From Candidatus Omnitrophota bacterium (lineage in GTDB: Bacteria; Omnitrophota; Gorgyraeia; Zapsychrales; JANLHA01): a DNA stretch of 32,000 nt. Of the stretch, positions 1 to 32,000 are shown in pieces; the stretch's first letter is position 1; every line of letters starts with the position of its first letter. The translations under genes were made by a program, and so were the position numbers. Below the pieces are notes generated by a model, which had not been told where the DNA came from, made no database searches, and worked only from the letters and a program-made list of their open reading frames with translations. The stretch spans positions 2,340,001-2,372,000 of the forward strand of contig OY759724.1 of NCBI GenBank assembly GCA_963662715.1, in the 5' to 3' direction.

Positions 1-1787
1 TTTTTGCTGTCTGGGCCCCTAATGCAAAATGTGTTTCTGTGGTCGGGGATTTTAATCAATGGGATCAGTCGGCCCATCCCTTATCCTCCCGCTGGGATAG
101 CTCAGGGATCTGGGAAGGTTTTATCCCCGGAATCGGGACAGGGAATATTTATAAATATTTTGTCATGTCCCAGGATGGGCAATATCAGATGGAAAAACAG
201 GACCCTTATGGCTATTTCTCCGAGATCCCCCCGAAGACAGCTTCTGTCGTTTGGGATATTGATTATCAGTGGAACGATCATGAATGGATGAAAACGCGCG
301 GTCAAAAAAATAACCTGAAGGCTCCGGTCTCTATTTACGAGGTTCATCTCGGCTCCTGGCGGAGAGTCGTCGAGGAGGATAGCCGTTTCCTGACGTATCG
401 TGAGCTGGCGAATTATCTCGTTGATTATGTTAAAAGATTAGGGTTTACTCATATTGAGCTTATGCCTGTTATGGAACATCCGTTTTACGGGTCATGGGGG
501 TATCAATCTCTGGGATATTTTTCCCCGACAAGCCGTTTCGGTTCCCCGCAGGATCTTATGTATATGATCGACTGTTTTCACCAGAACGGGATCGGGGTGA
601 TTCTTGATTGGGTTCCGTCCCATTTCCCTACGGATGGCCATGGCTTGGCGGATTTTGACGGAACGCACCTTTTTGAACACAATGACCCTCACAAGGGGTT
701 TCATCCTGACTGGAAAAGTTATATTTTCAACTCAGGCCGCAACGAAGTCAAAGAATTCCTTATCTCCTCGGCATTGTTCTGGCTGGATAAATATCATGTT
801 GACGGACTGCGTGTCGATGCCGTGGCCTCCATGCTCTACCTGGATTATTCCCGGAATGAGGGGGAGTGGGTCCCCAATATTTACGGTGGACGGGATAATA
901 TTGAAAATATCCATTTTATTAAGCAGATGAATGAAACGATATACAAGAATTATCCGGATGTCCAGATGATCGCCGAAGAATCGACGGCCTGGGCCGGGGT
1001 TTCCCGCCCGACGTATTCCGGGGGGTTAGGTTTTGGAATGAAATGGAATATGGGCTGGATGCACGACACTTTGGAATATTTTCGGAAAGACAGCGTTTAT
1101 CGTAAACACCACCACAATGAGTTAACATTCAGCATGCTTTATGCTTTTACGGAAAATTTTATTCTTTCTTTATCTCATGATGAAGTGGTTCATGGAAAAG
1201 GTTCTCTCCTGGGGCGAATGCCGGGAGATGACTGGCAGAAATTTGCTAATCTGAGATTGTTGTTTACCTATATGTATGGACACCCGGGTAAGAAACTGCT
1301 GTTTATGGGGGCGGAATTCGGCCAGTGGGATGAGTGGTATCATGAGAAAAGTCTGGATTGGCATCTTTTAAAATATGACTCGCACAAAGGCGTTCAGTTG
1401 TTAGTCAGAGATCTCAATTGCGTTTATCGTCATGAAGCGGCGTTGCATCGACATGATTGTGCCGGCGCCGGTTTTGAGTGGATCGATGGATCTGACTGGG
1501 CCAGCAGCCTTATCTTTTTCCTGCGGAAATGTCCTGAAACGAATGACAATATCTTAATTGCCTGTAATTTTACTCCCGTCCCGAGGCTGGACTGCCGGGT
1601 GGGCGTGCCCCGTCATGGATATTGGAAAGAACTCATCAATAGCGATGCCAAGGAGTATGGGGGAAGCGGACTAGGAAACAACGGAGGACTTTGGGCAGAA
1701 GAGGTGCCTCGCCATAACCAGCCGTTCTCCCTGAATCTTGACTTGCCGCCGCTATCTGTGTTGTATTTAAAGGTTGAAAATTTTTAG
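1..1787 (+). CDS. glgB: 1,4-alpha-glucan branching enzyme (GH13), 5'-truncated by the window edge
   Basis: The frame is open from nt 3 and reads [21 protein letters not shown], the typical GlgB N-domain motif, so the GTG at 39 is not the true start. GH13 catalytic-region motifs are present ([36 protein letters not shown]). The stop is at 1785-1787. Confidence 0.93.
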
Positions 1788-1843
1788 GCGCCGGAATTTC
1801 CCGGTGTTAATTCATTAAACATTTCTGGGGAAGGGAGGATCTT

Positions 1844-2134
1844 ATGAAAGAGAAAGTTATAGAAATCGCCGGCAAGGCATGGTGGGCTTTAGGAGAAATG
1901 GGCGAAACCAATGCCGGAGGTCTTGCCAGAAAGATTAAAGAGAAAGAAGATTTGGTTAACCTTGCGCTTGGCTGGTTAGCACGGGAGGATAAGGTCAGTT
2001 TCTCTGTGAAGCGAAACAAGGTCCTTTTTTCTCTTGTTGCACCCGAGTTGCAGGCTTTTAAGAATATCTATCAAAACACCCCAACGAACACATCAAAGAA
2101 TAACGGCAAAAGAAGACGCCTGAGACTGATCTAG
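1844..2134 (+). CDS. small winged helix-turn-helix protein (DUF2582-like)
   Basis: A GGGAGG RBS sits about 7 nt upstream of the ATG. The 96-aa product contains the GWLAREDKV motif that I recognise from DUF2582 wHTH proteins, plus a basic C-terminal tail. Confidence 0.6.
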   Translation: MKEKVIEIAGKAWWALGEMGETNAGGLARKIKEKEDLVNLALGWLAREDKVSFSVKRNKVLFSLVAPELQAFKNIYQNTPTNTSKNNGKRRRLRLI

Positions 2135-2174
2135 ATGTTTTCTGGTAAAAATAATTGCGCCTAAAATAATCCTG

Positions 2175-2204
2175 TGGGGGGAAATCTGTCCCCCATATTT
2201 TTTG
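2175..2204 (+). terminator. rho-independent terminator candidate
   Basis: A G-rich/C-rich stem (tgggggg ... ccccca) with an 8-nt loop is followed by tattttttg. It lies downstream of the stop at 2134. Confidence 0.6.
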
Positions 2205-2246
2205 ATTGGATATCCCAACCTTTGGCTCCCTTATTAAGGTATCATT

Positions 2247-4688
2247 ATGGGAACGGAAGATCTGAAAAATCATATCTGTATTCACGGACATTTTTATCAG
2301 CCTCCTCGTGAAAATCCTTGGTTAGAAGCCATAGAATTGCAGGATTCCGCATACCCCTATCGGAACTGGAATGAACGCATCACTTTCGAATGTTATGCTC
2401 CCAACACGGCATCCCGTATCGTTGATGACCGAAATTTTATAACGGAAATCATTAATAATTTTACCAAAATCAGCTTTAATTTCGGGCCGACGCTTTTATC
2501 CTGGATGCAGGCCTATCAACCTTACATCTATCATGCGATACTGGAGGCTGACCGTTTAAGCCAGGAAAAATTTTCCGGCCATGGAGCCGCGATCGCGCAG
2601 TGTTACAGCCATATGATCATGCCTCTAGCGAATGACCGGGATAAACGGACACAAGTCTTGTGGGGGATCAAAGATTTTGAATCACGCTTTAATCGAAGAC
2701 CCGAAGGCATGTGGTTGCCCGAAACGGCCGTCGATACGGCGACGTTGGAAGTCTTGGCGGAATTCGGGATGAAATTCACCATCCTCGCTCCTCAACAGAT
2801 GAAGAGTGTTAGAAGAATCGGGGAGAAAACCTGGAAAAGAGTCGATCCCGATCATCCTGATATTTTCCGTCCGTATCTTTGTCCCTTGCCGTCCGGAAAA
2901 ACAATCAGCATTTTCTTTTACGAAGGGAATGTCGCCCATGATGTTGCTTTCGGCGGTCTTTTAAATAATGGGGAAAATTTTGCCAAGCGGTTGATGAAGG
3001 CCTTCCCGGAAGCGCCATCCGGTTCCTTTTTAATGCATATAGCCACAGACGGAGAGACATACGGGCACCATCATCAGTTCGGCAATATGGCTCTTTCGTA
3101 TTGTCTGCGCACCATAGAAACGATGCCTGCCGTCCGCATGACTGTTTACGGGGAGTATCTGGAGAAACACCCCCCGGAATATGAAGTTGAAATCGTCGAG
3201 AATTCTTCCTGGAGCTGTGCTCACGGTGTCGAGCGTTGGCGCGCGGATTGCGGCTGCTGTATAGGAGACCGGGCGAACTGGCAGCAGAAATGGAGAGTAT
3301 CTTTAAGAAAGGCCATGAATCATTTAAGGGATCAGCTGGCAGTTGTTTTTGAGGAGGAAATGTCGCAGTATGTCAAAGAGGCCTGGCAGGTGAGGGATGC
3401 GTATATTCAGGTCATTTTGAACCGTTCTTCCGAAACGGTCGAAGCGTTTTTGAAACGCCACGTGTATGTCGACCTGCATCCTCACGACAGGGTCAAAATC
3501 CTGAAATTGCTCGAAATGCAAAAATACGCCATGTACATGTTTACCAGTTGCGGATGGTTTTTCGATGACATTGCCGGGCTTGAGGCGTCTCAAATCATTC
3601 AATATGCGGGTCGGGCGATCCAGTTGGTCGGGGAGATCACTCAGAAAGATTTTGAGTCGGCGTTCCTTTCGCTGCTTGAGAAAGCTCCGGGCAATACTGC
3701 GGAGTATAAGACAGGCGCGGAGGTTTATCATAAAAACGTTAAGCCGATGATGATTAAACTTATTGATGTGGGGGCCCATTATGCCATCTCTTCTTTGTTT
3801 GAAAAATACCCTGATCCCGCCTCGATTTATGCTTATACGGTCAAGAATAAATCCTATCATCAATATGAAACAGGAAAGCAGCGTTTGGTGATAGGCCAAA
3901 CCACGGTTCGTTCGGATATTACCTGGGAAGAAGCCGAGGTTGACTTCGTGGCCCTTCATTTGGGTGATTACAATCTTTACTGCGGGGTGAATCCCCTGTC
4001 GAAAACACAGGACTTTGATCAGTTTCACGATAAAATCCGCCAGATATTTTTGCAGAACAATATCCCGGCTGTTATTCAGACCATGAACGAAGTCTTTGGC
4101 TCCCACAATTATTCTTTATGGGATCTTTTTAAAAATGAACAGGGAAAAGTTTTGAGTGAAGTGTTTAACGCAACGCTCAGTTCTATAGAATCCCACTTCC
4201 GGGAAATCTATGAGCATTATTATCCCTTGATGCAGATTAAGCCGGAATTCCGCATCCCGTTGCCCAAAGCATTATCGATGACTGTAGAATTTGTCCTTTC
4301 CAGGGAGATGGTCGATACTCTGGAAGAGGATGAACTCGATTTGGAGCGGCTGCAGAGAGTGACGGCAGAGATTAAACGCTGGTCGTTTATGCGGGATATG
4401 GAATCCGTCAGCTTGACGGCAAGTACGAAAATCGGCGCTTTGCTGGAGGACATCTCTAACGAACCGCAGAATAACAAACATTTGAAATTGTGTGTTGAAG
4501 TTTTGAAAGCTCTGCTTCCTCTTTCGCTGCCGTTGGAATTATGGAAAGCCCAGAATATTTATTTTGTTATGAATAAAGAAATTTATCAGACAATGCGCCA
4601 GCGGGCTCAGCAAAAGGACGAACATTCTGTGGAATGGGTCAATTTGTTTGAGCAGTTAGGCCAATATTTAAAGGTCAGGAATACTTAA
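2247..4688 (+). CDS. glycoside hydrolase family 57 protein with DUF3536-type C-terminal region (alpha-glucan processing)
   Basis: The N-terminus ICIHGHFYQPPRENPWLEAIELQDSAYPY is highly characteristic of GH57/DUF3536 proteins. The 813-aa ORF sits between glgB and malQ. Confidence 0.85.
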   Translation: MGTEDLKNHICIHGHFYQPPRENPWLEAIELQDSAYPYRNWNERITFECYAPNTASRIVDDRNFITEIINNFTKISFNFGPTLLSWMQAYQPYIYHAILEADRLSQEKFSGHGAAIAQCYSHMIMPLANDRDKRTQVLWGIKDFESRFNRRPEGMWLPETAVDTATLEVLAEFGMKFTILAPQQMKSVRRIGEKTWKRVDPDHPDIFRPYLCPLPSGKTISIFFYEGNVAHDVAFGGLLNNGENFAKRLMKAFPEAPSGSFLMHIATDGETYGHHHQFGNMALSYCLRTIETMPAVRMTVYGEYLEKHPPEYEVEIVENSSWSCAHGVERWRADCGCCIGDRANWQQKWRVSLRKAMNHLRDQLAVVFEEEMSQYVKEAWQVRDAYIQVILNRSSETVEAFLKRHVYVDLHPHDRVKILKLLEMQKYAMYMFTSCGWFFDDIAGLEASQIIQYAGRAIQLVGEITQKDFESAFLSLLEKAPGNTAEYKTGAEVYHKNVKPMMIKLIDVGAHYAISSLFEKYPDPASIYAYTVKNKSYHQYETGKQRLVIGQTTVRSDITWEEAEVDFVALHLGDYNLYCGVNPLSKTQDFDQFHDKIRQIFLQNNIPAVIQTMNEVFGSHNYSLWDLFKNEQGKVLSEVFNATLSSIESHFREIYEHYYPLMQIKPEFRIPLPKALSMTVEFVLSREMVDTLEEDELDLERLQRVTAEIKRWSFMRDMESVSLTASTKIGALLEDISNEPQNNKHLKLCVEVLKALLPLSLPLELWKAQNIYFVMNKEIYQTMRQRAQQKDEHSVEWVNLFEQLGQYLKVRNT

Positions 4689-4693
4689 GAAAC

Positions 4694-6235
4694 TTGAGTG
4701 GTATGGTTAAAAATAAAGCAAAAAAATTCAGACGCGGCAGCGGAACCCTGCTTCACATCTCCTCTTTGCCTTCGTCTTACGGTATTGGTGATTTTGGCCC
4801 CGGGGCCTGCCGTTTTGTTGATTTTCTTGCGACAGCAGGGCAGACCTATTGGCAAATCTTGCCTCTGAGCCCTACGATGTCGGTCTATGGAAACTCTCCT
4901 TACAGCAGTGATTCGGCTTTTGCCATCAATCCTTTGTTCGTGAGCCCGGATCTCTTCGTGCAGGAAGGATGGTTGACCGAGGATGACCTGTCCCCTGTGC
5001 CTGCCTGGCCAGACAACCGCGTTCATTATGAAGCCGTTGAACAGTATAAGAGCGCGGTTTTGCATAAGGTCTTTGCGCGGTTCAAGGAAACCGGTCTTGA
5101 ACAGGCAGCTTATCGGTCTTTCTGCTGCGAGAATGCGGCATGGCTTGACCCTTATGCCGAGTTTGAAGTTCTGAAAGAGCATTTCGCGGGGCAGGTCTGG
5201 AGCCAATGGCCTGAGGAACTGCGGACCAGGCAGCCGGAGGCCTTAAACGATGTGCGTGCGGAGTTTCAGGATGAGTTGGAAAGAATAAAATTGTGGCAGT
5301 TTCTGGCCTGGAAACAATGGTCTTCTTTAAAAAATTATTGTCTGAAGAAGGGGGTCAGCTTGATCGGGGATATCCCGATTTATGTGAATTATGACAGTTC
5401 GGATGTCTGGTCTAATCCCCATATCTTTCAGCTGGATGCCAACGCCGTTCCCGTTTATGTGGCCGGCGTTCCTCCGGACTATTTCAGCAAGACAGGGCAA
5501 CGCTGGGGCAATCCTGTCTATAACTGGGACGCTTTGCAGCAGGACCGCTTCCGGTGGTGGGTGGAGCGGGTCCGGCATATGTTGAAATTTTTTGATGTGA
5601 TACGTATTGACCATTTTCGTGGTTTGGTTGCCTTTTGGCGCATTCCCGCCCAAGAAAAGACGGCCATAAACGGGGAGTGGGTCCCTGTGCCGACGGATGC
5701 TTTTTTTGAAACCCTTGCGCGGGAATTCCCCGGGATTTCTATCATCGCGGAAGATTTGGGTATTATTACCGATGATGTCAAAGAAAAGATGCAGGCATTG
5801 GGGTTCCCCGGCATGAAGGTCCTGATTTTTGCCTTTGGGGAAGACATCGAGATTCATCCCTATATCCCTGAGAATTATTCTGATCGTTGTGTCGCTTATA
5901 CGGGGACGCATGATAATAATACGGTCCAGGGCTGGTATTTGGAGGATGCCGGCCGGAAAGAGAAGGAAAACCTGAAAAAATATTTCTCGGAAATAGACGA
6001 AAAACAGTTGCACTGGCAGATGATCGGGGCTGTTATGCGGTCCAAAGCGGATTTGGCGATTTTCCCTCTTCAGGATTTTCTTGGACTTGGCCCGGAGGGG
6101 CGTATGAACGTCCCCGGGACATCCTCGGGTAACTGGACATGGCGCGTGTCTCCGGAATATCTCACCCCTGAGCTTGCTGACCTCATATTTCAGTATGTCC
6201 AATCGTCTCACCGAACTCCCGTTCCGTTACGGTAG
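4694..6235 (+). CDS. malQ: 4-alpha-glucanotransferase (amylomaltase, GH77)
   Basis: The N-terminal GSGTLLHISSLPSSYGIGDFG motif is present, along with IRIDHFRG, IAEDLG and GTHDN motifs typical of GH77. The product is 513 aa. Confidence 0.92.
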   Translation: MSGMVKNKAKKFRRGSGTLLHISSLPSSYGIGDFGPGACRFVDFLATAGQTYWQILPLSPTMSVYGNSPYSSDSAFAINPLFVSPDLFVQEGWLTEDDLSPVPAWPDNRVHYEAVEQYKSAVLHKVFARFKETGLEQAAYRSFCCENAAWLDPYAEFEVLKEHFAGQVWSQWPEELRTRQPEALNDVRAEFQDELERIKLWQFLAWKQWSSLKNYCLKKGVSLIGDIPIYVNYDSSDVWSNPHIFQLDANAVPVYVAGVPPDYFSKTGQRWGNPVYNWDALQQDRFRWWVERVRHMLKFFDVIRIDHFRGLVAFWRIPAQEKTAINGEWVPVPTDAFFETLAREFPGISIIAEDLGIITDDVKEKMQALGFPGMKVLIFAFGEDIEIHPYIPENYSDRCVAYTGTHDNNTVQGWYLEDAGRKEKENLKKYFSEIDEKQLHWQMIGAVMRSKADLAIFPLQDFLGLGPEGRMNVPGTSSGNWTWRVSPEYLTPELADLIFQYVQSSHRTPVPLR

Positions 6236-6312
6236 TTGTCATTTGTTCTGCTGTCAAAAACTCCGGGTAAAGCTTGTGGGAACAAGTTTGCTATGTTAGA
6301 ATTTTTTTAATC

Positions 6313-6870
6313 ATGATAAAATGTCTTTCCGTCAGCCTGATGTGCTTTTGTCTGTGTTTGAATGGTTGCAGCTTTTTTTCTGCCTCTCGACGAAAAGATA
6401 TCCATGAGGCCGGGACCCCTGCCCCGCATTTTGTTATGATTCAAGAGGGGAGGCTGCAGCAGGGAGGCTTGTTGTTCGTTAAGCCTTTTATTCCGGGGGA
6501 AGAAGTCGTCTCCAGCGATGAATTTGACCGCATAGCTATGTTTATTGCCCAAGGATTCTTGACGGAACTGAAGCAATCCCGGACCCCCTTTACCCTAGTG
6601 GACCCTGCTCAGGCCTCGCAATCAGAGCTTCTTGTCGAGGGACGTGTTGTCGAACAAGGCTGCCGGAGAGTCTTCCAGAAATGGTTCCGGAGACAGGATG
6701 TCAAAATTTTAAAAGTTGAAGGAACGATATCCGACCGCAGCCATAACAGTGTCGTTTTGTATTTTTCTCATGAGCTTAAGACAAAATCCCCTCAGGAGGA
6801 TTTTTATGAGCTTGCCAGACATATCGGCCATGACATCGGCCGTTATGTCGTGTCTTTGGCCGAAAAATAA
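6313..6870 (+). CDS. hypothetical lipoprotein
   Basis: The ATG at 6313 gives MIKCLSVSLMCFCLCLNGCSFF, a signal peptide with an L-N-G-C lipobox. The ORF track starts at a TTG at 6274, which seems less likely. I recognise no family. Confidence 0.6.
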   Translation: MIKCLSVSLMCFCLCLNGCSFFSASRRKDIHEAGTPAPHFVMIQEGRLQQGGLLFVKPFIPGEEVVSSDEFDRIAMFIAQGFLTELKQSRTPFTLVDPAQASQSELLVEGRVVEQGCRRVFQKWFRRQDVKILKVEGTISDRSHNSVVLYFSHELKTKSPQEDFYELARHIGHDIGRYVVSLAEK

Positions 6871-6918
6871 ATGTTCCCGGAAGGGCGCGGAGATGCCTGA
6901 TTATTAAAGGAGTTGTGA

Positions 6919-7887
6919 ATGATTGTCGTAACCGGTGGCGCCGGTTTTATAGGCAGTTGCATTGTGTCGCAGCTGAATGCCTTAGGGCGGGAAGATCTGC
7001 TGATCGTCGATCACCTCGAGACCGGCTCAGAGAAAGCCAGGAACCTGGAGAATAAACTTTATGCGGATTATTTTGATAAAAGCGATTTCCTGGAATGCAT
7101 CCTGAACGATCAGCTGCAAGAGGATGTCGAATGTGTTATTCACATGGGAGCCTGCAGCTCAACAACACTGACGGATGAGGAGTATTATCGTAAGAATAAT
7201 TACGAATATTCCTGCCACCTGGCCCAATGGACACTGGCGCAAAACGCAAGATTTATTTACGCAAGCTCGGCTGCGACCTATGGAGACGGGGAAAAAGGCT
7301 ACAGTGACCTGGATGACATGACGCGGCGATTGAAACCCTTGAATTATTACGGGGAATCCAAGCATCATTTTGACTTGTGGGTGCTGGATCACGGGTTAGA
7401 AAAGAAATGTGTCGGGTTGAAATTCTTCAATGTTTTTGGCCCGAACGAGGCCCATAAGGGGGACATGCGCAGTGTTATCTCCAAAGCTTACCAGCGTGTC
7501 GTCCAGGAGGGGAAGATCAGCCTGTTTAAGTCTTATAGGGCGGAATACGCCGACGGGGAGCAAAAGAGAGATTTCATTTATGTCAAGGATGTCGTTGATG
7601 TTGTTTTGTTTTTTTTCGGCCATCCTGATATTAACGGTATTTACAATGTCGGGACGGGGCAGGCAAGGAGCTGGAATGATCTGGCCCGGGCTCTTTTTGA
7701 AGCGGTGGGGAGGGACCCTGTTATTGAATTTATGGAAATGCCCGAACATCTTCGGCCCCGGTATCAGTATTTTACGCAAGCAGATGTCGCGAAGCTGCGG
7801 CAGAGCGGGTATGTAAAACCTTTTACGGCTTTGGAAGATGCCGTTAAGGATTATGCCCAGTATCTCGCTTCAGGGCGTATCCTGTAA
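6919..7887 (+). CDS. hldD: ADP-L-glycero-D-manno-heptose 6-epimerase
   Basis: The product aligns end to end by eye with E. coli HldD/RfaD. Shared segments include MIVVTGGAGFIGS, ACSSTT, YASSAATYG, NYYGESK, FFNVFGPNE.HKG.M.SV, KRDFIYVKDV and YQYFTQAD. Confidence 0.92.
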   Translation: MIVVTGGAGFIGSCIVSQLNALGREDLLIVDHLETGSEKARNLENKLYADYFDKSDFLECILNDQLQEDVECVIHMGACSSTTLTDEEYYRKNNYEYSCHLAQWTLAQNARFIYASSAATYGDGEKGYSDLDDMTRRLKPLNYYGESKHHFDLWVLDHGLEKKCVGLKFFNVFGPNEAHKGDMRSVISKAYQRVVQEGKISLFKSYRAEYADGEQKRDFIYVKDVVDVVLFFFGHPDINGIYNVGTGQARSWNDLARALFEAVGRDPVIEFMEMPEHLRPRYQYFTQADVAKLRQSGYVKPFTALEDAVKDYAQYLASGRIL

Positions 7888-7903
7888 ACTCTTCAGGGAA
7901 ATT

Positions 7904-9073
7904 ATGGATATGATATTGTTCATCCTCATCGGAGTCATCGTGAGCCTTTTTCTTCTTGGCTTGGTCCTTGTCTGGAAGGGGACCCAAGAAGCGCCGGATC
8001 CAAAGGATATCGTGCCCAGGGAGGAATTCAGTTCCGTTCAAAAAGAATTAGATGCGGCGAAATCAGAAGAGGTCCATTTGAAACAGCAGCTGGATGCCCT
8101 TGCCGTTGATCTGCATCAGGCCCAGGAGAAGGTTCAAGAGTCCCAGGAACTTGAAGGAATGCTGAATTCTCTGCAGCAGCATGAGGAAGAAAATCAGGAA
8201 ACAATTTACCGGCTGGAAAAAAACTTTAATTTCTTAAGACAGAAAGCAGATCAACAGGCCAGAGCGGCTAAGGAGATCATTGAACTTATCCAGTCAGAAA
8301 AGGAAGCGTTGCGTCATGAAATGGATGATGTCCGCTCCAAGGTGGATGAAGAGGAGTTCTTGTCTGTTAAACGGGAAAATCAGCAGTTGCATTCGGACGT
8401 TAATAAATTTTTGGATGAGGTGAAGGATTTTGAACGCAGATTGCATGATATGCAGGATGAATATGAAACCCGGATTTCTCACAGTGACGGGGAGTTGCTG
8501 CGCCATCAGCAGCAAACCGACCGGTTAAAAACAGGTTTGCTGCTGATCATTCAAAAGGTCCGGGACGCCCAACAGCAAATGCTCACGACCCGGCAAGCTT
8601 ATGACCTGAAATATCAGCAAGTCCTGCGTGAGAAAGAAAGCCTGGACACTCAGGCCCGGGAAAAGATGCTGCATCTGCAGGAACAGAGTGACGTTTATCA
8701 GAAACAGATTCATGAAAATAATGAGACGATTCTGGCCTTGGAAAGAAGTCTGCTGGCAAGTCAGGAAAAGATTGACCAGTCGCACACCCTTATCAGCCAG
8801 TTGCAGGTCCAGCTAAAGACAGAGCAGGATATGGTGACGGCAGCGCTGCCGAAAGACCTGGAGGAAGACAGGAGGCTCCGGGACGAAAGAGAGAAGTTGT
8901 TGAATGAGAAAGCCGATTTGGAGAGGAAGCTGCGGGAGATGCGGGAGCTGAACGAGTTTTTGCAGAAAAAAGAAAAAATTCTTCAGCGGGAACTCACCAA
9001 AAGCCGGACAGAAGCTTTGGGGTTCCGCAGGATGTGCGATAGTTATAAGACGAAGATTGAAAATAATCATTAA
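7904..9073 (+). CDS. membrane-anchored coiled-coil protein (N-terminal TM helix, long Q/E/K/L-rich helical region)
   Basis: The ATG at 7904 gives MDMILFILIGVIVSLFLLGLVLVW, followed by about 360 aa of heptad-like Q/E/L/K-rich sequence. The upstream start at 7838 would overlap the hldD 3' end by 50 nt. I recognise no family. Confidence 0.65.
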   Translation: MDMILFILIGVIVSLFLLGLVLVWKGTQEAPDPKDIVPREEFSSVQKELDAAKSEEVHLKQQLDALAVDLHQAQEKVQESQELEGMLNSLQQHEEENQETIYRLEKNFNFLRQKADQQARAAKEIIELIQSEKEALRHEMDDVRSKVDEEEFLSVKRENQQLHSDVNKFLDEVKDFERRLHDMQDEYETRISHSDGELLRHQQQTDRLKTGLLLIIQKVRDAQQQMLTTRQAYDLKYQQVLREKESLDTQAREKMLHLQEQSDVYQKQIHENNETILALERSLLASQEKIDQSHTLISQLQVQLKTEQDMVTAALPKDLEEDRRLRDEREKLLNEKADLERKLREMRELNEFLQKKEKILQRELTKSRTEALGFRRMCDSYKTKIENNH

Positions 9074-9111
9074 ATTCTCTTGAACAGAAATCCTTAGAAA
9101 AAGGGGGCAAT

Positions 9112-9531
9112 ATGATTTTGGCAGAAGATATTATGTCGGAGAATGTGGCTGTGATTTATGAAGATATGCTGGTGAGCCAAGTGGCGCATTTGATGCTGCG
9201 TGACCGCGTGAGCGGTTTTCCGGTTGTGAATAAAGGGATAGGAATGGTCGGGATCATTACCATGACGGATTTGTTTTCTGTGGTCAGCCGGGCCAGTTCA
9301 GCCAATGAAAAAGACTCTTTTCAGCAGAATATTGATCATTTTAAGAATCTAAAAGTTGCGGAAATTATGACCCGCAATGTTATCTCGATTCAGCCTTCGA
9401 CGACTCTCAATGATATTGTCTCCCTGGTCGTTGAGCACGGAATCCATTTTTTTCCGGTCATAGAAGATGACCGGATGGTCGGGATTGTCAGCCGTCACGA
9501 TATTCTCAATGCGATTTTTTCTTATGATTAA
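9112..9531 (+). CDS. CBS domain pair protein
   Basis: Two CBS-like repeats are visible (DIMSENVAVI...GFPVVN...VGIITMTDL and EIMTRNVISI...FFPVIED.RMVGIVSRHDIL). A GGGGG RBS lies upstream. Confidence 0.85.
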   Translation: MILAEDIMSENVAVIYEDMLVSQVAHLMLRDRVSGFPVVNKGIGMVGIITMTDLFSVVSRASSANEKDSFQQNIDHFKNLKVAEIMTRNVISIQPSTTLNDIVSLVVEHGIHFFPVIEDDRMVGIVSRHDILNAIFSYD

Positions 9532-9572
9532 AGTCTCCGGAGCGAGGGCCAAAACGTTTTCTTTGGTGCCAC

Positions 9573-10001
9573 ATGCCGTCAGTTCCTCCATATAAAGATA
9601 TCAATAGTGTCCGCTTAGCCCAGGAAGCTGTTTTGGGGGCTCTGCAGAATATCCAGGCTCATGTCAGGGACGCCTTTGAAGCGAGAAAATATTTAGCCGG
9701 GCTGAATGACACGTTGCAAGCCCATTGGGAAAAGCAGGGGGAAGCCTTTTATGCCCAGTTGTCGGCCGATTATGCGGGGGATACCCAGGCGTGCAAAATG
9801 CTGGAATTTCTTCTTTGTGATCTCAAGGATTTGAAAATATCCTATCTGAACTTTATGGACCGTTACGACGGCCTGTGGCAAAAGCCGCAGGCCCGCCGTT
9901 TTCCTGTCGAGTTTAATGACCTGGCCCGGCAGATTATTACGCGTGTTAAAATTGAAGAAGAATACCTTCTTCCTCTTATAGAAAAAAAATCTTGCCGTTA
10001 A
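9573..10001 (+). CDS. hypothetical protein (predicted helical)
   Basis: The 142-aa ORF is in the same orientation as its neighbours. I recognise no family. Coding is inferred from length and context only. Confidence 0.45.
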   Translation: MPSVPPYKDINSVRLAQEAVLGALQNIQAHVRDAFEARKYLAGLNDTLQAHWEKQGEAFYAQLSADYAGDTQACKMLEFLLCDLKDLKISYLNFMDRYDGLWQKPQARRFPVEFNDLARQIITRVKIEEEYLLPLIEKKSCR

Positions 10002-10099
10002 CGTCAGGGCGGGAGGATTCCTTGCGCAGTCCCCGGAACGACGGGCTTCTTAATTTATACAGATTGCATCTCAAAAAGGTTTTGCTATAATATTTACCT

Positions 10100-10552
10100 A
10101 TGAAAATTATGCGTTGGGTAGGGAAATATGTTGTGCTGGTGGTGTTGTTGAGCGGATGCTCTTTTGTCCAGGAGTGCGGGAAAACCCTGTGGGGGTCTTC
10201 TACGCGTGCTTTGGAAAAAGCCCGGGACCAGGCCCTTGCACAGAGATTCCGCTGCTCACTGGAAGATTGCTATGAAACAGCTTTGGAATTAACGGGCTCA
10301 AGCGAGGATTTTGGTCCTGAGCAGGTGACCTTTCAGTTGTTTTTAGAAAGAAGACGGGAGAATTTTTTTGTTGTGATGGGGATCCCGGGCAGCGTTGATA
10401 CAACGGAGGCCGGGGTGTTTTTTGTCCCTGTCAATGATTCTGAAGTCCGGGTGGAGGTCTCTTCTTTAAGTTCCAACGCCAAGGCCCGTGTGGCCGAAGC
10501 CGTTTTTGCCTATTTATCTGAGCGTTTCAAGACTGTTCCCGCATTTCAATAA
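10100..10552 (+). CDS. hypothetical lipoprotein
   Basis: The N-terminus MKIMRWVGKYVVLVVLLSGCSF is a signal peptide with an L-S-G-C lipobox. Confidence 0.6.
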   Translation: MKIMRWVGKYVVLVVLLSGCSFVQECGKTLWGSSTRALEKARDQALAQRFRCSLEDCYETALELTGSSEDFGPEQVTFQLFLERRRENFFVVMGIPGSVDTTEAGVFFVPVNDSEVRVEVSSLSSNAKARVAEAVFAYLSERFKTVPAFQ

Positions 10553-10644
10553 GAGTTATCCCCGAGGAAGACGGCAGGAAATGTCGTCTTCACGCGTGAC
10601 GCCATTTGGAAGCGGTTAATCATGTCCTCAGCATCCCTTGAACT

Positions 10645-11163
10645 ATGATTGAGAACGAATTGTTATTCCTGGGGCTTCTCATGGGGGGCCCCAAACACGG
10701 GTATGAAATTAAGCGAATTATTGAGGAGGAACTGTACCCTCTGATTGGTTTGGATGTTAAATCGATCTATTATCCGCTTAAAAAAATGGAACAGCTGAAT
10801 TTATTAAAGAAAGATATCGGACGGGAAGGCCGCTGGCCGGAAAAATACGTTTACAAGATAACCCCGAAAGGGAAGAAGATATTCCACCATCTGATTACCG
10901 AAAGTTTTTTACTGATTGAGCGCCCGTATTTTAATATAGATTTATCTCTTTATTTTATTCAGTATGTTGACAAAAAGATTGCCAAAAGAAAACTGAAAGC
11001 GAGAATTTTTTTCCTGAAACGCATAAAAAGAGAGCTGGAGAAGCTGATTCAGAGAAAAGCCAGCCAGTTGTCTCCGCATCTTGATATTATCCTTGAGCAT
11101 GATCTGGACCTTGTTGACGCGGAAATCAAATCCTTTAAAAGGCTCATTGATTCTCTGCAATAG
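10645..11163 (+). CDS. PadR-family transcriptional regulator
   Basis: The product has a PadR-type wHTH (GPKHGYEIKRIIEEEL ... SIYYPLKKMEQLNLLKK ... YKITPKGKK) followed by a helical C-terminal domain. Confidence 0.8.
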   Translation: MIENELLFLGLLMGGPKHGYEIKRIIEEELYPLIGLDVKSIYYPLKKMEQLNLLKKDIGREGRWPEKYVYKITPKGKKIFHHLITESFLLIERPYFNIDLSLYFIQYVDKKIAKRKLKARIFFLKRIKRELEKLIQRKASQLSPHLDIILEHDLDLVDAEIKSFKRLIDSLQ

Positions 11164-11166
11164 TGC

Positions 11167-11194
11167 TTGACAAATCTCCTTCTTGTATTAAAAT
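11167..11194 (+). promoter_or_regulatory. sigma70-like promoter (TTGACA-16 nt-TAAAAT) upstream of the acyl-CoA ligase gene
   Basis: TTGACA is at 11167-11172 and TAAAAT at 11189-11194, with a 16-nt spacer. The -35 begins 3 nt after the padR stop codon. Confidence 0.6.
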
Positions 11195-11317
11195 CTAACT
11201 AATAAAATTTTACTATTTCCTCAGAAGTCTAACTTCTGTTAAATAAAGCAGATACGGCCAAATACGGCAAAAAATCAAGAAAGAAACCCCTCCCAGCTCA
11301 TATGAAGGTGATTTGTA

Positions 11318-12856
11318 ATGAACGTCTACCATTTGCTCAAAGAAAAGGCTGACACTTACAGCGGGAAACCGGCTTTAATTTTTAAGGATCAGGAAATATC
11401 ATTTTCAGATTTAAGGGGACAGGTCATCCGCCTGGCATCCGGCTTAAAGAAGTTAGGCGTCGGGAAATCAGATAAAGTGGCTGTCTTTCTTCCGAATTGT
11501 CCCGAATATGTTGTCTGTTACCTGGCCTGTTTTCACCTCGGAGCCGTCGTCGTTCCTCTGGATTATATGCTAAAGGACGATGAGCTGGTCTCCTGCTTAT
11601 CTCATTCGGAAACAAAAGCGCTGTTCGCTATGCCGAAAACAGACATTTCTTTGCCGGATATCAAGTCAAAAGTCCCTTCTTTACAGCATGTCATTCTTTT
11701 TCCGGGCCAAACAGAGGCGGGAGACCGGGAGGTTCTTTGGCCGAATTTATTGGAAGGGGGGGGGGATGATTTGCCGGAGGTTCTCATCGAGGATTCGGAC
11801 CCCGCCCTTATCATGTACACATCCGGCACCACGGGGCGGCCTAAAGGGATTTTACTTAATTATAAACATTTGGAAGGCTCTCCTAAAGCCATGGAATTTT
11901 TTGTCGATTTAAACGACAGGGATATCAAGCTGGCGGCCATTCCTTTCAGCCATATCGGCGGATTCATTTATATACAGAATTCTCTTATCTTCGGAATAAC
12001 ACTTGTTATTATGGACCGTTTTAATCCCTATGAGTTCTTGAGAAATATTCAGCGTTACAAGGTCACATGTTTTCACATTGTCCCGGCCATGTATACAGCC
12101 TTGTTGACATTGAAACAAATAGATAAATTCGATCTGTCCTCTTTGCGGTGGGTCGTTGTTTTCGGGGCGCCCAGCACCCCGGAGATTATGGCGCGTTTCC
12201 AGAAATACTGCCCGAATGCAAAATTGTTGAATGGCTGGGGCATGACGGAAACATGTCCGCCGAACACCGTGACGCCTCTGGGGAGCAGCAATATTGCCAG
12301 TGTGGGGAAACCCTCGCCCGTTTCTGAAATGAAATTGATCGATGATGACGGGCAGGACGTCCCCTGCGGCCAGATCGGTGAGATTGTCATTCGCGGCTGG
12401 GTTGTTATGGACGAGTATTATAAAGACCCGGACCTGACGGCCCAGACGAAAAAGAACGGCTGGCTTTATACCGGGGATCTCGGCCGTTTTGACGAAGAGG
12501 GATATTTATATATCGTTGGCCGTAAGAAAGAAATGATAAAAGTCGGAGGACAGATTGTTTACGCTCCGGAAGTGGAAGCCGCTTTTCATAAGCATGAAGC
12601 TGTCGAGGAGACCGCGGTTATCGGTGTTTCGGATGCTTTAAGGGGCGAAGCGGTGAAAGCTTTTGTCGTATTGAAGGAGGGAATGGATATTTCGATCGAA
12701 GACCTCAGATATTTTGCCCGCCAGCATTTGGCTCATTTTAAAGTGCCTTCCGAAATTGAACTGAAGGATGTCCTGCCAAAAAACCGGATTGGAAAAATTG
12801 ATAAGGAAACATTAAGGAAAAATCACGCCGGAAGTGCGGCGCAAGATGGAAGATGA
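11318..12856 (+). CDS. AMP-dependent synthetase/ligase (acyl-CoA or acyl-ACP ligase, ANL superfamily)
   Basis: The AMP-binding motif YTSGTTGRPKG is at nt 11816-11848. Also present are GWGMTE, YTGDLGRFDEEGYLYIVGRKKEMIK and the C-terminal PKNRIGKI lysine motif. An AAGGTGAT RBS lies upstream. Confidence 0.9.
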   Translation: MNVYHLLKEKADTYSGKPALIFKDQEISFSDLRGQVIRLASGLKKLGVGKSDKVAVFLPNCPEYVVCYLACFHLGAVVVPLDYMLKDDELVSCLSHSETKALFAMPKTDISLPDIKSKVPSLQHVILFPGQTEAGDREVLWPNLLEGGGDDLPEVLIEDSDPALIMYTSGTTGRPKGILLNYKHLEGSPKAMEFFVDLNDRDIKLAAIPFSHIGGFIYIQNSLIFGITLVIMDRFNPYEFLRNIQRYKVTCFHIVPAMYTALLTLKQIDKFDLSSLRWVVVFGAPSTPEIMARFQKYCPNAKLLNGWGMTETCPPNTVTPLGSSNIASVGKPSPVSEMKLIDDDGQDVPCGQIGEIVIRGWVVMDEYYKDPDLTAQTKKNGWLYTGDLGRFDEEGYLYIVGRKKEMIKVGGQIVYAPEVEAAFHKHEAVEETAVIGVSDALRGEAVKAFVVLKEGMDISIEDLRYFARQHLAHFKVPSEIELKDVLPKNRIGKIDKETLRKNHAGSAAQDGR

Positions 12857-12916
12857 TATCCTGGGATGTGTGTCATTAATTTTCATGAATATACCTGAAC
12901 AAGAAAGGAATGAATT

Positions 12917-13666
12917 ATGCAGACGATGGTTAAAGAAGTCCATATGACAGGTGAAGACCTGATGGAGATGGTTCAGCTGCGCCCGGAAGACATCGGGTCT
13001 TTTGCCATTGTCCCGGGCCCCAGGGAACGCATGGACGCCTTGGTGAAGAAACTGGAGAATCCTATCAAGAATTTTTCTTTTATGGAATATACCATGTTCA
13101 CGGGGGAATACCAGGGGACGAGGGTTACGACAATCAACGGGGGCCGTTTCTCCGCTGATACAGCCATCACCACGGAAATCCTCTGCAATGCCCGGGCCAA
13201 AACCATGATCCGTATCGGAAGCTGCGGGGCGTTGAGGGAAGATATTAAAATCGGCGATTTGGTTGTGGCCGAAAGCGCTGTCCGGGGGGACGGTGTTACT
13301 CCGTATTATGTCGATCATGGTTTTGAAACAAAGGCTGATTCGGCGTTGACTCAGCAAATCACAGCCGCGGCAGAACAGTCCGGGCTAACGGTCCGCAAAG
13401 GGGCCGTCTGGTCGACCGATGCTATTTTAAGAGAAACCAAAGAGCACGTCGGCAAAGCCGTTGAGCAGGGCGCGATAGCCGTGGATATGGTGACGTCGGT
13501 TTTCCTGACTTTGTGCCAGCTTTATAATGTCCCGGCTGCGGTCATCTTGGCGGTGAGCGATAATGTCATAACCGGGGAGATGGGATTTATGAATCCTGAT
13601 TATTATATGGCTGAAGGAGCGATGATCGGCATCGCTTTGAATCTGGTTAAGAACGCAAAAAAATAA
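12917..13666 (+). CDS. nucleoside phosphorylase, PNP/UDP family 1 (hexameric DeoD/Udp-like); candidate 5'-deoxyadenosine/MTA phosphorylase
   Basis: The sequence resembles the NP-I family (GGRFSADTAITTEIL, IRIGSCGAL, GDLVVAESAVR.DG). The substrate assignment rests only on operon context with MtnA-like and aldolase genes. Confidence 0.75.
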   Translation: MQTMVKEVHMTGEDLMEMVQLRPEDIGSFAIVPGPRERMDALVKKLENPIKNFSFMEYTMFTGEYQGTRVTTINGGRFSADTAITTEILCNARAKTMIRIGSCGALREDIKIGDLVVAESAVRGDGVTPYYVDHGFETKADSALTQQITAAAEQSGLTVRKGAVWSTDAILRETKEHVGKAVEQGAIAVDMVTSVFLTLCQLYNVPAAVILAVSDNVITGEMGFMNPDYYMAEGAMIGIALNLVKNAKK

Positions 13667-13670
13667 TCCT

Positions 13671-14639
13671 ATGACAGAAACCCCTTTATTCTGGCCGGCA
13701 AAAATGAAAGGGCGCGTCCTGAATGTCCTGGACGAAACCCTTATCCCGAAAAAGACTGTCTATATTAAAGTCCGGAATACGGCTCAGGCCGTTAAGGTGA
13801 TCCGTTCCATGAAAACCAGGGCTTTCGGACAGTTTCTTGTGGTATTAAATACATTTTTGCTGGAAATCCAGGCGGCAGACAAGGCCTCTGACAGGGTTTT
13901 CATGCAGAAAATGAACAAAACAGCCCAGGCGCTTAATGCCAGCCGCCCGACGTTCCCTTTTTCCGAAGTGACGGGCATCGTCGTGCACTGGGCTGAAGAA
14001 GCGCTAAGGCACCATGAAGATCCCCGCAAAATTGTCAAAAGAAATATTCATGGATATTTGCAGGGGATCAGGCAGCAGCGTCTGGACCGGGTGGCCAGGT
14101 TGGCGAAGTTAATGAAGAACGGAGACAGCATCCTGACACATTGCAATGTCTCGGGGGAACTGGCCATGGCCGCGGCTCTTTGCAGGAAACAAGGGAAAAA
14201 AATCCAGATTTTTGCTACCGAGACCCGTCCGTATCTGCAGGGGGCCAAGTTGACGTGCTGGGAATTGAAGCGGGTCGGCATTGATGTGACATTGATCGCC
14301 GATAATGCTGTGGCATCTGTGATGGCCGACTCTTTGGTGAACAAGGTGATCGTCGGATCGGACAGGAATTGTGCCAACGGCGATTTCGCGAACAAGATCG
14401 GCACCTATCAAATCGCCGTTTGTGCCCAAGAATTCAATATCCCTTTTTATGTCCTCACGCAGCCTTCCCGGGCCGTTAAGTCAGGCCGGGATATCCCGAT
14501 TGAAATACGGGACGAGAAAGAACTGCTTTGTTATGAAGGGAAGCGTTTTGTCCCGAGAGGGGCCAAAGGTTTTTATCCGGGATTCGATGTGGTTCCTTAT
14601 CAATATGTCACAAAAACGGTAGCGATCAATGTCAAATAA
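13671..14639 (+). CDS. eIF-2B alpha/beta/delta-family sugar-phosphate isomerase (MtnA-like 5-(methylthio/deoxy)ribose-1-phosphate isomerase)
   Basis: The product has ILTHCNVSG (the catalytic Cys context of MtnA) and VIVGSDRNCANGDFANKIGTYQIAVCAQEFNIPFYVL (the catalytic Asp context plus the NKIGT motif). It starts 4 nt after the upstream gene. Confidence 0.75.
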   Translation: MTETPLFWPAKMKGRVLNVLDETLIPKKTVYIKVRNTAQAVKVIRSMKTRAFGQFLVVLNTFLLEIQAADKASDRVFMQKMNKTAQALNASRPTFPFSEVTGIVVHWAEEALRHHEDPRKIVKRNIHGYLQGIRQQRLDRVARLAKLMKNGDSILTHCNVSGELAMAAALCRKQGKKIQIFATETRPYLQGAKLTCWELKRVGIDVTLIADNAVASVMADSLVNKVIVGSDRNCANGDFANKIGTYQIAVCAQEFNIPFYVLTQPSRAVKSGRDIPIEIRDEKELLCYEGKRFVPRGAKGFYPGFDVVPYQYVTKTVAINVK

Positions 14640-15114
14640 GAAACCGCTAAAGCACATTCTGGTTCACGGACAGGCGGCCCCGGCCGTTATGGACATTTTA
14701 AAGAAAAAGAGACAGAAGACTGTTGTCATCCCCGAGGGGCGCCCTCAGCTCGAGGCGGCGAAGGTCAACAGCCGTGAGTTGTTGAAACGGAACATGACTC
14801 CGCTTGTCATCGCGGACAATATGGCCGGTTTTATGTTTTATCGAAATATGATCAAAGAAGTCTGGCTGGCTTATCAGATCGGAGACGCGCACGGGGCGCT
14901 TTGTGATATCGGGGCCTTGATATATGCGGTCCTGGCCAAGAAACACCGAGTCCCGGTTCTGGCTTATCCCGCGGTCGAACAGAAAAGATTTATTGGAAAA
15001 CCCAAAGAGATCTGTTGCTTCTGCGGCCGGCGCGTGGCGCCTCCGGCTGTCAAGGGATATGTCCCTCTTCTGGAGTGGGTCCCGGGAAACTATATAGGAA
15101 AAATACATGAATAA
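14629..15114 (+). CDS. short eIF-2B/MtnA-like Rossmann-domain protein (half-size paralog)
   Basis: The 161-aa product resembles only the C-terminal nucleotide-fold half of MtnA/eIF2B (VVIPEGRPQLEAAKV..EL, TPLVIADNMAGFMF, VLAKKHRVPVLAYP). It overlaps the upstream stop by 11 nt and the downstream start by 8 nt, which indicates translational coupling. Confidence 0.55.
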   Translation: MSNKKPLKHILVHGQAAPAVMDILKKKRQKTVVIPEGRPQLEAAKVNSRELLKRNMTPLVIADNMAGFMFYRNMIKEVWLAYQIGDAHGALCDIGALIYAVLAKKHRVPVLAYPAVEQKRFIGKPKEICCFCGRRVAPPAVKGYVPLLEWVPGNYIGKIHE

Positions 15115-16135
15115 TGAACTTAAAGAGACAATCAAGAAAAATATGATCGCCGTCGGCCGGCTGCTTTGGGAGAAAGAATTGGCGACGGGCCTGAACGGGA
15201 ATATGAGTGTTAAGGTTGACGATCAGCATATCCTTCTGACGGGCAGTAAAACTTGCCTGGGGCTGCTGCACGATCAGGACATCCTGTTGATGAATTTGGA
15301 CGGACAGGTGATTGATGAGGGCATGATTTCCACGGAAGCGCTGCTGCATACGGATATTTATAAGAATGTCCCTTCCGTGAAATCCGTTCTGCATACGCAC
15401 ACGACGTTTGCAAACGCATATTTCTCGGAGCTGGATGTCCTGTCTCCGAGAAATTTTGAATCCAAACTGTATCTGGGAGAAGTCAGGTCTATTCCTCAGG
15501 ATACGCCGTCAGTGACGGATACCGCTCCGGTTCTCTCGGCCCTTAAAGAGAATAACGTCCTTGTCTTGAAAAATCATGGCATTGTTGCCGCCGGTGAAGA
15601 CCTTTTCGATTGTTTTCTTCTTGTCCAATGCCTTGAGGAGGCAGTGAAGGTGGAGTGTTTCAGCCGGTTGTTTAAGCCAAAGGCCCCTTTGAACAACACC
15701 GGTCTTTCTGCCGGATCAAAAAAAACGGAAGAACCCGGGGCGGCTGCTCCGGGGAAAAAATATAAATTGTTTTCTCAGGAGCAAATCGACCAGATCGTTC
15801 AGGTTGTCAACGCTGACAAACAGCTGAAAGATATGGGGGAAAAGACTCAGATGACCATGGAACTGGCCGTTAAATTGAACGAAACCGACCGGGTGTACAG
15901 TTTTCAGTTTGAAAACGGCCGGATTGTTCGGGTCGGCCATAATACGGACGCGGAATTTTTAATTTCGGCTTCGGCCAAAGTCTGGCTCGCCGTATTCAAC
16001 CGCCAAATAGATCCTTTTGTGGCAACAACGCAGAAAAAGATGCACCTGAAGGGCGATTATGCCCGGATTTCGAAATGGTATGCTCCCTGTAGCCGGATTT
16101 TCGAATTATGGCAGCAAGTTCCGGTTGAAGGATGA
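15107..16135 (+). CDS. class II aldolase/adducin-domain protein fused to a C-terminal SCP2-like domain
   Basis: The N-terminal ~190 aa carry class II aldolase motifs (GLNGNMSVK, LLTGSKT, STEALLHTDIY, SVLHTHTTFA zinc histidines, LKNHGIVAAGEDL). A Gly/Ala/Pro/Lys linker follows. The C-terminal ~120 aa look like an SCP2 sterol-carrier fold (AEFLISASAKVWLAVFNRQIDPFVATTQKKMHLKGD). Confidence 0.7.
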   Translation: MNNELKETIKKNMIAVGRLLWEKELATGLNGNMSVKVDDQHILLTGSKTCLGLLHDQDILLMNLDGQVIDEGMISTEALLHTDIYKNVPSVKSVLHTHTTFANAYFSELDVLSPRNFESKLYLGEVRSIPQDTPSVTDTAPVLSALKENNVLVLKNHGIVAAGEDLFDCFLLVQCLEEAVKVECFSRLFKPKAPLNNTGLSAGSKKTEEPGAAAPGKKYKLFSQEQIDQIVQVVNADKQLKDMGEKTQMTMELAVKLNETDRVYSFQFENGRIVRVGHNTDAEFLISASAKVWLAVFNRQIDPFVATTQKKMHLKGDYARISKWYAPCSRIFELWQQVPVEG

Positions 16136-16145
16136 GATTTGAGCT

Positions 16146-17633
16146 ATGGACAGATATGATTTATTCATTAACGGGACGTTAAGGCCGGCACAGGAAGACC
16201 GGTATTTTGAGGCCATGAACCCTTCCGCCGGAGAAGCGTTCGCACAGGTGGCAGATGCCTCCTGCGGGGACATGGCTGAAGCGATTGACGCCGCACGGCA
16301 GTGTTTTTTATCCATGGCCTGGGCCGGACTGACGATCAGGGAAAGAGGTCAGTTTTTATCGCGTGTCGCACAGCTCATCCGGGATAATGCCAAACTTTTG
16401 GCCGAATTGGAAAGTTCCGATACCGGCAAAACGATTAAGCAGACGACATTTATTGACGTCCCCACGTGTGCGGACACTTTTGAATATTTTGCCGGAGTGA
16501 GTGATCAGTTGAAAGGAACGATCAACCCTGTCCCGGCCCCTGTACGCAGCCTGACCGATAGAGAGCCTGTGGGTGTCGTCGCCGCCATTATCCCCTGGAA
16601 CTATCCTCTTATCATGTTCGCCTGGAAGGTGGCGCCTGCTTTGATCGCCGGGAATTCCGTTATTTTTAAGCCGTCCCGCCAGGCAAGCGTTTCCATTTCA
16701 AAACTCGCCCAAATTATCCGGCAGGCCGGCCTGCCGGACGGGGCGCTTAATGTTGTCACAAGCAGCCGGCATGAGGTGGTTCAGAAACTCATTGAAAGCC
16801 CGGAAGTTCATATGATCAGTTTTACCGGGGGGACGGAAACGGGCCGCGATGTCATGCGCCGCGCCGCACAGACGACAAAAAAATTAAATTTGGAACTCGG
16901 GGGGAAATCTCCCAACATCGTGTTCGCGGATTGTGATATCGACGCCGCTGTCGGGGGGACGCTGTCAGCCATTTTTATGAATCAGGGACAGATGTGTACC
17001 GCCGGATCCCGGTTGCTTTTGGAGGATGATATTTATGACGATTTTTTAAAAAGACTGGTTCAGAAGGTGCAGCAGTTTAAGATCGGCCATAGTATCAATT
17101 ACGATACGGATTTTGGCCCTCTTATTAGCGCGCAGCACCGGGAGCAGGTTTTGTCCTACGTCCGAAAAGGGGTAAACGAAGGCGCTACGCTTCTTTGCGG
17201 CGGCAAGATACCGGAAGATCTCCCTTCGGATATAGCGAAAGGATATTATTTGGAGCCTACGATCTTCACGGACGTTACTCCTGAGATGACGATTGCCCGG
17301 GAAGAAATATTCGGCCCGGTTCTGTCGGTCATGAGATTCTCCTCTCCGGAAGAAGCTCTGGAGCTCGCGAATGATACTCCTTACGGTCTGGCTGCCTGTG
17401 TTTGGACCAGGAGCATGGATAAAGCTCAGCAGGTTTCCAAACAGCTGCAGTGCGGAATCGTGTGGGTTAACACCTACGGCGGTTTTTACAACGAGGCTTC
17501 CTTCGGCGGTTACAAACAGAGCGGGTTTGGCCGTTCCCTGGGAACCGAGGGCCTTTTGGAATATACGCAGTCAAAACATATCTGTATTGACGCGACACCT
17601 GGAGGGCGTTCTCTTGTCTCGAGCTGGTTTTGA
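16146..17633 (+). CDS. NAD(P)+-dependent aldehyde dehydrogenase (non-acylating ALDH superfamily)
   Basis: Present are the ELGGKSP glutamate motif, the FMNQGQMCTAGSR catalytic cysteine motif, PWNYPL and EEIFGPV. The product is 495 aa. Confidence 0.92.
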   Translation: MDRYDLFINGTLRPAQEDRYFEAMNPSAGEAFAQVADASCGDMAEAIDAARQCFLSMAWAGLTIRERGQFLSRVAQLIRDNAKLLAELESSDTGKTIKQTTFIDVPTCADTFEYFAGVSDQLKGTINPVPAPVRSLTDREPVGVVAAIIPWNYPLIMFAWKVAPALIAGNSVIFKPSRQASVSISKLAQIIRQAGLPDGALNVVTSSRHEVVQKLIESPEVHMISFTGGTETGRDVMRRAAQTTKKLNLELGGKSPNIVFADCDIDAAVGGTLSAIFMNQGQMCTAGSRLLLEDDIYDDFLKRLVQKVQQFKIGHSINYDTDFGPLISAQHREQVLSYVRKGVNEGATLLCGGKIPEDLPSDIAKGYYLEPTIFTDVTPEMTIAREEIFGPVLSVMRFSSPEEALELANDTPYGLAACVWTRSMDKAQQVSKQLQCGIVWVNTYGGFYNEASFGGYKQSGFGRSLGTEGLLEYTQSKHICIDATPGGRSLVSSWF

Positions 17634-17770
17634 CTGCCGAGCCTCCGCAGCCTTTATGTCTTTATTGTAACGCGCGTTACCGGGTATCTTAAGAAATGCA
17701 AGACAGGGATGTGCAGGGTCTTTTTTAGTAAAGAAACCATAGAACATAATTTTTTTGAGAAAGGGATGGA

Positions 17771-19243
17771 ATGAAAGTTTTATTTGTTACGCCTCCGATG
17801 GGTTCCTGGGCTACCCACGGAGACCATAAAGCTCCTAATCAGTATTATGCCCAGGTTGCGGCCTATCTGCGGGACAAAGCCGTGGCCGATGTCCAGGTCC
17901 TGGATGCTAAGGCGTTGGATCTTTCTTATGATCAGATGATGGCTGAAATTGCGAAGAGCCAGCCCCGTTTATGTGTCTTTGGGGACCTGCTGCATTCTAC
18001 CGGAGGATTGTCTGTCATCTGGCATTTCCTGGAAACAGCCAGAAGAATTAAGGACATCCTGCCTGAGACCAAAATCCTTATGGGCGGTCTTTGGTTTTCC
18101 GCCTATGCCACCGAAACGCTGGAACAGAACCCCTGGGTGGACTTCATTGCCATGGGAGAGGGTGAGCTCACAATCACAGACCTGATCCTGGCATTGGAAA
18201 ACCAGAAGACGGACCTGTCGGATATCCCCGGCCTGGTCTCGCGGACGGCGGACGGAAAGATCGAGATGGGGCCGCACCGGGACTTGATCCCCAGCCTGGA
18301 TGATTTGCCGATGCCGGCGTATGACCTTTTCCCGATGGAAAAATATGTCGGCCACACATACTGGAAACCGTTTGCCGAACTCCTGACTTCCCGCGGCTGC
18401 CCCGGGGCATGCACCTTTTGTTATCAGTGGAGTCTCTACGATAAGCGCAACAGTCAAAAGGATTATATTTCCTGGCGGGGAAAATCCCATAGCCGGATTT
18501 TAGACGAGTTGGATTATCTTGAAAAAGAATACGGCGTCAAGGTTGTCGTCATACAGGATGATGCTTTTAACGTAGACAAGGATAATGTGCGGCGTTTTTG
18601 TGAGTCGAAAATTGAGCGGGGCAACAGAATTCAATGGGTTTGTTTAGGCCGCGCCGATGACTGGTTGGCCCACAAGGATATTTTACCCCTGATGAACAAA
18701 GCGGGTTTGTTTATGGGGCTGGTGGGCGTTGAAGTTGAGAGTGACGAGCAGCTGGCCAAACAGGGCAAGGGCGTAACGCTGCAGCAGATCAAGGATACTG
18801 TGCAGGCGTTGCGGGCGGCGAACATCGCCAGCGTCGGGACGGTGTTAATCGGGTTAGAGGATGATGATGAAGCGACCATCAAGGAAAGATTCCGGGTTGC
18901 CGATGATATTGATCCCGATATCATGGCTTTGGATTACGTGACGCCTGTGCCGGGTTCTTTATTGTGGAATAATGCGATTAAAAAAGGCTGGCTGACCCCC
19001 CGGGATATTCAGCTGCGGGAATGGGATTTTCATCACCCGGTTATCCCAACTCAATATCTTTCTGTTGCTGATGTCGGCCGGCTGGGGGCCTGGTGTATGC
19101 GCGAGTTTTATTCAAAGCCGGAGCGCATTCACCGGATTATGGACAGTGATTATGACATGCTTGTTAAATTGTGTGTGAAAGATTTTATGAGCAATATCGC
19201 CAAATTTGAAAAAGCTTCCGTTGGTGAAGGCACATATGTTTAA
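17771..19243 (+). CDS. B12-binding-domain radical SAM enzyme (class B rSAM)
   Basis: The N-terminal ~140 aa look like a cobalamin-binding Rossmann-like region. The CxxxCxxC cluster motif (SRGCPGACTFCY) is at nt 18398-18421. The overall 490-aa architecture is typical of class B rSAM proteins. Confidence 0.85.
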   Translation: MKVLFVTPPMGSWATHGDHKAPNQYYAQVAAYLRDKAVADVQVLDAKALDLSYDQMMAEIAKSQPRLCVFGDLLHSTGGLSVIWHFLETARRIKDILPETKILMGGLWFSAYATETLEQNPWVDFIAMGEGELTITDLILALENQKTDLSDIPGLVSRTADGKIEMGPHRDLIPSLDDLPMPAYDLFPMEKYVGHTYWKPFAELLTSRGCPGACTFCYQWSLYDKRNSQKDYISWRGKSHSRILDELDYLEKEYGVKVVVIQDDAFNVDKDNVRRFCESKIERGNRIQWVCLGRADDWLAHKDILPLMNKAGLFMGLVGVEVESDEQLAKQGKGVTLQQIKDTVQALRAANIASVGTVLIGLEDDDEATIKERFRVADDIDPDIMALDYVTPVPGSLLWNNAIKKGWLTPRDIQLREWDFHHPVIPTQYLSVADVGRLGAWCMREFYSKPERIHRIMDSDYDMLVKLCVKDFMSNIAKFEKASVGEGTYV

Positions 19244-19296
19244 TTTTAAAATGGCCCGGCGTTAGAATCCGTGGTCTGAGGACAGGACGGTGATCT

Positions 19297-19596
19297 ATGG
19301 TTGATGAACAGCTCCAGATGGAATGGGAGAAAAGTGCGTTAACAAAATATAAAAATATGATTCAAAGGATCCCCTTGTTTCACCGGGAAATTGCGGATCA
19401 GGTCGTTACGAAAAAAGCGACGCAGAATGCTCAGAAAAGAGGCTCGGAGATTGTTGAGGAATGTGATATCCTCAGGGCTTTTTTTTCGGAAGTTCCCATG
19501 ACATTTTACGGGCTTATGATCCGGCTCTTTGAAGAGGTTGGCTTTGATTATAATAAATATGATCCCAGCCATAATGGAAAGACGGAGACAACCTAG
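19297..19596 (+). CDS. small protein resembling the PCP_red domain (C-terminal domain of protochlorophyllide reductase subunit B)
   Basis: The segment MEWEKSALTKYKNMIQRIPLFHREIADQVVTKKATQNAQKRGSEIVE fits the W..A...L..IP.F.R.......E..A...G pattern of PF08369 as I recall it. This assignment needs an HMM check. Confidence 0.45.
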   Translation: MVDEQLQMEWEKSALTKYKNMIQRIPLFHREIADQVVTKKATQNAQKRGSEIVEECDILRAFFSEVPMTFYGLMIRLFEEVGFDYNKYDPSHNGKTETT

Positions 19597-19706
19597 CCTA
19601 GGGAGAAGTTCCCTGCTTCTGGAAGTTTTGTCCCCGGTGACGTAGCGTGAACCGTTTCCCCGCGTAGCGGCAGCATGTTATTCAGCAAAAAAATGAGGAA
19701 AGAGCC

Positions 19707-20177
19707 GTGGCCCAAAAATCAGAATTGCGAGTGAGTCATCATTTTGTTTTTATCGAAGTCCCCATCGGCCTTGTGACTTCGGAATCTTTATTGTGGGGAG
19801 AGGCCTCGTGGTGGCCGAAGCCTTGTCCTTGGCATACGCAGAAGCTGACAGAAGGGGACATTGCTATCGGGACGCAATATCATCATTCTCTAGGCGGAGG
19901 CCTGGCTCCGCGCTGGGTTTCGGAAATAACCCAGTATGAGCCGAGACGGGAAATCGAACGCACATTTAAAGGGGATTTCTTTGTCGGGTATGAAGTCATT
20001 CAGGTGGGGGAGAGAGCGAACGGGACACGGATTGATTATGAAATGCATTATCAGGTCAAAGGTTTGTATAAAAAGATATTGTGGGAAATCTATTACAGAA
20101 AGAAATATGAAGCTAAGCTTGAAATGATCCTGGCAACATTAAAAGAGTATGTCGTGAAGCAGTATTATAAGGATTAA
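19707..20177 (+). CDS. SRPBCC (START/Bet v1-like) superfamily protein
   Basis: The ORF has a GTG start with a GAGGAA RBS upstream. The size (156 aa) and the alternating beta-strand pattern with a long C-terminal helix are typical of SRPBCC proteins. The family call is tentative. Confidence 0.5.
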   Translation: MAQKSELRVSHHFVFIEVPIGLVTSESLLWGEASWWPKPCPWHTQKLTEGDIAIGTQYHHSLGGGLAPRWVSEITQYEPRREIERTFKGDFFVGYEVIQVGERANGTRIDYEMHYQVKGLYKKILWEIYYRKKYEAKLEMILATLKEYVVKQYYKD

Positions 20178-20200
20178 CCTTGTCTTCGGGAGAAAGTCAG

Positions 20201-21232
20201 ATGAAAATTGCTGTTATTGGAGCAGGGGCGATTGGTTCGGTTGTTGCGGGCTTCTTGACCAAAGCCGGGGCAGACGTTCTTTTGGTGGGGCGCCCGGAAC
20301 AGGTCTCGGCCATTCAAGAAAACGGCTTATGTATCAGAAAGCCTGACGGGGATGAAGCCGTCGGTGTCCGCGTCGCGGACAAACTGGACCGGACGTATGA
20401 TTTGGTTATTTTTACCGTGAAAAGCCAGGATATGGAGCAGGCTTATCAAGATAACGCGGATTTTCTGGAAGATAGCCTGGTGCTAACAACACAGAACGGG
20501 ATCCAGGGAGATAATCTTCTCAGCACTCATTTTGCTCCGGAAAGGATGTACAGCAGTATCGTCATGTTCGGGGCGACATACACTGTCCCGGGGGAGGTTG
20601 TCCTCAATTTCCCGGGGGATTGGATTATCGGAAAACCTTACACTGTCAATGATGCTAAGATCGAAGAAATAGCGTATGTTCTAAAGAGAGCTTTTCCTGT
20701 TGAGATATCGACAAATATTATGGGGATGAAGTGGCTGAAGCTTTTCGTGAATTTTAATAATTGTATCCCGGCGTGCATTGGTCAGCCCATGCAGGAAGCT
20801 TTTTCGGATATCGACTTGTGTAAGCTGAGTGTCCTGTTGTTGCGGGAGGGTCTTGATATCATCAACGCCGCCGGAATAGAATTGGTTTCGTTGCCGAATT
20901 TTCCTGTTGAGAGAATCCTGGGGCTTGCCCGTATGCCTGTCAACGAAGCGGCGGGTATCCTTCAGAAAACATTGACCGGTTTGAGCAAAGAGCCTGTTTA
21001 TGGCTCGATATTACAGAGTATTAAACGGGGCAAACCCAGTGAAATTGATTTTATTAACGGGGAAATCGACCAGGTGGCAGCCAGTATCCGAAGGAAGGCG
21101 CCTTTAAACAGGAAAATAGTCCGGTTCGTTCATCAGGTGGAGGGGACGGGGCAATTTTTTACCCCGGAAGAAATCAAGTCGGAATTCCCATTAACGGAAG
21201 GTCTTCTTGAAGAAACAGGGCAAGGCCGGTGA
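20201..21232 (+). CDS. ketopantoate reductase (ApbA/PanE) family NAD(P)H-dependent 2-oxoacid/ketone reductase
   Basis: MKIAVIGAGAIGSVVAGFL is the Rossmann motif. GMKWLKLFVNFNN and SILQSIKRGKPSEIDFINGEI correspond to the PanE signatures K..K...N and S.LQD...G..TEID.ING. The ATG at 20201 has a GGGAGAA RBS, whereas the ORF track starts at a TTG at 20180. Confidence 0.8.
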   Translation: MKIAVIGAGAIGSVVAGFLTKAGADVLLVGRPEQVSAIQENGLCIRKPDGDEAVGVRVADKLDRTYDLVIFTVKSQDMEQAYQDNADFLEDSLVLTTQNGIQGDNLLSTHFAPERMYSSIVMFGATYTVPGEVVLNFPGDWIIGKPYTVNDAKIEEIAYVLKRAFPVEISTNIMGMKWLKLFVNFNNCIPACIGQPMQEAFSDIDLCKLSVLLLREGLDIINAAGIELVSLPNFPVERILGLARMPVNEAAGILQKTLTGLSKEPVYGSILQSIKRGKPSEIDFINGEIDQVAASIRRKAPLNRKIVRFVHQVEGTGQFFTPEEIKSEFPLTEGLLEETGQGR

Positions 21233-21312
21233 ATTTGTCCCTGACACGGTGATGCCGTTTGTCGGGGCACGGCGTGTCGTGATTTTAAACAGTCTATAAG
21301 AGAGAGGGAAAA

Positions 21313-22572
21313 ATGTCTAGACGAGTCGTTATAACAGGGGTGGGTCTCGTTGCCCCCAACGGGGTCGGAAATGACGAGTGTTTTCACGCCATGGTGAACG
21401 GAATTTCCGGAGTGAAACGGGTCACCGAATTTGATGTGTCTCAATTTAACACGAAGATCGCTGCGCAAGTCAAAAGGTTTGACCCCATATCTTTGGGGCT
21501 GACCCGGGAGGAGGCCATTCGCATGGACCTTTACGTGCAGTTTGCCGTGATCGCCGCGCGCATGGCGGTCGAGGACGCCAAACTGGATTTGAGCCGGGTT
21601 GATAAAGAACGCATGGGTGTTTCGCTGGCCAATGCCATCTGCGGAACGAAATATATGGAGGAAGAATTTGCCCTTGTGACGGACAGCGGTAAAAATCCTA
21701 TTGATCCGAGTCTGGTCCGGAAAGACCTTTACGATGCCTCGATGTTCAACACGCCTTCCAGTGAGATCACGGCCAAATACGGGCTGCAGGGCATCTGCAA
21801 TACCATATCGACAGGATGTACGGCAGGGACGGATTCCGTCGGATTTTCTTATGAGGCGATTCAGTCGGGGGAAGCCGATATCATGATTACCGGGGCTAGT
21901 GAAGCCCCGATTACACCCATAACCTTTGGGGCTTTTGATTGTATTAATGTCCTCTCCACGAGGAATGATGAGCCCGAAAAAGCTTCCCGGCCGTTTGATA
22001 AAAGCAGGAACGGTTTTATCATATCGGAAGGGGCGGGTCTGCTTGTCGTTGAAGAACTTGAGCACGCGTTAAAACGCGGCGCAAGAATTTATTGTGAAAT
22101 TATCGGTTACGGCACGACGAACAATGCGTATCACATGACGGATCTTCCCCCGGAAGGGGACGCCATGGCGGACAGCATTGTTCTGGCGATCAAAAGCGCC
22201 GGGATTAACCCGGAACAAATTGATTATATCAATGCGCATGGCTCTTCCACCCGGCAAAATGACGTTTTTGAAACGAACGCTTATAAGATGGCTTTAGGCG
22301 ACGCCGTTTACAATATCCCGATCAGTTCCCTGAAGTCCATGATCGGGCATCCGCTGGCGGGAGCCAACGGTATCGAACTTGCCGTCGGCGCTCTTATCTT
22401 CGAGCGCAATATCCTGCCTCCGACGATCAACCAGGAAGAAGCTGACCCGGAGTGTGATTTGGATTATATCCCGAATGTGGCCCGGGAGAAAAAGATCGAT
22501 ATCATGTTAAAAACAAGCAGCGGTTTTTCCGGCATTCACTCAGCCATGGTTTTGAAGCGGTATGCCGGGTGA
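21313..22572 (+). CDS. beta-ketoacyl synthase, catalytically competent subunit (KS-alpha / FabF-like)
   Basis: The active-site motif ISTGCTAGTDSVG places Cys169 at nt 21817-21819. Both catalytic histidines are present (INAHGSST and KSMIGHPLAGANG). The TGCT.G.D context resembles type II PKS KS-alpha. Confidence 0.9.
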   Translation: MSRRVVITGVGLVAPNGVGNDECFHAMVNGISGVKRVTEFDVSQFNTKIAAQVKRFDPISLGLTREEAIRMDLYVQFAVIAARMAVEDAKLDLSRVDKERMGVSLANAICGTKYMEEEFALVTDSGKNPIDPSLVRKDLYDASMFNTPSSEITAKYGLQGICNTISTGCTAGTDSVGFSYEAIQSGEADIMITGASEAPITPITFGAFDCINVLSTRNDEPEKASRPFDKSRNGFIISEGAGLLVVEELEHALKRGARIYCEIIGYGTTNNAYHMTDLPPEGDAMADSIVLAIKSAGINPEQIDYINAHGSSTRQNDVFETNAYKMALGDAVYNIPISSLKSMIGHPLAGANGIELAVGALIFERNILPPTINQEEADPECDLDYIPNVAREKKIDIMLKTSSGFSGIHSAMVLKRYAG

Positions 22573-22610
22573 TCTGCCGTAGAGGATATACATAAACAAT
22601 TGGAGAGACA

Positions 22611-23843
22611 ATGGACAGAATAGCAATTACAGGTGTGGGGGTCGTTTCCCCGAGCGGTATCGACAAACGGAAATTTTGGTCTAATGTCAAAAAAGGCCGT
22701 TCAGCCGTCAAGGTGATCGATAGATTTGATGCCTCACGGTATCCTTCTCATCTCGCCGGGCAAGTTCATGAGCTGGATGCCTACAGCAAGGTGTCTTCCC
22801 GGCTGCTGAAAAAAATCGATTTGTTCGCCCATATGGCGCTGGTCGCTTCCGAACTGGCCATAGAAGACGCTGGCATCGATATGCAGAGCGAAAATTTAAA
22901 GCGGGCGGGAATTTTTATGGGCAATGCGATCGGAGGATGGCTTTATGCGGAAACGGAGTTGCGGGATCTTTACCTGGAAGGACGGGAGGGGGTAAGCCCT
23001 TTTATGGCCTCCGCGTGGTTCCCTGCGGCTCCGCAAGGACAGATATCGATTCATTACGGTATAAAAGGCTATAGCAAAACCATCGTTGCCGACCGGGCGA
23101 GTTCTTTGATGGCCATCGGGTACGGGGCAAAAAATCTTAAGAAAGGCCACAATGATTTTATCCTCGCCGGAGGGATGGAAGCCCCGGTGACGCCTTATGC
23201 TTTGTTGTGCTGCAACACCTCAGGTATGCTTACGAAGAACAACAAAGCCGCCGACACAGCCTATAAGCCTTTTGATAAAAACCGGGACGGGTTTGCCATC
23301 GCTGAGGGGGCAGGGTGCCTTATCCTGGAACCTTTGGAAAGAGTCCGGGGCCGGCAGACATCTGTCCTGGGCTTTGTGGCGGGCTTTGGCACCACCACGG
23401 ACGGGGTAAGCCGCATTGATCCTGCCGATGACGGCCTGCAGTTATCCCGGGCTATCCGCCTGGCCCTGGAGGATGCGCAATGTGCCCCGGAAGACATTGA
23501 TTATATCTGTGCCGACGGGGACGGAACGGTTCTGGGGGACCGGACGGAAACCATGGCCATTAAACAGGTCTTTAACAGCCATGCCAAGAAAATCCCGGTC
23601 ACCGCTCCCAAATCAGTTTTCGGTAATATGCTTGGAGCTTCCGGGGCTGTTGATGTTATAACAACTCTTTTAGCCATGGAGTCCGGCATTGTCCCTCCGA
23701 CGATTAATTATCAAACTCCGGATCCGGAATGTGATCTGGATTATTGTCCCAACAAATGCCAGGCCAAAGAGATCAACAAGGCTTTGGTGCTCAATCGCGG
23801 CCGCGGCGGGATTAACGTGGCGTTGGTCTTGGCCAAGAAATAA
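22611..23843 (+). CDS. beta-ketoacyl synthase-like partner subunit lacking the catalytic triad (KS-beta / chain-length-factor-like)
   Basis: The product aligns without gaps to the upstream KS around the active site. The Cys position is Arg162 (IVADRASSLMAIG, codon at nt 23094-23096). The first His is replaced by Asp (ICADGDGT) and the second by Asn (KSVFGNMLGASGA). Confidence 0.85.
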   Translation: MDRIAITGVGVVSPSGIDKRKFWSNVKKGRSAVKVIDRFDASRYPSHLAGQVHELDAYSKVSSRLLKKIDLFAHMALVASELAIEDAGIDMQSENLKRAGIFMGNAIGGWLYAETELRDLYLEGREGVSPFMASAWFPAAPQGQISIHYGIKGYSKTIVADRASSLMAIGYGAKNLKKGHNDFILAGGMEAPVTPYALLCCNTSGMLTKNNKAADTAYKPFDKNRDGFAIAEGAGCLILEPLERVRGRQTSVLGFVAGFGTTTDGVSRIDPADDGLQLSRAIRLALEDAQCAPEDIDYICADGDGTVLGDRTETMAIKQVFNSHAKKIPVTAPKSVFGNMLGASGAVDVITTLLAMESGIVPPTINYQTPDPECDLDYCPNKCQAKEINKALVLNRGRGGINVALVLAKK

Positions 23844-23906
23844 TTTTATCAATATAGGGCTGGGGACGAATCTGCCTTAAAAGCCCTGAATGAAGGAGGT
23901 ATCCCT

Positions 23907-24146
23907 GTGTGTGTTGAGGCAAAAGTGAAAGAAGTATTCCAGAAGGTGCTGGATGTCAGCCCTGACGAGATTAAGCCGGATGAGAGCCTGGCGGCCTCTT
24001 TGGGGGTGGATTCCACGGAGTTGGTCGAGATATCCGTCGGGATAAAAAAAGAACTGAATGTCCCTTTGGGCGACGGAGAGCTTAAAAAAACATTCACGTT
24101 TAATGAAATCGTTGAGATTGTGAAGTCAAAGGCTCCGGCGGACTGA
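23907..24146 (+). CDS. acyl carrier protein
   Basis: The 79-aa product has the LGVDSTELVE phosphopantetheine-attachment motif (Ser36 codon at nt 24012-24014). It has a GTG start with a GGAGG RBS 7 nt upstream. Confidence 0.85.
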   Translation: MCVEAKVKEVFQKVLDVSPDEIKPDESLAASLGVDSTELVEISVGIKKELNVPLGDGELKKTFTFNEIVEIVKSKAPAD

Positions 24147-24213
24147 AGAAGTATGTGAGTCGGGATATGCGCTTTTCGGGCGCGCTGGCGTTAACGCAAA
24201 ATGGAGTGCTTTC

Positions 24214-25068
24214 ATGCCCGGCAGAAATGCCGAAGGAGAAAGGCGACGGATTGGAATTATGCAGATCATTGATCTTAGTCTTCCCATAGACGACACCTTG
24301 CAGGAGACCCATGCCGCCAAGATCGACCGCATCAGCCATGCGGACGGTGTTGAGCATTTCAACTGGGTGGTTATGAAGAACCGTCCCGGCGGACAGGAAA
24401 AGTTTGAACAGGGGGAAAGAGTTGCTGCTGCCGGGGAAATCCCTGATGGGGAAATGCTGTCTTTGGAAATAGTCCATGCCTCTGTTCATATGGGGTCGCA
24501 TGTGGACGCCCCGTTTCATTACGGCAGCTGTTGTGAAGGCCGGCCGGCCCGGACCATTGAAGATGTCCCTCTGGAATGGTGTTACGGAGACGGGGTGATC
24601 TTGGATTTCACTCATATGCATTATCCGGATGCTATCCACCGAACCGATATCGAGCAGGCTTTAAAGAAGCTGTCTTATAAGCTTAAGCCCATGGACATCG
24701 TTCTTATTTATACCGGTGGGGATGCCCTCCTGGGGACTCCGGATTATGTGAATAAGTATGTCGGCATGATGCCTGACGCTGTCGAGTTTATTCTGGACCA
24801 GGGCGTCAAAATGCTGGGCATTGACACCATTGGGCTTGACCGCCCGTGTTTTGAAATGTTTCAGGAATTTTTGACGACAAAAGACAAATCAAAACTTTGG
24901 CCGTCGCATTTCCTCGGCCGCCGGAGGGAATTTTGTCATATGGAGCGGCTTGGCAATCTGGGGGCTGTTCCCCGTTCTTTTGGCTTTAAAGTGGCGTGTT
25001 TCCCGGTGCGGGTTAAAAATGCCGGAGCCGGATGGGCCAGAGTCGTTGCGATGCTGGAGGATCGCTAG
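24214..25068 (+). CDS. cyclase-family protein (PF04199 putative cyclase / kynurenine-formamidase-like metallohydrolase fold)
   Basis: The HMGSHVDAPFH motif at nt 24487-24519 matches the family signature HxGTHxDxPxH. The start could instead be the ATG at 24259 (MQIIDLSLPI), which resembles the usual family N-terminus. Confidence 0.8.
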   Translation: MPGRNAEGERRRIGIMQIIDLSLPIDDTLQETHAAKIDRISHADGVEHFNWVVMKNRPGGQEKFEQGERVAAAGEIPDGEMLSLEIVHASVHMGSHVDAPFHYGSCCEGRPARTIEDVPLEWCYGDGVILDFTHMHYPDAIHRTDIEQALKKLSYKLKPMDIVLIYTGGDALLGTPDYVNKYVGMMPDAVEFILDQGVKMLGIDTIGLDRPCFEMFQEFLTTKDKSKLWPSHFLGRRREFCHMERLGNLGAVPRSFGFKVACFPVRVKNAGAGWARVVAMLEDR

Positions 25069-25241
25069 TGCAGGAACAAAAGATGCCTTTCGCTAAAAAA
25101 ACAAGGAAGGAAAGCGGGGCTGTGTCTCGTGTTTTTTTAGGCGGGCAGCAGTGGGGTTGAGCGTCGAAAGGGCGAGCCCCCTTTGACGGAAGGGGCTTGC
25201 CGGATAAGAAATTATAACTTATTTATAACGGGGAGGATATT

Positions 25242-25700
25242 ATGGGACATACACGGAATTCGATATTGATTAATGCGCCCTATGATCTTGTTTATGACAC
25301 TTCCAATGATATTGAAAGATGGACCGAACTGTTTGGAGACGAATATATTAAAGCAGAGGTGTTGGAGCGAAGCGGTCTTGAGATAACATTCCGTCTTACC
25401 GATGATGAAAATAAATCATGGGTTTCCAAACGATGGCTTCATAAAGAGCAGTTTTTTGCCTTTGCATCCCGCCACGAACCGATGTTCCCTTTTAAGTATA
25501 TGAAAATCATTTGGTTGTATCATGTTACGGCAGAAGGGACTCTTATGACCTGGATTCAGGATTTTGAAATGGACCCGGGGTTCACCGCGTATTCGGAAGA
25601 GCAGATAGAAGGGTTTATTAATAAGCATTCCAAGGATAACATGAAGATTTTTAAGGATGTTATTGAAAAGGAAGCTGAGCAATTGGCCTCTCAATCATAA
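25242..25700 (+). CDS. SRPBCC polyketide cyclase/dehydrase-like protein (ARO/CYC-like)
   Basis: The N-terminus HTRNSILINAPYDLVYDTSNDIERWTELF matches the typical Polyketide_cyc/cyc2 start (h.e.si.i.aP...vy....d.e.Wpe.f). The product is 152 aa, and a GGGGAGG RBS lies upstream. Confidence 0.65.
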   Translation: MGHTRNSILINAPYDLVYDTSNDIERWTELFGDEYIKAEVLERSGLEITFRLTDDENKSWVSKRWLHKEQFFAFASRHEPMFPFKYMKIIWLYHVTAEGTLMTWIQDFEMDPGFTAYSEEQIEGFINKHSKDNMKIFKDVIEKEAEQLASQS

Positions 25701-25746
25701 AGCTCAAAAAGGAAAAATTTTTCTTACATTTTTCTCTTATTTTTGG

Positions 25747-25779
25747 TACTAATATTATTATGGTATAATAATATTAGTA
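25747..25779. promoter_or_regulatory. 33-bp perfect palindrome (15-bp arms, 3-nt spacer) overlapping an extended -10 element; candidate operator and promoter of the MFS gene
   Basis: tactaatattattat-ggt-ataataatattagta is a perfect inverted repeat. The TGgTATAAT extended -10 at 25761-25769 lies at its centre, 39 nt upstream of the ATG at 25808. Confidence 0.6.
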
Positions 25780-25807
25780 TAAAGAGTCTTTCTGTGGACT
25801 TTTTTTC

Positions 25808-26962
25808 ATGTTTAATTTTGGGAGTCAGATAACTCGAGAAAAAAAAGTTAGCTATTTTTTGTTGTGTTGTGGATGTTTCACAATATCATTTAATGTTGCG
25901 GCAATTGTGGCGGCGATCCCGGCTATGAGTGTTGATCTGCGGATTCCAGGTATCCTGGTTTCGGATGTCATTCCTTATTATATGATTCCTTATGGTGTGG
26001 GCGCCCTGCTTTATGCCCCGTTGACTCGTTATTTCTCATATAAGCGCATCCTGGGTATTTCTTTGTTCTGTTATGCCCTGGCTTGTTTTTACTGCGCCAA
26101 CATACGGACCATACAGCATTTTTTGCTGGGACGTGTGATCATGGGGGTCTCCGGTGCGGGTGTTATTCCTTTGGGGTTGATGATAATTGGGCAGCTTTTT
26201 GAAAAGAACGTCCGGGGCCGTTTGGTGGGAATGTTTTTTAGCTTCAGTTTTCTGGCATCTATCTCGGGATTGATCTTGAGCGGAACCGTACACTGGAGAT
26301 GGCTTTTTTGGATTCCGTCTTTGATCGGAGTTGTCACGGCCCTGAGTATTTTATTTTTAAGTCTCGAGCCCTTTGCCCATATATGCCGGCTGAAAATTGA
26401 TTATATCAACACACTTAAGAAACCCTGTATAGGGCGGATTTTTGGTTTTATTGCTTTTATCAGTTTCTTGTTCCATGGGGTGCAGAAATGGTTTGGTGTG
26501 TATCTGGCGGAGAGCTATCACCTGAACCAGATGATGATCAGTTCTTTGTTGTTAATCCCGCCGGTGAGCGGGGCTCTGGGGCAAATGATGGGGGGGTATC
26601 TTTCAGATAAGAAAGGGCGTGCAGCCGCCTGTCTCATCGGACTGTTGATCTTGTCTTTATCAACGATGTCATTATACGGAAAGTATCCTTTGCTGATCGT
26701 CGGACTTATCTTGGGGCTTGTTAGTTTCGGGTGGACCATCGGGCATAATGGTATTTCAACTATCTTGACGGACTTTCCCGACACGCATCGTTCAGAGATC
26801 GCAAGCTTGAATTCCGCTCTCCGTTTTATCGGCGGCGGGGTGGGTTTTAAGATCAGTAAGTTTTTTATTAATAGGGGGATGAGTTTTGAAATGAACTTTT
26901 TGTTGCTGGGGGTCTGCATGCTGTTTTCCGGATTTTTTTTAAAGAAAATTATCCCGGATTGA
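25808..26962 (+). CDS. MFS transporter
   Basis: The 384-aa product is very hydrophobic with about 11-12 predicted TM segments. An MFS-like loop motif is present (GQLFEKNVRGRLVGMF, plus GGYLSDKKGR between TM segments). Confidence 0.8.
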   Translation: MFNFGSQITREKKVSYFLLCCGCFTISFNVAAIVAAIPAMSVDLRIPGILVSDVIPYYMIPYGVGALLYAPLTRYFSYKRILGISLFCYALACFYCANIRTIQHFLLGRVIMGVSGAGVIPLGLMIIGQLFEKNVRGRLVGMFFSFSFLASISGLILSGTVHWRWLFWIPSLIGVVTALSILFLSLEPFAHICRLKIDYINTLKKPCIGRIFGFIAFISFLFHGVQKWFGVYLAESYHLNQMMISSLLLIPPVSGALGQMMGGYLSDKKGRAAACLIGLLILSLSTMSLYGKYPLLIVGLILGLVSFGWTIGHNGISTILTDFPDTHRSEIASLNSALRFIGGGVGFKISKFFINRGMSFEMNFLLLGVCMLFSGFFLKKIIPD

Positions 26963-27043
26963 AACAGGATTTTTTAACGGGGTCATGCCGGAGGTCAAGC
27001 TGGGCATGGGAGGCCTCGTTCTATCTAAAGAAAGGGAGCATTA

Positions 27044-27814
27044 ATGAATTTAAAAGGGAAGAATGCTGTTATAACCGGCGCCAGTAAAGGCATCGGGAAG
27101 GCCATTGCCTTAAAACTCGCAGAACAAGGTGTCAACGTGATGATTGCGGCCAGGACGCAGGCGACTCTGGAGGAAGCTGCGGCGGAGATTGAGAAGAAAA
27201 CAGGCTCGCGGGTCATCGGTGTCCCGACGGATGTGAGTCGACTTGCCGATTTGCAAAACCTGGCTGACAAAGCCTTTCAGGAGTTCAAAACGGTCGATAT
27301 CCTCATTAATAATGCCGGAGTTTCCAGCCAGTATCCTTTTGATAAGCAGCCGCTGGAAGACATAGAGCGGCTGGCGCACACGAATTATTTGGGGTATGTC
27401 AGACTGATCCGCCTCATTATTCCTCATATGATTGAAAGAAAACAGGGCGCGATTATTAACATGGTGAGCGGATCGACATTATGTGACCCTTTGCCGAAGA
27501 ATTTTATTACATACAGTTCTTTAAAAGTCGGCTTGCGCGCTTTTTTGAAAGGGCTCTTTTGGGAGATGCGGGATCACGGGATTAAAATCACGTCTGTTTT
27601 GCCTGGTGTCGTCGATACGGAGCTGACCGGGAAGTTAAAGGACATTACCGAGCAGCAAAAAGAGCGGCTTATGTCTGCGGATTCCGTGGTGGATATGGTT
27701 ATGTTCGCGTTATCCGTGCCGCAGAACGCATGCCCGCTGGAATTGGCCGTTATTAACCAGCAAACTCCGTGGACAAAGCCTGTTATAGACTATGCCCAAC
27801 AGCAGGCGAAGTAG
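27044..27814 (+). CDS. SDR-family oxidoreductase (ketoreductase-like)
   Basis: Present are the TGASKGIGKAIA cofactor motif, NNAG, and the catalytic S...YSSLK (YxxxK) motif. The product is 256 aa. Confidence 0.88.
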   Translation: MNLKGKNAVITGASKGIGKAIALKLAEQGVNVMIAARTQATLEEAAAEIEKKTGSRVIGVPTDVSRLADLQNLADKAFQEFKTVDILINNAGVSSQYPFDKQPLEDIERLAHTNYLGYVRLIRLIIPHMIERKQGAIINMVSGSTLCDPLPKNFITYSSLKVGLRAFLKGLFWEMRDHGIKITSVLPGVVDTELTGKLKDITEQQKERLMSADSVVDMVMFALSVPQNACPLELAVINQQTPWTKPVIDYAQQQAK

Positions 27815-27901
27815 GTGACGGTTCTGTGGATGTGTTCATATCATGTGAAGAAAGGCTGTCTTGATATGAAATATTGCGTGATAAGAAGGGAGGTGACATG
27901 A

Positions 27902-28135
27902 GTGGATAAAACCGTTTTTACTTTCAAGAAGAATAAGTTCCAGGAAGTGCGGGTCGGTATCCGGGAATACAAGGGGAATGACTTGGTCGATATTCGTACT
28001 TGGACGATGACGCAGGGATCTGAGGAGATGGTTCCTACAGCCAAAGGTGTTTCCATTAACATTAATTTGCTGCCGGATCTGAAAAAAGCTCTTGAGGTCG
28101 TCGAGCAGGAACTGAAGCAGAACGCGATGCTTTAA
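27902..28135 (+). CDS. PC4/p15-like (YdbC-type) single-stranded nucleic-acid-binding domain protein
   Basis: The ORF has a GTG start 8 nt after a GGGAGG RBS. The pattern FQEVRVGIREYKGNDLVDIRTWT....PTAKGVSI matches the bacterial PC4-like domain pattern (e.rv.l.ey.G..y.diR.W......pTkKGisl) as I recall it. Confidence 0.5.
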   Translation: MDKTVFTFKKNKFQEVRVGIREYKGNDLVDIRTWTMTQGSEEMVPTAKGVSININLLPDLKKALEVVEQELKQNAML

Positions 28136-28322
28136 TAACCGTTGTGTTGGCTTCTGCGGTTTTCCCGATGTGTCAACAAACATGGGCTTAATATGCTTAT
28201 CGCGCTGAACAGTGTCAGGGCGGGGCATGAGTCATTTAAGTCGGTGTTTATGTTTTTACCTTTTGTGTTCTCCCCCCAGAAAAAATCCGTTTGTTAAAAG
28301 ATATTGATGGAAAGGTTTTGTT

Positions 28323-29237
28323 ATGAGTAGAATTATTGATGCCCACAGCCACTATATGCCTCAGGCCATTGCTTCAAAGACGACATTTTTCCGCTCGAGC
28401 TGGTCGGATCTTGACTGGCAGCTGGCAACGATGAAACAATTTGGTATCGAGAAAGCCGTTTTGCTTTATCCGACGAGCGATGCACATCTTAACATGGGGG
28501 GGTGGAAAAATGTTTGTGAAATTTACAATGAAGAGATCAGCAAGGTCGTGAGGAAATACTCCCGGCGGCTTATTGGCGCGGGAATCCTTCCTTTAGACAG
28601 TCCCGAAGACATCATGAAAGAGCTGAGCCGTTTTAAGTCTTTGAAATTGTCCATGATATCATTGCCGTCCAGTTTTGAAGGGAAATATTTGGACGACGAC
28701 ATGTTTACCCCGGTCTTCGAATATGCCCAGAAAAACCGCATGCCGATCCACGTCCATCCCCAAATTATCAACCCTATCGGGGAGGACCGGGTGAAAGATC
28801 CGTTGCTGACGCCGGTTTTAGAATACGTTTTCGATGTCTCTATGAGCATCGGCAAATTAATGATGAATGAAAAGCTTTTGGCTTTCCCGGACGTTAAACT
28901 TATTTTTGCTCACTATGGCGGGGTGCTTCCTTTTGTTAAGGAGCGTTTTGACAATACGTATCTCATGCTTCGTAAAAGAGGGTTTGTTAAAGACTTGTTC
29001 AAGCTTCCCAGCGAGTATTTTAAGAACCTGTATTTTGACATTGCCGGTTCGAAATCGCCTTCGGCTTTTTTCTGTGCTCTGGAAGTTACGGACGCCTCGC
29101 ATATTTTATTCGGGTCGGATTTCCCGGCGAACCAGGATATTCTCGGCACGCTCAACATGATCAACCGGTCCCCTTTGAGCACGAATTTCAAAGACGCGAT
29201 CTTTTTTAAGAACGCTAAAGCCTTATTAGATATATAG
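28323..29237 (+). CDS. amidohydrolase_2 (PF04909, ACMSD/aromatic-acid-decarboxylase-like) family metal-dependent hydrolase/decarboxylase
   Basis: The metal-binding start IIDAHSHYMP is present, along with later HVHP, FAHYGG and LFGSDFP motifs typical of the amidohydrolase_2 TIM-barrel family. Confidence 0.75.
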   Translation: MSRIIDAHSHYMPQAIASKTTFFRSSWSDLDWQLATMKQFGIEKAVLLYPTSDAHLNMGGWKNVCEIYNEEISKVVRKYSRRLIGAGILPLDSPEDIMKELSRFKSLKLSMISLPSSFEGKYLDDDMFTPVFEYAQKNRMPIHVHPQIINPIGEDRVKDPLLTPVLEYVFDVSMSIGKLMMNEKLLAFPDVKLIFAHYGGVLPFVKERFDNTYLMLRKRGFVKDLFKLPSEYFKNLYFDIAGSKSPSAFFCALEVTDASHILFGSDFPANQDILGTLNMINRSPLSTNFKDAIFFKNAKALLDI

Positions 29238-29282
29238 TTTTACATGAATAACAGCCTGGGAAAAAATATTAACAAAAATTGC

Positions 29283-29311
29283 TTGACAAAAGTATGGCAT
29301 TTTGATATTCT
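29283..29311 (+). promoter_or_regulatory. rRNA operon promoter candidate (TTGACA-17 nt-TATTCT with TGn extended -10)
   Basis: TTGACA is at 29283-29288 and TATTCT at 29306-29311, with TG at 29303-29304. The AT-rich upstream region (aaaaatattaacaaaaatt) looks like an UP element. The site is about 95 nt upstream of 16S. Confidence 0.6.
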
Positions 29312-29404
29312 TCTAAAACCTTTCCTAACAGGGAATTGATGTGTTCTTTGAAATCTTATTGTCTTTCCTTTGATTTATTTTGAGCGATCAAATAGCCAAG
29401 TTGT

Positions 29405-30997
<1,593 letters not shown>

Positions 30998-31216
30998 ATT
31001 TTTTTTAGAAAGATATTCCGTAGTGTACACGGAAAAGAGTAGAGTGAAAAGTAGTTCCAGAGAACAAACTTCTCTTCGGAACGGCTTGGCTTAAAATATT
31101 ATTCAAGGGTAAGTGGTAAGTGTTAATCGGTAAGTTAGTGGTAAGATTAGAAAATTCCATTTTCTGCTTAGCATTAGCACTTACCACCAGGACTCTTGCC
31201 GCTGACCCATAGTTAG

Positions 31217-31293
31217 GGGCCCGTAGCTCAGTTGGTTAGAGCACCGTGCTGATAACGCGGGGGTCAGTGGTTCGACTCCACTCGGGCCCACCA
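31217..31293 (+). tRNA. tRNA-Ile (anticodon GAT), CCA encoded
   Basis: The acceptor stem is GGGCCCG/CGGGCCC. The D-arm is GCTCAGTTGGTTAGAGC, the anticodon loop is CTGATAA, the T-arm is GGTTCGACTCC, and the 3' end is ACCA. Confidence 0.95.
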
Positions 31294-31305
31294 TATTAAA
31301 TATGG

Positions 31306-31381
31306 GGGGCTGTAGCTCAGCTGGGAGAGCACATGCTTTGCAAGCATGGGGTCAGGAGTTCGATCCTCCTCAGCTCCACCA
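31306..31381 (+). tRNA. tRNA-Ala (anticodon TGC), CCA encoded
   Basis: The acceptor stem GGGGCTG/CAGCTCC includes the G3:U70 alanine identity pair. The anticodon loop is CTTTGCAA, the T-arm is AGTTCGATCCT, and the 3' end is ACCA. Confidence 0.95.
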
Positions 31382-31695
31382 AATGACATCTTTTTTATAA
31401 AGATTAATTTGGTTGGGGTGCCAGATTCCTTAAATGTTATTGGGAAAGACTGGCCTCCAGCAATGAATAGCATCTTGAGATGAGCATTAAATCGTAGTAT
31501 AATAGATGTAGTTGTTATGATGGCAAGTTCGAATTTAGGAAGACAATAAGATCAGGATAGATTTAGTAATCTTTAAGTGCAAGAGCAAAGGTTATTCTTC
31601 CAAGTTTAGCCTTTTCTTTTTCGCTGAAGATATTGTTCTTTGACAGTTATGTAATATAGGGTAAATGCAATTAGCCAAATTAATGTCATAGTTTT

Positions 31696-32000
31696 GGTCA
31701 AACTACTAAGGGTTTATGGTGGATGACTTGGCAGGCTCAGGCGATGAAGGACGTGGTAAGCAGCGATATGCTTCGGGGAGTCGCAAACAGACTTTGATCC
31801 GAAGATCTCCGAATGGGAAAACCTATCCAGGGTTATACCTGGATATCCTTCACTGAATCCATAGGTGAAGGAGGCTAACGGAGGGAATTGAAACATCTAA
31901 GTACCTCCAGGAAAAGAAACCGAATGGGATTCCCCCAGTAGCGGCGAGCGAACAGGGAAAAGGCTAAACCAATCAGTTTACTGATTGGGGTTGTGGGACC
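31696..32000 (+). rRNA. rrl: 23S ribosomal RNA, 5' end (continues beyond the window)
   Basis: GGTCAAACTACTAAGGGTTTATGGTGGATGACTTGGCAGGCTCAGGCGATGAAGGACGTGGTAAGC parallels the E. coli 23S 5' end (GGTTAAGCGACTAAGCGTACACGGTGGATGCCCTGGCAGTCAGAGGCGATGAAGGACGTG). Confidence 0.93.

Follow-up and report, generated by a model that had tools for sequence, protein, structure and literature searches.

A conserved, putative sugar-cleaving module in a ketosynthase operon of Omnitrophota and its possible role in supplying an acid building block

Introduction

The question raised by this locus is why enzymes of nucleoside and sugar phosphate cleavage should lie in one run with ketosynthase (KS) genes. In the window, the 32,000-nucleotide stretch of an Omnitrophota genome that was analyzed, the plus strand between positions 11318 and 17633 encodes an ANL ligase, a PNP/UDP-family phosphorylase, an MtnA-like isomerase, a class II aldolase and a hydrolytic aldehyde dehydrogenase (ALDH). 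The initial annotation of these genes proposed a pathway resembling the DHAP shunt, coupled to the adjacent radical SAM (rSAM) enzyme, and offered two functions: dedicated clearance of 5'-deoxyadenosine (5'-dAdo), or supply of an unusual starter unit. This interpretation as a whole is partly supported here. Supply of a starter or building block is the better supported of the two functions, and dedicated clearance has fared worse.

Results

The operon is headed by a PadR-family regulator (10645-11163; Pfam PadR, 4e-10). Between this gene and the ligase lies a candidate sigma-70-like promoter (11167-11194; TTGACA, 16 nt, TAAAAT), proposed from a consensus match at 11 of 12 positions and the top-scoring site in a scan of 10400-25300. 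The ligase (11318-12856; Pfam AMP-binding, 1e-87, plus AMP-binding_C) is an adenylating acyl-CoA (or acyl-ACP) ligase resembling FadD and 4CL. It is followed by a divergent nucleoside phosphorylase-like protein of the NP-I (DeoD/UP) type (12917-13666; PNP_UDP_1, 3e-38), an MtnA-like aldose-1-phosphate/ketose-1-phosphate isomerase of the IF-2B family (13671-14639; IF-2B, 3e-55), a half-size IF-2B paralog of 161 aa that has the C-terminal Rossmann-like domain only (14629-15114; IF-2B, 4e-09), a class II (Zn) aldolase (15107-16135) and a non-acylating NAD(P)+ ALDH (16146-17633; Aldedh, 4e-174). The aldolase occupies residues 1-190 of its protein (Aldolase_II, 2e-35) and is fused to an SCP2 lipid-binding domain at residues ~220-342 (SCP2, 6e-07). 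Pfam assignments of the five enzymes are all far over cut-off. From ligase to ALDH, the gaps between genes are 60, 4, -11, -8 and 10 nt. The positions given in the initial annotation for the five enzymes and the rSAM gene proved exact, and its spacing of -11 to +10 nt is right once the half-size gene, which it did not mention, is counted. Both that gene and the SCP2 domain had been overlooked.

Further along the same strand are a B12-binding rSAM enzyme (17771-19243; Pfam B12-binding and Radical_SAM), which is a variable member of the operon, and three conserved genes identified by Pfam/NCBIfam searches, encoding a 99-aa protein (19297-19596), a 156-aa SRPBCC-like protein (19707-20177) and an ApbA/PanE-family reductase (20180-21232) that passes the apbA_panE subfamily cut-off (160 vs 141). 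They precede a FabF-like KS-alpha (21313-22572) and a KS-beta/CLF-like partner (22611-23843), both with the N and C domains of Pfam ketoacyl-synt, then an ACP (23907-24146; PP-binding, 2e-10). Tailoring and export genes (24214-29237; Pfam) for a PF04199 cyclase, an SRPBCC cyclase, an MFS protein, an SDR/KR and an Amidohydro_2 protein complete the series and are conserved and co-linear in related loci. KS-alpha passes the FabF subfamily model PRK07314 (450.8 bits, cut-off 387), misses the closely related equivalog TIGR03150 (466 vs 494) and retains Cys-His-His. Arg, Asp and Asn occupy these positions in KS-beta, which is predicted to be catalytically dead and also lacks the Gln that serves decarboxylative self-priming.

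This gene arrangement is conserved far beyond chance. Matching gene order was seen in 5 genome loci, about 45 metagenome loci and deep-branching relatives with 41-45% aldolase identity and other flanks, and about 50 Omnitrophota loci have the module in a co-linear, overlapping arrangement with the FabF-like KS, its dead partner, the ACP and cyclases. In one of these (L009), neighboring genes from the ligase through the cyclase overlap or lie less than 25 nt apart. Among the 38 loci assessable upstream of the aldolase, the ligase is present in all, the phosphorylase, the MtnA-like gene and the half-size paralog in 37 each (the last is absent from L095, L096 and L097), and PadR precedes the ligase in 31. 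Downstream, 30 loci could be assessed, with ALDH in 29, ApbA in 30, the 99-aa protein in 29 and KS-alpha in 28. The deep-branching L094 and L095 keep the set, PadR included, despite wholly different neighbors further upstream (AccA, YkuD, a Mg-chelatase-like gene). L096 and L097 are rearranged, yet the MtnA-like, aldolase and ALDH genes remain contiguous, overlapping and adjoining KS genes; the order in L096 is phosphorylase, isomerase, aldolase, ALDH, one further gene and ligase, and in L097 a class IV aminotransferase/ADC-lyase-like gene stands in place of the phosphorylase.

The rSAM gene is found in 25 of the 30 assessable loci. About ten loci that keep the module lack it or have it elsewhere: it is absent from L001-L003, L062, L063, L090 and L095, and relocated in L054, L096 and L097. 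The conserved partner is therefore not the rSAM enzyme stressed in the initial annotation; the invariant partner of the module is the KS/dead-KS/ACP system. Four loci (L033, L046, L058, L065) carry a reduced cluster of intact genes, namely PadR, ligase, aldolase/SCP2, the 156-aa SRPBCC-like protein, ApbA and MFS, with no phosphorylase, MtnA, ALDH or KS. The aldolases of these reduced clusters retain at least 80 of 84 invariant residues. Thus the aldolase and ligase have a role independent of the other steps. This protein family is essentially restricted to clusters of Omnitrophota.

The phosphorylase falls under every NCBIfam cut-off (UP, 102.6 vs 280; DeoD, 99 vs 230), and the NCBIfam search gave no MtnP match. 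A HMMER alignment with B. cereus adenosine phosphorylase (2ac7) shows that the residues for phosphate (Arg24, Arg87, Ser90) and for the base (Asp204) are retained, that Arg43 is lost and that the ribose-binding Glu of EMET is replaced by Val (DMVT) invariantly across the family; the substrate may be other than an ordinary ribonucleoside. The MtnA-like protein passes eIF-2B_rel (201.5 bits, cut-off 185.85) and misses both MtnA equivalog cut-offs (218 bits against 279). It matches B. subtilis MtnA (PDB 2yvk) at 8e-46 and E. coli S88 MtnA with 30% identity, and its catalytic Cys (THCN) and Asp (GSDR), ETRP and NKIGT are invariant in 55 family members. The half-size paralog aligns to the C-terminal half of IF-2B alone (profile positions 109-213 of 280); when it is aligned to the MtnA-like protein, the Cys is Ile or Val and the catalytic Asp is lost, a pattern expected of a catalytically dead protein.

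Pfam scores the SCP2 domain of the aldolase at 30.1 bits (cut-off 21.3), and in an AlphaFold2 model of the fusion (mean pLDDT 84) residues 224-335 form a second, alpha/beta domain. The best Foldseek matches of the aldolase are YgbL, FucA and DrdA (TM to target 0.77-0.87). GNxS, T45, S75, E77, H96, H98 and H157, which make up the FucA-type phosphate and Zn/acid-base set, are invariant in 29 relatives and likewise in 23 relatives at 28-46% identity. Since FucA, the YgbL/OtnC decarboxylase and MtnB all lie at the same distance from the protein, it could also be a dehydratase or decarboxylase. Its identity to E. coli S88 Ald2 is 22% over 157 aa. With a divergent phosphorylase of the hexameric DeoD/UP type and an isomerase outside the MtnA cut-offs, none of the three enzymes is an ortholog of its characterized DHAP-shunt counterpart.

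The nearest ALDH families (BADH, aminobutyraldehyde DH and phenylacetaldehyde DH) all score below NCBIfam cut-off, and in the PDB the closest are ALDH1/2 and BADH at 1e-121. The motifs ELGGKSP, with the general-base Glu, and QMCTAGSR, with the nucleophile Cys, form a hydrolytic pair that would make the conversion of aldehyde to acid irreversible and so fix the direction of the pathway. The ligase has its best NCBIfam match below cut-off (PRK06187, 463 bits vs 476). Its nearest PDB relatives are Mtb FadD5, feruloyl-CoA synthetase and 4CL, with Acs (1pg3) at just 159 bits, and the closest relatives use medium-chain, long-chain or aromatic acids. In its motif GWGMTET, Gly replaces the pocket-closing Trp of acetyl-CoA synthetase (Acs Trp414). 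Because of this replacement and the resemblance to FadD5, feruloyl-CoA synthetase and 4CL, acetate is an unlikely substrate. The earlier idea that the ligase could activate the acid made by the ALDH is favored by an adenylating ligase that is predicted to be co-transcribed and by L096, where the gene order is fully co-linear with the proposed route.

Discussion

We read positions 12917-17633 as a sugar-cleaving side pathway, integral to a long PadR-headed KS operon, that would provide an acid for use as primer or building block. Such supply is the most likely role of the module, although the reading in full is tentative and stands at somewhat less than an even chance. As we infer the substrates, the direction of the pathway, the ALDH-ligase-KS link and the role of SCP2 from sequence, the phosphorylase would strip the base from a nucleoside, probably a 5'-modified purine nucleoside, to give a pentose-1-phosphate. 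The MtnA-like isomerase, with the dead half-size paralog as its partner in most lineages, would convert this to a pentulose-1-phosphate. The aldolase would then release DHAP and an aldehyde bearing C4', C5' and the 5'-substituent, which may be H, SCH3, OH or a larger group, and the SCP2 domain may hold a hydrophobic ligand or pass the product on. The ALDH would oxidize the aldehyde to the corresponding acid, and the ligase would adenylate it for transfer to CoA or ACP, as a primer or building block for a KS pair whose beta partner lacks the self-priming Gln. DHAP and the base would go back to central metabolism.

Support for this reading comes from direct observation of gene content, order, overlaps, conservation and catalytic-residue retention. 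Every step has an enzyme of fitting family and catalytic residues, spacing is tight behind one strong promoter-like site 5' of the ligase, the module is conserved with a KS system whose beta partner lacks Cys/His/His and Gln, and it persists without rSAM. The DHAP-shunt-like chemistry first proposed is supported in that families, order and catalytic residues fit phosphorolysis, isomerization, retro-aldol cleavage to DHAP plus aldehyde and irreversible oxidation. The route as far as the acid follows the same logic as two precedents, the DHAP shunt and the fluoroacetate route of S. cattleya (PMC6302742), and methionine-salvage-type homologs are embedded in the nocuolin A biosynthetic cluster (PMC9486936). 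Against it, no module enzyme reaches a family-specific or equivalog cut-off, 5'-dAdo would yield acetate as its C2 acid, for which no special supply is needed, and neither the window nor the inserted ORFs of related loci yielded an enzyme for making a special 5'-modified nucleoside. The SCP2 fusion and the four reduced loci do not fit a simple linear pathway.

The same known-shunt chemistry (PMC6302742) and the nocuolin A homologs (PMC9486936), together with the frequency of the B12-rSAM gene, would also suit by-product salvage alone. A cluster-embedded DHAP shunt would clear 5'-dAdo from the B12-rSAM enzyme, or MTA from another SAM-consuming step, and return the carbon as DHAP and acetate or methylthioacetate, the ligase and KS system being unrelated to its product. 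We regard this as possible but rather unlikely: at least seven loci keep the module although their clusters carry no rSAM gene, neither MtnP nor Ald2 has an ortholog among the enzymes, the SCP2 fusion would have no role for acetaldehyde or methylthioacetaldehyde, and a hydrolytic ALDH with an ATP-consuming ligase is odd for mere disposal.

The reduced clusters, with their clean gene junctions and conserved aldolase residues, raise the alternative that ligase, aldolase-SCP2, the SRPBCC-like protein, ApbA reductase and MFS form a separate unit, one whose substrate is a lipophilic acid or CoA ester, or which joins DHAP to a hydrophobic aldehyde by condensation. The phosphorylase, MtnA-like protein and ALDH would then be add-ons with another role and might even run in reverse to yield a 5'-C-substituted nucleoside. 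The reduced cluster of L046 lies at the same chromosomal position, beside the rRNA operon, and the class II aldolase fold also houses decarboxylases and dioxygenases acting on non-sugar substrates. This account is nevertheless unlikely, as the phosphate-binding GNxS/Thr/Ser, the FucA-type Glu and three His are invariant, MtnA, aldolase and ALDH genes stay adjacent, overlapping and in the same order even after rearrangement, and a hydrolytic ALDH agrees with operation in the direction of cleavage.

Trimming of a lipid- or polyketide-nucleoside adduct would account for the invariant SCP2 fusion, the open-pocket FadD/4CL-like ligase, the changes in the sugar pocket of the phosphorylase and the presence of SRPBCC-like proteins alongside. 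Here a hydrophobic acceptor would be joined to C5' of adenosine, a linkage like that of adenosylhopane or aminofutalosine, and removal of the base and C1'-C3' (as DHAP) would leave the acceptor two carbons longer as an aldehyde, then an acid and a thioester for further KS extension. The phosphorylase weakly matches HpnG (58 bits) and the rSAM enzyme HpnJ (153 bits), but these Hpn matches are far below cut-off, as is that of the rSAM enzyme to BchE (204 bits). The cluster has no HpnH- or MqnE-type adenosylating rSAM, the B12-rSAM is dispensable in several lineages and such a route has no known precedent, which makes this explanation improbable.

Ordinary nucleoside catabolism merely syntenic with KS genes in one lineage (ribose-1-phosphate to ribulose-1-phosphate, then DHAP and glycolaldehyde, then glycolate) would suit a phosphorylase closest to DeoD and UP enzymes and has a parallel in the ribulose-1-phosphate aldolase route of haloarchaea (NCBIfam RU1PAldHalo, a weak match at 45.6 bits), but it is very improbable given that the link outlasts deep divergence, changed flanks and gene-order rearrangement, that module genes overlap KS-cluster genes, that the enzymes differ greatly from their housekeeping counterparts, and that the family is all but restricted to clusters of Omnitrophota.

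Building-block supply is the reading we prefer. That the arrangement is conserved throughout the uncultivated Omnitrophota phylum suggests a so far undescribed means by which a lipid or polyketide pathway is fed or serviced.

Operon organization

Seven ORFs on the plus strand lie between positions 11318 and 19243. By their Pfam domains they encode a ligase (11318-12856, 512 aa; AMP-binding and AMP-binding_C), a phosphorylase (12917-13666, 249 aa; PNP_UDP_1), an MtnA-like isomerase (13671-14639, 322 aa; IF-2B), a half-size IF-2B paralog (14629-15114, 161 aa; C-terminal half only), an aldolase-SCP2 fusion (15107-16135, 342 aa; Aldolase_II and SCP2), an aldehyde dehydrogenase (ALDH; 16146-17633, 495 aa; Aldedh) and a B12-binding radical SAM protein (rSAM; 17771-19243, 490 aa; B12-binding and Radical_SAM). 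The intergenic distances from the ligase through rSAM are 60, 4, -11, -8, 10 and 137 nt, with the half-size paralog overlapping both of its neighbors (-11 and -8 nt). The initial annotation had described the ligase through ALDH genes (the module) as a DHAP-shunt-like operon. Its genes are all present and the distances it gave were correct when re-measured, while the 161-aa gene and the SCP2 domain had been overlooked.

A PadR gene (10645-11163) is located upstream of the ligase, and a near-consensus sigma-70-type promoter (TTGACA, 16 nt, TAAAAT) is predicted between the two at 11167-11194. No convincing intergenic terminator was found before ~25.1 kb, i.e., until past the cyclase gene. Downstream of rSAM the plus strand continues with a conserved 99-aa protein (h99, 19297-19596), a 156-aa SRPBCC-like protein (h156, 19707-20177), an ApbA/PanE-family reductase, a FabF-like ketosynthase (KS-alpha, 21313-22572), its CLF-like partner (KS-beta, 22611-23843) and a 79-aa ACP (23907-24146). 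These are followed on the same strand by a PF04199 cyclase, an SRPBCC cyclase, an MFS transporter, an SDR/KR and an Amidohydro_2 protein. The h99 protein has weak similarity to DUF2621 and PCP_red; it sits directly 3′ of rSAM and is kept where rSAM is absent.

The surroundings carry other genes. Glycogen/alpha-glucan genes occupy the window start (39-6235: a branching-enzyme-like protein, GH57 plus DUF3536, and the 4-alpha-glucanotransferase MalQ) and are syntenic in many, not all, related loci. A 411-aa protein without a firm Pfam match is encoded at 7838-9073, where the sequence is strongly A-rich (AT skew +0.24 across 8001-9000), and its homolog in the related locus L009 has a weak crescentin-like coiled-coil match. 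Directly 3′ of the cluster an rRNA operon runs to the window end (29405-32000), with the 16S rRNA at 29405-30995, tRNA-Ile(GAT) at 31217-31293, tRNA-Ala(TGC) at 31306-31381 and the 23S rRNA starting at 31696.

Conservation and variation across Omnitrophota

Gene order was compared using genome and metagenome scans for loci carrying aldolase-SCP2 relatives (given L numbers below). The fusion gave 575 word-index matches, the best 120 of which share 58-69% identity and, wherever a name is given, are from Omnitrophota. There are hundreds of clusters at 90% identity, and clustering at 50% leaves ~25 full-length representatives reaching down to 28% identity. A profile built from the most distant fusions matches almost only Omnitrophota; apart from these, the search gave a single aldolase-SCP2 that stands alone among unrelated genes (L093). 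Named relatives are labelled Omnitrophota or Omnitrophica, apart from one 'Planctomycetales' and one 'Deltaproteobacteria', which are probably binning labels.

The typical order is PadR / ligase-PNP-MtnA-half-aldolase/SCP2-ALDH-[rSAM]-h99-[h156]-ApbA, continuing with KS-alpha-KS-beta-ACP-cyclase-SRPBCC-MFS-SDR. Upstream of the aldolase, the ligase is found in all 38 assessable loci and the phosphorylase (PNP), MtnA-like isomerase and half-size paralog in 37 each. Downstream, among 30 assessable loci, ALDH is present in 29, ApbA in 30, KS-alpha in 28, rSAM in 25 and h156 in 12. The half-size paralog is missing from the deep-branching L095-L097. In L009 every gene from ligase through cyclase overlaps or lies <25 nt from the next. 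L094 and L095 keep the operon in an entirely different upstream neighborhood (aldolase 41-45% and KS-alpha 67% identical), and gene order is preserved down to ~41% aldolase identity. In L096 overlapping genes follow the order KS-alpha-KS-beta-rSAM-ACP-...-Amidohydro_2-PNP-MtnA-aldolase-ALDH-x-ligase. In L097 a 267-aa class IV aminotransferase/ADC-lyase-like gene (8245-9048; Aminotran_4, 1e-50) takes the PNP slot directly upstream of the MtnA-like gene, and MtnA, aldolase and ALDH remain. The constant core is MtnA-like isomerase, aldolase-SCP2 and ALDH, adjoining KS/ACP genes.

The rSAM gene is missing from L001-L003, L062, L063, L090 and L095 and has moved in L054, L096 and L097. Since the module stays in these ~10 loci, the earlier proposal that it is dedicated to clearing 5′-deoxyadenosine (5′-dAdo) for the adjoining rSAM loses weight.

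Other variation was noted in single lineages. L007 has two tandem PNP-like paralogs (6937-8479) and, immediately 5′ of PadR, a gene for a 343-aa protein with a pyruvate-kinase domain (3621-4652). AccA (acetyl-CoA carboxylase carboxyltransferase alpha) lies immediately upstream of PadR in L094 (4539-5498) and L095 (4919-5893), a placement consistent with a malonyl-CoA-consuming pathway. ORFs inserted in related operons were considered as makers of a special nucleoside and proved to be selfish elements or Band_7 genes. The selfish/defense cassettes (N6/N4 DNA methylase plus HNH endonuclease, Fic/DOC, AbiEii toxin) lie between operon genes in the metagenomic relatives L016 (4906-6341), L018 (1087-2067, 7264-9751) and L086 (11811-12617), and the Band_7/SPFH (flotillin-like) genes take two different positions within the operon, in L030 (2953-4092) and L063 (12639-13568).

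Properties of the module enzymes

Its sequence marks the phosphorylase as a divergent member of the hexameric NP-I type, distinct from MtnP. Its nearest solved relatives are the B. anthracis/B. cereus PNP/adenosine phosphorylase and uridine phosphorylases (E ~1e-23), with the hexameric S. solfataricus MTAP and MTA/SAH nucleosidases more remote. Its NCBIfam matches are uridine phosphorylase, DeoD and MTAN models only, at about one third of their cut-offs, with no MtnP model among them. In a HMMER alignment to 2ac7, the phosphate ligands Arg24, Arg87 and Ser90 (E. coli DeoD numbering) are retained together with the purine-N7 Asp204. Arg43 is not conserved, and Val replaces the ribose-binding Glu of 'EME' ('DMV'), a substitution that is invariant across the family.

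The isomerase aligns with B. subtilis MtnA (2yvk, 8e-46) including the catalytic Cys160 and Asp240, and across 55 family members the motifs THCN (catalytic Cys), ETRP, GSDR (catalytic Asp) and NKIGT do not vary. It is above the NCBIfam eIF-2B_rel subfamily cut-off (201.5 vs 185.85) and below those of the MtnA equivalog (218 vs 279) and PRK05720 (242 vs 271), whereas MtnA of the E. coli S88 DHAP-shunt locus, 30% identical to it, passes all (411 and 463 on the latter two). The half-size paralog aligns to the IF-2B C-terminal Rossmann-like domain with both catalytic residues gone; it is probably a non-catalytic (pseudo-enzyme) partner subunit of the isomerase.

In the aldolase the phosphate motif GNxS, Thr45 and Ser75, as well as the FucA-type Glu77 and the Zn ligands His96, His98 and His157, are invariant in 29 close and 23 distant relatives (28-46% identity). 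It is 22% identical to E. coli Ald2 (E = 5e-07) and scores 41 bits against DrdA (6btd). All NCBIfam scores are under cut-off, with FucA_Meth the top match (102.6 vs 250), and MtnB models match residues 6-103 only (68-70 bits vs cut-offs of 137 and 226). Foldseek with the AF2 model (pLDDT 84) ranks YgbL, FucA, DrdA, AraD and decarboxylases near-equal and does not separate aldolases, decarboxylases and epimerases, so structure was uninformative for choosing between aldolase, decarboxylase and dehydratase. The C-terminal domain has the profile (Pfam 30.1 vs cut-off 21.3), motif and predicted alpha/beta fold of an SCP2 lipid-transfer domain: DPFVATTQKKMxLxGD (K-x-L-x-G-D/N type) is invariant in aldolase-SCP2 relatives, and residues 224-335 are modelled as helices with a five-strand sheet, mostly at pLDDT >83.

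The ALDH is of the hydrolytic class 1/2/BADH type; its general-base Glu lies in ELGGKSP and its Cys in QMCTAG. The ligase is closest to FadD5 (263 bits), followed by feruloyl-CoA synthetase and 4CL (229), with Acs (1pg3) at 159. In its motif GWGMTET a Gly takes the position of the Acs pocket-closing Trp (Trp414 of the S. enterica enzyme). An acetyl-CoA synthetase-type ligase was therefore rejected, given this replacement and that Acs is not the nearest relative. No characterized counterpart exists for three of these proteins: the fusion of aldolase and SCP2, the dead half-size IF-2B partner, and the phosphorylase as an NP-I type lacking the ribose-binding Glu.

Ketosynthase system

KS-alpha keeps the Cys-His-His triad (TGCTAG, NAHGSST and GHPLAG, all invariant), and the discrete ACP has a DS motif (PP-binding 2e-10), two components expected of a minimal type II PKS. 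In KS-beta, Arg (ADRASS) replaces the nucleophile Cys, and Asp and Asn replace the two His, substitutions that are invariant in all relatives examined. It is thus a dead, CLF-like partner without the Gln that canonical CLFs carry in place of the Cys. Both proteins are most similar to FabF, passing the FabF subfamily model PRK07314 and falling narrowly under the FabF equivalog cut-off. Given this similarity and the missing Gln, we regard the system as KS/CLF-like and not as a canonical aromatic type II PKS. Membership in the ladderane clusters was rejected (rSAM_ladder_B12 model, 74 bits vs cut-off 360). The pair belongs to a mainly non-actinobacterial, uncharacterized KS/CLF clade, so far only catalogued, which includes 'Candidatus Omnitrophica' among its phyla (PMC10132072).

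Comparison with known pathways

The chemistry of the DHAP shunt and of the fluoroacetate route is known already (for the latter, see PMC6302742). With the DHAP shunt (R. rubrum MtnP/MtnA/Ald2, E. coli ExPEC mtnK-mtnA-ald2, B. thuringiensis DrdK/DrdI/DrdA) the module would share its order of reactions, with a pentose-1-phosphate after base removal, an IF-2B-family isomerase and a class II aldolase yielding DHAP plus an aldehyde. It differs in having the NP-I phosphorylase instead of MtnP, with no kinase gene (MtnK) and no MtnN in the operon, and in adding the half-size paralog, the SCP2 fusion, the hydrolytic ALDH and the ligase. The DHAP shunt also stands alone, whereas the module sits inside a KS/ACP operon. 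Orthology to bona fide DHAP-shunt enzymes did not survive comparison with E. coli S88 mtnK-mtnA-ald2, where MtnA is a remote homolog and Ald2 is not an ortholog. The haloarchaeal non-carboxylating pentose bisphosphate pathway likewise uses a class II aldolase on nucleoside-derived ribulose-1-phosphate to give DHAP and a C2 aldehyde, but requires R1P kinase, R15P isomerase and RuBP phosphatase and reduces the glycolaldehyde; the aldolase scores 45.6 bits against the RU1PAldHalo model (cut-off 300).

The fluoroacetate pathway of Streptomyces cattleya runs from 5′-FDA through 5-FDRP, 5-FDRulP and fluoroacetaldehyde to fluoroacetate. To our knowledge no other characterized route to a C2 acid runs through the whole series, from a phosphorylase to an MtnA-type isomerase, then a class II aldolase and lastly an aldehyde dehydrogenase. 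The window has this series, with a non-acylating ALDH, in the same order, interrupted only by the half-size paralog. Its phosphorylase differs from the MTAP-type FlB, threonine transaldolase is absent, and a ligase and KS system follow. Neither the window's plus-strand ORFs of at least 95 aa nor the ORFs inserted in related operons include a fluorinase, chlorinase or DUF62 gene, and the window's unannotated ORFs include no halogenase or other special-nucleoside maker.

In type II PKS/KS-CLF systems such as those of enterocin (EncN) and aurachin (AuaE/AuaEII), a stand-alone ligase primes the system with a non-acetate starter. The window operon resembles them in combining discrete KS-alpha, inactive KS-beta, ACP, SRPBCC and PF04199 cyclases, KR and ANL ligase in one operon, and differs in its FabF-like KS pair and in the Arg of KS-beta where CLFs have Gln. 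We know of no precedent for a nucleoside-derived starter in such KS systems.

Interpretation and significance

As the best-supported reading, we tentatively take the module to be a cluster-embedded nucleoside-to-acid pathway with the logic of the DHAP shunt and the fluoroacetate route, whose product the ligase would activate for the KS system. The phosphorylase would convert a nucleoside to a pentose-1-phosphate, isomerase and aldolase would turn this into DHAP plus an aldehyde, and ALDH and ligase would deliver the corresponding acid as a thioester. Supply of a building block is favored over 5′-dAdo clearing because the module is linked to the KS genes and not to rSAM, the Gln for self-priming is missing from KS-beta, a hydrolytic ALDH followed by a ligase yields a thioester, and L096 is co-linear as far as the ligase. 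The SCP2 fusion and the relatives of the ligase suggest an acid larger or more hydrophobic than acetate. A more novel reading, which we consider possible and rather doubtful, is that in Omnitrophota the C4′-C5′ end of a nucleoside's ribose, with its C5′ substituent, provides the KS/dead-KS pair with a dedicated primer or building block. Candidates for this substituent are H, SCH3, OH and a pre-installed hydrophobic group, and the phosphorylase, isomerase with its pseudo-enzyme partner, SCP2-tethered aldolase, ALDH and ligase would deliver the unit.

Pure salvage is unlikely. Its precedent is the nocuolin A (noc) cluster, which contains methionine-salvage homologs, namely NocA (= MtnB, of the class II aldolase family) and other salvage enzymes, alongside a ketosynthase, an ACP and a ligase for fatty-acyl groups, and has been linked to the use of a SAM-derived unit (PMC9486936). 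There, however, the NocA dehydratase is followed by MtnD, whereas the partners here are PNP, MtnA and ALDH, and organism and KS type differ too. Canonical methionine salvage through the MtnB dehydratase branch was rejected, since MtnB scores are under cut-off and the downstream enzymes are absent from the window (no MtnC, MtnD, MtnW, MtnX, enolase-phosphatase or dioxygenase gene).

A separate role for the ligase and aldolase-SCP2 is less probable still. It draws on four reduced clusters (L033, L046, L058, L065) comprising only PadR-ligase-aldolase/SCP2-h156-ApbA-MFS, without PNP, MtnA, ALDH, rSAM or KS/ACP/cyclase genes. Their junctions are clean (12-48 nt), the L046 cluster (4152-9397) likewise adjoins the rRNA operon, at an unchanged place in the chromosome, and their aldolases retain at least 80 of the 84 residues invariant in full clusters. 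Aldolase and ligase thus also have a role where the cluster encodes no PNP, MtnA, ALDH or KS. In full operons, however, the additional genes are arranged around the aldolase in the order of the pathway, those for supply upstream and those for aldehyde processing downstream, so a functional chain is still favored there. Trimming of a hydrophobic nucleoside adduct would suit the SCP2 fusion, the ligase type and the altered sugar pocket of the phosphorylase, and we give it little credence next to the supply of a building block. Ordinary catabolism, to which the phosphorylase's nearest relatives (DeoD and uridine phosphorylase) would point, is highly improbable.

Metagenome surveys have reported only BGCs in Omnitrophota, including 'ladderane-like' ones (PMC9902471); the literature names these loci merely as 'type II PKS' or 'ladderane-like' matches, and we found no paper assigning a function to this operon. 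New here are the embedding in a KS/CLF-like operon, its phylum-wide conservation in Omnitrophota and three unusual protein variants. All module parts are small soluble proteins, and the hypothesis is thus directly testable in vitro and by heterologous expression. If the module feeds the ketosynthase, this would be the first case of DHAP-shunt/fluoroacetate-type chemistry recruited for a chain starter, and would give the engineering of polyketides or lipids a new supply of building blocks. The operon is among the most conserved multi-gene features of a whole uncultivated phylum. If the ribose C4′-C5′ end does serve as primer, it would represent a previously unknown start of a fatty-acid or polyketide chain and its end product would be an unknown lipid or aromatic compound found across the phylum.

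Follow-up and report, generated by a model that had tools for sequence, protein, structure and literature searches.

[quoted passage not shown] Chain-length factors (CLFs) from Omnitrophica are listed in a 2023 catalogue, and a description of the cluster presented here was not found in the literature. The window (the whole stretch of 32,000 nucleotides that was analysed) comes from a member of the Omnitrophota, in keeping with the PVC-like host lineage proposed in a first-pass annotation. It very likely contains a genuine type II (aromatic) PKS gene cluster of the same anaerobe-associated type and architecture, lying in a conserved unit of about 10645-29237. The first-pass annotation had placed the cluster at 17771-29237, where ORF calls and Pfam confirm 13 ORFs, all in the same direction and separated by 2-187 nt, with the domains claimed for them. 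The cluster starts about 7 kb farther upstream, as a PadR regulator, an AMP-forming ligase and a 5'-deoxynucleoside-processing block (10645-17633) are co-conserved with it, Ca. Velamenicoccus archaeovorus included. Genes for 16S rRNA, tRNA-Ile, tRNA-Ala and 23S rRNA follow downstream, from 29405 on. The features of the unit are listed below.

10645-11163, +: PadR-family regulator (Pfam PF03551), first gene of the unit conserved between deep Omnitrophota lineages
11167-11194, +: putative promoter, the best sigma-70-like match of the region (TTGACA-16-TAAAAT; consensus scan, 11/12, pattern match only)
11318-12856, +: AMP-forming acyl-CoA/acyl-ACP ligase of fatty-acid type, not acetate type (Pfam AMP-binding); candidate starter-unit or acid activator
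12917-13666, +: nucleoside phosphorylase/nucleosidase, PNP_UDP_1 family (Pfam PF01048)
13671-14639, +: MtnA-like (5-deoxy/methylthio)ribose-1-phosphate isomerase (Pfam IF-2B)
14629-15114, +: small second IF-2B-like protein (partial Pfam IF-2B match), conserved in Omnitrophota loci and in the deltaproteobacterial cluster L050
15107-16135, +: class II (FucA-like) aldolase fused to a C-terminal SCP2 lipid-binding domain (Pfam Aldolase_II and SCP2, the latter at 30 bits, cut-off 21.3)
16146-17633, +: NAD(P)-dependent aldehyde dehydrogenase (Pfam Aldedh, 580 bits)
17771-19243, +: class B radical SAM enzyme with B12-binding domain (Pfam B12-binding and Radical_SAM; motif CPGACTFC)
19297-19596, +: 99-aa protein conserved beside the radical SAM enzyme (sub-threshold DUF2621 match alone)
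19707-20177, +: divergent SRPBCC-like protein, accessory rather than core (PF10604, E = 0.0076, below gathering score)
20180-21232, +: PanE/ApbA-family NADPH ketoreductase, core part of this PKS subfamily (Pfam ApbA and ApbA_C)
21313-22572, +: KS-alpha, active ketosynthase (Pfam KS; Cys-His-His; PDB matches, identity, trees)
22611-23843, +: KS-beta/CLF (Pfam KS; triad replaced by Arg162, Asp302 and Asn339)
23907-24146, +: dedicated acyl carrier protein (ACP), motif GVDSTE (Pfam PP-binding)
24214-25068, +: PF04199 (OxyN/DpsY-type) polyketide cyclase (Pfam Cyclase, 102 bits; HMGSHVDAPFH matching HxGxHxDxPxH)
25114-25130, +: terminator-like hairpin in a spacer (pattern scan)
25242-25700, +: mono-domain TcmN/WhiE-type aromatase/cyclase (ARO/CYC; SRPBCC), 152 aa (Pfam Polyketide_cyc; phmmer against PDB)
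25808-26962, +: MFS transporter, probably an exporter (Pfam MFS_1)
27044-27814, +: SDR oxidoreductase, generic FabG-like tailoring reductase (Pfam adh_short; generic PDB matches)
27902-28135, +: PC4-like 77-aa protein (Pfam PC4), pathway membership doubtful
28323-29237, +: Amidohydrolase_2 enzyme of the aromatic-acid decarboxylase family (Pfam Amidohydro_2; PDB matches to the 5-carboxyvanillate decarboxylase LigW and to ACMSD, E ~1e-16)

The minimal type II PKS recognised earlier (a ketosynthase with its triad, a partner lacking it and a discrete ACP) is borne out by Pfam domains, active-site residues and tree placement. The Cys, His and His of KS-alpha are intact (STGCTAG, NAHGSS, IGHPLA). 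KS-beta, which is 64-86% identical in other Omnitrophota, has Arg, Asp and Asn at these positions, all three invariant across 120 orthologues; it also displays the CLF hallmarks of an Asp preceding the lost Cys and of a first His changed to Asp, and the CLFs of C. beijerinckii, Azospirillum, Archangium, Ktedonobacter and Priestia likewise have Arg in place of the Cys. The top PDB matches of KS-alpha are actinorhodin KS-alpha (387 bits) and Photorhabdus AntD (385 bits), above all FabFs. Similarly, tblastn against plasmids gave 46-49% identity to the type II PKS KS-alpha proteins of Streptomyces and Azospirillum, versus 30-41% to FabFs, and the plasmid genes matched at 46-49% adjoin annotated CLF and TcmI genes. 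Nesting of the pair within FabF was examined in neighbour-joining trees of limited sampling: KS groups with KS-alpha and the partner with CLF, each at 100% bootstrap and with FabF outside, and the KS-alpha-type clade again received 100% when more taxa were included. In these trees the Omnitrophota, a deltaproteobacterial MAG and JAKAMU form one group (87% in the KS subtree, 58% in the partner subtree), which in the KS subtree is sister to the PKSs of clostrubin producers and Firmicutes plasmids (84%), a relation left without resolution in the partner subtree (support 20-50%). A point against the PKS assignment is that KS also comes close to FabF models, reaching 466 bits for TIGR03150 (cut-off 493.75) and exceeding the cut-off of the looser NF005589 subfamily. 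The ACP, at 38.8, is below the AcpP equivalog cut-off of 70.45, which favours the assignment.

Both polyketide cyclases predicted earlier gave the corresponding matches. The ARO/CYC aligns over its full length with WhiE (3tl1/3tvr/2kf2) and TcmN (2rez) at E values of 1e-25 to 1e-27, with pocket residues kept, and the annotated proteins nearest to the PF04199 protein are encoded in type II PKS clusters, one of them from Streptomyces; the host genera of these PKS clusters are Priestia, Staphylococcus, Apilactobacillus, Crinalium and Streptomyces. The protein at 19707-20177, described previously as a second SRPBCC protein, is a weaker case: a PF10604 annotation of its orthologue in L053 accompanies its own marginal score, but no PDB match was found, and L007-L009, among other loci, lack the gene, the gap there being too small to contain it. 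The assignments of the PanE-family reductase (TIGR00745 subfamily, 160, over the cut-off of 141), the decarboxylase-family amidohydrolase and the predicted exporter hold. The PanE gene lies upstream of KS in Omnitrophota, L050 and L052/L053; the amidohydrolase recurs in L050, L052 and the C. beijerinckii cluster L054, and the MFS position is conserved in Omnitrophota and L050. As noted earlier, FabZ, FabA, FabI, FabD and FabH are absent from the window according to a Pfam/HMM scan, which also detected no dehydratase or enoyl reductase gene in the cluster. FabH and FabD were likewise not found in 360 kb of related Omnitrophota loci. No PPTase or malonyl transferase gene lies inside the cluster, a point against the PKS reading.

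From gene content we infer every chemical step of the pathway, as well as chain length, product and product role. The KS-alpha/KS-beta heterodimer would use malonyl units, supplied via a FabD encoded elsewhere, to extend a poly-beta-ketone chain bound to the dedicated ACP. Since the aromatase is mono-domain, the chain would escape reduction at C9; the TcmN/WhiE-type ARO/CYC would then fold the first ring and make it aromatic, leaving the closure of further rings to the PF04199 cyclase. Removal of a carboxylate may be ascribed to the amidohydrolase, and O2-free tailoring of the scaffold to the PanE-type reductase, the SDR and the radical SAM enzyme, the latter through C-methylation or a BchE-like anaerobic oxidation. 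The MFS transporter would export the product.

The cluster is carried by 22 species-representative genomes, Ca. Velamenicoccus archaeovorus among them, and is represented by >120 protein clusters at 74-86% identity. Among close Omnitrophota relatives synteny extends over unrelated flanking genes too, so that within-phylum synteny alone is no proof of functional coupling. Homologous clusters of deltaproteobacterial MAGs, L050 among them, contain the same radical SAM, PanE, amidohydrolase, PNP, IF-2B and aldolase-SCP2 genes in another order. Upstream, the PadR gene immediately precedes the ligase gene in L057, L058 and the Velamenicoccus locus L059, while genes farther upstream differ in Velamenicoccus; the ligase gene itself is found upstream of the PNP gene in L001, L008, L009, L012, L015, L021 and L057-L059. 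The spacer with the hairpin accommodates insertions of 1.5-4.5 kb in L001, L002, L005, L009, L018 and L022. Two genes had been left without a name in the first-pass annotation: that of the 99-aa protein, with orthologues in Omnitrophota loci and L053, and that of the PC4-like protein, which is 72-84% conserved in close relatives and absent from L019, L020 and L050.

Published metaproteomes of Velamenicoccus contain KS and CLF, the two cyclases, the SDR and the decarboxylase-like protein; in the 10kS cells metaproteome of the LiM enrichment, riBAQ values (ppm) are 104 for KS, 110 for CLF, 52 for the cyclase, 451 for the ARO/CYC, 199 for the amidohydrolase and 698 for the SDR, the most abundant protein of the cluster (PMC12583861 Table S2). 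Protein identities and family placement are direct observations, as are the conservation of the cluster and the presence of its proteins in a relative. Across the phylum Omnitrophota the cluster is thus widely conserved and expressed, not sporadic. Being conserved, expressed and joined to genes for a radical SAM enzyme and for processing of SAM by-products, it probably makes a product that matters for the lifestyle of these uncultured, ultra-small bacteria.

The class B radical SAM gene is confirmed, and its product falls in no defined family, given that the most it reaches against NCBIfam models is 204 bits for BchE (cut-off 481), followed by 153 for HpnJ. Homologues number 914 at E <= 1e-30; all named ones among the best 120 are from Omnitrophota, and L050 has an orthologue with 57% identity. 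Two papers describe 5'-deoxyadenosine as a by-product and inhibitor of radical SAM enzymes, salvaged via isomerisation and aldol cleavage (PMC8102628, PMC6079011). The PNP-like protein, the MtnA-like isomerase, the aldolase and the aldehyde dehydrogenase would most simply dispose of this inhibitor (or of MTA) by a DHAP-shunt-like route, and the acid that results, or else a non-acetate starter unit, may be the substrate activated by the ligase. The isomerase exceeds the TIGR00524 cut-off (201.5 against 185.85) and falls below that of the MtnA equivalog (218 against 279); the PNP-like protein matches UP, DeoD, MTAN and HpnG models weakly, all under cut-off.

Three features go beyond simple by-product salvage: the SCP2 domain on the aldolase, the fatty-acid type of the ligase (463 bits for NCBIfam long-chain-fatty-acid-CoA ligase, cut-off 476, and 271 for acetate-CoA ligase) and the replacement of the aldehyde dehydrogenase by aldehyde:ferredoxin oxidoreductases in L050 and L053. 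They can be accommodated by a different scheme, which we regard as unlikely. By analogy with HpnH in hopanoid and MqnE in futalosine synthesis, the radical SAM enzyme would add a 5'-deoxyadenosyl radical onto a hydrophobic pathway intermediate, the PNP-like protein would remove adenine, and the isomerase and SCP2-aldolase would trim the sugar and release DHAP; the C2 aldehyde, once oxidised by the aldehyde dehydrogenase (or the ferredoxin oxidoreductase) and activated by the ligase, would bring ribose carbons of SAM into the polyketide or its starter unit. This scheme gains from the fact that the block, though rearranged, accompanies the PKS in two phyla (in L050 the PNP orthologue is 52% identical), with one oxidising enzyme swapped for another of the same function, and from the small family of the aldolase-SCP2 fusion (573 proteins at E <= 1e-10; the best 120 have ~325-362 aa and 58-100% identity, all named ones from Omnitrophota), which also occurs in L050 and Velamenicoccus. 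The weak HpnG match, too, fits it, as does the top PDB match of the radical SAM enzyme, AprD4, which shares its fold and is not known to employ B12 in methyl transfer. However, to our knowledge the known adenosylating enzymes HpnH and MqnE have no B12 domain, by-product salvage covers four of the six genes without new chemistry, and the SCP2 match is weak and recognised by Pfam in about half of the aldolase orthologues.

Conservation of a dead subunit at 64-86% and constitutive expression at the protein level are unusual for a dispensable antibiotic cluster and count against an aromatic polyketide. They would suit a FabF-derived pair that makes a specialised lipid or a membrane component of fatty-acid origin (ladderane-like or with another unusual acyl chain), as would the KS scores close to FabF cut-offs, the fatty-acid-type ligase and SCP2 domain, and the MMPL/RND transporter and DUF1329 lipoprotein flanking L050. 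The literature adds antiSMASH-type 'ladderane' calls for Omnitrophota MAGs (PMC9902471) and, as a precedent, the anammox FabF pair, a KS/CLF-like heterodimer of lipid synthesis (bioRxiv 10.64898/2026.05.19.726425). Yet this reading is very improbable in view of the 100% placement outside FabF, the TcmN- and OxyN-type cyclases as core genes and the missing dehydratase and enoyl reductase. The ladderane parallel drawn in the first-pass annotation is weak as well: the radical SAM enzyme reaches 74 bits where the ladderane model requires 360, and as a match to KS the 9s5h heterodimer, taken here to be the anammox pair, is outscored by actinorhodin KS-alpha. Finally, a polyene or aryl-polyene PKS making a highly reduced or conjugated chain (as for ishigamide and APE pigments) shares the KS/CLF-like pair and discrete ACP and is common in Gram-negative bacteria, but is scarcely credible here, with 224 bits for ishigamide KS (6kxd) against 387 for actinorhodin KS-alpha, no dehydratase genes and cyclases of aromatic type.

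An aromatic type II PKS is thus the preferred reading. With respect to the actinorhodin system, likeness is evident for KS; the ketoreductase proposed earlier is confirmed as an SDR but has no specific resemblance to the actinorhodin ketoreductase. The nearest characterised relative found is the PKS of the clostrubin producers, and the non-actinobacterial host stands. The cluster is less exotic than had been implied, since a clostrubin-like 'ancestral' non-actinomycete group, to which it belongs, is already recognised.

The + strand of the window is an unbroken row of genes with an rRNA operon at its end (16S at 29405-30995, then tRNA-Ile, tRNA-Ala and the start of the 23S gene). All 13 co-directional open reading frames that the first-pass annotation had claimed at 17771-29237 are counted in that interval, and each domain it had named is recovered with Pfam/NCBIfam, including a second SRPBCC protein (19707-20177), for which the match is weak (E = 0.0076) and which is missing in several relatives. 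The genes on which the argument rests, with six that lie upstream, are listed here.

upstream of 17771, +, fatty-acid-type AMP-ligase (first of six genes)
upstream of 17771, +, PNP_UDP_1 nucleoside phosphorylase-like protein (second)
upstream of 17771, +, MtnA-like isomerase (third)
14629-15114, +, small second IF-2B-like protein of 161 aa, its ends overlapping the MtnA-like and aldolase genes (fourth)
upstream of 17771, +, class II aldolase fused to an SCP2 domain (fifth)
upstream of 17771, +, aldehyde dehydrogenase, ALDH (sixth)
17771-19243, +, B12-binding/radical SAM protein (rSAM)
20180-21232, +, PanE/ApbA reductase
21313-22572, +, ketosynthase (KS)
22611-23843, +, second ketosynthase, the partner (KS-beta)
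within 17771-29237, +, PP-binding acyl carrier protein (ACP)
within 17771-29237, +, PF04199 'cyclase' with the motif HMGSHVDAPFH
25242-25700, +, Polyketide_cyc SRPBCC protein (ARO/CYC)
within 17771-29237, +, MFS transporter
within 17771-29237, +, SDR
within 17771-29237, +, Amidohydro_2 enzyme

Two reading frames that had been left unnamed encode, according to Pfam, a 99-aa protein of unknown function and a PC4-like protein. The latter (77 aa, with an ssDNA-binding fold) sits inside the cluster at 27902-28135; it is 72-84% identical in close relatives and absent from Candidatus Velamenicoccus archaeovorus and from the deltaproteobacterial cluster described below. Neither the window nor 360 kb of related loci contains FabZ, FabA, FabI, FabD or FabH, in agreement with the earlier claim that FabZ/FabA, enoyl reductase, FabD and FabH are lacking here.

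[quoted passage not shown] As first described, the KS has an intact Cys/His/His triad and the partner has lost it: Arg/Asp/Asn occupy the triad positions and are invariant in 120 orthologues. The best PDB matches of the KS are 1tqy_A and 6smo_B (actinorhodin KS-alpha, 387 bits, and Photorhabdus AntD, 385 bits), and FabF structures reach at most 366 bits in the same search. Among annotated plasmids, the top match is a type II PKS-like KS of Azospirillum (48.8% identity), and more than 100 Streptomyces KS-alpha genes are 46-48% identical, whereas true FabFs are only 30-41% identical; the KS-alpha matches adjoin genes annotated as 'ketosynthase chain-length factor', TcmI cyclase and aromatase/cyclase. 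A search of 50%-identity representatives was dominated by giant modular PKSs, in which the scores of many KS domains accumulate, and left about 10 stand-alone relatives usable. In neighbour-joining trees with bootstrap, the Omnitrophota KS groups with the Azospirillum KS and Streptomyces KS-alpha, and the partner with the Azospirillum KS-beta and Streptomyces chain-length factors (CLFs), in both cases at 100% and with FabFs outside. The partner also carries CLF hallmarks, namely an Asp preceding the lost Cys and replacement of the first His by Asp. Against the FabF equivalog model TIGR03150, the KS scores 466.4 and the partner 384.1, both below the cut-off of 493.75, while the KS passes that of the looser subfamily model NF005589 (450.8 versus 387). 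The ACP, discrete as claimed and with a DS motif in its PP-binding domain, likewise stays below the AcpP equivalog TIGR00517 (38.8 versus 70.45). With these cut-offs missed and no FAS neighbours, the proteins fall outside the housekeeping FASII families FabF and AcpP. To judge from the KO tables in the supplement of PMC10066038, whose format can be read only with some uncertainty, FabD, FabZ, FabG and FabF appear to be listed for Omnitrophota nodes. The comparison of sequences thus supports a type II PKS KS-alpha/CLF pair rather than a FabF pair.

The canonical Gln of actinobacterial CLFs is absent from the partner, which has Arg at the lost-Cys position, as do other non-actinobacterial CLFs. 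The idea that this Arg is an Omnitrophota novelty was rejected: it recurs in the CLFs of Clostridium beijerinckii, Azospirillum, Archangium, Ktedonobacter and Priestia, and therefore marks non-actinobacterial CLFs generally rather than this phylum.

The remaining PKS proteins also have polyketide relatives. The whole length of the 152-aa ARO/CYC can be aligned with the WhiE and TcmN aromatase/cyclase structures (E 1e-25 to 1e-27), and the pocket residues W/F/Y...WVSxR...R...YM..W...W.Q, which we take to be those known from TcmN structure work, are conserved. For the PF04199 protein, the nearest annotated relatives are encoded in polyketide clusters of Priestia, Staphylococcus, Apilactobacillus, Crinalium and Streptomyces; where these clusters are from Firmicutes, its homologue immediately precedes an SRPBCC cyclase, the same arrangement as in the window. 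The amidohydrolase resembles the LigW and ACMSD decarboxylases, in line with its earlier assignment to the family of aromatic-acid decarboxylases.

The rSAM combines a B12-binding domain (PF02310, residues 28-138) with a radical SAM domain (PF04055, residues 206-368) bearing the motif CPGACTFC, and so belongs to class B, as had been proposed. The accompanying statement that it heads the cluster needs correction, as six conserved genes and a PadR regulator lie upstream. Its best family match is the BchE model TIGR02026, at 203.7 bits for a cut-off of 481.35, a likeness that in sequence terms is at superfamily level only. In an aerobic relative, Azospirillum, four ABM monooxygenase genes stand where the Omnitrophota cluster has the rSAM. 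This position in the oxygenases' place, together with the distant resemblance to BchE, suggests that the rSAM may carry out oxidative or methylating reactions without O2. One radical SAM enzyme, the HemN-like CoeI, offers a precedent for tailoring a type II polyketide (PMC9714029); for such tailoring by a B12-domain enzyme, none was found in the literature.

The PVC-like lineage suspected at first proved to be Omnitrophota, and among the matches listed (for the rSAM and the aldolase, the best 120) those homologues of the KS partner, rSAM and aldolase that are named all come from Candidatus Omnitrophota/Omnitrophica. A scan of species-representative genomes yielded 22 Omnitrophota loci with the cluster, one of them in the complete genome of Ca. 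Velamenicoccus archaeovorus LiM (partner 65% identical), and a tblastn matrix gives an identical gene order in each locus long enough to judge. Across these loci, identities to the window proteins are 70-82% for KS, 72-80% for the cyclase and 64-79% for KS-beta; the neighbouring primary-metabolism-like genes are less conserved (51-69% for the MtnA-like protein). Close relatives also share unrelated upstream genes (glycogen enzymes, an epimerase, a CBS protein). Within-phylum synteny therefore does not delimit the cluster and was rejected for that purpose, the comparison with Velamenicoccus and a deltaproteobacterial MAG being used instead. In Velamenicoccus the conserved stretch begins at the PadR regulator, and the genes upstream (AccA, just before PadR, and LysM/YkuD) differ from those of the window, which puts the 5' boundary at about 10645.

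The closest homologous cluster outside the phylum is found in MAGs labelled Deltaproteobacteria (KS-beta 58%, KS 63% and rSAM 57% identity). It shares the rSAM, PanE, KS, KS-beta, ACP, cyclase, ARO/CYC, MFS and amidohydrolase genes, as well as PNP, both IF-2B proteins and the aldolase-SCP2; its nucleoside-processing genes lie downstream, and two aldehyde:ferredoxin oxidoreductases (AFORs) replace the ALDH. A third lineage, JAKAMU01, has the order SRPBCC, small protein, AFOR, PanE, KS, KS-beta, ACP, cyclase, ARO/CYC, amidohydrolase. The first-pass annotation had staked its interpretation on three points: that the KS pair does not nest inside FabF, that the SRPBCC and PF04199 proteins have polyketide-cyclase relatives and that the neighbourhood is kept in some relative. 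It withstands all three, given the KS tree, the cyclase matches and the neighbourhood kept in 22 Omnitrophota loci.

Several features of the surroundings vary among loci (numbered L001 onwards). The rRNA operon lies directly 3' of the cluster in the window (29405-32000) and in at least eight other Omnitrophota loci (L001, L005, L007, L008, L009, L013, L015 and L022), whose 16S genes are 86-92% identical to that of the window; in L015, some 280 extra nucleotides interrupt the 16S alignment near position 560, and an insertion or intron may account for them. The spacer that separates the PF04199 cyclase from ARO/CYC (25069-25241), which in the window holds a terminator-like hairpin (25114-25130), is an insertion hot spot: L001 carries glutaredoxin and ParE-toxin genes there (12501-13864), and L002, L005, L009, L018 and L022 have 1.5-4.5 kb of extra DNA. 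Velamenicoccus carries additional genes at L019 15602-20415: a CBM_11 protein, a second B12-rSAM that shares 45% identity with the first one and is seen in the metaproteome, and a HypF-C-terminal-like protein followed by HypC. Some relatives have an additional gene between PanE and KS, absent from the window (L058 16131-16556, L019 7900-8574, and 8029-8619 in the deltaproteobacterial L050); that of L058 is a SnoaL_3/DUF4440 NTF2-like protein, a fold frequent among polyketide cyclases. In L050 (1-3236), an MMPL/Patched/sterol-sensing RND-type transporter and a DUF1329 lipoprotein immediately precede the rSAM, which hints at a hydrophobic product trafficked in the cell envelope. Farther upstream, the window holds glycogen/alpha-glucan genes at 39-6235 (a GlgB-like branching enzyme fragment, GH57+DUF3536, and a GH77 4-alpha-glucanotransferase that is syntenic in L058) and, at 7838-9073, a 411-aa protein whose N terminus forms a membrane anchor and which has a long coiled coil rich in Q, E and K; it is without a Pfam match and explains the strong AT skew at 8-9 kb.

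The cluster is expressed in a relative. By exact-sequence matching, the Velamenicoccus orthologues are QAT17632-QAT17647, with transcripts at 13-38 TPM (PMC12583861 Table S2). In the 10kS cells metaproteome of the same table (riBAQ ppm, PMC12583861), the values are 104 for KS, 110 for KS-beta, 52 for the PF04199 cyclase, 451 for ARO/CYC, 698 for SDR, 199 for the amidohydrolase, 122 for the second rSAM and 34 for PanE; in that metaproteome, ACP, MFS transporter and small protein went undetected (PMC12583861). Proteins of the cluster are thus produced in the only Omnitrophota culture that has been studied well.

The six-gene set upstream of the rSAM is syntenic in every Omnitrophota locus that extends far enough, and its second IF-2B-like reading frame is kept in both the Omnitrophota and the deltaproteobacterial cluster. 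Nucleoside-cleaving, isomerase and class II aldolase domains are present and adjacent by Pfam; the isomerase passes the subfamily cut-off of TIGR00524 and not that of the MtnA equivalog, and the PNP-like protein and the aldolase reach no equivalog cut-off. The aldolase-SCP2 family is small (about 573 proteins). In the deltaproteobacterial cluster, the block formed by the PNP-like, isomerase, IF-2B-like, aldolase-SCP2 and aldehyde-oxidising genes is retained despite rearrangement and the non-orthologous swap of the aldehyde-oxidising enzyme, and this comparative evidence argues that it works with the PKS and rSAM genes.

The block is most simply read as a putative DHAP-shunt-like system for removing 5'-deoxyadenosine. 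[quoted passage not shown] At the level of domains, the block parallels the DHAP shunt/5-deoxyribose salvage (MtnP or MtnN/K, MtnA or DrdI, Ald2 or DrdA), with a nucleoside-cleaving enzyme, an isomerase of the IF-2B family, a class II aldolase and then a step that handles the aldehyde. Unlike the shunt, the block sits within a PKS/rSAM operon and its aldolase is fused to SCP2; it also comes with another, small IF-2B-like protein, an ALDH (or AFOR) and an AMP-ligase of the fatty-acid type. Because salvage does not explain the SCP2 domain, the ligase or the ALDH/AFOR swap, a bolder alternative was kept open, to which we would give roughly one chance in eight: that, instead of a dispensable antibiotic, the product is a physiologically central aromatic polyketide conserved in Omnitrophota and in related anaerobes, with the ribose of SAM as a building block. 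Radical adenosylation of a hydrophobic intermediate would then be followed by phosphorolysis, isomerisation, SCP2-guided aldolase cleavage, oxidation to a C2 acid and CoA activation. Its logic is related to that of the futalosine and hopanoid side-chain pathways, but with DHAP-shunt enzymes as parts; if true, it would be a new O2-free way of grafting a C2 unit, with DHAP recovered. Whether it reflects by-product detoxification, as in the simpler salvage reading, or new C-C bond chemistry, the evolutionarily retained tie between a PKS and 5'-deoxynucleoside enzymes gives the cluster wider interest.

Beyond the observed family placement, conservation and expression in a relative, a route may be proposed. 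A predicted KS-alpha/KS-beta heterodimer would build an unreduced poly-beta-ketone on the dedicated ACP, with FabD presumably encoded elsewhere. The rings would be formed by the mono-domain TcmN-type ARO/CYC and the OxyN-type cyclase, the scaffold would be decarboxylated by the amidohydrolase_2 enzyme and tailored without O2 by PanE, SDR and the class B rSAM, and the product would be exported by the MFS transporter.

Omnitrophota are widespread, uncultured and mostly ultra-small anaerobes, for which predatory or host-dependent lifestyles are suspected. The original interpretation as a type II PKS is supported, and the cluster is of the anaerobe type; what is distinctive is its conservation and expression across a candidate phylum, its B12-domain rSAM and its retained link to 5'-deoxynucleoside-processing enzymes. 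Conservation across distant lineages and detection of the proteins in an enrichment point to an aromatic metabolite with an important role, the candidates being a redox carrier, a membrane or surface component and a weapon against prey. The use of a B12-domain rSAM instead of oxygenases would represent O2-independent tailoring of aromatic polyketides, and a deep-branching lineage is added to the question of type II PKS origin outside actinomycetes. Polyketides go unmentioned in the two genomic surveys of Omnitrophota that were searched. Candidatus Omnitrophica is among 14 phyla with KS-CLF pairs in a 2023 catalogue, without further analysis there (PMC10132072), and antiSMASH 'ladderane' clusters were reported in Omnitrophota MAGs from the Cariaco Basin (PMC9902471).

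Among known systems, the ladderane parallel drawn by the first-pass annotation turned out weak. The anammox FabF2/FabFmut set resembles the cluster in its PVC host, its active KS with a triad-less KS, its dedicated ACP and its radical SAM genes, but the anammox pair is FabF-like (27-32% similarity) with Val or Thr in place of Cys, and aromatic cyclases are present in the Omnitrophota cluster and FAS-type reductive genes absent. For the ladderane model TIGR04072 (rSAM_ladder_B12; cut-off 360), the rSAM reaches 74 bits, and the KS is nearer actinorhodin KS-alpha (387 bits) than 9s5h_B and 9s5h_C (294 and 194 bits), which we take to be the anammox FabF pair. Actinorhodin, tetracenomycin and WhiE spore-pigment synthases have homologous KS-alpha, CLF, ACP, TcmN/WhiE-type ARO/CYC and PF04199 cyclase. 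Compared with them, the window KS is 46-48% identical to KS-alpha, the CLF has Arg for Gln and Asn for Arg at the second-His position, and oxygenases are lacking in the cluster, as would fit an anaerobic host. Plasmid p3 of Azospirillum brasilense Sp7 (132665-140910) also carries a type II PKS-like cluster, apparently uncharacterised, with a di-domain SRPBCC, SDR, KS, Arg-type KS-beta, ACP, four ABM monooxygenases, a second SDR, PPTase and RND efflux; its KS is the closest plasmid-borne KS to that of the window.

In an enlarged KS tree (neighbour-joining), the Omnitrophota, deltaproteobacterial and JAKAMU sequences form a clade (87%) that is sister (84%) to KSs of clostrubin producers and Firmicutes plasmid clusters; all of them fall within a non-actinobacterial group (72%) that is sister to Streptomyces KS-alpha. 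Locus L054 (C. beijerinckii, C. puniceum), which we take from the organism names to be the clr cluster, is likewise from anaerobes and has the order KS, KS-beta, x, PF04199, mono-domain SRPBCC; an Amidohydro_2 gene is part of the cluster, and the CLF has Arg at the lost-Cys position (ADRASG). Its identities to the window proteins are 46% for KS, 43% for KS-beta, 47% for cyclase, 39% for ARO/CYC and 31% for amidohydrolase. It differs in lacking the B12-rSAM, the PanE-type reductase and the PNP/IF-2B/aldolase-SCP2/ALDH block, and in having a KSIII, PPTases, DUF362/DUF169 proteins and hydrolases of its own. The clostrubin CLF is ClrB (PMC7693217). With its order KS-CLF-ACP-PF04199-SRPBCC, the Omnitrophota cluster belongs to the 'ancestral' non-actinomycete type II PKSs, defined by KS-CLF-ACP-TcmN-OxyN and described for anaerobes and Gram-negatives (PMC7693217). 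The dendrubin (den), AQ-256 (ant) and pyxidicycline (pcy) clusters share this architecture outside Actinomycetota, some in anaerobic producers (PMC7693217), but their TcmN is duplicated or di-domain, whereas the window has one mono-domain TcmN and a divergent, dispensable SRPBCC protein; den, as described, is without an rSAM or a nucleoside-processing block (PMC7693217). The products known from the 'ancestral' group, namely clostrubin, wexrubicin, dendrubins and AQ-256, are polyphenols of the anthraquinone or a related type (PMC7693217).

Follow-up and report, generated by a model that had tools for sequence, protein, structure and literature searches.

A cobalamin-type radical SAM enzyme and a small DUF2621/PCP_red-superfamily partner conserved in a type II polyketide synthase-like operon of Candidatus Omnitrophota

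Class B radical SAM (rSAM) enzymes, which carry a cobalamin domain, are mostly methyltransferases, whereas BchE, the anaerobic Mg-protoporphyrin IX monomethyl ester cyclase (TIGR02026), converts a methylene to a ketone with ring closure and uses several SAM per turnover (10.64898/2026.04.29.721654). Non-methylating cobalamin rSAMs are few (BchE, HpnJ, OxsB, PbsB and proposed lipid-ring enzymes) and mechanistically poorly understood. HpnJ, the hopanoid cyclitol-ether-forming rSAM, and OxsB form or rearrange rings, and OxsB depends on OxsA, a partner with a gene of its own, so that a system of two proteins has been seen before. OxsA, an HD-domain enzyme, is not known to be related to PCP_red (PF08369), the C-terminal domain of BchB/ChlB in DPOR, which also occurs as the standalone Nostoc protein asr4154. 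In the literature we found no functional study of the DUF2621/PCP_red superfamily beyond DPOR and no published work on DUF2621. Minimal type II aromatic polyketide synthases (PKSs) combine a KS, a CLF and an ACP, as in the actinorhodin and Photorhabdus anthraquinone (AntDEF) systems. A KS and dead-KS heterodimer, a dedicated ACP and cobalamin rSAMs also make up the anammox 'ladderane' Cluster I (amxFabF2/amxFabFmut, amxACP), found in anaerobes of the PVC superphylum. Candidatus Omnitrophota is an uncultured, reportedly anaerobic phylum in which antiSMASH-type 'ladderane' calls have been reported (PMC9902471). Its polyketides receive only catalogue-level mentions in the literature that we found, and the sole mention of Omnitrophica KS-CLF pairs was a phylum list in a catalogue (PMC10132072); the combination described here was likewise unfamiliar to the authors of an earlier note on this DNA.

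We analysed a window of 32,000 nucleotides from an Omnitrophota contig (OY759724.1). It contains a co-directional operon of 18.6 kb, placed at about 11.3-29.2 kb, with the genes for a class B rSAM and a 99-aa helper protein at mid-operon (Table 1). The two reading frames, the rSAM cluster motif and the 53-nt gap between the genes are as the earlier note described, but the pair does not stand at the head of the cluster, as proposed there, because the conserved co-directional block begins about 6.5 kb upstream. The operon recurs throughout Candidatus Omnitrophota, being present in at least several hundred genomes at species level; synteny was surveyed in 80 GTDB loci, the upstream genes being judged where enough upstream sequence was present. 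The best promoter-like site (11/12 matches) lies at 11167-11194, just past the PadR gene, and the operon adjoins an rRNA operon. The operon showed no genes for O2-dependent oxygenases, and the window none for tetrapyrrole biosynthesis.

Table 1. Features of the operon and their positions in the window
Feature	Position	Strand	Evidence
PadR-family regulator, first conserved gene of block	10645..11163	+	PF03551; kept upstream in most GTDB loci with enough upstream sequence
Acyl-CoA/ACP ligase (AMP-forming), FadD-like	11318..12856	+	PF00501, PF13193
PNP_UDP_1 nucleoside phosphorylase/nucleosidase family	12917..13666	+	PF01048
MtnA-like (5-substituted ribose-1-phosphate) isomerase	13671..14639	+	PF01008; TIGR00524 201.5 bits (cutoff 185.9)
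Short IF-2B-like protein, 161 aa, conserved	14629..15114	+	Partial PF01008; in all full-length loci
Class II aldolase/MtnB-family domain fused to SCP2 lipid-binding domain	15107..16135	+	PF00596, PF02036
NAD(P)-dependent aldehyde dehydrogenase	16146..17633	+	PF00171, 580 bits
Class B (cobalamin-domain) radical SAM enzyme, uncharacterised BchE/HpnJ-related family	17771..19243	+	PF02310, PF04055; 490 aa
CX3CX2C radical SAM cluster motif CPGACTFC, residues 210-217	18398..18421	+	Direct translation
99-aa helical helper, DUF2621/PCP_red superfamily	19297..19596	+	Homolog alignment, AF2 model, Foldseek
Variable SRPBCC-like ORF, 156 aa, GTG start	19707..20177	+	Weak PF10604
ApbA/ketopantoate-reductase-family NAD(P)H oxidoreductase	20180..21232	+	PF02558, PF08546; TIGR00745 160 bits (cutoff 141)
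Ketosynthase KS1, KS-alpha-like, intact Cys/His/His	21313..22572	+	PF00109, PF02801
KS2, catalytically dead KS partner, CLF-like	22611..23843	+	Alignment with KS1
Acyl carrier protein, GVDS phosphopantetheine site	23907..24146	+	PF00550
PF04199 'putative cyclase' family metal-dependent enzyme	24214..25068	+	PF04199, 102 bits
SRPBCC polyketide cyclase/aromatase-family protein	25242..25700	+	PF03364, PF10604
MFS transporter; most, not all, loci	25808..26962	+	PF07690
SDR ketoreductase	27044..27814	+	PF00106, PF08659; 3-ketoacyl-ACP-reductase-like, below cutoff
PC4-like small protein, 65-83% identical across loci	27902..28135	+	PF02229, 48 bits
Amidohydrolase_2, non-oxidative aromatic-acid-decarboxylase-like	28323..29237	+	PF04909

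By its sequence, the 490-aa protein is a cobalamin-type rSAM enzyme of an uncharacterised family, the nearest characterised relatives of which are the non-methylating, ring-forming BchE and HpnJ. Both Pfam domains that the earlier note's class B assignment calls for score above cutoff, B12-binding at residues 28-138 (47 bits, cutoff 32) and Radical_SAM at residues 206-368 (60 bits, cutoff 29.5), and C210, C214 and C217 are invariant in an alignment of 12 homologs. BchE, to which the note had related the enzyme, is its top curated family (203.7 bits, cutoff 481), followed by HpnJ (TIGR03471; 153.2 bits, cutoff 577.6) and then by the methylase models for P-methyltransferase (127 bits) and HpnR (121 bits), both below cutoff; the ladderane-associated B12 rSAM model TIGR04072 gives 74 bits (cutoff 360). 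No curated equivalog cutoff is passed, which places the enzyme outside the well-characterised subgroups. Identity is 25.7-27.1% to annotated bchE genes, 26% to HpnJ and 26-30% over annotated BchE and HpnJ together. At least 592 relatives occur in GTDB species genomes, and the family is highly conserved (60-86% identity). An AF2 model has class B architecture, with the non-methylases AprD4 and OxsB, in that order, as the nearest solved structures, then TsrM, TokK and CysS, and with MgmA also close; as the E-values are nearly equal, this ranking is uninformative as a discriminator between methylases and non-methylases. An auxiliary Fe-S cluster on four further invariant cysteines (C277, C291, C442 and C468) was considered and rejected, since only C277 aligns with BchE and no cluster-binding motif is recognisable. 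No cobalamin riboswitch or other RNA element was detected upstream of the gene at Rfam gathering thresholds.

The likeness to BchE extends to architecture (B12 domain plus CX3CX2C barrel), to best-scoring family and to the reportedly anaerobic lifestyle of the host, and BchE itself acts on a large planar hydrophobic substrate. The window enzyme differs, however, in lacking the BchE C-terminal extension, which is itself unlike the helper, and in having no photosynthesis gene context; neither the window nor the related loci that were inspected contain bch or chl genes. In Skermanella, bchE adjoins bchJ. The context also differs from those of HpnJ and OxsB, being neither hopanoid (no hpn genes lie near the rSAM gene in the window or related loci) nor nucleoside.

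The resemblance of the 99-aa protein to PCP_red, claimed in the earlier note, depends on the level at which it is sought. The single sequence does not support it: PF08369 reaches only 12.9 bits (E = 0.12; gathering cutoff 32.5) and is outscored by PF11084 (DUF2621; 20.5 bits, cutoff 27.7), to which many homologs 60-80% identical to the protein are assigned in precomputed annotation. At the level of family and fold, it stands. The family profile retrieves 139 representatives, of which 36 match PF08369 (best 2e-11) and 75 match PF11084 (best 6.7e-21). The AF2 model is all-helical (pLDDT 84), and its top two Foldseek matches among 350,542 PDB chains are 2L09 and 2KRU (probabilities of 0.96 and 0.91), the structures of Nostoc asr4154 and of the PCP_red domain of Chlorobium BchB. 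A broader family profile ranks the same two second and third among 177,635 PDB sequences, though with E-values of only 0.24-0.36, while an Omnitrophota-only profile retrieves nothing from the PDB and provides no direct sequence link to solved BchB/ChlB chains. The protein is a four-helix member of the DUF2621/PCP_red superfamily, and the PCP_red call holds at superfamily level. It shares with PCP_red the helical fold over its first 60 or so residues, and also a W..A...IP.F.R..A motif; the differences are a C-terminal stretch of about 30 further residues, in which an EVP..F..M..L...GFDY segment is conserved, the filing of its relatives by Pfam under DUF2621, and a partner that is an rSAM and not a nitrogenase-like reductase. 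An alignment of 36 homologs has 20 invariant positions, many of them aromatic or hydrophobic, with H29 as the sole invariant histidine and no conserved cysteine. Derivation from a split-off C-terminal domain of BchE was rejected, as the extensions of the Skermanella (548 aa) and Pseudanabaena BchE proteins give no match to the family profile.

Elsewhere, the helper domain is fused to Peptidase_U32 (10 proteins), to the aromatic prenyltransferase PTase_Orf2 (8 proteins) and to rSAMs (6 proteins, at least three of them AhbD/NirJ-like rSAM-SPASM enzymes). It also co-occurs with SCP2, and at one locus it lies inside a U32/PTase/HemN-like cluster. What these partner enzymes have in common is a planar aromatic or lipidic substrate, and the fusions suggest that the helper may be a substrate-binding adaptor. 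There is a parallel here with the UbiU/UbiV/UbiT system of O2-independent ubiquinone hydroxylation, which also tailors hydrophobic aromatic rings, involves U32 proteins and a UbiT-type SCP2 domain, and finds an SCP2 counterpart in the window operon. However, the window has no U32 gene, the U32 fusion proteins reach no NCBIfam UbiU/UbiV assignment, and the link is one of domain co-occurrence only.

The two genes are rarely apart. The helper gene follows the rSAM gene directly in 63 of 72 loci, and in 63 of the 64 species-level loci outside a paralogous rSAM clade, so that the co-occurrence anticipated in the earlier note is borne out; neither of the two outcomes that the note named as fatal to its claim was observed. 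Measured from the rSAM stop codon, the tblastn match to the helper mostly begins after 6-124 nt, no terminator was found between the genes, and the pairing is kept even where identity falls to 51% for the rSAM and 36% for the helper. Members of the paralogous clade (66-69% identical) lack the helper and lie outside any PKS context, one close paralog standing next to NnrS, NrdDG and MoaA; the upstream phosphorylase-to-ligase genes are missing there as well.

Downstream of the pair, the minimal type II PKS set is present: a KS-alpha with Cys/His/His, an adjacent dead partner and a discrete ACP. In the PDB, KS1 is nearest to KS-alpha subunits of the actinorhodin and anthraquinone systems: 1TQY_A, from actinorhodin, gives 387 bits and 6SMO_B 385 bits, whereas FabF reaches 366 bits. 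The gene order, in which the KS, dead KS and ACP precede two cyclases (PF04199 and SRPBCC), a ketoreductase and an enzyme resembling decarboxylases, also recalls the aromatic systems. The amidohydrolase has the 5-carboxyvanillate decarboxylase LigW and ACMSD as its nearest PDB sequences, and the PF04199 protein is distant to kynurenine formamidase and isatin hydrolase. Together, these genes form what we read as the predicted signature of an aromatic PKS. KS2 is not a canonical CLF, however. All three of its catalytic residues are replaced (Cys to Arg, His to Asp and His to Asn), it has Arg where a CLF has Gln, and it is nearer to FabF (315 bits) than to the actinorhodin CLF 1TQY_B (248 bits); the product may therefore be a reduced or short acyl compound and not a classical aromatic polyketide. 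The known type II systems also differ in that the window host is reportedly anaerobic and its operon lacks detectable O2-dependent oxygenases and includes a class B rSAM together with nucleoside-salvage-like genes. Identification with the anammox ladderane cluster was rejected on the TIGR04072 score, on gene order (the mutant KS lies upstream in anammox), on the residue replacing the mutant Cys (Val or Thr in anammox, Arg here), and on the presence of cyclases in place of amxFabZ, cyclases not being among the genes described for the anammox cluster in the preprint. Not every locus has a homolog of the SRPBCC-like ORF beside the helper gene (L007, L009, L010, L013, L021, L035 and L036 are among those that do), and some operon versions (L002/L003) include a separate class I SAM methyltransferase.

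Upstream, genes of the phosphorylase/nucleosidase, MtnA-type isomerase and class II aldolase families are adjacent and syntenic; the isomerase passes its TIGRFAM cutoff, and the assignments are at family level. The phosphorylase weakly matches MTA/SAH nucleosidase, DeoD and HpnG, and the aldolase-SCP2 protein matches FucA-like aldolases, all below cutoff. The aldehyde dehydrogenase resembles betaine-aldehyde and phenylacetaldehyde dehydrogenases, below equivalog cutoffs. The ligase scores 463 bits with the long-chain-fatty-acid-CoA ligase model NF004837 (cutoff 476) and is syntenic with 56-70% identity in all loci but one (L043, 46%). The phosphorylase/isomerase/aldolase logic is that of 5'-deoxyadenosine salvage by the DHAP shunt (PMC6079011, PMC10986504), and the upstream enzymes are accordingly described here as 5'-deoxyadenosine-salvage-like, with a putative substrate.

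From the gene content, domain identities, pairing, conservation, fold relationship and fusion partners observed, we infer a physical interaction of rSAM and helper, a substrate and a chemistry as follows. The operon would encode a type II-PKS-like route to an aromatic polyketide, and the rSAM and helper would probably modify the aromatic product without oxygen. By analogy with the C-terminal PCP_red domain of BchB, which helps enclose protochlorophyllide, the helper would be a cofactor-less adaptor or lid that binds a hydrophobic planar substrate or docks on the rSAM. Cleavage of SAM by the rSAM would give a 5'-deoxyadenosyl radical, to which the cyclised polyketide would lose a hydrogen at an activated carbon, either benzylic or alpha-keto. 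With the help of cobalamin, the enzyme would then perform a BchE-type oxygen-independent oxidation, C-C ring closure or both, replacing the job of O2-dependent oxygenases in aerobic type II PKS pathways, and the resulting 5'-deoxyadenosine would be disposed of by the upstream phosphorylase, isomerase and aldolase. We are largely confident that the pair is a dedicated rSAM-plus-adaptor tailoring module of the PKS operon. The whole, a fixed module in an aromatic type II-PKS-like operon with a BchE-type O2-independent step, is our best explanation, although we put it at slightly under an even chance, and BchE-type oxidation or cyclisation by the rSAM is itself advanced only tentatively. Against the BchE-type reading, most class B rSAMs methylate, and the scores and identities lie far below those of true BchE and HpnJ. 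BchE, moreover, is active without a partner protein in vitro, so the analogy does not predict a helper, and the close paralog clade apparently works without one, outside a PKS context.

It is also possible, though less likely, that the rSAM belongs with the conventional cobalamin-dependent C-methyltransferases, such as TokK, CysS, GenK and HpnR, and acts on a carbon, unactivated or aromatic, of the polyketide or of an ACP-bound precursor, with the helper again as substrate adaptor. Most class B rSAM chemistry is methylation (10.64898/2026.04.29.721654), methylase models do match the enzyme, TsrM, MgmA, TokK and CysS are close to it in structure, and the CysS substrate is pantetheinylated; yet the top-scoring curated families are the non-methylases, a class I methyltransferase is already supplied in some operon versions, and a positive sign of methyl transfer is absent. 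That the pair acts on a non-polyketide substrate, such as a tetrapyrrole or membrane lipid, and owes its position in the operon to co-regulation only, is improbable. PCP_red relatives do accompany tetrapyrrole enzymes (BchB and the AhbD/NirJ-like fusions), porphyrin is the substrate of the closest named family, and the paralog has its own non-PKS neighbours, but the near-constant adjacency, the embedding of the pair among PKS-related genes without an internal terminator and the lack of tetrapyrrole biosynthesis genes in the window argue against it. The suggestion in the earlier note that the helper is an electron-transfer partner, a ferredoxin-like reductant for the rSAM cluster or the cobalamin, is the one we consider least credible and have set aside. 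Beyond the general need of rSAMs for a low-potential reductant nothing speaks for it, whereas the lack of a conserved cysteine makes an Fe-S carrier role unlikely, H29 is the sole invariant histidine, no cofactor motif or redox-cofactor domain match was found, and the fold is the all-helical one of PCP_red.

The upstream block admits a further, unlikely reading as precursor supply. A 5'-substituted adenosine (MTA or an rSAM-made adenosyl adduct) would undergo phosphorolysis, isomerisation, aldol cleavage by the aldolase-SCP2 protein, oxidation by the aldehyde dehydrogenase and activation by the FadD-like ligase, yielding an acid that primes the KS/ACP, and the rSAM and helper would make or tailor this unit. 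Wherever upstream sequence suffices, the 80 GTDB loci surveyed keep the five genes in fixed synteny with those of the PKS, and the paralog context lacks them, a pattern that plain housekeeping salvage would not require; the aldolase bears a lipid-binding domain, the ligase is FadD-like over acetate-CoA-ligase-like (463 versus 271 bits), and HpnG, which the phosphorylase weakly resembles, processes adenosylhopane. To our knowledge, however, the known adenosylating rSAMs MqnE and HpnH are not class B enzymes. Every step is, in addition, drawn from family-level annotation, and the DHAP shunt for 5'-deoxyadenosine or MTA accounts for the first three genes without new chemistry (PMC6079011, PMC10986504). 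Equally speculative is an extended scheme in which Omnitrophota would have a phylum-wide O2-independent pathway in which the phosphorylase, isomerase, aldolase-SCP2, aldehyde dehydrogenase and ligase turn a SAM-derived 5'-substituted ribose into a starter acid for the KS/dead-KS/ACP system; the rSAM and its PCP_red-type capping protein would add a water-derived carbonyl oxygen or close a ring, the aromatic polyketide product would possibly be a quinone-like cofactor or lipid, and DUF2621/PCP_red would serve anaerobic tailoring enzymes in general (U32 hydroxylases, ABBA prenyltransferases and AhbD/NirJ-like rSAMs) as an adaptor for planar substrates.

In summary, the phylum-wide conservation of the operon, the phosphorylase/isomerase/aldolase/aldehyde dehydrogenase/ligase block, and a paralog rSAM clade without helper and PKS genes are new beyond the earlier note. 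Conservation in at least several hundred species-level genomes, together with the adjoining rRNA operon, suggests that the product likely matters to Omnitrophota physiology and is not a sporadic secondary metabolite. A large conserved rSAM family with a fixed partner protein is a new and perhaps more tractable system for non-methylating cobalamin chemistry, and the DUF2621/PCP_red superfamily gains a testable role, that of an adaptor recurring with oxygen-independent enzymes of aromatic substrates. Through this cluster, the oxygenation or completion of aromatic polyketides by anaerobes in the absence of O2 could become accessible to experiment.

The 490-residue radical SAM (rSAM) protein carries a B12-binding domain (PF02310, residues 28-138, 47 bits) and a Radical_SAM domain (PF04055, residues 206-368, 60 bits), both over the Pfam cutoffs. 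The solved structures nearest to its AlphaFold model (pLDDT 72.5, pTM 0.78) are AprD4, OxsB, TsrM, MgmA, TokK and CysS, all of class B type (E 1e-18 to 1e-12). The class B assignment in the earlier note is therefore confirmed by domain content and model neighbours alike. None of the curated equivalog families claims the protein at its cutoff. It scores 204 bits against BchE (cutoff 481), 153 against HpnJ (cutoff 578), 127 against the P-methyltransferase model, 121 against HpnR and 74 against the ladderane rSAM (cutoff 360), and shares 26-30% identity with annotated BchE and HpnJ. Compared with BchE, HpnJ and the ladderane rSAM, the window protein falls below each cutoff and lacks the corresponding gene contexts, and on these grounds we rejected all three identities. 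The Omnitrophota rSAM family has four invariant cysteines additional to the CX3CX2C motif (C277, C291, C442 and C468); of these, C277 alone aligns with a cysteine of BchE.

Features of the window and their positions
Feature	Window position	Strand	Size or remark
CBM48/alpha-amylase-family enzyme, GH57+DUF3536 protein, GH77 4-alpha-glucanotransferase	39-6235		
ORFs upstream of PadR, no Pfam match	6274-6870, 7838-9073, 9573-10001, 10100-10552		four ORFs
Short IF-2B-like protein	14629-15114		161 aa
rSAM ORF	17771-19243	+	490 aa
CPGACTFC motif	18398-18421		rSAM residues 210-217
Small protein ORF	19297-19596	+	99 aa
KS1	21313-22572		
KS2 (dead KS)	22611-23843		
PC4 protein	27902-28135		77 aa, GTG start
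16S rRNA	29405-30995		first gene of an rRNA operon, 168 nt past last cluster gene
tRNA-Ile(GAT)	31217-31293		
tRNA-Ala(TGC)	31306-31381		
23S rRNA, 5' end	from 31696		cut by window end at 32000

The rSAM has homologs at 60-86% identity, and those with a named source are almost all Omnitrophota MAGs; taxonomy was read from the names of such MAG records. At least 592 stretches in GTDB species representatives encode relatives, and we located the counterparts of the window's 20 cluster proteins in the best 80 of these. Nearly all of the 80 are labelled Omnitrophota; the other labels are a placeholder 'uncultured Planctomycetales', three unclassified bacterial MAGs and one 'Syntrophaceae' MAG. In the window, 53 nt separate the rSAM gene from the small gene, with a GGA..GG Shine-Dalgarno-like stretch ahead of the second ATG and no convincing terminator between the two. 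The small gene lies directly 3' of the rSAM gene in 63 of the 72 loci with enough downstream sequence, a count that takes in two loci where the genes overlap, and the pairing is kept in metagenome contigs whose small protein is just 49% or 36% identical. One divergent lineage has the two genes split by an 85-aa GIY-YIG (homing-endonuclease-type) gene (L007:1179-1436, L008:645-902). In one subclade, an SPFH/Band_7 membrane protein of 311-343 aa (PF01145, 91 bits) is inserted at the same place (L024:8915-9850, L032:11401-12432 and also L033), which hints at membrane association of the rSAM-helper module.

The gene order of the whole cluster is conserved across related loci: PadR, FadD-like ligase, PNP_UDP_1 phosphorylase, MtnA-like isomerase, short IF-2B-like protein, class II aldolase-SCP2, ALDH, rSAM, small protein, a variable SRPBCC-like ORF, ApbA-like reductase, KS, dead KS, ACP, PF04199 cyclase, SRPBCC cyclase, MFS (variably), SDR, PC4-like protein and Amidohydro_2. 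The earlier note had placed the pair at the head of the cluster; this does not hold, as the conserved order begins upstream, at PadR. The strongest promoter-like site lies between the PadR and ligase genes. In some versions of the operon (L002:18545-19348, L003:9476-10279), MFS and SDR are separated by an additional class I SAM-dependent methyltransferase gene that the window lacks. The four ORFs upstream of PadR have similar-sized unannotated counterparts in the same places in L001 and L002, next to a CBS-domain protein, and the glycogen/alpha-glucan row at the start of the window is unrelated to the rSAM module.

The nine unpaired loci comprise one rearranged locus (L051) and eight members of a single monophyletic paralog clade (L020, L022, L023, L025-L027, L029, L030); the clade's ninth member, L028, could not be scored because its downstream sequence is too short. 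Clade members (e.g., L026:10001-11473) are 66-69% identical to the window rSAM, and their loci have neither the small protein nor PKS genes. Upstream lie genes for a multicopper-oxidase-like protein, NnrS and an Alginate_exp outer-membrane protein, and downstream those for a 262-aa rSAM, NrdD, NrdG, a PAS kinase/LuxR pair and MoaA. The genomes behind 6 of the 9 paralog loci also contribute a full-operon copy to the 80 loci, and L026 shares a contig with one such copy, L081. As the paralog clade shows, this rSAM scaffold can function in the absence of the helper.

The small protein is a real, strongly conserved protein. It has 168 homologs (non-self E down to 1e-41), nearly all of about 85-104 aa, and those with a source name are all from Omnitrophota MAGs. 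Searched alone, it has no significant match to PCP_red (PF08369; 12.9 bits, E=0.12, cutoff 32.5) and none in NCBIfam; its top Pfam match is DUF2621 (PF11084) at 20.5 bits (cutoff 27.7). Its AlphaFold model is confident (pLDDT 84) and has four main helices, and the two best matches among 350,542 PDB chains are both solved PCP_red-type structures, namely, Nostoc asr4154 (2L09; prob 0.96, 28% identity, a modest E of 0.24) and the PCP_red domain of Chlorobium BchB (2KRU; prob 0.91, likewise a modest E of 0.35). The family profile, run as an exhaustive HMM search, retrieved 139 representatives; a Pfam scan assigned DUF2621 to 75 of them and PCP_red to 36 (best PCP_red 2e-11). With a broader 89-sequence profile, 2L09 and 2KRU took second and third place among 177,635 PDB sequences. 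These signals, each weak to moderate, converge, and we conclude that the protein belongs to the DUF2621/PCP_red superfamily; PCP_red-like helices occupy approximately its N-terminal 60 residues, and a conserved segment particular to the family follows at the C terminus. The PCP_red-like fold first proposed from a residue pattern is thus supported. A detached BchE C terminus was considered and rejected.

An alignment of 36 homologs has 20 invariant positions, among them W10, P26, F28, H29, R30, R48, E65-V66-P67, F70, M74, L77, G82-F83 and Y85, and no conserved cysteine. The lack of a conserved Cys or cofactor motif argues against the protein being an Fe-S or other electron carrier, and the electron-transfer role that had been offered as one option would be unlikely. 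The domain occurs at the C terminus of Peptidase_U32 proteins (10 representatives, some also with SCP2), the family of the O2-independent hydroxylases UbiU/UbiV (PMC6747719). It is also found at the N terminus of ABBA aromatic prenyltransferases (8 representatives) and fused to rSAM proteins (6 representatives). Three rSAM fusions that we examined are rSAM-SPASM proteins whose closest families, AhbD/NirJ, modify tetrapyrroles. In one fusion the domain sits between a LuxC reductase and an rSAM, and at locus L092 a domain-rSAM fusion follows SCP2, FAD_binding_4 and CCG-domain genes. The partners' common trait is planar aromatic or lipidic substrates and mostly oxygen-independent chemistry. In DPOR, the C-terminal part of BchB contributes to enclosing protochlorophyllide. 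Taken together, these two lines suggest that the small protein is a substrate-binding or active-site-capping adaptor, which favors the substrate-presenting alternative raised before. From gene adjacency and the natural fusions, we infer that it contacts the rSAM physically.

A metagenomic cluster (L091:1-9449) has three tandem U32-domain fusions beside a 762-aa PTase_Orf2-rSAM-SPASM fusion, an rSAM-SPASM protein and a HemN-like rSAM. Each U32 protein has the DUF2621/PCP_red-like domain, two by precomputed Pfam and the third by profile and domain scans. The cluster looks like an oxygen-independent pathway for prenyl-aromatic (quinone-like) tailoring and appears to be undescribed so far.

KS1 retains Cys/His/His, and the same positions in KS2 are Arg/Asp/Asn. 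KS1 scores 387 bits with actinorhodin KS-alpha and 385 with a Photorhabdus anthraquinone-type KS (6SMO_B), versus 366 or less with any FabF; KS2 resembles FabF more than the actinorhodin CLF and does not have the glutamine of CLFs. Alongside the ketosynthases are members of two cyclase families that aromatic type II PKS clusters typically contain, together with a ketoreductase and a non-oxidative decarboxylase that is LigW/ACMSD-like. Together these features point to a predicted aromatic, or at least cyclised, polyketide as the product of a reportedly anaerobic organism. Anammox Cluster I was rejected as an identity for the operon, since its KS/dead-KS order is reversed, its dead-KS residues differ, and it has FabZ and no cyclases among its described genes. 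The PC4 protein (transcriptional coactivator p15-like, with an ssDNA-binding fold) is kept at 65-83% identity between the SDR and decarboxylase-like genes, which is odd for a biosynthetic cluster.

BchE turns a methylene into a ketone with oxygen taken from water and closes a ring; it uses up several SAM in doing so and needs no partner, and every known non-methylating cobalamin rSAM is a ring-forming or ring-rearranging enzyme (10.64898/2026.04.29.721654). For the window rSAM we tentatively favor BchE-type oxygen-independent chemistry on the polyketide, namely oxidation, ring closure or both, because of the aromatic-PKS signature, the absence of any match to O2-dependent oxygenase families among the operon proteins (Pfam) and the nearest-family ranking. 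The main rival, methylation, seems to us only somewhat less likely; the structural neighbors of the model are mixed as to the two chemistries.

The isomerase of the upstream block scores above the TIGR00524 cutoff. By family, the phosphorylase, isomerase and class II aldolase match the logic of the DHAP shunt or 5-deoxyribose salvage, which processes the rSAM by-product 5'-deoxyadenosine (PMC6079011, PMC10986504). Three features leave some room for a less likely alternative, in which the block would supply a starter acid instead of only detoxifying this by-product: its fixed linkage to the ALDH and FadD-like ligase, the SCP2 domain of the aldolase and its absence from the paralog's neighborhood. 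The 161-aa protein covers only positions 109-213 of the 280-position IF-2B/MtnA profile and is a truncated isomerase paralog; its gene shares 11 nt with the 3' end of that for the full-length isomerase. It is conserved in every full operon, with 38-54% identity at all except one divergent locus.

Beyond a phylum-level listing of Candidatus Omnitrophica KS-CLF pairs (PMC10132072) and generic BGC counts that include 'ladderane'-type calls (PMC9902471), we found no literature on these Omnitrophota genes or BGCs, nor any papers on DUF2621. In summary, with functional assignments at the family level throughout, the finding is a predicted tailoring enzyme of the cobalamin rSAM type within a PKS-type operon, and what distinguishes it is the dedicated PCP_red-superfamily partner, the phylum-wide conservation and the attached nucleoside-processing block.

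Follow-up and report, generated by a model that had tools for sequence, protein, structure and literature searches.

The open reading frame directly 3' of an intact ketosynthase gene in the 32,000-nucleotide stretch of Omnitrophota DNA analyzed here ('the window') appears, with a probability that we would put at roughly three in four, to encode the chain length factor (CLF, or KS-beta) of a minimal aromatic type II polyketide synthase (PKS) belonging to a non-actinobacterial lineage. The protein carries an arginine (R162) at the position of the classical CLF glutamine; under the same reading that residue is structural and, because it is typical of its CLF lineage, gives no sign of unusual priming. 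The relevant features are collected in Table 1.

Table 1. Features of the polyketide locus, numbered from the first letter of the window
Feature	Position	Strand	Basis or remark
FadD-like AMP-forming acyl ligase, cluster head; candidate starter activator	11318..12856	+	Pfam AMP-binding
PNP_UDP_1 phosphorylase, MtnA-like IF-2B isomerase and short IF-2B paralogue, class II aldolase-SCP2 fusion, aldehyde dehydrogenase	12917..17633	+	
B12-binding radical-SAM (BchE/HpnJ-like), two small ORFs, ApbA/PanE-like reductase	17771..21232	+	Directly 5' of KS
KS-alpha, catalytic ketosynthase, 419 aa	21313..22572	+	Pfam PF00109+PF02801
CLF / KS-beta partner, Arg-type, putatively dead	22611..23843	+	Pfam PF00109+PF02801, alignment, tree
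Gate residues W110, A113, L117 (act CLF F109, T112, F116)	22938..22961	+	Column mapping
D161-R162, codons GAC CGG	23091..23096	+	R162 (CGG, 23094-23096) at the Cys / CLF-Gln position
Y196-A197 (act CLF W194-G195)	23196..23201	+	Column mapping
D302, first catalytic His position	23514..23516	+	His-to-Asp change common to canonical CLFs
N339, second catalytic His position	23625..23627	+	Arg here in canonical CLFs
R396-G397-R398 in 'RGRGG' motif, replacing the KS 'GFSG/GFGG' gate loop	23796..23804	+	Alignment
Acyl carrier protein (ACP), 79 aa, GTG start	23907..24146	+	DS motif Ser36 at 24012-24014
Polyketide cyclase, PF04199 'Cyclase'	24214..25068	+	Pfam 4.4e-29
SRPBCC cyclase/aromatase, TcmN-like, single-domain	25242..25700	+	Pfam PF03364, PF10604
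MFS efflux-type transporter	25808..26962	+	Pfam MFS_1, syntenic
SDR ketoreductase, 3-ketoacyl-ACP reductase-like	27044..27814	+	Pfam adh_short, KR; NCBIfam PRK07666 9e-49
Amidohydrolase_2 protein	28323..29237	+	Pfam PF04909; homologues in Clostridium locus L087 and deltaproteobacterial locus L004

The partner is a KS paralogue of 410 amino acids that begins 38 nt beyond the KS stop codon on the same strand, has its own GGAG ribosome-binding site, and aligns with the upstream KS over its full length (33% identity, E 6e-81). The triad of KS-alpha is intact (C169 at 21817-21819, H309 at 22237-22239 and H346 at 22348-22350), as is K341. Around the active site the two proteins align without gaps (TISTGCTAGTDSVG in the partner versus TIVADRASSLMAIG in KS-alpha), and there the partner has lost the cysteine and the His-His pair, with R162, D302 (in the motif ICADGDGT, from residue 299) and N339 (in FGNMLGA, from residue 337) in their places. 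A first-pass annotation of the window had reported these substitutions, the gap-free alignment that places the CGG codon at the nucleophile position, and the lack of the CLF glutamine, and all of these observations were borne out: in a MAFFT alignment of 227 sequences, Q161 of the act CLF and R162 occupy one column. That annotation had also named a shifted alignment register as a way in which it might be wrong; this candidate was rejected, since the glutamines and cysteines nearest to position 162 (Q142/Q144 and C200/C201) are all more than 17 residues away and a small shift therefore cannot restore either one.

An AlphaFold2 model of the partner monomer (pLDDT 92) has a strand at residues 156-159 and a helix from residue 161, so that R162 is predicted to sit at the strand-to-helix 'nucleophilic elbow' that is the cysteine site of KS enzymes. 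The interface helix-loop-helix (about residues 110-140) is modeled with low confidence, as might be expected if this segment became ordered only in a dimer. By homology, the partner would form a heterodimer with the upstream KS-alpha; it lies directly 3' of an intact KS-alpha in 17/17 full-length related loci. NCBIfam has no CLF-specific model; the partner scores 384 bits there as a FabF, short of the cut-off of 494.

Comparison with a canonical set of five sequences (the act CLF and four Streptomyces CLFs) separates the ordinary features of this protein from the unusual ones. The canonical CLFs read [D/E]-Q at the cysteine position, followed by Asp and then Arg at the two histidine positions, whereas the partner reads Arg, Asp and Asn; it thus falls outside the canonical actinobacterial subgroup, and a decarboxylating ketosynthase of the KSQ type, which would have Gln together with both histidines, was likewise rejected. 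The claim that an Asp-Arg pair is non-classical therefore holds for the arginine and fails for the aspartate, which canonical CLFs share (as D-Q or E-Q), just as they share the His-to-Asp change. The act CLF (ActI-ORF2, 1TQY chain B) has the same KASII fold (TM 0.93, 35% identity), and both it and the plasmid-borne Streptomyces CLFs resemble the partner in the acidic residue before the cysteine equivalent, in the replacement of the first histidine by Asp, in the 'RG(R)GG' loop (ARG(R/H/I)GGF in the Streptomyces proteins) and in being encoded directly after KS-alpha. Gln161 of the act CLF is Arg in the partner and its Arg at the second histidine position is Asn.

In a neighbor-joining tree (Kimura distances, B. 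subtilis FabF as the root, the four signature columns excluded), the partner was recovered in 200/200 bootstraps in a clade that includes the act CLF and one Streptomyces CLF, the two Gln-type sequences in this distance-based analysis, while KS-alpha formed a separate clade, also in 200/200. This placement, which had been proposed as a check, groups the partner with known CLFs and not with KS-alpha or FabF, and the comparisons support a CLF lineage that is separate from that of the classical Streptomyces proteins.

The idea of a distinct lineage had, however, been coupled to a second suggestion, that the partner serves a type II PKS of the highly reducing, polyene-forming kind known from Iga12 and ApeC, in which CLFs ordinarily lack glutamine and an aliphatic product is made. 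The missing glutamine and the SDR ketoreductase in the cluster would both suit such a system, but we consider it hardly credible. The best PDB matches of KS-alpha are the act KS (1tqy_A, 1.2e-114) and AntD (6smo_B, 2.8e-114), against only 4e-65 for Iga11 (6kxd_A); the partner clusters with aromatic CLFs in the tree; and it is full-length, whereas ApeC is half the size (PMC8358021). The clusters of Iga12 and ApeC pair a ketoreductase with a dehydratase (of the hot-dog type, beside a KS of the Iga11/ApeO type) and contain no aromatic cyclases, whereas the window encodes two aromatic-polyketide cyclases and no dehydratase Pfam domain was found among the scanned cluster ORFs. The highly reducing type was thus rejected, and the proposal of a distinct lineage survives only in its first half.

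Relatives of the partner occur in 490 species-level genomes, the best 80 of which are all Omnitrophota-type metagenome-assembled genomes (MAGs). D161, R162, D302 and N339 are invariant across 120 homologues and in 80/80 species-level Omnitrophota genome loci, and the arginine of those 80 loci is written with all six of its codons (CGG 22, CGC 30, CGT 11, CGA 10, AGG 5 and AGA 2), so the D-R pattern is not a matter of chance. The motif also appears in the CLF that Clostridium beijerinckii and C. puniceum share, in one Ktedonobacter racemifer CLF, in Archangium and in CLFs of deltaproteobacterial MAGs, a distribution that makes arginine the mark of a non-actinobacterial aromatic CLF lineage. Among 24 clusters of non-Gln CLF sequences, from a sample that is biased because its queries were Arg-type, the residue is Arg in 18, Lys in 3, Ile in 2 and Ser in 1; a search for representatives was dominated by giant multi-KS proteins, and only about 10 single-domain representatives could be used. 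Judged from these sequences, arginine is the usual residue at the glutamine position of the sampled non-actinobacterial relatives. The absence of glutamine is therefore the norm among them, and neither annotation rules nor priming inferences drawn from Streptomyces CLFs can be transferred to them. Literature searches on Omnitrophota polyketides, Q161 and the conserved glutamine returned no explicit description of Arg-type CLFs.

The residues at positions 162, 302 and 339 appear to vary together. In most lineages a basic residue at 162 is found together with Asp, Glu or His at 302; where 162 is neutral (Ser, Ile or Leu), 302 is Asn or Ala, and Gln at 162 with Asp at 302 accompanies Arg at 339. 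Few independent lineages underlie this pattern, and D-R-A-N, D-R-S-H and E-R-N-H depart from it. Such covariation is consistent with an ion pair, and from the convergence of the three triad positions in KS enzymes we infer a contact between R162 and D302. The most probable role of R162, as far as sequence comparison can tell, is thus a structural one, as the partner of D302 in a dead pocket. It is conceivable instead that R162, D161 and D302 form a new catalytic or binding site (for example, for malonyl or a chain-terminal carboxylate), a reading that could draw on the absolute conservation of the arginine under synonymous saturation, on the conservation of K334 and on the His-His pair that Ktedonobacter-type relatives keep beside their arginine. 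We regard this as quite improbable: a buried salt bridge would predict the same conservation, the Omnitrophota protein has neither histidine, and the exchange of Arg for Ser, Ile or Leu along with a neutral residue at 302 in several related lineages is more easily reconciled with a structural than with a catalytic pair. Because the Ktedonobacter-type CLFs retain both histidines, residual function in some lineages is nevertheless possible.

The division of labor in the preferred reading, an aromatic CLF with a structural arginine, would then be as follows. KS-alpha, with its Cys-His-His triad and lysine, would carry out acyl transfer, malonyl-ACP decarboxylation and Claisen condensation, while the partner, having no triad, would line its half of the polyketide tunnel with W110, A113, L117, Y196 and A197. 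R162 and D302 (the former histidine) would fill the vestigial active site, buried there as an ion pair or in a network of hydrogen bonds; canonical CLFs likewise carry the Asp but would draw their Arg from the second histidine position instead. The ACP, the two cyclases, the ketoreductase, the amidohydrolase-fold protein and the MFS exporter would complete an aromatic polyketide pathway.

Among the closest known parallels is the CLF of the clostrubin producers C. beijerinckii and C. puniceum (ClrB and ClrB_Cp, here P0146 and P0374), P0146 being taken for ClrB on the basis of species names and cluster architecture. This protein also has D-R at the cysteine position (KTTVADRASG), falls in the same KS-beta clade and comes from a host that is likewise anaerobic; it is 43% identical to the partner and has Glu/His rather than Asp/Asn at the histidine positions. 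The core of the Clostridium locus (KS, CLF, PF04199 cyclase, SRPBCC cyclase, Amidohydro_2 and ACP) is that of the window, and the two PF04199 cyclases are 48% identical; unlike the window, it also contains a KASIII, two PPTases and hydrolases, and it has no radical-SAM gene, AMP-ligase or phosphorylase/isomerase/aldolase set. The K. racemifer CLF (WP_007919165.1, P0377) is another non-actinobacterial aromatic example with D-R (FVSDRASG), although it keeps both histidines (D-R-H-H), is about 39% identical to the partner and is accompanied by tailoring genes of oxygenase and methyltransferase types; a related Ktedonobacter-type contig (L006) has a PF04199 cyclase nearby, as does the window. Under a working, unpublished definition of an 'ancestral' aromatic CLF lineage (at the cysteine position an acidic residue followed by a basic one, in most cases Arg; a gate of W-x-x-(A/G)-x-x-x-L plus Y-A; and a core in which KS and CLF are joined by a PF04199 cyclase and an SRPBCC cyclase of one domain), the partner belongs together with ClrB and the K. 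racemifer protein.

The gate residues, chosen according to the published definition of chain-length positions (PMC4383371), point in the same direction. Their pattern in the 80 Omnitrophota loci is WALYA (58), WGLYA (14), WALYG (7) or WGLFA (1), so that 14 loci match the W/G/L/Y/A of the clostrubin-producer CLF exactly, while the partner itself, with W/A/L/Y/A, differs from that protein at one position and from the act CLF (F109/T112/F116/W194/G195) at all five. ClrB has been named as an ancestral CLF of the C20 clade (PMC7693217). By analogy with this reported C20 system, the match of the gates suggests a long product chain, roughly a decaketide.

In two further systems the partner is devoid of glutamine. 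AntE, the characterized non-actinobacterial CLF of Photorhabdus AntDE (6SMO/6SMP), is reported to have Asp at the glutamine position, and AntDE nonetheless makes octaketides (PMC6638757); AntE, compared here by its published description, is so divergent that it appeared neither in the 60 PDB sequence matches listed for each of three CLF queries nor in the Foldseek top 50. In an anammox heterodimer of the FabF family, the partner has Val or Thr and the pair still decarboxylates malonyl-ACP (bioRxiv 10.64898/2026.05.19.726425). The latter pair, amxFabF2/amxFabFmut (probably PDB 9S5H/9S5I, linked by content; a literature text search found no paper naming 9S5H), resembles the present one as a KS joined with a dead paralogue in an organism of the PVC superphylum, beside radical-SAM genes. 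It differs in its fatty-acid-type (ladderane) cluster, in a partner encoded upstream of the KS and in having no aromatic cyclases, and the match of 9s5h_C to our partner (1.3e-59) is weaker than those of FabF (4e-93) and 1tqy_B (1e-72). A ladderane-type FabF pair was rejected. The long debate over whether the CLF glutamine is needed for decarboxylative priming may be informed by whole aromatic-polyketide lineages that do without it.

The first-pass annotation had read the D-R pair as a sign of special priming, and here it went astray: the same motif is found in the clostrubin-producer, K. racemifer, myxobacterial and deltaproteobacterial CLFs, and no AMP-ligase was seen in the flanking sequence available for the Clostridium and Ktedonobacter-type loci. 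The finding that it had named as fatal to its argument, a motif common in characterized CLFs, has thus partly materialized. A ligase-delivered starter is best treated as a separate hypothesis, because it is the conserved AMP-ligase at the head of the cluster that raises it and the CLF residue is no evidence for it. The full proposal would explain the loss of glutamine by a non-acetate starter that is activated by the AMP-ligase and passed to the ACP or the KS, the acid itself perhaps being made by the enzymes encoded alongside (phosphorylase, isomerase, aldolase and aldehyde dehydrogenase).

Several features of the locus lend this proposal some appeal. The FadD-like ligase (463 bits against NCBIfam PRK06187, cut-off 476) lies directly 5' of the PNP gene, at the cluster head, in 20 of about 22 evaluable Omnitrophota loci; no KSIII or acyltransferase priming gene was found among the scanned cluster ORFs; and a route from nucleoside through sugar-1-phosphate, ketose-1-phosphate and aldehyde to acid is encoded next door. 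The phosphorylase-to-aldehyde-dehydrogenase set, whose genes look like a 5'-deoxyadenosine/MTA 'DHAP-shunt', is syntenic in Omnitrophota and is PKS-linked again in a deltaproteobacterial relative (L004), in rearranged order and with AFOR replacing the aldehyde dehydrogenase. However, D-R is not tied to a ligase: the genes called in the Clostridium locus include a KASIII but no AMP-ligase, and there is none on an 8.2 kb Ktedonobacter-type contig either, and the anammox work indicates that a non-Gln partner still allows decarboxylative priming by the KS subunit. AntG, the CoA-ligase-like gene product of the AntE cluster, has been proposed as a loader of the ACP rather than as a supplier of a novel starter (PMC6638757), and the salvage-like genes would be explained equally well by the clearing of 5'-deoxyadenosine from the adjacent radical-SAM protein. 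On balance we consider the ligase-starter proposal unlikely, though worth keeping in mind.

The cluster as a whole (ligase, salvage-like genes, B12 radical-SAM gene and PKS core), syntenic in Omnitrophota, is more unusual than R162, and this combination in an uncultivated phylum may prove to outweigh the residue in importance. The radical-SAM gene, the small ORF s99 and the ApbA gene are each present in 17/17 full-length loci, whereas the second small ORF (u156) turned up in only 6/17. A broader, speculative and rather unlikely reading would hold both that Arg is ancestral at the CLF dead site and that Omnitrophota have widely retained, in this locus, an anaerobic pathway to an aromatic polyketide. 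A buried Asp-Arg pair would on this account have come first, with the Streptomyces Gln arising later, once Arg had moved to the second histidine position; the BchE-like B12 radical-SAM protein would stand in for oxygenase tailoring; the salvage set, aldehyde dehydrogenase and AMP-ligase would recycle the radical-SAM by-product or make a starter from it; and the product would be physiological, such as a redox-active compound, rather than a sporadic antibiotic. The Omnitrophota cluster is a tractable target for heterologous expression that could reveal the small molecule made.

The genes of the PKS core complete the minimal aromatic context (ACP, aromatase/cyclase genes and ketoreductase), and their proteins are 73-79% identical across 80 Omnitrophota species, with medians of 79% for KS-alpha (80 loci) and 73% for the SRPBCC cyclase; KS-CLF pairs of Ca. 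Omnitrophica have been catalogued previously (PMC10132072). The ACP matches the NCBIfam ACP models at 9e-11, below their cut-offs, and PP-binding genes occupy its position in two related loci (L001 and L002). The Amidohydrolase_2 protein (PF04909) may, at a guess from its Pfam family, be an aromatic-acid decarboxylase.

Two ketosynthase-fold proteins lie side by side in the window, the first of which (KS-alpha) has a complete set of catalytic residues (C169, H309, K341 and H346 all retained) while that of its partner is incomplete. The two align end to end at 33% identity (BLASTP, E 6e-81) and, as the first-pass annotation had stated, without gaps near the active site; the Cys-to-Arg, His-to-Asp and His-to-Asn substitutions described there are also borne out, as R162, D302 and N339. 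The shift of register that was named there as a possible refutation gives no rescue: R162 shares its column with Q161 of the actinorhodin (act) chain-length factor (CLF) in a 227-sequence alignment, no Gln or Cys was found inside 17 residues of position 162, and in an AlphaFold2 model of the partner (pLDDT 92, pTM 0.93) R162 lies where the helix after strand 156-159 begins, a strand-to-helix site known in thiolase-fold enzymes as the nucleophilic elbow. A shift restoring Gln or Cys is therefore not credible, and the loss of the Cys/His/His set is confirmed.

Features of the window (nucleotide positions in the window)
Feature	Position	Strand	Remarks
Alpha-glucan metabolism block	39-6235		GH13 + CBM48 (branching- or debranching-type), GH57 + DUF3536, GH77 4-alpha-glucanotransferase
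AMP-ligase, FadD-like	11318-12856		head of Omnitrophota-wide syntenic cluster
Truncated IF-2B/MtnA paralogue	14629-15114		161 aa; C-terminal half of family model only
KS-alpha, ketosynthase fold	21313-22572	+	419 aa
Partner, ketosynthase fold	22611-23843	+	410 aa; adjacent to KS-alpha
R162, Cys position of partner	23094-23096	+	codon CGG
D302, first His position of partner	23514-23516	+	
N339, second His position of partner	23625-23627	+	
130-aa ORF	27836-28228	-	antisense to 77-aa ORF; longer, overlapping
77-aa ORF, GTG start	27902-28135	+	position of 77-aa PC4-like (PF02229) gene in other loci
16S rRNA	29405-30995		
tRNA-Ile(GAT)	31217-31293		
tRNA-Ala(TGC)	31306-31381		
23S rRNA, 5' end	from 31696		

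The best PDB matches of KS-alpha are act KS (1tqy_A, 1.2e-114) and AntD (6smo_B, 2.8e-114). Those of the partner by sequence are FabF (4e-93) and then act CLF (1e-72), and its fold alone is uninformative on class, since TM is 0.91-0.97 against all KASII-type structures. Its assignment as the CLF (KS-beta) of a ketosynthase is upheld by a neighbour-joining tree (32 sequence clusters, B. subtilis FabF as root, the four signature columns taken out, 200 bootstraps), in which all partner proteins join act CLF and a Streptomyces plasmid CLF in one clade (200/200) and the KS-alpha proteins form a separate one (200/200), and by its neighbours, which comprise an ACP (with DS motif), a PF04199 cyclase, an SRPBCC cyclase, an MFS transporter, an SDR ketoreductase and an Amidohydro_2 protein. 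Judged from sequence, the locus is an aromatic type II polyketide synthase (PKS) and the partner its CLF; among the testable features of a CLF only the canonical Gln is missing, and the protein fits the non-actinobacterial aromatic lineage to which ClrB and the Ktedonobacter racemifer CLF belong. The suggested likeness to CLFs of highly reducing type II PKSs is ruled out by the presence of cyclases, a Pfam search in which no dehydratase domain was found among the ORFs scanned, and a weak match to Iga11. KSQ-like and ladderane-like identities were also rejected. A published catalogue (PMC10132072) lists KS-CLF pairs from 14 phyla, Candidatus Omnitrophica among them, and a metagenomic survey reported ‘ladderane’ cluster calls in Omnitrophota (PMC9902471), a label that B12 radical-SAM and KS clusters like this one might trigger.

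The Asp-Arg pair had been read as a non-classical signature, which holds for only one of its residues. In five canonical CLFs (act and four from Streptomyces plasmids) the Cys site is occupied by [D/E]-Q, the first His position by Asp and the second by Arg, so that the acidic residue and the change from His to Asp are both classical; among the signature residues the partner differs from them solely in Gln-to-Arg at the Cys site and Arg-to-Asn at the second His. Distant relatives (39-64% identity) mostly have Arg at 162, and the 24 non-Gln clusters divide into Arg (18), Lys (3), Ile (2) and Ser (1). Arg-type CLFs occur in Clostridium beijerinckii (WP_077837155.1, KTTVADRASG), C. puniceum (WP_077846909.1, KTTVADRTSG), K. 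racemifer (WP_007919165.1, FVSDRASG), Archangium violaceum and Deltaproteobacteria MAGs; on this comparison the pair is atypical only relative to Streptomyces. Within the limited literature searched, no paper was found that takes up Arg at the Cys position. Both clostridia produce clostrubin, and their ClrB and ClrB_Cp have been assigned to a C20 clade termed ‘ancestral’ (PMC7693217); we infer that the C. beijerinckii CLF, whose locus encodes KS, CLF, PF04199 cyclase, SRPBCC cyclase, Amidohydro_2 and ACP, is ClrB. The first-pass annotation would have been refuted by a pair common among characterised CLFs, and these occurrences go part of the way towards that. AntE is reported to have Asp at the Gln position (PMC6638757). 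Sister CLF lineages differ at the dead site: Ktedonobacter CLFs (P0220 group, with P0377) keep both His beside Arg (D-R-H-H at 161/162/302/339), and sequences labelled Nitrospirota (P0280 group and P0289) have D-S-N-N, with one D-C-N-N sequence that retains Cys without His. Seven of the closest representatives (P0125, P0136, P0213, P0217, P0222, P0246 and P0261) are 780-870 aa long and contain two stretches resembling KS; they may have arisen naturally as fusions of KS and CLF.

Abundant homologues, 74-86% identical, carry the name Candidatus Omnitrophota or Omnitrophica, and D161, R162, D302 and N339 are invariant among the best 120. When each GTDB species was represented by one genome, 490 genomes had a relative. 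The 80 closest, at 70-85% identity, are without exception Omnitrophota-type MAGs, though some bear the label ‘uncultured Planctomycetales’. All 80 have D-R-D-N, as well as Arg at 396 and 398. Every one of the six Arg codons, AGR included, occurs at position 162 in these loci, which argues that Arg is maintained by selection and not by recent common ancestry. In the neighbour-joining tree the Gln-type pair of CLFs sits inside Arg-type sequences (183/200). Of most interest are the conservation of this cluster in Omnitrophota and the prospect that Arg may be the ancestral state of the CLF Cys position.

Ketosynthases bring the three positions of the triad together at a single site, so Arg162 should be able to reach Asp302. 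In a few lineages, and with exceptions, position 302 holds Asp, Glu or His where 162 is Arg or Lys, and Asn or Ala where 162 is Ser, Ile or Leu, while Gln at 162 with Asp at 302 is accompanied by Arg at 339. This covariation fits a requirement for one buried Arg per buried Asp, under which R162 would be a structural plug of the dead site, partnered with D302. By homology, KS-alpha and its partner would form a heterodimer whose tunnel is lined by the partner. W110, A113, L117, Y196 and A197 of the partner correspond to F109, T112, F116, W194 and G195, the chain-length residues of act CLF (PMC4383371); the Clostridium CLF has W/G/L/Y/A, a set found exactly in 14 of the 80 Omnitrophota loci, and these gate residues hint faintly at a long product chain of roughly C20. 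Malonyl-ACP decarboxylation persists in a KS/CLF-like heterodimer of anammox bacteria in which the partner residue is Val or Thr (bioRxiv 10.64898/2026.05.19.726425), which by analogy makes priming by the KS subunit plausible.

The Omnitrophota-wide cluster runs from the AMP-ligase through a PNP_UDP_1 phosphorylase, an MtnA-like IF-2B isomerase, a short IF-2B paralogue, a class II aldolase-SCP2 fusion and an aldehyde dehydrogenase to a B12 radical-SAM enzyme (BchE/HpnJ-like), small ORFs, an ApbA-like reductase, KS, CLF and ACP, then cyclase, SRPBCC cyclase, MFS transporter, SDR ketoreductase, PC4-like ORF and Amidohydro_2. Its stretch at 11318-19243 thus joins ligase and radical-SAM genes to a set resembling a 5'-deoxyadenosine/MTA ‘DHAP shunt’ (phosphorylase, isomerase, aldolase fusion and dehydrogenase), in synteny with the PKS across Omnitrophota (L001 and L002 among the related loci). 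To our knowledge, no type II PKS cluster of this make-up has been described. In a deltaproteobacterial MAG (L004; CLF 58% identical) radical-SAM, phosphorylase, isomerase and aldolase genes again accompany the PKS in changed order, with AFOR in place of the aldehyde dehydrogenase, and this rearranged recurrence makes the linkage probably functional. The linked genes may provide a starter acid or, alternatively, may clear the 5'-deoxyadenosine that the radical-SAM enzyme releases. Both readings are independent of the CLF residue, since no ligase was found among the genes called beside the D-R CLFs of the Clostridium locus and an 8.2 kb Ktedonobacter-type contig; that residue is accordingly no evidence for the ligase-delivered starter suggested earlier.

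Median identities to the window's cluster (11318-29237) across the 80 Omnitrophota species (L007-L086) are 79% for KS, 75% for CLF and cyclase, and 73% for SRPBCC and SDR, against 59% for aldehyde dehydrogenase, 61% for ApbA and radical-SAM, and 48% for MFS; this better conservation of the PKS core than of its primary-metabolism-like neighbours is unusual for a secondary-metabolite cluster. The truncated IF-2B/MtnA paralogue overlaps the stop of the full-length copy by 11 nt and is kept in 50 of the 80 loci (about 48% identity), and is thus no recent pseudogene. The 130-aa antisense ORF is probably spurious. In L001, an Omnitrophota MAG (GCA_020632535.1), thioredoxin/glutaredoxin and ParE-toxin Pfam genes lie between cyclase and MFS transporter (12501-14348), which suggests interruption by an insertion. 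The alpha-glucan block, none of whose genes was found in related loci, appears unconnected with the PKS. An rRNA operon begins 168 nt past the last cluster gene and covers 29405-32000; its 16S gene may hold a small insertion, as it matches over 1591 nt against a 1533-position model.
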